A stretch of 35,604 bases of DNA from Stramenopiles sp. TOSAG23-2. Lineage: Eukaryota. A program made the translations under genes and the position numbers. Under the pieces are notes generated by a model, which saw only the letters and a list, made by a program, of their open reading frames with translations, ran no database searches and had not been told where the DNA came from. The stretch is from contig LT649342.1 in the NCBI GenBank assembly GCA_900128395.1, forward strand, positions 1 through 35,604, written 5' to 3'. Shown here piece by piece: positions 1 through 35,604 of the stretch (positions within the stretch are counted from its first letter, which is position 1; each line of letters starts with the position of its first letter).

Positions 1-2
1 AT

Positions 3-3000
3 GCAATTCAAAAATATGCAGACATGTTAAATAGCGCACTTACAACAGACCCTGCCGTTAATGGGGCATCAGTATTATTTTGTCAAGCAACTACATGCGT
101 AGCTGATCTTGCTGAAGTCGTTCCGGAAACAGTTGGTCCAACATTTTCAACGGAGGATTCAATCCGTCGTTTAAAATCCTGGCTTTCAAATACTAATGAA
201 GAGTTACGAACAGCAGCTGCGAGAGTATTAAAATTAACCGTTCGGTGGATCCCAGATAAGAATTTATTGCAATTGACAGATTTCTTATTGACAAATGCTA
301 AAGATAATTCTCCAAGCAAATTAACTGCAAAACATGGTTCCTTGCATGCTTTAGGCAGTATCGTTGTCGGTTTACAAACAGAAATATGCCCGCGTGTCAA
401 GATTGTAAATTGTATTATAGACGAAGTGAAAAACGAAACGAAGAAATCTCCCCCAGTTGTTTTAATGGCTGCATGCGATTCAATCGGCAGTATCGGCAAA
501 GCTGGTTGCTTGACAAATGCTGAATCTGTCACTACCGTAGATGCATTGATTAAATTGACAAAGTCAAAAACGGAGGAAACAAATAAGTTAGTTGAACATG
601 CTGTAGTTGCAATAGGCGATGTTTGCGAAGCGCAACAGCAACCGCGACAGGAAGCAATTGATGGTATGTTTAAATTGCAATTAAATAAGTATGAAGAAAT
701 ACAATTTGCTGTTGGCGAGACGTTGTCCAGAATTGGTATGGCAGATGCGAGTATGAATAAACGAAAGCGTGAGGATGATAATAATAATAATAATGCAAAG
801 GAATTGAGGGTTGTGGAGGATGGTGAAAATAAAGCAGATGAAGACGCAAAACCAGTATCAATTATGGCAACGTTATTGCAAAAAATTATGGATACTATTA
901 AGGACGCAAGACCTGTCGTTCGCACTTCAGCAGCAATATGGATGTTGTCAATAGTAAAATTTGGTGGAAGTGACAATGCCGTTCTTAAGCGTTTGAAAGA
1001 TTTACAGGCTGCATTTACGTTACTTTTAGGCGAACGTAGTCAATTTTTACAAGAATTAGGCGGTAAAGGCTTGTCATACGTGTATGATTTGGCTACGGAG
1101 AAACAGCGAAAGACGTTGTTATCATCACTTGTACGCGCATTTTCAAGCGGTAAAAGGCAGCAAGTTGAAGGTGCATCCGTTGATATTTATGGTGAAGGTG
1201 GACCAGCTGGTGCTAATTTAGCGGAAAGTGGTGCAGAGAGCTACAAACAGATGTGCGATGCTGCGACAGATATGGGTAATCCAGCGTTGATATACAAATT
1301 TTTGTCATTGTCATCTGATCATGCACAATGGAACTCCCGGCGTGGTGCCGCATTTGGAATGGTCGAAGTAGCTGGTGAGTCTGGCTTAGAGGCTATGCGA
1401 GCACAGCTTGGTACCATTGTCCCTAGATTGTATAGAAATAGATTTGCACCGGATACGAAGACACGTGTTGCTATGCATCGATTGTGGGAAGCATTAGTTG
1501 GAAAAGATATGAAAAAAACGGTTGATAAATACTTCGGCGAAATTGTAAAAGCAACTTTGCCAGCACTTGGTCAGCAAAAGTGGCGTGAACGACAAGCTGC
1601 ATGCGAGGCATTGAATGACATACTTAGTATTGGAAGAAAAGCGGATGAAGTTTTGCCGTTTTTGAATGAATTATGGTCCAGCGCAATGAAAGTTGGGGAC
1701 GATATCAAAGAAAGTGTTGCTTTGTCAGGTATGAAATTGATCAAATCTTTGGGGAAATTATCTGTTCGCCTGTGTGATCCAAAACAAACGTTAAAGACGA
1801 AAGCATCTAAATGTTTTGCATCCTTGTTGCCATTCTTTGTTGATAAAGGAGTAACAGATGCATGTAAGACAACAAGAGCGCTTAGCATGCATTTCTTAAT
1901 CAAAATTATTCGTGCAGCTGGCCCTTTGCTCCGTGACCATGTACCAGATGTTGCCCCTGTTTTGTTGGAATATTTATCTGGCATGGAATCTCAAGATTTA
2001 GTATATTTACAATTTCATGCTGATAAAATGAATATAACAGCGGAACAGCTTGAAAATTTAAGAATTCAAGCAGCACAAAATGGACCTTTTGCCGAGGCAT
2101 TGAATTTATGTTTAGAACATGTAGATAAATCTGGTATGGAAAAACTTGTACATTCATTGTCGCATTTAATTCGTAGTGGTACGGGGCTTGCCACTCGTTG
2201 TGGTACAGCAAATTTTATTACAAATCTTGGAGTGCAAAAACCAAAATGGTTAAAGCAACACGCCGGGACAAATTTATTGAATCCCTTGGCAAATGGTTTG
2301 AATGACCGTAGTACTACTGTACGACGTGCATATAGCCGTGCAATTGCCCACGTCGCTCGATTATCTAAGAATTCTGCTGTTAGAAAATTAATACGACGAA
2401 TTACGGATCAATTTAATAGGGCTGACCCTTCAGATGCTGGCGATAATGCAAGACATACTAGTGGAATGGTCTTTTTAGCCTTGGCAAAAGCAGCTCCAAA
2501 CAAATTGAAAAAGCGTATAGGTGAAATTTTGCCATTAGTTTACATGGCAAGATTCAATAAGAATGAAAATGTTAAAAAAACCTATACGGAAGTATGGGAA
2601 CTGGTCTCGACAACGACTGCAGCTAGTGTTCGAGAACATTTCAAAGAGATCACAACGTTGATGTTGGAGTGTTTAGATGCCTCGTCATACGAAACAAGAC
2701 GACAAGGTGCAGACGCATTATCAGAAGCAATTGAATGTGCTGATGGTGAATCTGCTGGGGAATATTTAGAAACGATTATCAATGCATTAACGAAAGCTTT
2801 GTCTGGTAGATATTGGGATGGTAAAGATGCAGTGTTGCGTGCCGTAGTTTCTGTTGTTAAATTTTGCGATAAGGAAAACAAAAATAGTAAAAAAGAAGGT
2901 GACAACAATCAAAATGGACCTCAAATTGATAAGAAAAATTTAGATCAATTAATCGATTTAATGTTACGTGAGTGTAAACGCAAAGACAATGATAAATATG

Positions 3001-3584
3001 TTAGGAATGCGGTTGATTCTACTGGTAAATTAATAGAGGCTTTGAAAGGCCATGATTATTATCAGCGTGTATCTACTATTATATTGGAGATTGAAAAAAG
3101 GGCTCGTGAAAAAGAACCAGTCTTACGCGCACGTACAATTGAATGTTTAGGGCGTTCGTTTCCAAATGAACAATTTGTATCATCTCAGGAAAAATGTGGT
3201 GTAGCTTTTATGAATTTGTTGTCTGAAAGTATGGGTGCTGCCGTATGGCGCGTACGCGTTAGCATCTTAACTGCTGTAACGAATGTATTAAAAAAGATCC
3301 ACCCCAACCATTCCGAATCAGCAACTATGTTATCAAATGTAACACAAATATTAGAAATTGGACATAAAGATTTAAAATATCATCAAGTTAGAGGCGAGGT
3401 GGCAAGGGCGTTGTTAACGGTTGCAAAAAAGGCAGAGGGTAATGACCAAGTTAAACAAATGTTTCTGTCACAACAAGAAAATTTTAGAAAATTTGCAAGG
3501 GTATTAGCAACTGATACAGATCCAGATACATCACAAAAAAGTGGTCAAGCAAGAGATTTATTTGGTAAGATATATGGGTTTTAA
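3..3584 (+). CDS. ECM29: Proteasome adapter/scaffold protein ECM29 (HEAT-repeat), C-terminal ~1190 aa; 5' end lies outside the window
   Basis: HEAT-like helical repeats with ECM29-typical segments: LQAAFTLLLGE..QFLQELGGKGLSYVYD, YKQMCDAATDMGNPALIYKFLSL, WNSRRGAAFG, IVPRLYRNRFAPD, WRERQAACEALNDIL. The frame is open from position 3 (no stop before the ATG at 24), and known ECM29 proteins are about 1800 aa. Confidence 0.9.
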   Translation, partial: AIQKYADMLNSALTTDPAVNGASVLFCQATTCVADLAEVVPETVGPTFSTEDSIRRLKSWLSNTNEELRTAAARVLKLTVRWIPDKNLLQLTDFLLTNAKDNSPSKLTAKHGSLHALGSIVVGLQTEICPRVKIVNCIIDEVKNETKKSPPVVLMAACDSIGSIGKAGCLTNAESVTTVDALIKLTKSKTEETNKLVEHAVVAIGDVCEAQQQPRQEAIDGMFKLQLNKYEEIQFAVGETLSRIGMADASMNKRKREDDNNNNNAKELRVVEDGENKADEDAKPVSIMATLLQKIMDTIKDARPVVRTSAAIWMLSIVKFGGSDNAVLKRLKDLQAAFTLLLGERSQFLQELGGKGLSYVYDLATEKQRKTLLSSLVRAFSSGKRQQVEGASVDIYGEGGPAGANLAESGAESYKQMCDAATDMGNPALIYKFLSLSSDHAQWNSRRGAAFGMVEVAGESGLEAMRAQLGTIVPRLYRNRFAPDTKTRVAMHRLWEALVGKDMKKTVDKYFGEIVKATLPALGQQKWRERQAACEALNDILSIGRKADEVLPFLNELWSSAMKVGDDIKESVALSGMKLIKSLGKLSVRLCDPKQTLKTKASKCFASLLPFFVDKGVTDACKTTRALSMHFLIKIIRAAGPLLRDHVPDVAPVLLEYLSGMESQDLVYLQFHADKMNITAEQLENLRIQAAQNGPFAEALNLCLEHVDKSGMEKLVHSLSHLIRSGTGLATRCGTANFITNLGVQKPKWLKQHAGTNLLNPLANGLNDRSTTVRRAYSRAIAHVARLSKNSAVRKLIRRITDQFNRADPSDAGDNARHTSGMVFLALAKAAPNKLKKRIGEILPLVYMARFNKNENVKKTYTEVWELVSTTTAASVREHFKEITTLMLECLDASSYETRRQGADALSEAIECADGESAGEYLETIINALTKALSGRYWDGKDAVLRAVVSVVKFCDKENKNSKKEGDNNQNGPQIDKKNLDQLIDLMLRECKRKDNDKYVRNAVDSTGKLIEALKGHDYYQRVSTIILEIEKRAREKEPVLRARTIECLGRSFPNEQFVSSQEKCGVAFMNLLSESMGAAVWRVRVSILTAVTNVLKKIHPNHSESATMLSNVTQILEIGHKDLKYHQVRGEVARALLTVAKKAEGNDQVKQMFLSQQENFRKFARVLATDTDPDTSQKSGQARDLFGKIYGF

Positions 3585-3822
3585 AAGGAGTGTGTGTTGT
3601 TGATTTTGTATTATATTTAATATATATTTGAATATAATATATACACTCTCGTATTTTAATACGAGAACGCTTCGTACGAATATACGAGAATATACACTCT
3701 GGTGGATATGATAATCATATATCATAACGATAAATTAAATTTTTTATTAGTAATTGACATTTTTAATATCATAACAATATTTTTTTAAAGTGCTTTGGTG
3801 GTACGTATTATACTTCATAATT

Positions 3823-4344
3823 TCACTCATCATCGGTTCCTCTCCATTTTTTAAAAAGTGGCCTAATGCTCCTATCCATTGTCCAGTCTACAAAATGATC
3901 GATTGGATGTATGATTAATGGTATTGCTAATAAACCAACTGCAGTTGGTCCCCAACGTTTTAAAACTGGTGGTAACTTTGGCATTTTTTTGGTTCCTGCA
4001 GTACTTATATCTACTAATTTATGAATAACAAAACCTGGTATTATTACACTAGCAAATGATTGCCATAATAATGTATCAACAGCAGCTTCAGCAATTGCCA
4101 TATTATCTCCATTCGTTTTTTCATTTGCTTTACCAGCTTTATCGTATGCATCTAAAAAGACATAGGTAAATGAAACCCCATATGATGGTAAAACCATTTT
4201 TGGAAAATTCGGTCTAAATGCTTCACCAAGTTCATTTGCATATCCCATGTACCTTACATATGTGTCGCGATATATATCTACAGGCGGTGGTGGTCCGCTG
4301 CCCTTTTCACTATTATTATTTACATTATCCGTTGGTATTGTCAT
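3823..4344 (-). CDS. MTFP1: Mitochondrial fission process protein 1 (MTP18 family)
   Basis: Signature DIYRDTYVRYMGYANELGEAFRP, plus DTLLWQSFASVIIPGFVI and PTAVGLLAIPLIIHPIDHFVD. The start is likely the ATG at 4344 (MTIPTDN); the upstream ATG at 4404 runs through TA-rich UTR-like sequence. Confidence 0.93.
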   Translation of the reverse strand: MTIPTDNVNNNSEKGSGPPPPVDIYRDTYVRYMGYANELGEAFRPNFPKMVLPSYGVSFTYVFLDAYDKAGKANEKTNGDNMAIAEAAVDTLLWQSFASVIIPGFVIHKLVDISTAGTKKMPKLPPVLKRWGPTAVGLLAIPLIIHPIDHFVDWTMDRSIRPLFKKWRGTDDE

Positions 4345-4826
4345 GACTGTAATTGCTTCTATATATATATTACGTATAATTTCAGATGTAAAACGACGTA
4401 TCATTCTTCTTCAAAAAAATGTAGATATATATTATTCTATACGAGAGGGTTTACCAGGTTAGCTTTCCTGTGGGAAAACTAAAACGTAGATTTGTTGGAC
4501 CAGGAGGAAATGCCTCTGGTGTCCAGAGTAAGAGAATTACCAGGTAGCCACAGTATTAATAGCTAGTAATAGCTATAGTTGTATTATAATACGTGTGAAT
4601 TACCACACAGTACCATCACACAGTAGCTAAACCCCTTTACTCATAATGATGATTGAATATATATTCCAATTTGTGTTGTGTTTTTTTCATATGATACAGA
4701 ACAATTCATAGTTGTCTATGTCAATTGTCGTCTATACTTTCATTTCGTTCAAATACAATTTAAAAACAAGCCATGTCTGGTCGTGTAAATAAATATTCCA
4801 TATTCGGTAAAATAATTAATATCAGG

Positions 4827-7800
4827 ATGAATGTCAATATTTTATTGCTTTGTTGTATTTTGTCGTTATTATTCCAACTGAAAAAAATAGTTGGATTTGA
4901 ACTTACGTTAATCCATGATGCAGATACTAGAGGTGGGATCTTTGAACATGATGGTGATGGAGATCTATGTGAAATGACTGATCTCAATTCAACTGAAGCA
5001 AAAATAGTTGAGACAGCCAATACTGGAGCCACAAAATGTGCAGGTGGGGCATCTTTCCGCCATACCTTTTTTCAGAATGTAAGAAAAAACAAAACGTATC
5101 CAAACCCTGTTATTATTTCAAAAAGCCAATTATTTTTTGGCTCAGAATTATATTCAGCTCTATCGTCTACTCTGAACCAAACACATGCTGCAACGCATAT
5201 TGCAAAATATTACACTGGCCCATGCTTTTACGATGCATTAAGCATTGACAATTCGGAATTTTTTTCTGGGCCAGATGCATTTGGAAGGTATATAACTAAT
5301 CTTCCAGAGTCAACTGGCGTAATCGATACCTATATTGAAGTTAATGCGACTGATTTTTCTGCAAACCAAGGTCAAGAAGTGAAAGCGAAAGTGTCCAAAT
5401 ATAAAGTAGTCACTCATACTGACTATCCAGTAGCAATTATGGCCTCAGCCGACTTTCGAATACTATATAAAAGTAATGCTGGACTTTCAATTGTTAATAA
5501 CTATGATGAGCCGAATAAAGATAAGAAAGGATGCATACCATGCACTAATAGTTTTTTGCTAGAATTATCAACTAAAATTAAAAAACAATGGGTGGAAATT
5601 AAACAGTCGTATCCAAATTGTAAGGTGCTTATATTTATTTCCAGCTTAACTAGAGATGCAAATAAGGTACTAGCTAAATATGTTGAAGAAATTGATGTAA
5701 TTGTTGACTCTGATTCAGATAAACCTGTTGAATATGTTATGAATGATATTTCATCTCGAAATGTATCGCTTATAAATTCAGTGTGGAGAGACAAGTTAGG
5801 TGATAAAGATGATACGCAAGAACATGGACGTTCTGCAGGAGTTTTTAAAATATCATTTGATGGGAATGGTTACTTATTTGATAACATTACCGTAGAAAAC
5901 GTCTTGTTAAACGCAAATAGTTCTAACATTCGCCGTGATGGTTCATCACTGTCTCAAATGACAAATGATTATAAATTTATGAAAGGATGGGAAAGTGGAA
6001 CTTTAACACAACTTTCCATTGATATTAATGGCTATGACGGGAAAAAATTTAACGGTCAAAATTTCTTTCAAAATGATGGTTGCAGAGCAAGTGATTGTGA
6101 AATGGGGCGATTAGTAACAAGTGCTTATTTGCATGCTTGTAAATCTCGAACAAATGCCCCTTGTGATGTAGCTATTGTTAATGCTGGAAGCATTAGAGGC
6201 AGTTTTTCGAAAAATACAGATGTGACAAATTTAGACGTCGCACGAGCAACTCCTTTCGATGACAATCTTGTTTGTGCCACTGTGAGCGGAAGTTTTTTAA
6301 GAAGTTGGATCGAACATTCACTGTACAAATGGGACGAATCAGCTGGCACAAAAGAAGGAGGTGGTGATGTCTCAGGTAAATTTTTGCAAACTCAAGGATT
6401 AAGATTTGTATGGAATCCATATGAAGGGAAAATACTTAATATTTTTGTACAATCAGAAAAAACTTGGTCTTTATTAAAAGACGATGCAGAGTATAAAATC
6501 ATTGTTTCAGAATTTATTGGTCTTCGTGGGGGTGACGGATTTTCGAATTTACCAGCGGATTCAAAAGTTAGTCAAATCGACACTAGATTACAAGTATCAT
6601 TTAGTAATTATTTAAAAACTTTAAGTAAAGATTTCAGTTTTAAATCATTTGTAGATTCCACAGAATGCTTAGGGGCAAAAACAAGTGATAGATTGTTAAG
6701 AATGCAAAAAGGTTGCAGTAGCATGCGAACGAATCAAACGAAGTTGTATCAAGTCCCAACTAGCATAAATATTGCACTGATGTTGCCTAACAGTCAAACT
6801 AGTCGCGGAATTAATTTGTTCGCATTATTCAATTATACTATAGAATTGTTGAATAATGAAACAGCGAAACAAAGTAAACCGCCGCCGCCATTACGATTAA
6901 CGATACATACCACAAACGGAAATTCAACTAAAGCAAATAGTATTCTACAAAATTTAAAATCCTATACAGACGCAAGCTCTGCTGTTATACTTATGGGCCC
7001 CCTTTTGAGTAAAGTTGCTGATGGAACAGACGATCCAGCGTTAACGAAAGGTATTGTCAAACATGCAATTACAGATATTTTATCAACAAAGTTTACTCAA
7101 AAGATTGAAATTCCTATCTTCACCATGACCTTTGGTGCTTCGGATGATTCTTGCAATGATGATATAGATAAATATAGCAAATGTTCTTTAACTGGTGGTG
7201 GGAGCTTATTCCGCCGTGTTTGTTACACGGAAATGGCGCGTTATAGAGCGTTACATGATTTAATTTTGAAACAGAATTGGGCTGGGAGTCTTCGGTTGAT
7301 TGAAAAAGGCTCCTTAATGACTGGAGAAGAGCCGGTATCAGATACATTGATATCAAAAATAAATTTAAAGACTTTTCCAATAATGAAAAAATACCAAAAA
7401 AACGATGTGTCTACTTTATGTGATGAAGGAAAAAATCGCGACAACGTTTTTATTCTTGGCTTGGAAGATCAAGATATTAAATTATTTCTCAAGGACATAT
7501 CATCAAACAGTCGGTGTAATTTTTTGTTTAGCCATACACACGATAAATATAATAATGTATTTCTATTGTTGAGTTCGTCAGGCATAAATTACTTTAAAAC
7601 AATGTCGCTATCTAATAAAGTGTATACAGTAGCAATTGGTAGATACGAGCCAAAGTTTCTGAAAATATTGAGCAACAGCAATGTGGATATGGCCATGGTT
7701 TCAAACATTACAACAGATGAAACGTTAATTAATGCATATGAATCAATAGTTTATGCTTCTCACGTAGCTAAATCTGTTATAGATCTGGAAAAGGGGTTTA

Positions 7801-10139
7801 ATGATATTAAGTATATTGTGGGGGACACGAAATTTAAGCAGGGTATCGAAAAGGTAAAAACCCATCTCGATTCAAATCATGAATTGGAATTTGATTTGGA
7901 CAATGGAAATAGAGTTGCAAAATTAGAACTTATTACGCCTGGACCAAAAATTGAAGGCTATTGGACTGCAAGCAAAGGTTTACTGTGTGATTCTTGTCCA
8001 GAGGCGTTTAAAGACAACTCGCAACGTGGTAGATCAAGCAATGGTAATAATAGCACGTTTTTTATTGCAATGGTAGTAGTTATTAGTATCAGTACGTGTG
8101 CTATTGCTGGTCTCCTCTTGAAATGGTGGAATTTACATGATATTGTTTTTAATTCTGCAAATGCGTGGAAAATAGATGCAGATGAGATTCAATTGAGCAA
8201 AATGATTGGGAAAGGAGCTTATGGTAGTGTGTGGCGAGGAACGTATAATTCCACAACTGTTGCTATCAAGACATTTGAAAACAGTGGACAGATCAGCACA
8301 GAAAATTTCATAGCAGAGTTTGTGAAGCTTATTGATCTTCGACATAAGCATTTAACTCAATTTGTAGGCGCAGTGTTGGAAACTCGTGCTATAATAACAG
8401 ACTTTATGGAAAGAGGAGATTTAACAAATGTGCTGTTCGATGATAGCAGACATATCACCGGAGGAGAAAAAATTGAATGGGCTTTGCATATAGCTCTTGG
8501 ATTAGAGTATTTGCACTCCAAACATGTCGTTCATTGTGACATGAAGACTGCAAATATTCTTGTCGATAAAAATTACATATGCAAAATTGCAGATTTTGGA
8601 TTGTCGACGTTTAAAAATAAGAAAAAATCTGGGCGTGCTAGTGATTCTTTTAAAAAAAATTTGGTCACCATGGTTGGAGGTTCGGCAAAGGACGTTTTTG
8701 GTGAAGGACCAAAAGGTACTGCCTTGTGGCTTCCACCTGAAGTTATACGCGGGGGAGATTATGAGTTGGCAGGAGATGTATTTGCATATGGTTTAATTAT
8801 TTCTGAGTTAATAAACAGAGTTGAAAATTTTAGCAAAAAAAAGGAAACAATGAATCAATATAAAATTACAACAATGGTTGAAAAAGAAAGTTTAAGACCA
8901 ATTTGGGTTGACAACGTGCCGGATGAGGAAGTGTTGGATGGTCTCAAGGATGTAGCAGAAATGTGTTGGAAAGATGATAAGAACAAGAGACTTACTCTGC
9001 CTGAAATATGTAAATGTTTAACGGAATTATCTGGAAGACCACGACACAGTACCGTACAAAGTGGCGTTAGCCAAGGCGTTTCAACATCAGATATAGAAAT
9101 GGTCCGGCAAAGATCATCTGATGTTATGATGGGCGTCGTCGATGAGTATCTATATTCCAACATAATCGATAAAAAAGAATGGTACATCTCCAATCACAAA
9201 CAGTTAGAAAAGCAATCCAAAGCTGGTGGAACTGTTCCGTCTTATCACGTATTAAAACCGAACAATAAGACCACCCATTTTCCAAAATTTGCAACATTAT
9301 GTCAAAATATGAAATTCAGATTAGGAAAGAAGTCGAAAAAAATCAAACAAAACATGAGACTTATAACTAAACAAATTGAAACCTTATCATCTTTAAATCA
9401 TCCAAACATGTTGGAATTTGCCGGTATATCGCTAACTGCAGAATTTGATGGGGGTATGGTTTTTTTTAAATTGCCTGGCAAAACCTATGACTTGAATACG
9501 TATATGAATTTAAAAAATCATGTCTGCCGATTTGATTCTGCTAGGGAGACTTTGCATGGGTTTCTTGAAATTTGTAGTGCTATTGCATATCTTCACAAAC
9601 TTGATATTGTACATGGGAATATTTCATGTTATTCTATTCTAGCAACTGATCTTGGTAAGCTGTTCTTATCTAGAATTGAAGATCGGGTGATATCTAAAAA
9701 TGTCTCACAGGAACATGATGGATTAGTCACAGATGCAAAGGGCTTTTTACCTCCAGAGGCATTAATATTAGATCATTTTGTAAGATCTTCAGATATATAT
9801 TCATTAGGTATTTTGATGTGGTATTTCCTTACAAAATGTGTTCCATTTAAAGACAAAAGCATATCTGAAGTTAATCGTCAAGTTGTTAATGATAATTTGA
9901 GACCAAAATTGACTATTAAGGATGTAACAAATGCAAATAAATATGATAAGAACTCTAAATTTTCGTATATCGATCTTATGCAACAATGTTGGGAACAGAA
10001 ATTGGAAGATCGTATAAGTTTACAAGAGTTGGTATCAACCATAAATGATTTTGTTAAAACGAAATCAAAGTCTATCATAGTCATAGATGATACGGATGCT
10101 GCTGCAGACGACGAGAAGGAGAAGACAATGATGATATAG
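4827..10139 (+). CDS. Single-pass receptor kinase: signal peptide - degenerate 5'-nucleotidase (metallophosphoesterase + 5'-nucleotidase C domain) - type-1 periplasmic-binding/Venus-flytrap domain - TM - TKL kinase - pseudokinase
   Basis: Signal peptide MNVNILLLCCILSLLF (ATG 4827; alternative 4773). 5'-nucleotidase motifs LTLIHDADTRG, CAGG, YDALSIDNSEF, CRASDCEMG, DVAIVNAGSIR, PFDD, FLQTQGLR, GGDGF. Flytrap-like INIALMLP, VILMGPLLS, IPIFT, LFRRV. TM FFIAMVVVISISTCAIAGLLL. Kinase IGKGAYGSV, VAIK, HCDMKTAN, DFG, GTALWLPPE. Second domain with HGNIS, FLPPE, SDIYSLG and CW. Confidence 0.88.
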   Translation: MNVNILLLCCILSLLFQLKKIVGFELTLIHDADTRGGIFEHDGDGDLCEMTDLNSTEAKIVETANTGATKCAGGASFRHTFFQNVRKNKTYPNPVIISKSQLFFGSELYSALSSTLNQTHAATHIAKYYTGPCFYDALSIDNSEFFSGPDAFGRYITNLPESTGVIDTYIEVNATDFSANQGQEVKAKVSKYKVVTHTDYPVAIMASADFRILYKSNAGLSIVNNYDEPNKDKKGCIPCTNSFLLELSTKIKKQWVEIKQSYPNCKVLIFISSLTRDANKVLAKYVEEIDVIVDSDSDKPVEYVMNDISSRNVSLINSVWRDKLGDKDDTQEHGRSAGVFKISFDGNGYLFDNITVENVLLNANSSNIRRDGSSLSQMTNDYKFMKGWESGTLTQLSIDINGYDGKKFNGQNFFQNDGCRASDCEMGRLVTSAYLHACKSRTNAPCDVAIVNAGSIRGSFSKNTDVTNLDVARATPFDDNLVCATVSGSFLRSWIEHSLYKWDESAGTKEGGGDVSGKFLQTQGLRFVWNPYEGKILNIFVQSEKTWSLLKDDAEYKIIVSEFIGLRGGDGFSNLPADSKVSQIDTRLQVSFSNYLKTLSKDFSFKSFVDSTECLGAKTSDRLLRMQKGCSSMRTNQTKLYQVPTSINIALMLPNSQTSRGINLFALFNYTIELLNNETAKQSKPPPPLRLTIHTTNGNSTKANSILQNLKSYTDASSAVILMGPLLSKVADGTDDPALTKGIVKHAITDILSTKFTQKIEIPIFTMTFGASDDSCNDDIDKYSKCSLTGGGSLFRRVCYTEMARYRALHDLILKQNWAGSLRLIEKGSLMTGEEPVSDTLISKINLKTFPIMKKYQKNDVSTLCDEGKNRDNVFILGLEDQDIKLFLKDISSNSRCNFLFSHTHDKYNNVFLLLSSSGINYFKTMSLSNKVYTVAIGRYEPKFLKILSNSNVDMAMVSNITTDETLINAYESIVYASHVAKSVIDLEKGFNDIKYIVGDTKFKQGIEKVKTHLDSNHELEFDLDNGNRVAKLELITPGPKIEGYWTASKGLLCDSCPEAFKDNSQRGRSSNGNNSTFFIAMVVVISISTCAIAGLLLKWWNLHDIVFNSANAWKIDADEIQLSKMIGKGAYGSVWRGTYNSTTVAIKTFENSGQISTENFIAEFVKLIDLRHKHLTQFVGAVLETRAIITDFMERGDLTNVLFDDSRHITGGEKIEWALHIALGLEYLHSKHVVHCDMKTANILVDKNYICKIADFGLSTFKNKKKSGRASDSFKKNLVTMVGGSAKDVFGEGPKGTALWLPPEVIRGGDYELAGDVFAYGLIISELINRVENFSKKKETMNQYKITTMVEKESLRPIWVDNVPDEEVLDGLKDVAEMCWKDDKNKRLTLPEICKCLTELSGRPRHSTVQSGVSQGVSTSDIEMVRQRSSDVMMGVVDEYLYSNIIDKKEWYISNHKQLEKQSKAGGTVPSYHVLKPNNKTTHFPKFATLCQNMKFRLGKKSKKIKQNMRLITKQIETLSSLNHPNMLEFAGISLTAEFDGGMVFFKLPGKTYDLNTYMNLKNHVCRFDSARETLHGFLEICSAIAYLHKLDIVHGNISCYSILATDLGKLFLSRIEDRVISKNVSQEHDGLVTDAKGFLPPEALILDHFVRSSDIYSLGILMWYFLTKCVPFKDKSISEVNRQVVNDNLRPKLTIKDVTNANKYDKNSKFSYIDLMQQCWEQKLEDRISLQELVSTINDFVKTKSKSIIVIDDTDAAADDEKEKTMMI

Positions 10140-10385
10140 TAACACACTCTAATTTGATAGAGTGTACGATCGTAAAATTTTTGGGCTTTTTAATAAAGTG
10201 TATCATTACTTTGTCTTACATATTTTAAAAATAATAAAAAAATACGACGTATATGCATTAGTATTTGTGCATTTTTAATATGTTCGTACGAAGTATATTA
10301 TTGAGATATGATACTTCTCGTCGTATCGTGTGTGTATGATATGATATATCTCAGTGTCTCTTCTTTTCAAAAATGTTTTTCTTAT

Positions 10386-12113
10386 TTATTCGGTCCAAAT
10401 TGATGTACAATCGCCAAATTTATCACTACTTCCACAAATTTTACTTTTCGCATTAATATTCGTATCTACTTGTACAATAAGATCTTCTTTAATAGAATTC
10501 TTATCATCGTTTTGTTCCAGGTCGTCTTTTTTGTACTTAGCTTTTGTACCGGAAATTGATTGAGTAATTTCACCATTTAAAATTAGACCAGACTTTAAAT
10601 CAACTTCAAAAAAACCAGTTTCTCCACCTTCGAGATTGTGTGTTGATGCAGACGAAATTAATGATGGATGAAATGCCTTATTACTTGTATCTTCCGTCTT
10701 TTTGTTTTCTAAAGGTGATTCTTTCGTATCTAGTTGAATGCGTGCAACCCATCGATAATCATCGCCAATAGATTTTTTCCGCATTTCCATCAATGAAAAT
10801 TTTTCTTTATTTACATGTGGTACCGGTGTCTGTGTTATTATTTCTCTTTCCCATACATCACCTCTTCCAACTTTTTCTGTCGGAAAAATAGTTAATCGTT
10901 TCTTCAATTGATCCTCTAATAAATAATTATATCCTAGTAAATCAATAATGACTTTTTTGCCCCTTTCTTCATCGCTTTCCGATGGTGATTCATCGTAACT
11001 AAATGCATCTAAACCATGTCTCATCGTTGCTAGAATTCCTTCACCACCACCATCAGCTTCATCCAATGCTATTAAATCGCTCACTAGACGATCGTAGTCT
11101 TGCTTACGTATCATCACAGCTGGTATTTTAACTTTTTTCGATGTACCACCCATAAACACCAAATCTCGAGTCTCCGTATCGCCAACAATAACGCCAATTG
11201 CGCCACTATCTTGTGCTAAAATCAATTTATCTGCAAAATTACATTTACCACGTTTCAATAAGACAATTTTTCCTTCTACTGCATTTGTAAATACACATTG
11301 TGGACCTTTCCATCGACTTCCAGGTTGGCCTATATTTGGTGCACATTTACACCCATCTCGGGGTGTTCCTAAAACAACTTCAGCTTTCACAGTACCCGAT
11401 GGTCGATGCACAAAACGGGTACCTAAACAATCAATCGATTCGTCTTCTCCGCTTGGTCCTGGTATCGTCAATACAGACTTCAATTCCATTGGCAATGCAT
11501 CCATTTTATGAAGCTCGTTGAAAACTTTTTTATGTATTTCATTTGTTTCAGCCTTCAACAACGTACCATTCGTTGCTAAGAATGCTTTAAACGTTTCACC
11601 AACAACTACTTGTTCCATTTGACGCCACAAACGCGCTTGAAATTTACTACCATCCTCTTGCAGCGATATAATTTTAAATTGCTTGCACGTAATCAAAACA
11701 TCTGCGCCGTTTTCTAGTATATCGTTTACAAATAATTCAAATTCCATTTTAATAATTTGTTTTTGTTCTGCAACTTTTTTTTTCATAATTTTCGTAGAGA
11801 CAACTTGCTTTATATTTTCACCAAATGTATATGTATGATTTTTTTCCAAAAGTAAACGTAGTTGACGCCGCTCATGATCCATAACATCTTTGGAATGTGA
11901 TAATTTAAACCGATCGTCTCCGCTTATGACAATGTGCCCCCGATATGACGTGGGACCAAAAAATTGTTGTACGATTAATAATAACGCAAATACAACAGTA
12001 CCAGCAATTATTATATTTTTATTACTATTCGTTAGTTTGTTTTTACTTTTTATCCTTGATGGTGCTTTAGATGGCGTACCATTTTCCATTTCCAGTTCCA
12101 TCGGGATTGGCAT
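10386..12113 (-). CDS. Type II membrane protein with a protease-associated (PA) domain inserted into a DUF6263-like beta-rich scaffold
   Basis: N-terminal TM IIIAGTVVFALLLIV. PA domain VEGKIVLLKRGKCNFADKLILAQDSGAIGVIV..KIPAVMI. The flanks (VVGETFKAFLATNGTLL; FPTEKVGRGDVW; GFFEVDLKSGLILNG) resemble bacterial DUF6263; that part of the call is less certain. Confidence 0.7.
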   Translation of the reverse strand: MPIPMELEMENGTPSKAPSRIKSKNKLTNSNKNIIIAGTVVFALLLIVQQFFGPTSYRGHIVISGDDRFKLSHSKDVMDHERRQLRLLLEKNHTYTFGENIKQVVSTKIMKKKVAEQKQIIKMEFELFVNDILENGADVLITCKQFKIISLQEDGSKFQARLWRQMEQVVVGETFKAFLATNGTLLKAETNEIHKKVFNELHKMDALPMELKSVLTIPGPSGEDESIDCLGTRFVHRPSGTVKAEVVLGTPRDGCKCAPNIGQPGSRWKGPQCVFTNAVEGKIVLLKRGKCNFADKLILAQDSGAIGVIVGDTETRDLVFMGGTSKKVKIPAVMIRKQDYDRLVSDLIALDEADGGGEGILATMRHGLDAFSYDESPSESDEERGKKVIIDLLGYNYLLEDQLKKRLTIFPTEKVGRGDVWEREIITQTPVPHVNKEKFSLMEMRKKSIGDDYRWVARIQLDTKESPLENKKTEDTSNKAFHPSLISSASTHNLEGGETGFFEVDLKSGLILNGEITQSISGTKAKYKKDDLEQNDDKNSIKEDLIVQVDTNINAKSKICGSSDKFGDCTSIWTE

Positions 12114-12319
12114 GGTTGTATATTTTCCCCTCTATCTATCTGTCTATTATTTCTGTACATACATACAGTCGATATATGTATATTATATATAGACTATATA
12201 TATGTATACATTGCATACATTTGTATATATATACTAAGTATTTTTCTGAACTAAAAGATCTATCATAAATACTATTATTTATTATTCGTTCTTCCGTAGA
12301 TTTGGTGCTACAAATGCAT

Positions 12320-12373
12320 TTGCCAAGAAGAGCCAATCTGGCAATCTGGCAACTGGCAATCCAGCTGCCAATC
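12320..12373. promoter_or_regulatory. Cluster of CTGGCAA / GCCAA motifs upstream of the PA-domain gene (candidate promoter element)
   Basis: ttgccaagaagagccaatctggcaatctggcaactggcaatccagctgccaatc; the 14-mer gccaatctggcaat recurs exactly at 13691-13704. Confidence 0.4.
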
Positions 12374-12725
12374 CGAGATTGATTGAAGCGCTGATGAAGC
12401 TTTTTGCTACGTCTATCACAATAATATAATACAAATAATTTGCGATGTGTTCCTATCAAAAACCTTTTTGCACCTTTCTGAACCACACACCACACACCAC
12501 ACACTAACACACAGCAGCTGGACAGCAACAAGATTACGACAATTGCACAATTCATAGGGAAACAAAATATTACTCCTCGTGGTATACAATAGAAAATAAA
12601 CACGTTTTTAACTTTACAAATTCCTTAAAATAATATTTTAGAACTGGCAAATGTAAATTAATTGATGAATAGTGCAAGAGGCACAATATGATGAGGACTT
12701 TTTTTAGTAGATTTATTTATTATTT

Positions 12726-13295
12726 TTATTTATTTTTCTCCAAAGAATCCATTAAAAGTTTATGAACTTGCGACATGTCTGAATTGACTTGATGCAACGT
12801 TTCTTCATTTTTCAAGATATTACGTTGACGGTTTTTAGCAGCAAGCTCTTCTTTACGTTTATTCATGTTTGATTGTTGCAATTCTATTAATAACGATTGG
12901 GATAATTTCTCTAAATGCAATTGCTTATCATAAAAAGAATCAAAGGTTGCTTTAGCTTGACTACAAATTTTTTTCTTTCGTTTTGCCAACTTAGTTATTT
13001 TATTCAATTGTCCACGGTATCTTGTTAAGTTTGTTTTTACATTGTCTAATTTTCCTTCCTCCTCTTGCAGCTCATTCCTAGCACGTACATATATTGATTT
13101 CAAACCTTCCTGTTCCTCTAGTAAACTCTCCCATTCAATGGAACGTTCATATACATATTGATCAATCTTCTGTTTCCGTGCTTTCTCTTTCTTTATTAAA
13201 TTTTTTTCTTGTACTAATTCAGAATGATAACGTTTCAATGTAGTTAATAAGTATGTTAATGCTTTTGCAGTCGTCGCACTATTTACAAGTGACAT
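12726..13295 (-). CDS. Coiled-coil protein of unknown function
   Basis: 189-aa ORF rich in E/K/Q/L with heptad periodicity, bounded by AT-rich spacers. Confidence 0.7.
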   Translation of the reverse strand: MSLVNSATTAKALTYLLTTLKRYHSELVQEKNLIKKEKARKQKIDQYVYERSIEWESLLEEQEGLKSIYVRARNELQEEEGKLDNVKTNLTRYRGQLNKITKLAKRKKKICSQAKATFDSFYDKQLHLEKLSQSLLIELQQSNMNKRKEELAAKNRQRNILKNEETLHQVNSDMSQVHKLLMDSLEKNK

Positions 13296-13680
13296 TTTAT
13301 TCGTTTTTAATTCGTTAACAAAATACTAGTAATAATAATATATTATACATATACATTAATTATAGAGATGCAATGTCTTATATATATATATATTAATATA
13401 CTATAATGATTATTTTTTTATTATTCATTTGTTATATATTATTATCCATACCAATTGTAGTATTATTATTATTAAAATTTTGAATCCCGAAGAAGAAGAA
13501 AGGGATGGGAAACAAAATTGTATTTTTAAGGATTATTGCAACTTCCTTGTGCAATAGTGCTGTGATAATATTAGCCACTCACCACTGCTGTGTGGTGTGG
13601 GCCGTCCCAGACCTGCCTCAAGGACCTCTACTGTACCAATGGCCTTGGGAGCTACCTTCTTTTTTTTTTGCAATCTTCTG

Positions 13681-13704
13681 TGGCAATGTTGCCAATCTGG
13701 CAAT
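13681..13704. promoter_or_regulatory. TGGCAA motif cluster in the divergent promoter between the coiled-coil gene and the USP gene
   Basis: tggcaatgttgccaatctggcaat contains an inverted pair (tggcaa/ttgcca) and the shared 14-mer. Confidence 0.4.
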
Positions 13705-13966
13705 AATAAATCACTACTATTAATATACTAAAAAAAAAATAATAAAACATTGAATAATATAATTATATTATATTCAAATATGATAATTTTACCAGGTTTA
13801 CTAAACAATTGAAAAAAGAAATACATATACATCATATATATATGTAAATGAACAATCTCTACCACATATATCAATCATCTACTTGTTTTTAAATTTAATT
13901 TCTGTTTACTGGTAGTATTTTATTTGGTGTTGTTTGGTACAGTTATTAAATATATATATATATATC

Positions 13967-16900
13967 ATGCCTACTCTTGCTTGGAGTTGTAAACAATGCA
14001 CATATTTAAATAATACAGAAGGTGCTTGTAGTATGTGTGGCTATAAACCGGAAGTAAAACAAGCCTCTGATCAAAATAAAATTACAGAAGCATTTGACTG
14101 TGTACGCGTGAGGTATGACATTTATGGAGAGGTGAGATGGACTGATTCAAGAGATGCGTTTAAAATTGCTGCGGAAAATATACACACGGAAGAGGCGTTG
14201 GATTTTTGTAGTAAATATATGGGTCACGTTATTACTATTATGAGTAATCAAAAAGTTGGTTTTAACCATCAATATAAAGATTGTTTCATCCTTGCCTATG
14301 AATTTTGTGCGCAAATTATAGCGCATATATTGCAAAATAAACTCGAACCACATTTTAAAGTGTTAGAAACGTTACCGCTTCTTTTTGCTCGTGCGCAAAG
14401 TCAAACGTCGAGTAACCTGTATAGAAGCCAAATTGGTGCTAATGTACGTAGGACATGTGTTCAAAAATTTTTGGATTTGAATGGATTTAACTTGCTCGCT
14501 GACACAGTTGCATATATTTCGCCAGAGGGTTTATCAAAAATTTGTCCTTTACTGGAACAATTGAAATATATTAATGAGGCAAAAGATAGTAACGTTAGAA
14601 TTACAACTTGTCTATATGAAAGAGCAACAAAGATTGACCAGGATAGCTTGCCTAGGAATTGCGGCTTTTGGTGCGTTGTTTTAAGAGAACTCATGTCATA
14701 TTATTCAGATAATCAAAAGATGGAAGAGGCTATACGTCAACACTATTATAGATTAATAAATTACACATTGCAGTCTGACATTTTGAATAATCGTTTAATG
14801 GGTTTAGAAAATGTCGAAAAAGTTGTGGAAGACAATATTGATGAAAATTTTGTTCGTAAATGGCTGTTTCATGACATCAAAGTGCTATCGTTGTTATTTA
14901 ATGATAAAATTCATGAGCAAATAGTTGCAAAATCAAGAAATTTGATGAAAGCATTGATTGGCCGTGGATGGCTGGAAGTAAAAGATGTCTGTCTTATTTG
15001 GGACGCTGCCTTAGGAAAGCATGGTGCGCTAGTAAAAGAGATATCAGAATTGCTTGCAGTCATTGCAATGGAGGACCCTGACAACAATAGATATAGAAGT
15101 GGTAGATACGGTGCATCAAAGATGTATAATAATAACAGATCGCATTTTAACAACCATAGTATGGATAGAAGTTTATGGCAGCAGCGAAGTCGGGGAAATA
15201 ACAGCAATCATCCGATTAATCTCTTAGGAGATAATAATAATAAAAATAATAATAATAATAATCAATTTAATCAAGGGCAAGAAGATGGAATATCGCTGGG
15301 ATTATTGCGGCATATGTATTCAAGAATAAATGGGCATCCTACGGAAACGATTGTATTTATCGATGCCGTTTTGCGATATGATAATGGTGGAGAATTTGAA
15401 TCCACTAATACATATAGCTCTTCTGCTGGGTCGGGGAAAAAAAAGAAAAAAAGTATTAATGGAAAGGCTCAAGATTTATTTTTTGGCACGACTGATCGTG
15501 CGAACGTTACAATTAACTGTTTGGAATTTTTAGTTTTACGAATTACCACCATGAATGAAGACATCGAACGAAAGAAAATGCTTTTTAACCTGTACAAAAA
15601 AACTATCGCTTCCACTGGTGGGGAAAATTTCTTTTACCCTTCCATGTGTAATCAACTTGAATACGTTCGTGATGCAGGGAACAAAAATCCTGATGAAGTG
15701 AAAAAAAGTACATCCGTAGCGTTGATTCAAGTGTTATTGGAAGTAAGAAATGAGAAAAGGATGTACCACAATCCTGACAAAGGTTTGAATATAATTATAA
15801 AAACAGAATCGGGAGGTGTTGATTTGATTGAATTCTTCTTGAAAGAATGTAAATCGTGTTCAGCAAGACTTGCGAAGTACAAAGATGAAACTGCTATGGA
15901 AGCAATAAGAAAGCGATTGGATAGTTTGGGTTTTATTGCAAAGAACAAAAGTCTATTCAAATTTGCACATATTCAAGATCTTTGGGACTCCTTTTTCAAA
16001 TGTCAAAATAGCAAATTTATGGATATTTTAATGGATTGGCTTTTTGTCGGCCGTGATGACGGTAAAAAAAATCAAGATTCTGAAGTTGATGCATATTTCG
16101 GTGATGAAGTAGCATATCGTATATTGGTAGATTTATTCGGTAGCGAAACTGGTCTGCCATATTGTGATACAAAATTAGGTTTTAAAGCATTCAAGAATTT
16201 CTTCTTAGGTTTGAACCAATGGACTAATCTTGGTATTATTAAGGTTGATAATAATAATGGTGGACAATCATTTCGATTTGTTGGTTTAGATCCTATCTAC
16301 AGCCCTCAGAAAAAAGTGAAAACAATTCATGGATTGGAAACTGTATGGAAGATATCCATGGAGTGTATGGACATGGAGGTTTTTAATTTAGCTAAAAATT
16401 TAATTATTGACGGTTGTAATGTACCGCATGACAAAAAAATAGAATCCCATAAAGATCCGGTAAAGATTGAGATTTTAAAGCGCCTCAAGTCTTTGCTAAT
16501 TGAAAATCATAACAATGAAAGTGCCATGGCAGTTCAAACTACTCAAAGGGCGTTGAGCATAATTCAAGACCTGCTTCAGTCCTTTTTTTTTAATGAAAAT
16601 GCTCTTGAAAATACTTCTTTGACAATATTAACACGTACGCATTATAAAAGCGAGAACAACAACAATAAGAAGAAACCGTACCGTTCCTCATTAATAAAAC
16701 AAGGTTATGCCTCTGCTGTATGTGAGATATACGATTTGTTATCATCCTTGTCGAAAACAGGAACTGTTTCGCATATTAAAATTATCTGGGATTTTTTAAA
16801 AAGTTTACCACCGCGTCCTTTAATTATGGAGGAATTTTCAAATGTTTTACAAATTGATGACGATTCCGCTTTTAGAAATGCTTTGCCAATATTCAACGTG

Positions 16901-19900
16901 TATTCCAGTGATATTGTTTTAAAGGTAATTCGTATTAAAATCATTCAAGCTTGTGTTGCTAATGATCATAATTTATTAATGTTATTATCGTCAAAACAAA
17001 GTTGTAAACCATGGTTACATAGTGTTTTACAAGTATGCTGTAGCAAAAAAAATGCTTTACAAAATAAATTGTCGTCGTCATCGTCCAGCAGTCATGTTGA
17101 GAACAATGCAGGGAATAGGAATAATATTACATTGTTGTTAAAGGAAACTGCAGTATCCATTGTTCACATAATGCGTTTGTTACAATTGCATATGGATAAT
17201 TTCACAATGGAGCCTGATTGGATATCATATTTAATTCAAATGACAAACACATGGGCAGATGATGAAGAGATTGTACATCTTAGTATCCAAATTATTTTTG
17301 ATAGTCACCAAGATGAGAAGAAAAAGAAAATGCTTTTCATTTCAAATAATTATTCATTCGTATTACGTAGTCTCTCCTTAGAAAGCAAGTTCATTGCTAT
17401 ACAAACTTATGTGAGCAATTATTTTCAAAGCGTAGTGAAAGAAACAGATGATGAAAAATTTTTAATTACTGCACTAAATAATTTTTCATTAGATCTAGAA
17501 GAAGGCAGATATTTATCATCTCAAGATGCATCCTTGTTTTTCAATAATTTAATGTCCGTGATCATGCAAATGAAAATGACATCTGAAAACGATGTGGCGT
17601 CAGATGTTGAAAAACACATTGTAAATGTACTTTCAGAAAAAATTGTTTTGTATTCGAAAAATTTAAGTGGAAAAGAACCATTTAAATGTATCACGGGTAT
17701 CTCCAGATGCCTATATGAGTGTTTGTCCCGTGATCCAAGCAACGAGAAGAGCGCTGCGATTAAAAACTCTATGCGTAGGGTTTCTTTCCTTGGAATGAAA
17801 AATGATCCGTTAGGTACACTATCAAATTTAATGGTTGGGATGTTCACCCGTGGAAAGTTGAGTTTTGAAAGCGTCGTTGAGGAAAGATTAGCAGCTGTGC
17901 AAGGATTGTGTGCATTGTTTCAATTATTTTCATGTGAGGATGAAAAAAAATGGGGAGAGATAATGTATCAGATTGGCCAATTTATCGATGAACATTTTCC
18001 AACAAAGGATGTTACTATGTCAAACAAGGCCAATTTAATGTTTAGAAAAACTCATGTCGGATTAAAAAATCAAGGCAATACGTGTTACATGAACTCTTTA
18101 ATACAACAATTATATATGATGAAGAAACCGTTTCGTGAAGACATACTAGCACTAGAATTGCCACGTTTGCTTTTAAAGGTAAATGACAATTCTCCATCTG
18201 GTTCGAAATCAAAAATTACTGAAAGTAGAGCTGGTGCATATAGAATATGTTATGAGCTTCAGCGAACTTTTCAATTTCTTGCTGGCAGTGATCGTCGCTC
18301 GTTTGATACAAAAGATTTGGTAAATGCATGTGAGCATTTGAAATTGTACTATAGTGTTACGGCGCAAAATGACACCCGCGAATTTTGCGATAAGCTTATG
18401 GAGAGTATGGAAACATCGAAAATTCAACCATTAACTAGATGTTTACACACGTGCTTTGGTGGTCAAGCAGTCGGTCAATCACATTTTAAAGAGTGTAATC
18501 ATTTATCTGAAACGCGGGATACTTTTACTACTGTGGAATTACCAGTGAAGGATATGCACACGTTATTAAAGGCATTTGAATCATATGTTCGTAGTGAGGT
18601 AATGGACGGGGCGGATGCTATCCATTGTGATAAATGTTATCAAAAACGCGTAGGTACTCGCCGTTCTTGTTTTGATTTAGATACCTTGCCAAAACTTTTA
18701 ATCATTCATTTAAAACGATTTGTAACTGACTTGACAAGTGGTGAATTGATTAAAGTACAAGATAGATTGGAGTTTCCAAATGAGCTGGATATGGCACCGT
18801 ACACGATGCAGTCATTAGATACTAAGTCTAGTACTTCTATCGAACCCAAACTTTACGATTTAAAGGGGGTTTTAGTACATGATGGAGATTTAAATATTGG
18901 GCATTATTATTCATACATACAAGATCGCGAAACAGGTAAATGGTATCATTTTGACGATGAAAATGTCAATCCATTTGAAAGTAGTAAAATAATGGAGGAA
19001 TGCTTTGGTGGTGGAGACAACGAAAAGAAGAGTGCGTATATGTTGTTTTATGAAGAGAGAGAGAGTTATAATGGTGGCAACAACACGCGGAATAATAATC
19101 ACATGATGATGTCAACAACAATGGACCTTACCTCGAATACATCTTCCTCAACATCTTCGTCTCTTGTTAAAGTTGTCAATACATCGATACGGAGAAAAGT
19201 TGTCGTCCATCGTGACAAGACTGCCATGTTAAAACAGCACGATCAAACAGGAGTAGAGAAACCATTACTAAATACCTCGTCTTCATCCAGCTTATCATCA
19301 AAGGCTTCCCATTTGCAACCAGAGAATGCTTCGGCTACTCCGTTGCTTCATATTGGTACCGTCCAACGCACCCGATCGTTATCATTTGATAACGATGTTC
19401 AAAATCAAAGTATTTTTCCGGTAATGAAAAAAAAATCACTTGGTCATGAAGGTCGTATTGCATCGTTAAAACGTGCTAGATCTGTTACCATAGAGCACAC
19501 TGCGGATACTTTGGATATTATGCAAACTGATGCTAGCAATAGCTATGATAATAATAATCGGATAAAGCGCAGAAAAATTGCTAACATAAATCATCCGAAT
19601 GCTTCTCAGTCTACAACCACGTCTACTTCACTAAGAGATCAAATTTTATCGGAACTCAAATTGGAGCCATACTCAACTTTAATACGTTTAGATCATTACA
19701 TAGAATGTTTTTGTTCTATTTTAGGTCATTATTTAAGAACACCAGCAGCAACAGAGCAGCAGCAACAGCACCTGCAAGTTGTCAATAATAGTGGATTAAA
19801 TACGTATAAGAACTGTTTTCAATTTCTGTTGATTTATTTCTTTAAAGTTTTAGTCTATCAAAAAGAAGCTAATTTAGAAAAATGGCGCAGCATGTTGAAC

Positions 19901-20389
19901 TTTGTAATAGAAGAAAAGGGCGAACCATATGCAAAGATGCTATTGGATTATTTGCGGATAGACGGTACGAAATGGTCTCGTATTGTTGCAGATGCACCAT
20001 CAACACATCTTACGATGGTGAAAGTTGTTATCAAAAAAGCTATTAAAAAATGCGACTTGGCTGAAAATGATGAGGGTATCGCTATGTTTGATTTGCAAGA
20101 TGCAGAAAGAACAGCAAGCGAATCCATTGATTTAACTGGAGATAATGAGAGTAAAACTGGGGATTATGGTGATGAAAAGGGAATGGAACACATACTTCAT
20201 GCTACTGAAACACTAGGTAATGATAAAGCTCAGCTTACACAACAAGTGAATGAATATTCATCATATACTCCGTCACATGGCCAAGGAGAACCGGTTATTG
20301 AGGCATTATCACAGGAATATGATTATAATGAGAACGACGTTGTCGACTTGTCTCAAGATGCTTTGAGTGATGGCCACGCCGTGGTTTAA
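13967..20389 (+). CDS. Large ubiquitin carboxyl-terminal hydrolase (USP9X/USP24/USP34-like, peptidase C19) with an N-terminal RanBP2/NZF zinc finger
   Basis: Cys box VGLKNQGNTCYMNSLIQQL, QND..EF, LPKLLIIHLKRF, His box GVLVHDG..IGHYYSYI..WYHFDDE, SAYMLFYE. The helical N-region (RLMGL..., IHEQIV.KS, IWDAA.GKH; GLETVWKI) is USP9/24/34-like. N-terminal WSCKQCTYLN..ACSMCG. The first ATG is at 13967; the ORF-track start at 13934 is TTG. Confidence 0.9.
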   Translation: MPTLAWSCKQCTYLNNTEGACSMCGYKPEVKQASDQNKITEAFDCVRVRYDIYGEVRWTDSRDAFKIAAENIHTEEALDFCSKYMGHVITIMSNQKVGFNHQYKDCFILAYEFCAQIIAHILQNKLEPHFKVLETLPLLFARAQSQTSSNLYRSQIGANVRRTCVQKFLDLNGFNLLADTVAYISPEGLSKICPLLEQLKYINEAKDSNVRITTCLYERATKIDQDSLPRNCGFWCVVLRELMSYYSDNQKMEEAIRQHYYRLINYTLQSDILNNRLMGLENVEKVVEDNIDENFVRKWLFHDIKVLSLLFNDKIHEQIVAKSRNLMKALIGRGWLEVKDVCLIWDAALGKHGALVKEISELLAVIAMEDPDNNRYRSGRYGASKMYNNNRSHFNNHSMDRSLWQQRSRGNNSNHPINLLGDNNNKNNNNNNQFNQGQEDGISLGLLRHMYSRINGHPTETIVFIDAVLRYDNGGEFESTNTYSSSAGSGKKKKKSINGKAQDLFFGTTDRANVTINCLEFLVLRITTMNEDIERKKMLFNLYKKTIASTGGENFFYPSMCNQLEYVRDAGNKNPDEVKKSTSVALIQVLLEVRNEKRMYHNPDKGLNIIIKTESGGVDLIEFFLKECKSCSARLAKYKDETAMEAIRKRLDSLGFIAKNKSLFKFAHIQDLWDSFFKCQNSKFMDILMDWLFVGRDDGKKNQDSEVDAYFGDEVAYRILVDLFGSETGLPYCDTKLGFKAFKNFFLGLNQWTNLGIIKVDNNNGGQSFRFVGLDPIYSPQKKVKTIHGLETVWKISMECMDMEVFNLAKNLIIDGCNVPHDKKIESHKDPVKIEILKRLKSLLIENHNNESAMAVQTTQRALSIIQDLLQSFFFNENALENTSLTILTRTHYKSENNNNKKKPYRSSLIKQGYASAVCEIYDLLSSLSKTGTVSHIKIIWDFLKSLPPRPLIMEEFSNVLQIDDDSAFRNALPIFNVYSSDIVLKVIRIKIIQACVANDHNLLMLLSSKQSCKPWLHSVLQVCCSKKNALQNKLSSSSSSSHVENNAGNRNNITLLLKETAVSIVHIMRLLQLHMDNFTMEPDWISYLIQMTNTWADDEEIVHLSIQIIFDSHQDEKKKKMLFISNNYSFVLRSLSLESKFIAIQTYVSNYFQSVVKETDDEKFLITALNNFSLDLEEGRYLSSQDASLFFNNLMSVIMQMKMTSENDVASDVEKHIVNVLSEKIVLYSKNLSGKEPFKCITGISRCLYECLSRDPSNEKSAAIKNSMRRVSFLGMKNDPLGTLSNLMVGMFTRGKLSFESVVEERLAAVQGLCALFQLFSCEDEKKWGEIMYQIGQFIDEHFPTKDVTMSNKANLMFRKTHVGLKNQGNTCYMNSLIQQLYMMKKPFREDILALELPRLLLKVNDNSPSGSKSKITESRAGAYRICYELQRTFQFLAGSDRRSFDTKDLVNACEHLKLYYSVTAQNDTREFCDKLMESMETSKIQPLTRCLHTCFGGQAVGQSHFKECNHLSETRDTFTTVELPVKDMHTLLKAFESYVRSEVMDGADAIHCDKCYQKRVGTRRSCFDLDTLPKLLIIHLKRFVTDLTSGELIKVQDRLEFPNELDMAPYTMQSLDTKSSTSIEPKLYDLKGVLVHDGDLNIGHYYSYIQDRETGKWYHFDDENVNPFESSKIMEECFGGGDNEKKSAYMLFYEERESYNGGNNTRNNNHMMMSTTMDLTSNTSSSTSSSLVKVVNTSIRRKVVVHRDKTAMLKQHDQTGVEKPLLNTSSSSSLSSKASHLQPENASATPLLHIGTVQRTRSLSFDNDVQNQSIFPVMKKKSLGHEGRIASLKRARSVTIEHTADTLDIMQTDASNSYDNNNRIKRRKIANINHPNASQSTTTSTSLRDQILSELKLEPYSTLIRLDHYIECFCSILGHYLRTPAATEQQQQHLQVVNNSGLNTYKNCFQFLLIYFFKVLVYQKEANLEKWRSMLNFVIEEKGEPYAKMLLDYLRIDGTKWSRIVADAPSTHLTMVKVVIKKAIKKCDLAENDEGIAMFDLQDAERTASESIDLTGDNESKTGDYGDEKGMEHILHATETLGNDKAQLTQQVNEYSSYTPSHGQGEPVIEALSQEYDYNENDVVDLSQDALSDGHAVV

Positions 20390-20776
20390 CCAGTGGAGTA
20401 TATCTTTAATTAATGCATAACTTATTTTTTAATTTACTCATGATAATTCCTACTCACCAGAAAGAATACGAGTACAATAACTGAGACAAATCTATCTCAC
20501 ACATGGAGTACATATATAATTAAAATACGAGAGTAATGATATTATAAAACACATATGATACGAAGCGGTAAAAAAAAAGTACGAGTCGTATATATATAAT
20601 TTGTATTTTATCGTAGTGTTATAAAAATTTTACACTTCTCGTGTTAAGTAATATGCTCAATACTCAATCGCATTATATATTTAATATAAATATCATACTC
20701 TCGTAATATATCATATATAAATATATATGATATTAAATATACATATCATACATGTATATATACATGATACTTTTCT

Positions 20777-22405
20777 TTAAAGCCTTGCATATACTGGTAC
20801 AAAAAAATTATCGACATTCGCATCAGTATACCTTGTTGTTATCATTTTTGTAAATAAATTGTTCATAAAAGTATTCATCTTCCACCCAAGCCTAGCACCA
20901 GAAACCAACATACGATGCAACGGAAGGTCCCCTAAAGCAGGACTGTCAAATTTGTCCTTGATTTCTTTGGGGATTTGATTTGTTACATATCCTGTACCAA
21001 GAACAACCATTGCGAATAGATGTAAACCAGTCTGATCTTTTTTTGTTGAATTTGCAGAAAGTCTAGGTATTGTACGCCAGAAGGGTTCGAGTTTATTTAG
21101 ATAAAATAAATGTGTACCCCAATTCGCTGAAGGTCCACTAAAGCCGCAGATATACTGAGGAGAACATACCATACCTTCATGGCTTAAAATTGGTTCGTGT
21201 TTTAAATTGTTTGGTATGTGACTAGTACAATTTACTATTATTGATCCTGGTTCTAAATCTTTGTAGAAAATTTCCCTTGTTTCAATTGTTTGCAATTTTA
21301 ATTGTGTTCTTTTTGTTTGTACATTATCAACTAAGCCTAAAAGATGTGCACGGATAATTTTTTCATTACTAGGTTGTAATACCTTTTTTACATGATTGAT
21401 CTCTTCTGTGCTGGATATACCAAGAGCAAAACTAGCTGCACCGGGTATTGGTGTGTGTAAAAAACCTTTTTTTCCCAGCTCCTTTAATGTCTCCAGTCCG
21501 TTTGTCCCGTCATACATTGTAAATGTTTCTCGAATCCAGTCAAGTGGTGTGTTATAACTATAAGAATGTTTTTGCATGAATGGTGTTTCTGAAGTAAAAT
21601 TGAATTGATCTCTACGTACAAACCATGTCCCCCTGCCTGATATGCAACATATTCTGTCTTTCATACCTTTTAGTTTCTTACTTAGGTGATATATTACATC
21701 CATAGCTGTTTTTCCACTACCAATAACATAAATTGGTGCCGGTATTACATTCGCACCATTTGTTTTAAATCTCATTTTCACATTCCATTCTGGTGTTAAC
21801 ACATCACTTGGTGATATCGATTGAATGTTATTGTTGTCCTTAGATGATAAAGGTGTCAAAATTGAATTTAATGGCTTGTTTGGTAATATATTAAATCCGG
21901 TGCCTTTTATAACACGACTAGCATGTATTTCTAAGAACTGTGGTACATTTTCTGTATTATTATGTTTTTCATTTATTAAATGGCGAGCTTTCAATTTAAC
22001 TTGTTTTTTCCCTGTATTATCTGCTGTGTTTAATACTTCCATATCATCATATTGTAAATAATTGAAAAAAACAAGTAAATCCAATTCTTTCTCTTCCACA
22101 CACTTGTATACAATATCTTCCAAGTGCCTCAATATTTCCCTTTTGTCTGCTAAATATGTATCAGGCTTCAATAAATCCCATTCACGTTTCCCTGCTGTGA
22201 AAACTTGATATGGCTGATGCAAACGCACATAATTGTATTGATTGATCCAGTTTCCACCCCAGCCATGTTCTTTTGCAATCACAATTACACGACTACCTTT
22301 TTGTAAATGATATGTTGCAGAGTTAAGAGCATTAACTGCTGCGTAACCACCACCAATTAAACACAGGTCGCAATTAGATACAAATGGATTTGTTTCCGTG
22401 TTCAT
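20777..22405 (-). CDS. FAD/NAD(P)-dependent oxidoreductase (flavin monooxygenase-like)
   Basis: FAD Rossmann motif LCLIGGGYAA, then GGNWINQYNYVRLHQP, a second dinucleotide motif VIGSGKTAMD, and IVNCT. Confidence 0.85.
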   Translation of the reverse strand: MNTETNPFVSNCDLCLIGGGYAAVNALNSATYHLQKGSRVIVIAKEHGWGGNWINQYNYVRLHQPYQVFTAGKREWDLLKPDTYLADKREILRHLEDIVYKCVEEKELDLLVFFNYLQYDDMEVLNTADNTGKKQVKLKARHLINEKHNNTENVPQFLEIHASRVIKGTGFNILPNKPLNSILTPLSSKDNNNIQSISPSDVLTPEWNVKMRFKTNGANVIPAPIYVIGSGKTAMDVIYHLSKKLKGMKDRICCISGRGTWFVRRDQFNFTSETPFMQKHSYSYNTPLDWIRETFTMYDGTNGLETLKELGKKGFLHTPIPGAASFALGISSTEEINHVKKVLQPSNEKIIRAHLLGLVDNVQTKRTQLKLQTIETREIFYKDLEPGSIIVNCTSHIPNNLKHEPILSHEGMVCSPQYICGFSGPSANWGTHLFYLNKLEPFWRTIPRLSANSTKKDQTGLHLFAMVVLGTGYVTNQIPKEIKDKFDSPALGDLPLHRMLVSGARLGWKMNTFMNNLFTKMITTRYTDANVDNFFVPVYARL

Positions 22406-23246
22406 ATTTTGAGTTCCTCTTTTGAATGTAATTGTCTTTCTTCGGTATTTGAAAAGACAATATAGAATTATACAATTGTTCTTCGAATATGCTTATTTTT
22501 ACAACCATAAATAACTCCAATGTTCCCAAAACATATAATAATATATGTCTCCTTCTTTCTTCATTCCAGACAGAGGCATTCATCTCTCTGTCCAACAACA
22601 TAAAAAGAAGGCTTGCTGGGCTTGCCAGCTTGCGAATATTATAGGCAGTGCGTAGCATTAGCTAAAGCTTTATAAAATATAAATCAATGTTGTGATGATG
22701 TAAAAATGTTAAGTCTCGACCAATTAATAGTATATGAACGTATGATTTAGCCAAAAAATCAGTTGTAGATCATAATTTTTGATATTTTTTTGATATTTTT
22801 TGATTTTTTCACCATTTACCACGTTTGAAATGTTGGAATTATTGGATTATATTTGATTGGATCCCCTTATATTTCAATATTTTGATAAAATGTTTGTATT
22901 TTGGTTATTAATATGTATGTAATAGTTATATTATGTGTGGATTGTGTTTTAAAATGATGTTGGGTTTCTAAAATGGTAAATAATTTGTAATATAATAAAA
23001 TATTTAGTATGTAATTTTATAAATGAAAATGATATGTAAATCCATTTGTGGAGTGTAAATATATATATATTTTGATGGAAATGGACTTGGATTAAATGCA
23101 AATCCAAGTTTCATCAGCAAAAATCATCGTCGAGGCAGGAAAATCAGACTAAAAGTTACTAGGCCGTAATAGCATTAAACCCTAACTCCTAACTATGACT
23201 TTCCAGCCATCAATACAGGCACACAGCACTAACTCTACCAAATTAA

Positions 23247-23290
23247 CTCGACGCTTCTTCGCGAAGAAGCGTCGAGCAAGCTCGACTAGT
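23247..23290 (+). mobile_element. Helitron-like 3' terminus (GC-rich palindrome followed by CTAG|T)
   Basis: Perfect 30-bp palindrome ctcgacgcttcttcg|cgaagaagcgtcgag (23247-23276), 9 nt, then CTAG (23286-23289) and T, all within very AT-rich DNA. Confidence 0.55.
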
Positions 23291-23542
23291 GATGATGTAA
23301 TTAAAAATAAATAATAATAATTTCAATAAAATAGCCGCCTAATAAATTAATATATATAGTTAATATAATAATAAATAATATATAGTATGAAGAATACTGT
23401 AATGGTATTATAATATAATATATATATATGAAGGAATATATTATTGATCATGCACGTTGCCATTTAAGTAATTAGTAACGTAACAGGTATATACTATTCG
23501 ATTATTCAAAAATATTATAAGTCAGGGAACAAACATCATATA

Positions 23543-24394
23543 ATGGCTGATGAAACAACAATTACCTTTACAATTCCATCCATCAACCAAGAAGATTTGG
23601 ATAGAAACTTTTCAATACCAATGGCTAGTTTGTTTAAATATTTTCAATCTGCGCGTATGAGACTGCCATGGGTAGGAGCTGGCTATGCTTCGTTGTCTAG
23701 TGAAACACCACAGGAAACCAGAAGACTAGTCGTGAAAACACAGATGGTGAAGTGTGATGCTAGTTTACGTGAAACTGTTGCAAATAAAGACGTAAATGTA
23801 GTTGTAAATTTAGGTAGTATAGGTCGAACGACGTGTGAATTTCGTTATACTATTAAATTCAACGATGAAATTGTTGGAAATGGGGTAGTACTAATGGTGT
23901 GTGTGACTGGAGAACCTGGATCATTAACACCCAGCCCCATGCCAGAACGTGTCCGTTCACTTGCACCAAAAGATGATGCAACGGAAAAAAAGTTCATGTT
24001 GGACAAATCGAAAATTGTATCTAATATGGAAATACCAAAAGCAAGTGATTGTTTGTTTGTACATAAATTATTTGTAAGATATAGTGATGAAGATGTCAAT
24101 CAACATGCAAATCATTCTGCATATGCAAGATATACACAAGATGCTATCACAAATGCAAGAGCTAATGATGTTATATTCAGTGATCAAATTCAAACCATGA
24201 TATTAGAATATAACGCTGAAGCTAGGGCAAATGATATTTGTGAAGTAAGGTTGGTAAAATTGGAAGAAGAAGGTGATATTGCTGTTTTTATTATAAGATT
24301 AGAAAATGCAACAAAAGGAAATGATGAAGAATCTGAATTGTTAATACGTGGATTGGTTATTAGTATATCAAAACATCAGAAAAGTGCTATTTAA
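23543..24394 (+). CDS. Double-hotdog-fold acyl-CoA/acyl-ACP thioesterase-like protein
   Basis: N-terminal hotdog (EDLD..., LFKYFQSAR, GSIGRTTCEFRY, PSPMPE) and C-terminal hotdog with VRYSDEDVNQHANHSAY, matching the family motif R.SD.D.N.HVN...Y. Confidence 0.8.
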   Translation: MADETTITFTIPSINQEDLDRNFSIPMASLFKYFQSARMRLPWVGAGYASLSSETPQETRRLVVKTQMVKCDASLRETVANKDVNVVVNLGSIGRTTCEFRYTIKFNDEIVGNGVVLMVCVTGEPGSLTPSPMPERVRSLAPKDDATEKKFMLDKSKIVSNMEIPKASDCLFVHKLFVRYSDEDVNQHANHSAYARYTQDAITNARANDVIFSDQIQTMILEYNAEARANDICEVRLVKLEEEGDIAVFIIRLENATKGNDEESELLIRGLVISISKHQKSAI

Positions 24395-24501
24395 TTTTTA
24401 AACATGAAGGAGAGAAAAGGAGGAGAACACATATGTACATATGTTGTTTGTGATTATTCTAGTTATTCTATTTTATTTTACAAACGTATGTGTGTATATT
24501 T

Positions 24502-24508
<7 letters not shown>

Positions 24509-24544
<36 letters not shown>
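24509..24544. repeat. (AT)n microsatellite, ~18 units
   Basis: Pure AT dinucleotide run between the convergent thioesterase and TMEM64 genes. Confidence 0.95.
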
Positions 24545-24550
<6 letters not shown>

Positions 24551-24574
24551 TATAATACACGACGCGTATTTTTT

Positions 24575-25243
24575 TCAAGCGTTCTTCTTTTCATCTTCAA
24601 TTTCAACTTGCTTTACAGCTTGATTCCATTCTTTTCTACCATGATAAATTACGTAACTTGCAATTAAAAAACAAATCGCAAATACAGGAATTTTATATTT
24701 GTTTGGAATTACATTTTTTGCAATATTATTTGTTTCACGTCCATCAAAGATTTCCAATAAATTCTTACACTTATTACCAATGTAATTCCATAACAATGCA
24801 AACGGTATTGCTGTGATAAATGCACAAAATAATATGTGAGATATTGGTACGTCTAAAACAGCTAGTCCATAATTTTTTATTGCAGCTGGCATCCACATTA
24901 ATCGTACTAGTAAAATTGGCCAAAGACCACCACGTTTTATTAAAACTTCCACAACACGAAAAGTTTTAAATTGCGATAAATACTCATTCGCCCATGCTTT
25001 AAAATATTTCCGCACAAAATAAATTGCTACTACGTTGCCCAACATTTTACCACAGATTGATACAATCGTCCCTGTAGTAATACCAAATAAAAATCCTGGC
25101 ACCATCTCAAGCGGGGTACATGGCAGTGAGAAACAGATGACAACACCAAGAAAAGGAATATAAATTAAAGGTCCGAGACTACCTTTACTAGCAACATATT
25201 CTGAAAAATTTAAAAATGTCTTGGTAAGAATTGCTGCTGCCAT
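24575..25243 (-). CDS. TVP38/TMEM64-family (VTT / SNARE-associated, DedA superfamily) membrane protein
   Basis: LPCTPLEMVPGFLFG, G..LGNVVAIYFVR, ILLVRLMWMPAAIKNYGLAVLDV, IPFALLWNYIG; several TM segments. Confidence 0.88.
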   Translation of the reverse strand: MAAAILTKTFLNFSEYVASKGSLGPLIYIPFLGVVICFSLPCTPLEMVPGFLFGITTGTIVSICGKMLGNVVAIYFVRKYFKAWANEYLSQFKTFRVVEVLIKRGGLWPILLVRLMWMPAAIKNYGLAVLDVPISHILFCAFITAIPFALLWNYIGNKCKNLLEIFDGRETNNIAKNVIPNKYKIPVFAICFLIASYVIYHGRKEWNQAVKQVEIEDEKKNA

Positions 25244-25276
25244 TTGTTCAAATTGATATTATTATTATTGTTTCAT

Positions 25277-25283
<7 letters not shown>

Positions 25284-25311
<28 letters not shown>
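25284..25311. repeat. (TA)n microsatellite, ~14 units
   Basis: Pure TA run about 40 bp upstream of the TMEM64-like start codon. Confidence 0.95.
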
Positions 25312-25315
<4 letters not shown>

Positions 25316-25651
25316 AGATTCTTTTCTACCTTGTATATCATATATATACAACTTTAGCATTCAGAGATAGCTTTATTTCAGCAGCTGCTCTTACTTTTGT
25401 ATTTCGCCAATAATTTAATTTCAAGGTTTTTAATTTTAAGGAACTTTAGATTTGTGCATTTGCAACATTTAGAGCTGTATTTTTTTTTTCTTCCTTTTGT
25501 TGCGGAGCAGCCGTCAAGCACTCAATTCATCTCTCCACCTCAACACATCACTATCACTCAAAAAAATAATACAAATAAACTAGAAATACGACGAGTGAGT
25601 AAAAAAAAGATATGCAGCATACTATGTATACATTCAAATGAATAAATTATA

Positions 25652-25821
25652 TGGCAGAAGAAATAGTATATACGTAGATTACTATCTATATAGTCGTCTA
25701 TAGTTCTTCTTTTTATTTTGTACATGATAAACATATTGGCAGAAGAAATAGTATATACGTAGATTACTATCTATATAGTCGTCTATAGTTCTTCTTTTTA
25801 TTTTATACATTATAAACATAT
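25652..25821. repeat. Tandem direct duplication, 2 x 85 bp, 2 mismatches
   Basis: tggcagaagaaatagtatatacgtagattactatctatatagtcgtctatagttcttctttttatttt(g/a)tacat(g/t)ataaacatat at 25652 and 25737. Confidence 0.95.
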
Positions 25822-25834
25822 ATTACGGAGAACA

Positions 25835-28345
25835 ATGAATATTATTTATGTATTGATGTTCTTGTGTATGTTTTTCGTAACAATCTTTTGTGCAGAATCA
25901 TCTACTGGTACGCTAAAAATAAATCAGCAACATTTACTAGCGCAAAAAGCTGTAAAGATTGGCCGTCTTTCATTTGCAAATACACATAATAGTCCGAAAG
26001 TTTCTGTTATTTTACCGGCGTATAATGTCGTTGGTCATGGAAGATTTGAAGGTGCTGTACATTCTATCTTGCAGCAAACATTTATTGATTTCGAGCTATT
26101 GCTTGTTGATGATGGTTCCAAGGATGATACAAAGTCGATAATTAAAAAATTCGAAGTAAAAGATAAAAGGATTGTTGGTGTATTTTTGAAGCAAAATGGT
26201 GGTTTACCAAACGCATTAAATGCCGGTTTAAATCGTTCGCGTGCAAGTTTAATAACATGGACATCAAGTGATAATTATTTAGAGCCTATGTTTCTTGAAT
26301 ATTTTTATCAAGCATCGATTGAATATCCCGAAAGCAATTTTTTTTTCTCCGATTGGAATATGGTTGACAAAAATGATAATTTCATACTTAGAAGTGCACA
26401 CGATTATCGTGCACCATACACATTATTTTTGCAATGGCAAGGTTGTGCTGCTTTTATGTGGCGTAAACGGGTGCGTAAGATTTTTGATGTAAATTTAGGA
26501 GGGGTGGAAGATCATGAAATGTGGATTAGAATCACAGAGGGGCAGCATGTCAATGTATGGATTCAAAATGCATTGTATAATTATACATTTAATCATGGCA
26601 GTTGGGAAGAATTAAGCTCCTCCGGAAAATTAAAAAACAAAGTAAATGAAATGGTTCTCAAAACTTACAATCGTCATACGCTACAAGAGTACGACGATAT
26701 AAGCACCATATTGGATCCATATCTCTTGTTTCCATCCATACGTTTCAATTATAATTTTAAACGCACACTTGCTACTTCATATTATCGACTTGGAACAGTG
26801 ATAAGCACTGATTTTCCAGGTCCTGATGGTGGTGTAAGGGTTGCATTGAGGCAATTACTACCACATTGCTATGGCAACTCAATAAAATTATGGCCTGAAA
26901 TGTACGAAAGTCGTTTTAATAAAATTCTTGTTCATTTAGCAAATGGAGAATGGGGTATTGCTCTTCAAGAATTTCATGTAATGAAGAAAATGATTGATGG
27001 GAATAGTAAAACAATGTTACCACGCAAATTGTTGGCGAAAATAGAAATATTGCAAAGAAAATTTGACAAACGGGCGTCTAATCAAATTGATGATCATCCA
27101 ACAACAATACTCTATGAAGATGACAATATGATATTTGAGGAAACTTCATATCGTCGAGAGAGGACACTTTTGATGGCATATGGAATGCGTTTTCTACAAA
27201 ATATGAATGGGTTGAGTTACAATATCAAAGCATTCAACATGAAACGACCATATCGTTTAGCCGTTATTCCGTCTGATCCTTTGGAAGCGTATGAAGCAGG
27301 TGGGTATGCAAATTGGCTAGAAGATTATTATAATCCATTGCATTTTTTTGATGAAGTGTTCTTACTGTCCCCACTAGAAGTGAAGGAAAGAATTGAGTAT
27401 GGAATGTATATTATCCCGACACAACCAAATGAATTATCAAGCCGAATAAAGGAATTAAACATACATCTTGTGCGGGCATATGGTGGTTACTGGCCTTGTG
27501 ACATGGCAACTTTTGGAAAGGTGCCAGGCGTACCAGTAATTGTTAGTGTTCATGATACCAATATGGATGTTTTACATGATAGTATTGCCGATGCTGACTT
27601 TGTACTACCAGTCAGTCGAGCAGTTGCAGATTTAGTGAAATTTAAATTGTTGCAAAAAAATGTTGATGAAAATATTATTGTATCGAAAATCTACATGTTT
27701 TCAAATCGCGTGGATGAGAAAGTCTTTCATCCAAACATAATAAATCATCATGATTATGATAACAAAGTAATGTCCCTGCGACAACAATATCCAGGAAAAT
27801 ATCGAATATTGTTTATTGGAAGAAGAAAAGAGCAAAAAAATTGGGATACTTTAATTAAATCATTAGCTATATTAGGAAATGATTATGTATTAATCATGAT
27901 AGGTAGAGGTGAAAAAGAACCAATTATCCAATTGGCGACGGAATTAAATGTTTTGTCACAAATTTATTTGATTGATAGTATCGAAAACTCCGATATTCCA
28001 TATTATCAATCAATAGCAGATGTATTTGCAACAGTATCGCGATGGGAAGGATTTGGTATTGTATTTATTGAAGCATTAGCAACAGGTAGATCCGTAGTTG
28101 TTACATCAGATATTGCTCCAATGAATGAGTATATAACACATGGCTTCAACGGTTTACTTGTAAAAGAGTACGAAAATCCAAAAGAAGTAGCGAAATTTTT
28201 AATATCGGCTATTCATAACAAGACTGTTCGCTCTCATATTTTAGCTAATGCCCCTTACTCTGTTGATGAGTTTTTGAAAAGCAATGTTGATAGATGGGAA
28301 GTACAATTATATCGAATTTTTTTACAATCATTTAATAAGGCTTAG
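25835..28345 (+). CDS. Signal-anchored bifunctional glycosyltransferase (N-terminal GT2/GT-A + C-terminal GT4/GT-B)
   Basis: Hydrophobic N-terminus. GT2: VSVILPAYN, QTFIDFELLLVDDGSKD, NGGLPNALNAGL, TWTSSDN, EDHEMW. GT4: ILFIGR..EQKN, SRWEGFGIVFIEALATG (E-x7-E), VVTSDIAPMNE. Confidence 0.9.
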   Translation: MNIIYVLMFLCMFFVTIFCAESSTGTLKINQQHLLAQKAVKIGRLSFANTHNSPKVSVILPAYNVVGHGRFEGAVHSILQQTFIDFELLLVDDGSKDDTKSIIKKFEVKDKRIVGVFLKQNGGLPNALNAGLNRSRASLITWTSSDNYLEPMFLEYFYQASIEYPESNFFFSDWNMVDKNDNFILRSAHDYRAPYTLFLQWQGCAAFMWRKRVRKIFDVNLGGVEDHEMWIRITEGQHVNVWIQNALYNYTFNHGSWEELSSSGKLKNKVNEMVLKTYNRHTLQEYDDISTILDPYLLFPSIRFNYNFKRTLATSYYRLGTVISTDFPGPDGGVRVALRQLLPHCYGNSIKLWPEMYESRFNKILVHLANGEWGIALQEFHVMKKMIDGNSKTMLPRKLLAKIEILQRKFDKRASNQIDDHPTTILYEDDNMIFEETSYRRERTLLMAYGMRFLQNMNGLSYNIKAFNMKRPYRLAVIPSDPLEAYEAGGYANWLEDYYNPLHFFDEVFLLSPLEVKERIEYGMYIIPTQPNELSSRIKELNIHLVRAYGGYWPCDMATFGKVPGVPVIVSVHDTNMDVLHDSIADADFVLPVSRAVADLVKFKLLQKNVDENIIVSKIYMFSNRVDEKVFHPNIINHHDYDNKVMSLRQQYPGKYRILFIGRRKEQKNWDTLIKSLAILGNDYVLIMIGRGEKEPIIQLATELNVLSQIYLIDSIENSDIPYYQSIADVFATVSRWEGFGIVFIEALATGRSVVVTSDIAPMNEYITHGFNGLLVKEYENPKEVAKFLISAIHNKTVRSHILANAPYSVDEFLKSNVDRWEVQLYRIFLQSFNKA

Positions 28346-28541
28346 AGAAGTTGTTTTTTTATAAAGTTTTTTACATACAAGCGGTACTTTAAAAAAATAC
28401 CGGGGTCCGTAAAAATATTTTTATACGAGTACATCATATATGTACATACACGAAAATATTTAAAAAGGTACACGACGTAATGATCTATATTATATATATT
28501 TAAATAATATTTGATAATAATTTACGCATATATTAATAATC

Positions 28542-29336
28542 CTACTTCCAGGTTACAAATTTAGGTTCATTTTTTAATTGTTCTGCTGATTTTCTCCATG
28601 GTAATGTATTCATATGTGTTACTTCTCGATCTTTTACTAATTGCGTTAACGACTTGTGAAATGTTGCGCCTATTGGCACCATAGCTGGTGTAGGATTAAC
28701 AACATAATCTACGCATTTGGTAATTTCAGTTGCGTGTCTGCGTGCACTAAGTGGCTGGAATCCTGGTCCATCGGCGCGTCTAATAGAAGTACATGCAAAT
28801 TGTAAATCTGGGATTGTAGTAATAATAGTTTTTTTTCTTCCATACTTTGGTTCTTGTAACCATGACGATTCTGTCCTATGTGTAGCAGGTGGAGATTTGG
28901 TTGTGCCGTTTTGAAATTGATATGGAGTATAGTTCATTGTAGGTACAGCAGTGACATAAGAACGAGATTTCTTTCGTTCTGTATTAATAGGAGTTATCGG
29001 CAAGCCTTCAATTGTTGCTTTACCTATATTAGACAACCTAGAAGAGGAAGATCTTGAAGAGCCTATTGATGATGAGGCAACAGATAAATCTGAAGCAGGT
29101 GGTGTGTTGTCGTTCATTTTTATTCCTTGATATGCCAAAGGATGAGTGTTTTTCCAATCAGCTGCTTTTTGATCTCTCTGCTTTCTATGAATCCTTGCCC
29201 GGAGATATTTTGCATCATATTTAGATTTAGCAACAGCAGTCTTTTCTGCATTTAATGCATTTTCTAACTTTTCCAAGCGAAGTAAAATAATTTTTCTCTC
29301 GTCTATTGAAGATTTTCTTCTTACAGTTGCATCCAT
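28542..29336 (-). CDS. Hypothetical protein (N-terminal coiled coil, S/T/P-rich low-complexity remainder)
   Basis: 264-aa ORF with higher GC than its flanks; no family recognised. Confidence 0.65.
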   Translation of the reverse strand: MDATVRRKSSIDERKIILLRLEKLENALNAEKTAVAKSKYDAKYLRARIHRKQRDQKAADWKNTHPLAYQGIKMNDNTPPASDLSVASSSIGSSRSSSSRLSNIGKATIEGLPITPINTERKKSRSYVTAVPTMNYTPYQFQNGTTKSPPATHRTESSWLQEPKYGRKKTIITTIPDLQFACTSIRRADGPGFQPLSARRHATEITKCVDYVVNPTPAMVPIGATFHKSLTQLVKDREVTHMNTLPWRKSAEQLKNEPKFVTWK

Positions 29337-29773
29337 ATTGGTTTACAGAAATTAATTATTTACAATGAAGGAAATATATAAAGTTGAAACACTGCAATTG
29401 TTTAATATCTTAATTGTTATATATATATTTAGTATTATACTATATATTCAATAATTGACGTGGTATAACAATAGTAATTGACTAATAATATATTCAACTC
29501 CAACCTCCAACATTGTTTTATTATTGTTTTAATGTTTGCGAGTGATAGGCAGGATAGGTTTATATTACCTATTAGTTATATAGAAAAATAAAAAGAAAAC
29601 AAAAAAGACTGTGGCCTGTGCACAGTACGAAAAAAGGCTGAGTTGCTTCGTAACTCGTAACAGTATTCTTTAATTTTCATTTCTTCTGATTTAATATACT
29701 AAGAAGTACATTTTTGATAGGGGAAACAAAGTTTTTACAAAAAATACAAATATTTTATTTTATACATCATTTT

Positions 29774-32700
29774 TTACATTAACATGTTATTTTTTGCCGG
29801 AAACCATGGTGGATTGTTCGGCGATGTTACTCGTTGTGCAACTGGAGATATACCATTTCTTAATTGTACTGAACTTTTTGATTTGTGTATAAATTTTTTG
29901 AACCCTGAAGTTTCAACACTACCAATGAATAAACTAGCGTTTCCTTCATCGTAAGCTTCTCCATCGATAATTTTTGCTTTCGACATCGAGTTGTCAAATT
30001 GACTCTTTCTTGGTGCGGAGGAGCCAAATGGAGACTTTTTTGGTGTCGTTTTATTTTTCTTCCTTGGCTTCTGTTTTGGTTCATCCATCTTCAATTGTGG
30101 ATAACCATGTCCAGATATTAGAGGCAATTTATCTTTTACGTGTCTCATATCCAAACGAACCTTAATTTCTTCTCTAACTTTGAATATTTCTTCCAAAACT
30201 TGATTTGATGGCATTTCACCAATAATATTTTCAGCAGCCAGTTGAACTCTCTCAAGAGCTGATAAAGCAAACAGTAAATTTCTCTGCCTTTGTTGCTCGA
30301 TATTACTTGATTCTGCTTCTAATCTTCCGTTCATAATTTCTAGTTTGGATTGATGATGCATTAACGCCTTCATTTCCTTATTTTCAGGATCTTCGTTACC
30401 AATTTTTTCTAATTTACGAGTTACGCGTCCTAGTATCAATCCATTCTTCATAGTGTGCAATGTATTGGCAACTATCTTTTGCTTAAAGTGTTTATCTGCT
30501 CTCATGCGCTTTTCTGTATGTTCTAATTCACCATAACCATGTGTTTGTTGATATTGAGATTCTAACTCTTCCTTCAAAAGTGCCATTTCTCTATTTTTTT
30601 CAGCCAATTTGTGTCTCATTTGATATACCACGCCCATGTTCTTCGGCTCAATTTTACCTAAGGCACCTGGTTGTGAACGGCCACCGCCTCCAATGCGTGC
30701 TACACGTAGACTTCCTCTCAAGTTTTTAGATGGGCCAGAATTAGCAGCTTCACCGCCACCTCCTCCACCAAATTCAAGCTTCAAAAGCCCTTGCAAGCAT
30801 TGTGTTCCTTTTTCTAAGATTACGATAACGTCTTTTGAACGTATAGCCCTTTTCGTAAATTGTTCTAAAATATCTGGCAAGTCTTGGTCTTGGGGATATG
30901 TTTGAGCGTAAACACTTTTTACTACTTTTAATATTTTTGCGGAAAGATTCTTCGGTTTTTTGTCTATCGCACTACGTGAAAGATATCTGATTGCTCCTTC
31001 AAGTTCCTGCAATAAAGTTGCAGCTTGATACCTTTCAGCTCGCAGATCTGCTAATACTTCATCGATATTATTGGCTTTTAACAGCTCCAGCTCCTGCATT
31101 ACCTCGGCTAACTGTTTTGTTAATGTCTCTACTTGAACGTTAAAGTTTTCTATTGCTTTTTCTAATCCTTGCTTGGCCGTTTGTAGATTTTTAAATTTAG
31201 CTTGCAATGCCCGGTGCTCTAGTTGCAGTGGTGTAGGCTTTTTGGATTCCTCGTCTTCAAAGTCGAATCTGGTTTGATGAATTTCCTGCTTTTTCTTTAA
31301 AATTTCTACTTCCAGTGTTACCATTTGTTCCATTAAATCCTTCTTATCTTGCATTCTTGCGTCGTCTACTTCTTCTAACATTGCATCTTCTAAATTAAGT
31401 GCTGCTAATGTCATTTCAAGTTGGAGATGTTGGTTAATTTTTTTGCTGAACAATTTTAAAGTGCTTTCATCATCCTCTTTTCCGATTTCTCTCAATGACG
31501 ATAAAGTTAAAGTTTTCAATTTGATGCTTTTAATATCCGCAATTAAACCATTTAACTTCTGTTTCATTTTAACTTGTTCAACATCATCTGTTTCAAATTC
31601 AACTTGCCACATTAATTGCCTCATATCGCTTCTTAACACCAACATTTCAGGAAATGAATTGTCTTTAATAATTGACAAATCAATAGCTGGACCCAAAATG
31701 TTGAAAAGAATGCTTGATTTCTTTTCCAAATCGTGTACTACTTTCACTAAAGCATTTCGATTATAAACTTTTCCATGAGTACCAGCGTGTACCTTCAATT
31801 TCTCACATATATTTGCATAAGATGATAAAGTCTCATACGTTACTCTTAATTCACTTAATAAGCTTTTTGCAGCTGTATCTCGCCGTACCACCGCACTTTC
31901 TAATAGCTCAATTTGCTTCAATAGTTTACCAGTTTTTCTAAATATTGCTGCGTTACGTTCCTTTTTTCTCTCCTCAGATGTTTTGATTCTTTCAGTATGA
32001 TTTGCTTCTACAAATCTTGCTCTTCCCCCAAGTTTGTTTTTCAATAACATAGCGTCTGCTTCATCTTTTTCCCCAACGTTTAAATACATATTGTTTTCTA
32101 TGCTATTCGATTCATTAACAAGCTGAATATGTTCTAGGTGAGCATCTCCAAGCCCTTTAGTGAAATCTGACCGAAGACTCTGAATCTTTGCAACAGCACT
32201 ATTTAATTGCTCATTTAATTGTTCCACATTAGCAGATGCAGCAAACGTATCATCAACACTGGCAAGCTTGAGTTGTCTTAAATTTTGTTTTTGTTTCAAG
32301 TGAGATTCCAAGAAAGCGTCAAACTTTTGTTTATCTATCTTTGAAATTGATAAATCAACAGCATCTCCTAGTAAAGAGTGAATAAACTTTACACTTCGAT
32401 CATTAAAAATTGATTCTATCAACTGATCTGCATTGTTTCGCTCGTCATCCCATTCTGTTTCTAAGTAATTTAATGCCTGCCCTAATAATACCGATGAGCT
32501 GTAAACTTGTTGGAGTAAATCGTCAACTTCTACATACGCATCTTCTCTGTCGTTACGCAAAGTATCAATTAAACGATTTGTTCTAAATACTTTATCCTTT
32601 CTATCTGCATCTCGTTTCTCAGTACGACCATCCGCGCGTTGCTTTTTCCACTCGTGTATGTCGTCACTAAATGTCATGGCAGATTGCATGTTATCAATCT

Positions 32701-35077
32701 CTGATTCATCGATTTCTGCTTCGAGTGCTATCGATTTTGCACTTTCTAATAATTTTGTCGTTGCTGCATCTAAATCAATTCTTAAGACTTGAGATGATTG
32801 TGGGCATGCAATTAAACCGTCTTCCACCGCTGTAGTGTTTTCTATTTGTTCAATAACTTTTATCTGTTTTCGCAGTTTATCACATGTAACAATAGAATCT
32901 GCATACGCTTCAACATCACTAACATGTGCAGTTGTCATATCAGTAGCAATATTTAAAATGTCAAAAACAGTTTCCGATCCATCAAGTTTTGCTGAATCTA
33001 ATATTTCTTTTTCGTTAGGATCAATAAATCCCATTTCAATGTAATGTTTCAATTTATCAGCTCTGAAATGTTCCAATACAACACCTTTTAAATTATCGCT
33101 ACCGCTATTTTTTGAGGTTTCTAAAGCAATTTCTATAAGATTTTCAATAGTTGGGACCAATTGATCATCAATTTTAGCATTCAACTTTTCAATGTCTTCT
33201 TCTTGTTTGTCAATAGTTTCTTGCAATAAAGCCACTTCCTTGGCATGCCTTTCCGCAATTTCTTCAAGTTCTTTTTCCAAGCGTGCTACCTCTGCCTCAG
33301 CTGCTTCTGTAAGTTCAACTTGCTCAGCTAATAATCTTTCTCCTCTTTCTCTTTCCTCTGCAACTTTACGAACCATCTCTTCTTGCACTTCGACAATTTT
33401 TTGTTCTAATTCTAATATAACTGCTTGTAACCTTTCTATTTCATCCTCGGCTTTTTTTGCTCGTTCCAAATTTTTTGCAGCAACTCGTTTAGCGTCTTCT
33501 ATATCTTTTTTGGCATTAACAAGCGATTTCTCAAGTTTTTCCCGCTCCGCAGCAGCCTCTTCTTGAAATTTTTCGAGCCTTTGTTGCGCTTCAAATTGTT
33601 GTTGTGCCAACTCATTTTTCATTACAAACAATGCATCATCTGCTTCTTGTTGCAATGCTTTTACTCGTTCATACTCCTCTGGTTCTATTCTCGGCTTTGC
33701 AACTTCTTGTCTAAGCTCTATTAGTTCTAAGTTTTGGTCGTCTATTGTATGCTCTAGCTTGGAAATTTTATCTTGTAAGGAATGTATTTCGTCTCTAAGT
33801 TTCTTTTCCTTAATTTCTGCTACTTTTGCACCTTTTCTATTTGCTGAAGTTGCAATAAATTGTTCTTGTTCAAACTTTGCGCGTTCTTCGAGTTCTTTTT
33901 CTCTTGCACGAGAAGATTCTCGTATCAGCTGCTCTTCTAGTCTAGTTATTTTACGATTCATTAGCAGCTCTTTTTCTGCCGAGTTTGCTTTATATTTTGC
34001 AAAATCTGCCAATGTTTTTTCTCTATTTGTCTGCGCAATTCGTACGCTGGCCATATCTTCCTGCCTTTTTTTCGTCAAATCAGCAACTTCCGCTTGTAAA
34101 CGTTTTAATTGATCCAGTGTTTCGCTAAAGTCATCCTCGTCATCCTCTTCTTCTATTGTGCCATCTTCCGATTCTTCATCTGGTTTCGCACTATCTGCAT
34201 TACCACCTGTATTTGGTGATACATACTTTCCATCTGCATCTATTGAAACATCTCCATCTCCATCTTCTCCTAATCTTCTTGTACTTGCAGATGTAGTTTC
34301 TTCTGGTTGACCACTATTTGATTTTGTTGAGGATTCTGGTGTATTTGGCTTGGATGGAAGCTTTAAAGGAGTCTCGTCAACTTCTTCCCCTAAAATGTTC
34401 TCGGCAGCGCCGACTTTAGCAGCTCTATGATGATGCAGCGCGGACATTAATAATAATCTACGTTTATCCTTTTTATGTTTTCTAACTTGTGCACGATGTT
34501 CTGCCGCATGGCGTATTGCTTTTTTCACCTCTTTCTTTGCTGCAACTTTTACATCTTTAAACAATGAATGCATTCGTCGCTTGGATTCTCCTGCAACGTA
34601 CATATATTCCTTTTTTATACGATCTGAAGTTTCTAAAAGATCAGCTGTATCTTTGGATTCATCTTCTGCTTCTATAAATTCTCCTTCCATGATTTCCATA
34701 TCTGCCACATTTTCCCCAAACCATTTCGTAACATCTTCCAATTGCTCTTCTTGCTCCTCTTGAACCCTATTTACTTCTACTAATAAAAATTTACTATCTT
34801 TAAATGCTTCTTGTCCTCTTTGATACGAGTCACCGATTCTACCATCTTTTAAATAATGTCTATCCTTCTTACAAAATTTATCAAATTCTTCAAGTGTCGC
34901 ACTTACTCTTTTTTTTGATTCTTTTGCAGAGTCGTGTAAACTTAACTTTTTATCTATTGTCTTTGAATCCACTGGAATTTCAGGCGGTTTATCATTTTTT
35001 CTTCGTTTCTTTTTTACATATGTATTTTTTAGTTTTTTACGTTCCTTCTCTGGTCTTTTAACTCGTCTACGAGACAT
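29774..35077 (-). CDS. Giant coiled-coil protein with a basic N-terminus and degenerate internal repeats
   Basis: 1767-aa uninterrupted ORF with long E/K/A/Q heptad runs, a K/R-rich N-terminus and an acidic disordered insert. Confidence 0.8.
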   Translation of the reverse strand: MSRRRVKRPEKERKKLKNTYVKKKRRKNDKPPEIPVDSKTIDKKLSLHDSAKESKKRVSATLEEFDKFCKKDRHYLKDGRIGDSYQRGQEAFKDSKFLLVEVNRVQEEQEEQLEDVTKWFGENVADMEIMEGEFIEAEDESKDTADLLETSDRIKKEYMYVAGESKRRMHSLFKDVKVAAKKEVKKAIRHAAEHRAQVRKHKKDKRRLLLMSALHHHRAAKVGAAENILGEEVDETPLKLPSKPNTPESSTKSNSGQPEETTSASTRRLGEDGDGDVSIDADGKYVSPNTGGNADSAKPDEESEDGTIEEEDDEDDFSETLDQLKRLQAEVADLTKKRQEDMASVRIAQTNREKTLADFAKYKANSAEKELLMNRKITRLEEQLIRESSRAREKELEERAKFEQEQFIATSANRKGAKVAEIKEKKLRDEIHSLQDKISKLEHTIDDQNLELIELRQEVAKPRIEPEEYERVKALQQEADDALFVMKNELAQQQFEAQQRLEKFQEEAAAEREKLEKSLVNAKKDIEDAKRVAAKNLERAKKAEDEIERLQAVILELEQKIVEVQEEMVRKVAEERERGERLLAEQVELTEAAEAEVARLEKELEEIAERHAKEVALLQETIDKQEEDIEKLNAKIDDQLVPTIENLIEIALETSKNSGSDNLKGVVLEHFRADKLKHYIEMGFIDPNEKEILDSAKLDGSETVFDILNIATDMTTAHVSDVEAYADSIVTCDKLRKQIKVIEQIENTTAVEDGLIACPQSSQVLRIDLDAATTKLLESAKSIALEAEIDESEIDNMQSAMTFSDDIHEWKKQRADGRTEKRDADRKDKVFRTNRLIDTLRNDREDAYVEVDDLLQQVYSSSVLLGQALNYLETEWDDERNNADQLIESIFNDRSVKFIHSLLGDAVDLSISKIDKQKFDAFLESHLKQKQNLRQLKLASVDDTFAASANVEQLNEQLNSAVAKIQSLRSDFTKGLGDAHLEHIQLVNESNSIENNMYLNVGEKDEADAMLLKNKLGGRARFVEANHTERIKTSEERKKERNAAIFRKTGKLLKQIELLESAVVRRDTAAKSLLSELRVTYETLSSYANICEKLKVHAGTHGKVYNRNALVKVVHDLEKKSSILFNILGPAIDLSIIKDNSFPEMLVLRSDMRQLMWQVEFETDDVEQVKMKQKLNGLIADIKSIKLKTLTLSSLREIGKEDDESTLKLFSKKINQHLQLEMTLAALNLEDAMLEEVDDARMQDKKDLMEQMVTLEVEILKKKQEIHQTRFDFEDEESKKPTPLQLEHRALQAKFKNLQTAKQGLEKAIENFNVQVETLTKQLAEVMQELELLKANNIDEVLADLRAERYQAATLLQELEGAIRYLSRSAIDKKPKNLSAKILKVVKSVYAQTYPQDQDLPDILEQFTKRAIRSKDVIVILEKGTQCLQGLLKLEFGGGGGGEAANSGPSKNLRGSLRVARIGGGGRSQPGALGKIEPKNMGVVYQMRHKLAEKNREMALLKEELESQYQQTHGYGELEHTEKRMRADKHFKQKIVANTLHTMKNGLILGRVTRKLEKIGNEDPENKEMKALMHHQSKLEIMNGRLEAESSNIEQQRQRNLLFALSALERVQLAAENIIGEMPSNQVLEEIFKVREEIKVRLDMRHVKDKLPLISGHGYPQLKMDEPKQKPRKKNKTTPKKSPFGSSAPRKSQFDNSMSKAKIIDGEAYDEGNASLFIGSVETSGFKKFIHKSKSSVQLRNGISPVAQRVTSPNNPPWFPAKNNMLM

Positions 35078-35604
35078 TCTTTCTTCGATGAATTAATTAT
35101 TATATACAACAAAATTTCGTTTCTTGACATGTGAACAAACTGGGTTTTTTTGTGTATAGACTATTTTATATATTTTAATTTATTAGTCTGTCTGTCTACT
35201 ATTAATAATATTAATATCAATACAAGATTTAATAAAGTAAACTTTAATTACTTTTTAACCGATCTTTTTGATGCCATTTTTTTAATAATGCTAGAATAAA
35301 ATTTGTTGACTGTTTTGCTCTTTTCTTGATTGTGATTTCCAAAATTACATCAAAATACCCGTGAAATTATTTTTTCCCGATAGTATTTAGCTGCTAAAAC
35401 TTGAAATTTATTGGCAGTCTGGCAGTGCATTCCAGGCATTCCAGCATTGAATATAAACAATAAACAACTAGACGTTATCTGGTTATTCCACTACACTTAA
35501 AATGTATTTATGTAAGTATATACATATGAGTGTGTATGTAGATACATATATATATATATATACATATATTTCTATAATAACATAATAACAATAATACAAT
35601 AGTG

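Follow-up and report, generated by a model that had tools for sequence, protein, structure and literature searches.

The window analyzed in the present study, a stretch of 35,604 nucleotides from a marine protist, contains a gene whose product may represent a new type of extracellular nucleotide or nucleoside sensor. The best explanation of this protein, to which we assign a probability of roughly 50% as a whole, is a type I single-pass receptor kinase. Its extracellular part would comprise a CD73/UshA-type two-domain clamp, a Cys-bounded linker, and a membrane-proximal domain of roughly 400 residues that is probably a diverged PBP1/ANF flytrap, and its intracellular part an intact TKL-like kinase followed by a pseudokinase. 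The N-terminal half of the clamp is without the dimetal/catalytic site, and the C-terminal half retains residues that bind the base by stacking and the ribose or phosphate.

Gene model and topology

The ORF extends from 4773 to 10139 on the forward strand and encodes 1,788 amino acids plus a stop codon without interruption. The first-pass annotation correctly described a single uninterrupted ORF, but placed its start at 4827, which corresponds to the second in-frame Met (M19); the first ATG is located at 4773. A protein of 1,789 amino acids from another assembly (P0002) matches 100% of the query at 98% identity. The ORF is also backed by ORF pieces of more diverged relatives and by RNA-library contigs. 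The nucleotidase-to-linker junction is bridged in the relatives P0010 and P0006, and the relative P0160 (55% identity, E 5e-131) aligns colinearly over residues 951-1284, from the middle domain through the transmembrane (TM) helix into kinase 1. All domains of the ORF are covered in part by contigs from four RNA libraries, which connect the ectodomain, TM, and kinase at 7888-8385 and the two kinases at 9043-9489 without joints; these contigs may include DNA and give neither strand nor transcript ends. The four RNA runs yielded no contig for 4700-5146 or 6392-7245, which is not evidence of absence, and no contig across the nucleotidase-to-middle-domain junction. We concluded that the ORF and its junctions are real.

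Hydropathy analyses revealed only two hydrophobic stretches in the ORF, at residues approximately 14-44 and 1093-1119, consistent with the signal peptide and single TM segment that had been proposed. The hydrophobic core of the signal peptide covers residues approximately 22-40 (4836..4892, forward strand), and the mature N-terminus is probably near F42 (FELT). In the relatives P0004 and P0012, a short hydrophobic leader lies directly upstream of the same F-x-[LIV]-T start. The TM helix (residues 1096-1118; 8058..8126, forward strand) is found at the same place in P0160. A Cys-bounded linker, C-L-G...C, at residues 632-648 (6666..6716, forward strand) separates the nucleotidase module from the middle domain; this motif recurs in P0010 and P0006, while P0016 and P0015 have it in the form CLG...C. 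Among the five modules of the first-pass annotation, the nucleotidase, TM helix, kinase, and second kinase-like domain stand, whereas the flytrap is plausible, but unproven. Similarly, the expected Pfam matches were obtained for 5_nucleotid_C and both kinase domains, but not for the Metallophos half or ANF_receptor/PBP1.

The nucleotidase module has lost its catalytic site and retained its pocket

The first module (residues 19-669 by the HMM envelope; 4827..6779, forward strand) is a catalytically dead, two-domain 5'-nucleotidase-like module. Residues approximately 20-673 align with full-length 5'-nucleotidases over both domains (BLASTP E down to 4e-32), and all 24 PDB matches of the module were 5'-nucleotidases, including the Thermus enzyme and CD73. 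The 5_nucleotid_C domain (PF02872) at residues 431-591 (6063..6545, forward strand) was matched with an E of 1.4e-23 and 84.2 bits, against a cut-off of 23.6; PDB alignments to the Thermus enzyme and CD73 and column counts support this domain and its pocket residues. The Metallophos half had no Pfam match, and the case for its homology comes from pairwise and HMM alignments; BLASTP and the HMM envelope of 19-669 place it among the calcineurin-like metallophosphoesterase domains. The module is a full-length homologue of two-domain 5'-nucleotidases, as was originally proposed.

At the eight metal and catalytic positions, which carry D, H, D, N, H, D, H, and H in the enzymes, the window protein (P0001) carries D51, R53, Q119, N160, S161, F164, S291, and D314. 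Only D51 and N160 are kept (2/8), and the series DxH, GD, GNHxxD, H, and GxH is broken, in agreement with the earlier description of this nucleotidase as dead. In contrast to the catalytic site, the pocket of the C-terminal domain is kept at all six positions (R438, N470, R475, F495, F581, and D588). The roles of these residues as metal ligands, stacking Phe pair, and pocket are presumably those in CD73/UshA structures; their conservation was computed among enzyme-type matches. The altered motifs DTRGG, KTK, and DNSEF are shared with relatives at 49-62% identity; therefore, the dead state is old and stable. Judging from these residues, the module is a homologue of the CD73/UshA family and not a catalytic member of it. 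The conservation of the pocket supports the sensing of nucleotides or nucleosides by this module, although its residues may instead be kept for structure or a different ligand.

The middle ectodomain is probably a diverged flytrap

The middle ectodomain (residues approximately 662-1062; 6756..7958, forward strand) is probably a diverged flytrap of the PBP1/ANF type. Features of the ESM protein language model matched ANF/Peripla_BP_6 clusters with a score of 0.83 on the first try and 0.95 on the second try with trimmed borders, a value that shuffled proteins reach about once in 100 according to the tool. The best match on the second try was the ANF_receptor/Peripla_BP_6 cluster, and 20 of the 30 matches carried that family set. 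In a MAFFT alignment, four hallmark motifs of PBP1 (GP..S, F-R-R...W, AYE, and FD.DNGNR) were colinear with three true ANF domains.

Whereas the language-model features and colinear motifs favor the flytrap that had been proposed, matches in Pfam, the PDB, and hhalign do not. The domain had no Pfam match at E values up to 10 and no match in the PDB by phmmer. A pairwise BLASTP comparison with P0048 was not significant (E 0.095), and local hhalign against single ANF domains revealed nothing significant. In hhalign, the P value was 0.4 with a LIVBP profile (E. coli LivJ/LivK and 14 plasmid binding proteins), 0.06 with a set of three eukaryotic ANF domains, and 0.47 with the two combined, while true ANF domains used as positive controls against the LIVBP profile gave 1.4e-16 (P0016) and 1.6e-4 (P0048). 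AlphaFold2 returned a pLDDT of 30.4 with a noisy alignment and 36.8 with a clean alignment that included parts of three true ANF domains. When further homologues were sought with the middle domain, two near-identical fragments were the only matches, and a search with the ANF part of P0048 returned only the query itself. The middle region of P0014 had no detectable relation to that of the window protein or to ANF.

A kinase predicted to be active is followed by a predicted pseudokinase

Kinase 1 (residues 1139-1416; 8187..9020, forward strand) is predicted to be active. It was matched in Pfam with an E of 1.2e-66 and carries the motifs GKGAYG, VAIK, HCDMKTAN, and DFG together with a long insert in the activation segment. 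In an alignment to Src, all five catalytic elements were present (GxGxxG, the VAIK Lys, the alpha-C Glu, the HxD catalytic Asp, and DFG). PK_Tyr_Ser-Thr outscored Pkinase in Pfam, and this preference and the catalytic loop HCDMKTAN may be read as indirect signs of a TKL-like kinase.

Kinase 2 (residues approximately 1522-1756; 9336..10040, forward strand) is a predicted pseudokinase that was matched in Pfam with an E of 9.8e-21 and aligned with kinase 1 in hhalign (probability 96%, E 2.4e-9). It has no Gly-rich loop, HGN replaces HxD without the catalytic Asp, DLG replaces DFG, and the Lys and Asn of the catalytic loop are replaced by S. Both kinase domains of the first-pass annotation are upheld, the second in a degenerate form. 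The C-terminus of the protein is located approximately 30 residues past kinase 2. The window protein had no Pfam match to a guanylate cyclase catalytic domain and no match to 7tm_3 (PF00003), and it has only one TM segment.

Dead nucleotidase modules in other receptors

The best 150 database matches contained 194 domain matches, 86 of which covered all key columns. The catalytic positions were kept at 7-8 of 8 in 57 of these two-domain modules, at 3-6 in 10, and at 2 or fewer in 19. Eighteen of the 19 dead modules kept 5 or 6 of the 6 pocket residues, and the first metal-binding His was replaced by Arg in 10. All 19 were located on one side of a single branch (SH-aLRT 99), and this placement was repeated after the removal of the 14 key columns in a quick IQ-TREE mixture-model tree of 40 rows. 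The trees contain long branches and uneven amino-acid compositions, and the pairing of P0001 with P0014 was flagged as a case of long branches meeting; therefore, the dead clade cannot be firmly assigned a single origin.

The outputs of the 19 dead modules are diverse. Nine are linked to 7tm_3, three to a kinase (P0001, P0002, and P0014), and one to TIR. The remainder comprise one with ANF and RGS, one with ANF and Ion_trans, one with ANF only, two with Ephrin_rec_like, and one with nothing recognized. A clear ANF/flytrap domain directly follows the nucleotidase in 3 of the 19. As a tentative and broader reading, which we regard as possible rather than probable, dead CD73-like clamps would form a widespread class of eukaryotic cell-surface receptors, as yet undescribed in function, for extracellular nucleotides or nucleosides on at least five outputs, namely, class C 7TM, 7TM-RGS, ion channel, TIR, and kinase. 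The gene in the window would then be the kinase member with a clamp and a flytrap, and this pairing may allow a purine cue to be combined with a second small molecule. Coincidence detection involving an amino acid is speculative.

Alternative explanations and a possible mechanism

An artefact of the gene model or assembly, whether a chimera, a pseudogene, or a merger of two separate genes, is extremely unlikely. In its favor, none of the RNA contigs covers the ORF from end to end; however, the frame is open over 5.4 kb, and the independent assembly of P0002 has the same architecture. The ORFs of relatives cross the nucleotidase/linker and middle domain/TM/kinase junctions, and RNA-library contigs run without joints from the ectodomain through the TM into the kinase and from kinase 1 into kinase 2, which argues against the chimeric assembly considered at the outset. 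It is also very unlikely that the protein is a membrane-tethered ecto-enzyme coupled to a kinase and still hydrolyzing nucleotides through other residues. The persistence of D51 and N160 fits such an enzyme, but both His of the catalytic/metal motifs, the GD Asp, the catalytic His-Asp pair, and two later His have been replaced. The six tabulated key positions were kept in 18 of 18 hand-picked enzyme-type sequences, except for one N at the last His, and 57 of the 86 modules have 7-8 intact positions.

Two further alternatives are less easily dismissed. The dead module of a receptor kinase may no longer bind nucleotides and may have been repurposed for another small molecule, such as a sugar nucleotide, a dinucleotide, or a phosphoester, or for contacts with proteins or the cell surface. 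Pseudoenzyme domains often change ligands, the N-terminal half has diverged to the extent that Pfam misses it, and the ectodomain evolves faster, with pieces in relatives at approximately 37-62% identity against near-identity in the kinase part of P0160. Nevertheless, we consider this repurposing rather doubtful because the complete pocket of the window protein, and its near-complete retention in almost all dead modules, have outlasted very long branches and the loss of the metal site, which is difficult to explain without selection on a nucleoside pocket. The other alternative, which we regard as unlikely, concerns the middle domain only: it may be a lineage-specific alpha/beta spacer or dimerization domain, leaving the receptor with a single ligand site. 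The lack of Pfam and PDB sequence matches, the low pLDDT values, and the failure of hhalign with a profile able to detect true ANF domains, as well as with eukaryotic ANF domains, favor a spacer, while the language-model match, the order of the four hallmark motifs, and the clear ANF domain at the same position in three other dead-nucleotidase receptors favor a flytrap. A spacer is compatible with the best explanation elsewhere in the protein, and our estimates do not sum to 1.

In the receptor kinase that we prefer, the dead clamp would bind an extracellular nucleotide or nucleoside without hydrolysis, and the Arg that replaces the first metal-binding His may contact the phosphate in place of the metal. 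We speculate that kinase 1 is activated when closure of the clamp or a rearrangement of the receptor dimer is relayed across the proximal domain and TM helix. The pseudokinase may be a regulatory or dimerizing partner.

Relation to known receptors and significance

Known enzymes of the CD73/UshA type (Metallophos and 5_nucleotid_C) are GPI-anchored or periplasmic. The window protein is homologous to them over the full length of both domains and has the pocket motifs CRxxxC, NxGxIR, PF, and F...GGDGF in common. It differs from them as a pseudoenzyme, with 6 of the 8 metal/catalytic residues replaced, and in the fusion of the module to another ectodomain, one TM helix, and two kinase domains. 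The plant protein P2K1/DORN1 is a lectin receptor kinase for extracellular ATP, the binding of which has been demonstrated. Both would be single-pass receptor kinases that detect a nucleotide outside the cell, with the nucleotide ligand of the window protein predicted from its sequence, but the ectodomain folds are unrelated, a legume lectin in one and a nucleotidase clamp in the other. Natriuretic-peptide receptors and other receptor guanylyl cyclases (ANF_receptor, TM, kinase-homology domain, and cyclase) are also single-pass with an intracellular pseudokinase, and would share a membrane-adjacent PBP1 ectodomain if the flytrap assignment, unproven as ANF here, holds. The window protein differs in having no cyclase, a predicted active kinase before the pseudokinase, and an additional dead nucleotidase on top.

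The present results bear on the sensing of extracellular ATP, AMP, or adenosine in single-celled eukaryotes. P2X channels are present in some protists and plants use lectin kinases for extracellular nucleotides, while adenosine and P2Y-type receptors are, to our knowledge, animal inventions. If the proposed reading is correct, a pseudoenzyme clamp that has kept only its nucleoside pocket and is attached to many outputs would be a candidate for an older purine-sensing system. Dissolved nucleotides and nucleosides at sea mark lysed or leaking cells, and such a receptor could guide feeding in heterotrophic protists. The finding also offers a clear case from nature of an enzyme that became a receptor domain, with a defined set of residues (R53, R438, N470, R475, F495, F581, and D588).

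5_nucleotid_C domains have been described on Glutamate-class (class C) GPCRs from close relatives of animals, choanoflagellates among them (eLife 2025, PMC12716839). The passages on these receptors report the presence of the domain only and are silent on the loss of catalytic residues, retention of the pocket, and kinase fusions. These GPCRs resemble the window protein in carrying a nucleotidase-type ectodomain on a signaling receptor, but their output is 7TM, whereas that of the window protein is a kinase and pseudokinase behind one TM helix. The 7tm_3-linked matches, such as P0015 (Platysulcus tardus), P0021, and P0049, belong to the same dead clade as the window module. The claim that no receptor with this architecture has been described needs to be restricted to the kinase-linked form, as the occurrence of 5_nucleotid_C on GPCRs is already in print (PMC12716839). 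Our literature search found no paper on a kinase-linked nucleotidase receptor, on a module that has lost its catalytic site but not its pocket, or on the tandem ectodomain; databases contain dead nucleotidase and ANF ectodomains on other outputs.

P0014 (dead nucleotidase, TM, and kinase) has the same order as the window protein, but one kinase and no pseudokinase. P0016 (dead nucleotidase, ANF, and ion channel) and P0048 (dead nucleotidase, ANF, 7TM-like, and RGS) share the nucleotidase-then-ANF tandem and differ in their outputs. All three belong to the same dead clade as the window module and are unannotated predicted proteins.

A giant-virus or bacterial origin of the gene was also considered and rejected; its neighbors in the window are ECM29, MTP18, USP9X-like, and other eukaryotic genes.

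Results and Discussion

P0001, the 1788-aa protein of the window, belongs to a receptor ectodomain type already known on GPCRs, of which it is a kinase-coupled member with a tandem ectodomain. Its gene occupies 4773..10139 (+) as one open frame of 1788 codons, in line with the single uninterrupted ORF proposed in the first-pass annotation; the start placed there at 4827 is M19, the second in-frame Met. A Kyte-Doolittle scan detected only two hydrophobic stretches, at residues ~14-44 (N-terminus) and 1093-1119, and these agree with the proposed signal peptide and single TM segment. Since 14 of the 19 N-x-S/T sequons are N-terminal of the second stretch, the predicted topology fits a type I membrane protein.

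The integrity of the frame was examined in relatives and environmental data. P0002, a 1789-aa protein from a 7.8-kb contig of another assembly, has 98% identity to P0001 across the whole ectodomain and the same Pfam domains. ORF pieces of diverged relatives exhibited identities of 44-70% in an exhaustive search and 37-62% in BLASTP. The signal peptide and the beginning of the nucleotidase are present in P0004 and P0012, and P0010 and P0006 continue from its end into the linker. P0160 matched P0001 in a single alignment that starts at the end of the middle domain, crosses the TM helix, and reaches into kinase 1 (residues 951-1284; 338 residues, 55% identity, E 5e-131). The ORFs of the relatives (P0011 and P0160) are short (about 70-340 aa), though some of their contigs are 36-59 kb; unlike the copy in the window, the orthologue there may contain introns or frame breaks. 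Near-identical DNA was present in runs from several studies with marine or seawater metagenome labels (word shares 0.76-0.94). Four RNA libraries, one from each of four studies, yielded contigs that matched pieces of every P0001 domain; such contigs may include DNA and do not show strand or transcript ends. Overlapping records bridged 7888-8385 (ectodomain, TM, and kinase 1), one record bridged 9043-9489 (kinase 1 to kinase 2), and no joints were seen. We took the ORF as one gene. The RNA contig of run X16 tracks the ORF to 10138, followed by 21 letters differing from the window; strains may differ in this 3' flank.

A complete two-domain 5'-nucleotidase had been proposed, with Pfam matches expected for both halves. 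5_nucleotid_C was identified at residues 431-591 of the whole protein (E 1.4e-23); however, the Metallophos-like family was not, and nothing in Pfam matched the N-terminal 413 residues at E up to 10. Despite this, residues about 20-673 aligned with full-length enzymes among the database matches over both domains (BLASTP, E down to 4e-32), so that the N-terminal half is homologous to the metallophosphoesterase half. All 24 PDB sequence matches of residues 40-621 were 5'-nucleotidases (best, Thermus 2z1a, 2e-13; CD73 entries, about 2e-9).

The module was also described as dead, and the conservation of key columns bears this out. We take these columns to be the metal ligands, catalytic pair, and adenine-stacking aromatics, following structural work on CD73/UshA; the counts were computed in the present analysis. 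We aligned 18 hand-picked enzyme-type matches (500-650 aa) with 15 receptor-linked forms, removing P0124 from the enzyme set once its receptor-type motifs were noticed. Six metal/catalytic positions were canonical in every enzyme-type sequence, except for one N at the last His, whereas each was canonical in only 0 to 2 of the 15 receptor-linked forms. In these forms the C-terminal domain kept its six pocket positions, each in 14-15 of the 15. Without hand-picking, an HMM applied to all top-150 matches yielded 194 domain matches, 86 of which cover all key columns: 57 retained 7-8 of the 8 catalytic/metal residues, 10 retained 3-6, and 19 retained two or fewer (dead). P0001 (D R Q N S F S D) retained 2/8, and its pocket (R N R F F D) 6/6. 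The pocket was complete in 15 of the 19 dead domains, and 18 had at least five residues. The first metal-binding His is replaced by Arg in 10/19, and the dead motifs of P0001 are common to its relatives P0004, P0012, and P0005. Six long proteins (P0007, P0009, P0017, P0032, P0068, and P0138) carry two to ten nucleotidase stretches; wherever scoring was possible, the sites are of the enzyme type (live).

Based on Pfam and local seeds, the 19 dead domains are linked to class C 7TM regions (nine), kinases (three: P0001, P0002, and P0014), Ephrin_rec_like repeats (two: P0132 and P0003), TM+TIR (P0030), ANF+RGS with several TM segments (P0048), ANF+Ion_trans (P0016), ANF only in a possibly cut protein (P0083), and nothing further recognised (P0139). 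Enzyme-type proteins had no match to the local seeds for 7TM, kinase, TIR, ANF, or RGS. In a quick IQ-TREE analysis of the 86 domains, one branch (SH-aLRT 99) had all 19 on the same side, with P0001 grouping with P0014 and P0016 (support 85). The tree was repeated under a mixture model on 40 rows (18 dead, 18 of the 57 live by random draw, and four of the ten intermediate) with the 14 key columns removed; the dead rows were again on one side (support 99), and P0001 was within a starred 12-row subset (support 95). A single origin of the 19 domains is likely, but not secure because long branches and odd composition were flagged. The one match with a source name, P0015, is from Platysulcus tardus, a stramenopile.

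Some of these proteins have distinct layouts. In P0016 (3328 aa), the dead 5'-nucleotidase precedes an ANF_receptor domain with a strong match (E 1.1e-53) and an Ion_trans channel domain; this protein could be a ligand-gated channel with a dead nucleotidase and ANF tandem ectodomain. P0030 (1009 aa) has a signal peptide, a dead 5'-nucleotidase, one TM helix, and TIR domains, a layout similar to that of a Toll-like receptor, except that the ectodomain is a nucleotidase clamp. P0048 (1659 aa) combines a dead 5'-nucleotidase and ANF_receptor with several TM segments and an RGS domain, resembling a plant 7TM-RGS protein topped by a large sensor.

The proposed kinase-pseudokinase tail was recovered. 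In whole P0001, PK_Tyr_Ser-Thr (E 1.2e-66) and Pkinase (E 2e-61) each matched two stretches, the best being 1139-1416; the C-terminal third alone gave the second kinase domain at E 9.8e-21. In comparison with Src, kinase 1 has the Gly loop, VAIK Lys, alpha-C Glu, HCD with the catalytic Asp, and DFG, together with a long insert in the activation segment. Kinase 2 matched kinase 1 with a probability of 96% (hhalign). Its Gly loop is missing, HGNISCYS replaces HCDMKTAN, and DLG replaces DFG; it is a predicted pseudokinase.

The overall architecture proposed in the first-pass annotation largely stood; its flytrap part is probable, but unproven. Against a flytrap, the middle 470 residues gave only a chance-level Pfam match, and no sequence matches beyond relatives were found. 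The LIVBP profile, which recovers the true ANF domains of P0016 (1.4e-16) and P0048 (1.6e-4), did not significantly match the middle domain of P0001 (P=0.4), nor did three eukaryotic ANF domains (P=0.06) or the combined profile (P=0.47). Two AlphaFold2 runs yielded no usable model. In favor of a flytrap, ESM features scored 0.83 for residues 625-1090 and, after trimming to 662-1062, 0.95, a value reached by approximately 1 in 100 shuffled proteins, with 20 of 30 matches in ANF_receptor/Peripla_BP_6 clusters; the shared-feature count of 158 is within the range given for distant relatives or chance. Moreover, in a MAFFT alignment the domain is colinear with three true ANF domains and matches the motifs GP..S, F-R-R...W, AY(E/D), and FD.xG(N/D)R. 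Three other dead-nucleotidase receptors have an ANF domain at exactly this position, and P0016 shares the CLG...C linker with P0001. We consider the middle domain quite likely to be a flytrap.

Glutamate-class GPCRs with 5_nucleotid_C and Ephrin_rec-like ectodomains were previously described in choanoflagellates and other close relatives of animals (PMC12716839, eLife and preprint); the passages on these ectodomains make no reference to dead sites, to a retained pocket, or to kinases. Our literature search, which left out most subscription journals, found no nucleotidase domain tied to a receptor kinase or called a pseudoenzyme sensor. We infer the sensing mechanism of P0001 from conservation. 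The combination of a dead site with a live pocket, found in 19 modules with several different outputs, makes the purine-receptor hypothesis directly testable.

The genes around P0001 are of an ordinary eukaryotic kind and encode ECM29, MTP18, a PA-domain protein, a USP9X-like hydrolase, and a GT2+GT1 glycosyltransferase. Each is a long ORF without interruption, and the DNA has about 34% G+C. The window (1-35604) is gene-dense, with ORFs of up to 2151 aa. The very long, uninterrupted ORFs and short intergenic gaps suggest an intron-poor organism. A single gene with two exons may account for the ORFs at 12136-12603 and 12726-13295 (-). The glycosyltransferase, at 25835-28345 (+), is an 836-aa fusion of family 2 and family 1 domains in a single ORF. 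A 1767-aa ORF at 29774-35077 (-) gave no Pfam match at E up to 0.001.

Follow-up and report, generated by a model that had tools for sequence, protein, structure and literature searches.

A predicted marine protist receptor kinase with a pseudo-5'-nucleotidase ectodomain, proposed as an extracellular nucleotide sensor

We think it fairly probable that a gene in the window analysed here (the whole 35,604 nt of contig LT649342.1 from Stramenopiles sp. TOSAG23-2) codes, in a marine microbial eukaryote, for a type-I receptor kinase whose outermost domain is a CD73-type pseudo-ecto-5'-nucleotidase, putatively non-hydrolysing and with its substrate pocket retained, and we propose that this receptor is a sensor of extracellular nucleotides. 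The loss of the enzyme's chemistry is selective, the pocket being kept, and this is seen both in the window protein and across a clade of its relatives. To our knowledge, apart from P2X channels and, in plants, the lectin kinase P2K1, little is known of how unicellular eukaryotes detect extracellular nucleotides. If the proposal is correct it would provide a concrete family of receptors in which the ligand pocket can be predicted and point mutants suggest themselves, and CD73, an ectoenzyme by which purinergic signalling is terminated in animals, would have become a receptor elsewhere.

The gene and its predicted product

A first reading, made from the DNA sequence only, had placed a nucleotidase ectodomain converted from enzyme to sensor at 4898-6545. 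These coordinates correspond to aa 42-591 of the open reading frame at 4773-10139 on the plus strand, as given by the list of open reading frames and the translation. The gene and its major segments are as follows.

4773..10139, plus strand: whole gene, an intact open reading frame of 1788 aa (stop codon within the coordinates), predicted receptor kinase that crosses the membrane once and has a pseudo-5'-nucleotidase ectodomain
4773..4892, plus strand: N-terminal leader with a hydrophobic signal sequence at aa ~14-40; a second Met is at aa 19
4893..5939, plus strand: N-lobe, aa 41-389, metallophosphatase fold without the metal site (AF2 model, fold search)
5940..6647, plus strand: linker helix and C-lobe, aa 390-625, 5_nucleotid_C with the substrate pocket (Pfam, PDB phmmer, AF2 model, fold search)
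6723..8054, plus strand: second extracellular domain, aa 651-1094, probably ANF-receptor or type-1 periplasmic-binding-protein (Venus flytrap) like
8055..8123, plus strand: single transmembrane (TM) helix, aa ~1095-1117, with hydropathy windows of 1.85-2.58 starting at aa 1093-1101
8187..9020, plus strand: protein kinase domain with intact motifs, Pfam PK_Tyr_Ser-Thr at aa 1139-1416
9273..10082, plus strand: second kinase-like domain, a pseudokinase in which HGN at 1614 replaces HRD and there is no DFG; a second stretch of Pfam kinase matches

The order of domains is signal peptide, two-lobed 5'-nucleotidase fold, probable ANF-like domain, TM helix, kinase and pseudokinase, and the predicted product contains the features of a single-pass receptor kinase, namely a leader, one TM helix, and a kinase with a G-loop, the VAIK Lys, HxD and DFG. 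The nucleotidase is the N-terminal module of a 1788-aa receptor kinase, not a free or GPI-anchored enzyme, and is predicted to lie where a sensor would be placed, after the signal peptide, outside the single TM helix and before the kinase. In the leader, Kyte-Doolittle windows above 1.8 start at aa 14-24, and in P0004, a fragment of an orthologue, the conserved GF(D/E)(I/L)T..HDADTRGG likewise comes after a hydrophobic leader.

We regard the gene as real because it has an orthologue (P0003, 1781 aa) that is colinear from end to end with 33% identity over 1841 alignment columns, and because contigs from the RNA libraries of three studies match it at 95-100% identity with no joints, the presence of a sequence in an RNA library not amounting to proof of transcription. 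The RNA-library contigs mainly cover 7246-10198 and within the nucleotidase part cover only 5891-6041; the segments 4773-5890 and 6042-7245 are without such contigs, a gap that carries no evidential weight. Among the 22 rows for libraries matching the gene, all of those that carry an organism label (20) are marine or seawater. A heterolobosean amoeba as the source, suggested initially by low GC and by long ORFs lacking introns, was discarded in view of these libraries.

A two-lobed nucleotidase fold

At aa 431-591 the C-lobe matches Pfam 5_nucleotid_C strongly (E = 1.4e-23), with a score of 84.2 bits where the cut-off is 23.6, and a phmmer search of the PDB gives 24 distinct 5'-nucleotidase sequences at E<=1, with Thermus thermophilus 2z1a at the top (2.6e-13) and CD73 4h1y at 3.5e-9. 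The N-lobe has no match to Pfam Metallophos even at E<=1; this profile does match canonical multi-unit relatives such as P0007 and P0009. An AF2 model of the nucleotidase module is of high confidence (pLDDT 86.5, pTM 0.88, with the N-lobe mostly above pLDDT 90), and contains the two-domain fold of the active UshA-CD73 family, with a metallophosphatase N-lobe, a linker helix and a 5_nucleotid_C lobe. Foldseek matches the model to 2z1a with E = 6.3e-37, and comparison with CD73 gives TMq values of 0.55-0.61 for closed forms and 0.45-0.48 for open forms, a closed-like pose of the AF2 model that may stem from training on CD73.

The sequence-only reading had called for comparison with the folds of human CD73 and Escherichia coli UshA, and both match well in VIA fold comparisons: CD73 (9r0d_B) has a Z score of 32.9 with 491 residues aligned and an rmsd of 5.4, and UshA has Z scores of 26-27 (~490 residues), with 2z1a at 32.2 and NadN at 30.8; the residue equivalences used below come from alignment of sequences with MAFFT. 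The N-lobe alone matches 3jyf, 5eqv and 3gve at Z 24.5-25.3. The matches span a variety of substrates and include the UDP-sugar hydrolase UshA, the NAD nucleotidase NadN, cyclic-nucleotide phosphodiesterases, and the thiosulfohydrolase SoxB. A predicted complex of two copies of the C-lobe (aa 408-650) scores 0.01 against a mark of 0.32, and is evidence neither for nor against pairing.

The N-lobe is under constraint and is not decaying, because it shares 37% identity with P0003 (41% for the C-lobe) and is modelled with high confidence.

Divergence of the metal and catalytic positions

Nine metal and catalytic positions and six pocket positions were compared in two independently built MAFFT alignments, one of 94 segments and one of 64 full proteins, with the canonical T. 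thermophilus-type enzyme P0118 as the ruler. In CD73 numbering, D36, H38, D85, N117, H220, H243 and N245 are the seven dimetal ligands, and H118 and D121 the His-Asp dyad. The alignments agree at all 15 positions, and therefore every motif quoted in the sequence-only reading is located where it had been placed. The former motifs of the N-lobe are as follows.

4914..4931, plus strand: HDADTR, former motif I (canonical HTNDxH); D51 is retained and the metal His is R53
5118..5129, plus strand: SKSQ, former motif II (canonical DAGD); the bridging Asp is Q119, and the site is polymorphic
5247..5264, plus strand: DNSEFF, former motif III (canonical GNHEFD); N160 is retained, the catalytic His is S161 and the dyad Asp is F164
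5637..5648, plus strand: ISSL; the position of metal ligand H220 is S291
5703..5720, plus strand: VDSDSD (canonical GGHSH/N); H243 is D314 and N245 is D316

Only two of the nine positions are retained (D36 = D51 and N117 = N160), such that five of the seven metal ligands (H38 = R53, D85 = Q119, H220 = S291, H243 = D314 and N245 = D316) and both residues of the dyad (H118 = S161 and D121 = F164) are lost. The losses that had been read from the motifs (the His of HTNDxH, the Asp of DAGD, the catalytic His of GNHEFD, and the LxH and GGHSH positions) are all found in both alignments. CD73 and the bacterial enzymes differ from the window protein in this respect, and in the absence of a Metallophos profile match from the latter.

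Nine full-length proteins that are at least 90% identical, including the window protein, vary at Q119 (the D85 position) and D314 (the H243 position), as well as at the neighbouring residues 118 and 312. All eight of the other proteins have Lys in place of Q119, and two of the nine have Gly or Asn in place of D314; the hypergeometric probability that at least two of nine catalytic positions would be variable among these near-identical proteins is ~0.03. None of the six pocket residues varies among them, and to judge from these close relatives the former catalytic sites appear relaxed and the pocket constrained. A contig from run X21 has six base differences at 5120-5141, around SKSQ.

Side chains with O-donors are present at five of the nine positions (D51, Q119, N160, D314 and D316), all old metal positions, and a residual Ca/Mg site formed by them is conceivable. 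The protein could then still be an enzyme, either with an acidic metal site rebuilt from these residues or with a different reaction, but we consider this very improbable. Neither of the dyad residues and none of the metal-ligand His residues is left, Q119 and D314, which would be two of the new ligands, are those that vary at 90% identity or more, no Metallophos signal is present at E<=1, and in P0003 the nine positions read L, Y, H, N, S, F, K, E and K.

Conservation of the substrate pocket

All six pocket positions of CD73 are retained in the window protein (R354 = R438, N390 = N470, R395 = R475, F417 = F495, F500 = F581 and D506 = D588), and the assignments are identical in the two alignments. 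The sequence-only reading had recognised CRASDC, NAGSIR, PF and the F500 region (SEFIGLRGGDGF) as equivalents of the CD73 pocket motifs, and each is confirmed. The motifs and their conservation among 21 receptor-type relatives (described below) are as follows.

6081..6098, plus strand: CRASDC; R438 (CD73 R354) lies between the two Cys of a CD73-type disulfide loop
6180..6197, plus strand: NAGSIR; N470 and R475 (CD73 N390 and R395), retained in 21/21 and 20/21 relatives
6252..6257, plus strand: PF; F495 (CD73 F417), aromatic in 20/21 relatives
6513..6542, plus strand: FIGLRGGDGF; F581 (CD73 F500), aromatic in 20/21 relatives, and D588 (CD73 D506), Asp in 19/21

The R438 position is Arg in 19 of the 21 relatives, and the two flanking Cys, a pair that the window protein shares with CD73, are 92% conserved in the degenerate set of proteins. 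In this set, N470, R475, R438 and D588 are within the 16 most conserved of 646 columns. In CD73, F417 is a base-stacking aromatic, and the pocket of the enzymes holds the base between two aromatics, and the ribose and phosphate by Asn, Asp and two Arg. The two-lobed fold, the six pocket residues and the 5_nucleotid_C domain are thus common to the window protein, CD73 (NT5E), T. thermophilus 2z1a, E. coli UshA and Haemophilus influenzae NadN.

The pocket residues are as conserved in the active enzymes as in the receptor-type clade, so that their retention is not specific to sensors and conservation alone is silent on what binds; they may persist partly for reasons of fold. The substrates of the family are also very diverse, as in the fold matches above. 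It is therefore to be considered whether the module binds or scaffolds something other than a nucleotide, such as a protein, a glycan or an inorganic phosphate species, or binds nothing and acts as a spacer or dimerisation arm, with the pocket residues stabilising the C-lobe. We regard this as unlikely, because in the CD73 and UshA structures the six residues line the interlobe cleft rather than the core, and because their columns are among the best conserved in a clade where identity between members is otherwise only ~20-25%, with adjacent catalytic columns free to drift. With a pair of aromatics to stack a base, two Arg and Asn/Asp, the set is moreover nucleotide-shaped.

Related proteins in other eukaryotes

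The relatives were drawn from the best 150 of 619 library hits; 153 proteins were compared and a full-length segment is present in 94. These 94 segments fall into 25 that retain no more than three of the nine catalytic residues, 59 that retain at least eight, and 10 that are intermediate. Each of the nine catalytic columns is retained in 56-59 of the 59 canonical sequences (57-59 for the seven metal ligands). Within the best 150 hits, 21 non-redundant eukaryotic proteins belong to one clade in which 18 of 189 catalytic cells are retained and 119 of 126 pocket cells, and the His-Asp dyad is absent at both positions from all 21. The conservation of the pocket across homologues, which the sequence-only reading had wanted checked, is thus evident, and the enzyme-to-sensor reading is supported in silico both by the window protein (2/9 catalytic and 6/6 pocket residues) and by the clade. 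At the old active site the H38 position is Arg in 9/21 members and the D121 position is aromatic in 16/21 (76%), the latter being the only clade-specific replacement there that passed our filter.

In a tree of the full-length module, 22 of the 25 degenerate rows lie to one side of a branch whose SH-aLRT support is 96; the catalytic columns make up 9 of the 531 in this tree, and the receptor rows are long branches. The window protein (P0001) is in a 97% set of 19 rows, all of them degenerate. In a free quick tree using only the C-lobe columns these 22 rows, a group that was named after the residue table had been seen, do not form one group and three changes are needed; a C-lobe-only tree in which the 22 rows are held together is 60.4 log-likelihood units above the free quick tree, with a p-AU of 0.911.

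The clade members are joined to a variety of predicted outputs. Nine have 7tm_3 (P0013, P0018, P0020, P0037, P0045, P0050, P0055, P0061 and P0110), three have a kinase, and there is one each with ANF plus Ion_trans, ANF plus RGS, ANF only, TIR and Ephrin_rec_like; none was detected in the remaining four. The window protein has no Pfam match to 7tm_3 and a single TM helix. To judge from these domain matches, the dead-nucleotidase module is a widespread receptor ectodomain family with predicted GPCR, channel, TIR and RGS outputs. Word-index homologue searches were more restricted in yield, with two matches among 7998 scored candidates for P0001 aa 30-660, and P0045 itself together with P0179 for P0045 aa 35-560.

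The adjacent extracellular domain

The region between the nucleotidase module and the TM helix (aa 651-1094) is probably ANF/Venus-flytrap-like. There is no Pfam ANF match in the window protein itself, and P0003, which is colinear in this region, has a borderline Pfam ANF_receptor match at aa 738-923, scoring 26.0 bits where the cut-off is 25.4. With Atlas features, 20 of 30 named matches are to ANF_receptor/Peripla_BP_6 clusters with scores of 0.93-0.94. A phmmer search of the PDB with aa 651-1094 gives no matches at E<=10, hhalign against four ANF regions gives a probability of 3% (E = 0.014), and the AF2 model, built on a 10-row alignment, is unusable at a pLDDT of 37.7.

ANF domains are proven small-ligand sensors of class C GPCRs and receptor cyclases, and the order 5_nucleotid_C, then ANF_receptor, is seen repeatedly, in P0003, P0015, P0038, P0051 and P0092. 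This raises the question of whether the ANF-like domain is the true sensor, and the dead nucleotidase a modulator of it as a co-receptor lobe, ligand filter or autoinhibitory cap. We think this quite unlikely, given that the ANF assignment is weak in the window's own protein and that the nine 7tm_3 members of the clade join the nucleotidase module to 7tm_3 with no ANF match between, so that in these proteins the module itself sits at the position of the class C flytrap.

Proposed mechanism and relationship to known receptors

We favour nucleotide sensing by the nucleotidase module and envisage three steps. An extracellular nucleotide or a relative of one (a nucleoside, dinucleotide or nucleotide-sugar) would bind the C-lobe pocket, and the two lobes would then close on the ligand through the same hinge movement as in enzyme catalysis, much like a Venus flytrap. 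Closure, either alone or with the adjacent ANF-like domain, could be relayed via the TM helix to the kinase and pseudokinase. If so, this would be a natural case of an enzyme's catalytic domain closure being reused as a signalling switch.

More generally, since many protists carry the same dead-enzyme module on GPCRs, channels and further receptors, it probably represents a type of extracellular nucleotide sensor that has gone unrecognised. It is possible, and we advance it tentatively, that dead CD73-like clamshells make up a third family of purinergic sensors in eukaryotes, alongside the P2X channels and the P1/P2Y GPCRs. A single ancestral pseudo-nucleotidase that kept its pocket and hinge closure would have been plugged, as a substitute for the Venus flytrap, into class C 7TM domains, receptor kinases and ion channels, and into TIR and RGS proteins, in protists of distant lineages, and the window gene would report dissolved seawater nucleotides arising from prey, lysis or signals from kin.

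Extracellular dead-enzyme folds are kept as binding modules in the carbonic-anhydrase-like domain of RPTP gamma/zeta and in the cholinesterase-like neuroligins, which bind protein partners; the folds differ from that described here, and in the window protein it is the small-molecule pocket itself that is conserved. Pseudoenzyme receptor ectodomains are known as a kind, and a residue analysis of a nucleotidase version was not found in the literature searched.

Ectodomains of the 5_nucleotid_C type have been described on Glutamate-family GPCRs from choanoflagellates and further organisms closely related to animals (eLife 2025, PMC12716839). The passages of that paper drawn on here record the presence of the domain in one sentence, and do not mention lost catalytic residues, a pocket or a ligand. 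The ectodomain appears to be of the same kind as that of the window protein, and nine of our clade members have exactly this class C architecture; the window protein differs from the GPCRs so described in its kinase plus pseudokinase output, its single TM helix and its extra ANF-like domain. If the sensor proposal is right, it would indicate a likely class of ligand for those orphan class C GPCRs that bear the same module in protists, choanoflagellates included. Apart from this paper, the parts of open-access articles and bioRxiv preprints covered by our search contain no dead-nucleotidase receptor ectodomain or nucleotidase pseudoenzyme receptor.

Venus kinase receptors and receptor guanylyl cyclases resemble the window protein in having a bilobed small-molecule ectodomain, a single TM helix and a kinase-type output, and an ANF-like domain is probable in the window protein too. 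They differ in that the distal pair of lobes in the window protein is a dead phosphoesterase and not a periplasmic-binding-protein fold, and that it has no cyclase. The plant receptor P2K1/DORN1 is also a single-pass receptor kinase for an extracellular nucleotide, and would be a functional parallel if the sensor reading is right. It binds ATP via a legume-lectin domain, and there is no lectin family among the Pfam matches of the window protein at E<=1, so the sensor parts are not homologous.

The transmembrane helix and kinase domains

The stretch at aa ~1095-1117 is the only one of such hydropathy in the protein apart from the leader. The kinase domain that follows contains GKGAYG, VAIK at 1163, HCD at 1254 and DFG at 1274, and its best PDB matches are Src-family kinases (~1e-29). 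The second kinase-like domain is in the same degenerate state in P0003.

The receptor gene and its product

The region 4898–6545, in which the sequence-only reading had placed a nucleotidase ectodomain, corresponds to residues 42–591 encoded by a single intact open reading frame of 1788 codons (P0001). GC content across the window is 29–40% and its ORFs are long and uninterrupted; together with the neighboring genes, these features identify the window as eukaryotic nuclear DNA. The genes include the following:

3–3584, ECM29-type proteasome adaptor
3823–4404, minus strand, MTP18
4773–10139, plus strand, receptor kinase (P0001)
10386–12113, minus strand, convergent neighbor of the receptor gene (575 aa), with a protease-associated (PA) domain (E 9.5e-16) and weakly matching DUF6263
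13934–20389, USP-type deubiquitinase
25835–28345, GT2/GT4 glycosyltransferase
28542–29336, minus strand, 264 aa ORF, no Pfam family at E≤0.01
29774–35077, minus strand, 1767 aa ORF, no Pfam family at E≤0.01

All public runs with near-identical sequence for which an organism is labeled come from marine or seawater libraries, mostly poly-A or cDNA metatranscriptomes, which makes the owner a marine microbial eukaryote. Contigs of three RNA libraries from three studies match the gene at 95–100% identity without joints (X1, poly-A, 5891–6041 and 7246–9807; X3, cDNA, 7888–10138; X6, oligo-dT, 7819–10198), consistent with an expressed, intron-free gene, although a contig in an RNA library is not proof of transcription.

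From N- to C-terminus the protein contains:

aa ~14–40, hydrophobic leader
aa 41–~650, nucleotidase-like module, with Pfam 5_nucleotid_C at 431–591 (E 1.4e-23)
aa 651–1094, second extracellular domain
aa ~1095–1117, transmembrane helix, exactly one such hydrophobic stretch being present besides the leader
aa 1139–1416, kinase
window 9273–10082, plus strand, pseudokinase

Pfam detects two kinase stretches (PK_Tyr_Ser-Thr, E 1.2e-66) and no Metallophos domain, even at E≤1. The motifs GKGAYG, VAIK, HCD and DFG are all present in the first kinase domain, whose closest solved relatives are Src-family kinases (~1e-29). The second has HGN where HRD is expected and lacks DFG, and is therefore a pseudokinase; the order of the two is the reverse of that in JAKs. 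The second kinase domain of P0003, a colinear orthologue (1781 aa, 33% identity across 1841 alignment columns), is degenerate in the same manner at the catalytic Asp and DFG.

Most catalytic residues are lost and the pocket is retained

Residues were assigned using P0118, a library match that is essentially the Thermus thermophilus 5'-nucleotidase of PDB 2z1a and aligns with human CD73 from one end to the other; CD73 position numbers and residue roles follow the CD73/UshA structural literature. Each ruler column is kept in 56–59 of 59 canonical sequences, which validates the columns. A MAFFT alignment of 94 module segments and an independently built alignment of 64 full proteins concur at 15/15 positions, and the motifs quoted in the sequence-only reading, catalytic ones as lost and pocket ones as kept, are all correct. 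The protein retains two of the nine metal and catalytic residues and all six pocket residues. Phmmer comparison with 2z1a and CD73 places NSEF on NHEF and SKSQ on DAGD, these N-lobe stretches alone not being significant.

Table. Catalytic (first nine) and pocket (last six) positions: CD73 residue, residue in the window's protein, retention among 21 clade members
D36, D51, kept in 10
H38, R53, kept in 0
D85, Q119, kept in 2
N117, N160, kept in 3
H118, S161, kept in 0
D121, F164, kept in 0
H220, S291, kept in 0
H243, D314, kept in 0
N245, D316, kept in 3
R354, R438, kept in 19
N390, N470, kept in 21
R395, R475, kept in 20
F417, F495, aromatic in 20
F500, F581, aromatic in 20
D506, D588, kept in 19

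The protein clearly descends from 5'-nucleotidases; judged by its metal ligands, its dyad and the absence of a Metallophos profile, it would nonetheless fall outside the active ones.

An AF2 model of residues 40–650 (64-row alignment; mean pLDDT 86.5, pTM 0.88) gives 96 Foldseek matches in the PDB at E≤0.001, the leading ones being 2z1a (E 6.3e-37, TMt 0.71) and some thirty CD73 entries, with closed CD73 states scoring higher (TMq 0.55–0.61) than open ones (0.45–0.48). Structural comparison by VIA-align gives Z 32.9 for CD73 (9r0d_B; 491 residues aligned, rmsd 5.4), 32.2 for 2z1a, 30.8 for NadN and 26–27 for UshA and SoxB, and cyclic-nucleotide phosphodiesterase N-domains match the N-lobe only (Z ~25). 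In the model the two lobes of the enzyme are thus intact and form a complete CD73-like clamshell without metal site or dyad; the N-lobe is predicted to be a metallophosphatase fold that lacks its metal site.

A clade of receptor ectodomains

An exhaustive HMMER search with residues 40–646 yields 619 representatives with E≤0.001, including 77 at ≤1e-10 and six at ≤1e-30; the best 150 of the 619 were analyzed. P0002 is 98% identical to the window's protein and its cluster contains 32 sequences; the fragments P0004, P0005, P0006 and P0010 are 53–70% identical. Source names include at least one stramenopile from EukProt (P0013) and one MMETSP transcript (P0020). Many of the 47 matches scanned with Pfam have 5_nucleotid_C without Metallophos (absence judged at E≤1e-5) fused to signaling domains:

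7tm_3: P0013, P0018, P0020, P0037, P0045, P0050, P0055, P0061, P0106, P0110, P0139
kinase: P0014
ANF_receptor and Ion_trans: P0015
ANF_receptor and RGS: P0051
ANF_receptor: P0038, P0092
TIR: P0032
Ephrin_rec_like: P0019, P0038, P0150

The nucleotidase module takes the usual flytrap place of class C GPCRs. The same ectodomain is found on cytoplasmic TIR domains (P0032) and on an RGS domain (P0051); the outputs attached to the module differ widely. Outside the kinase receptors, the nearest relative is P0015 (3328 aa), in which the dead nucleotidase module and a strong ANF_receptor domain (E 1.1e-53) are joined to Ion_trans domains; this protein is an unusually built candidate for a ligand-gated channel. 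The matches P0011, P0012, P0016, P0023, P0027, P0054, P0149 and P0152 consist of 5_nucleotid_C lobes in tandem, with no N-lobe, and P0012 (2537 aa) has up to ten Pfam stretches; all of them are arrays of the substrate-binding lobe only.

A segment with a full C-lobe match preceded by 300 or more residues was obtained from 94 of 153 proteins; the remaining 59, which were left out, are fragments, arrays of C-lobes only or proteins truncated at the N-terminus. At least eight of the nine catalytic residues are kept in 59 segments, four to seven in 10, and three or fewer in 25. Omitting P0002 (a near-copy) and P0023, P0034 and P0138 (inside canonical groups) from these 25 leaves the clade of 21, in which 119/126 pocket cells are kept against 18/189 catalytic cells. 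Of the 646 columns in the degenerate set, those of N470, R475, R438 and D588 belong to the 16 with the highest conservation, and the motifs GCRxx(D/E)C, NxGxIR, PF and (F/Y)xxxGGDG(F/Y) are common to the whole clade; the nucleotide pocket is intact and conserved clade-wide. Two replacements recur, Arg in place of H38 (9/21) and an aromatic residue in place of D121 (16/21); a filter applied across the clade is passed by the D121 replacement alone.

Degenerate catalytic sets with the pocket mostly kept are also seen inside canonical groups, in P0034, P0138 and P0023 and partly in P0117, P0119 and P0036. They may reflect separate origins of pseudoenzymes. Because P0023 consists of tandem C-lobes (two 5_nucleotid_C stretches), its row may result from misalignment and not from a degenerate N-lobe.

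A quick maximum-likelihood tree (94 rows, 531 columns, LG+G4), in which the nine catalytic columns are included and the receptor rows are long, has a branch (SH-aLRT 96) with 22 of the 25 degenerate rows all on the same side and groups the window's protein with P0002, then P0003, then P0015. With the C-lobe only (194 columns), a free quick search needs three changes for the 22 rows; a search constrained to keep them together gave a tree whose log-likelihood is higher by 60.4 units (p-AU 0.911). The evidence thus favors one origin of the receptor-type module without proving it. The group was defined after the residue table was inspected. The window's protein belongs to a broad and essentially uncharacterized clade of receptor ectodomains.

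Constraint among near-identical proteins

Cluster 1 has fifteen listed members, and comparison of the nine full-length ones (≥90% identical) shows 64 variable columns among 1794. Within the nucleotidase module the variable sites include 118/119 (SKSQ or SKTK, the window's Q119 being K in the other eight) and 312/314 (VDSDSD or VGSGSD, D314 being G in one protein and N in another). Drift therefore affects two of the nine ex-catalytic positions along with their neighbors. No variation was found at the six pocket positions in these nine proteins. The chance of at least two of the nine named positions varying is about 0.03 as computed with 19 variable columns, the module having 17 substitution columns, or 21 with four insertion columns. 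Substitutions concentrate in two former metal-binding motifs (5118–5129 and 5703–5720), and a contig of run X21 (on 4881–5256) shows the same clustering, with six base differences within 22 bases (5120–5141). Identity to P0003 is 37% in the N-lobe, 41% in the C-lobe, 31% in the middle domain, 51% in the kinase and 38% in the pseudokinase; the N-lobe as a whole is not decaying, in keeping with the proposal of selective loss rather than general decay.

The second extracellular domain

Residues 651–1094 probably adopt an ANF/type-1 periplasmic-binding-protein fold, although this is not settled. The colinear region of P0003 matches ANF_receptor (26.0 bits, threshold 25.4), ANF_receptor/Peripla_BP_6 clusters account for 20 of the 30 named Atlas feature matches (0.93–0.94), and 5_nucleotid_C followed by ANF_receptor is recurrent (P0015, P0038, P0051, P0092), but neither Pfam on the window's protein nor a PDB sequence search with residues 651–1094 gives a match to this region, and the hhalign probability is 3%. 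The AF2 model of this domain failed (pLDDT 37.7).

Proposed ligand and mechanism

Sequence data, structure prediction and comparison of relatives, as far as such methods reach, support the proposed conversion of enzyme to sensor, and the protein may be regarded as a pseudoenzyme receptor module. The clamshell is extracellular and carried on a kinase receptor; a nucleotide or close analogue would bind the C-lobe, the lobes would close around it as in the enzyme, and their movement would be relayed to the kinase/pseudokinase pair. The two phosphate-binding arginines in the pocket argue for a phosphorylated ligand, and several ligand classes are conceivable, given that AMP, NAD, UDP-sugars and cyclic nucleotides are all handled within the family (PDB titles). 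A CD73-like dimer via the C-lobes would fit a receptor kinase.

A choanoflagellate GPCR survey reports that, in choanoflagellates and other close animal relatives, GPCRs of the Glutamate family can carry 5_nucleotid_C and Ephrin_rec-like domains (bioRxiv 10.1101/2025.04.15.649019; eLife PMC12716839); its main text mentions 5_nucleotid_C in one sentence only. In open-access papers and bioRxiv we found no account of the lost catalytic residues, the retained pocket, module-bearing receptor kinases or a proposed ligand; a description may exist elsewhere. The nearest functional analogue is the plant eATP receptor kinase P2K1/DORN1, whose sensor is an unrelated lectin domain, and the nearest in architecture are the Venus kinase receptors and receptor guanylyl cyclases.
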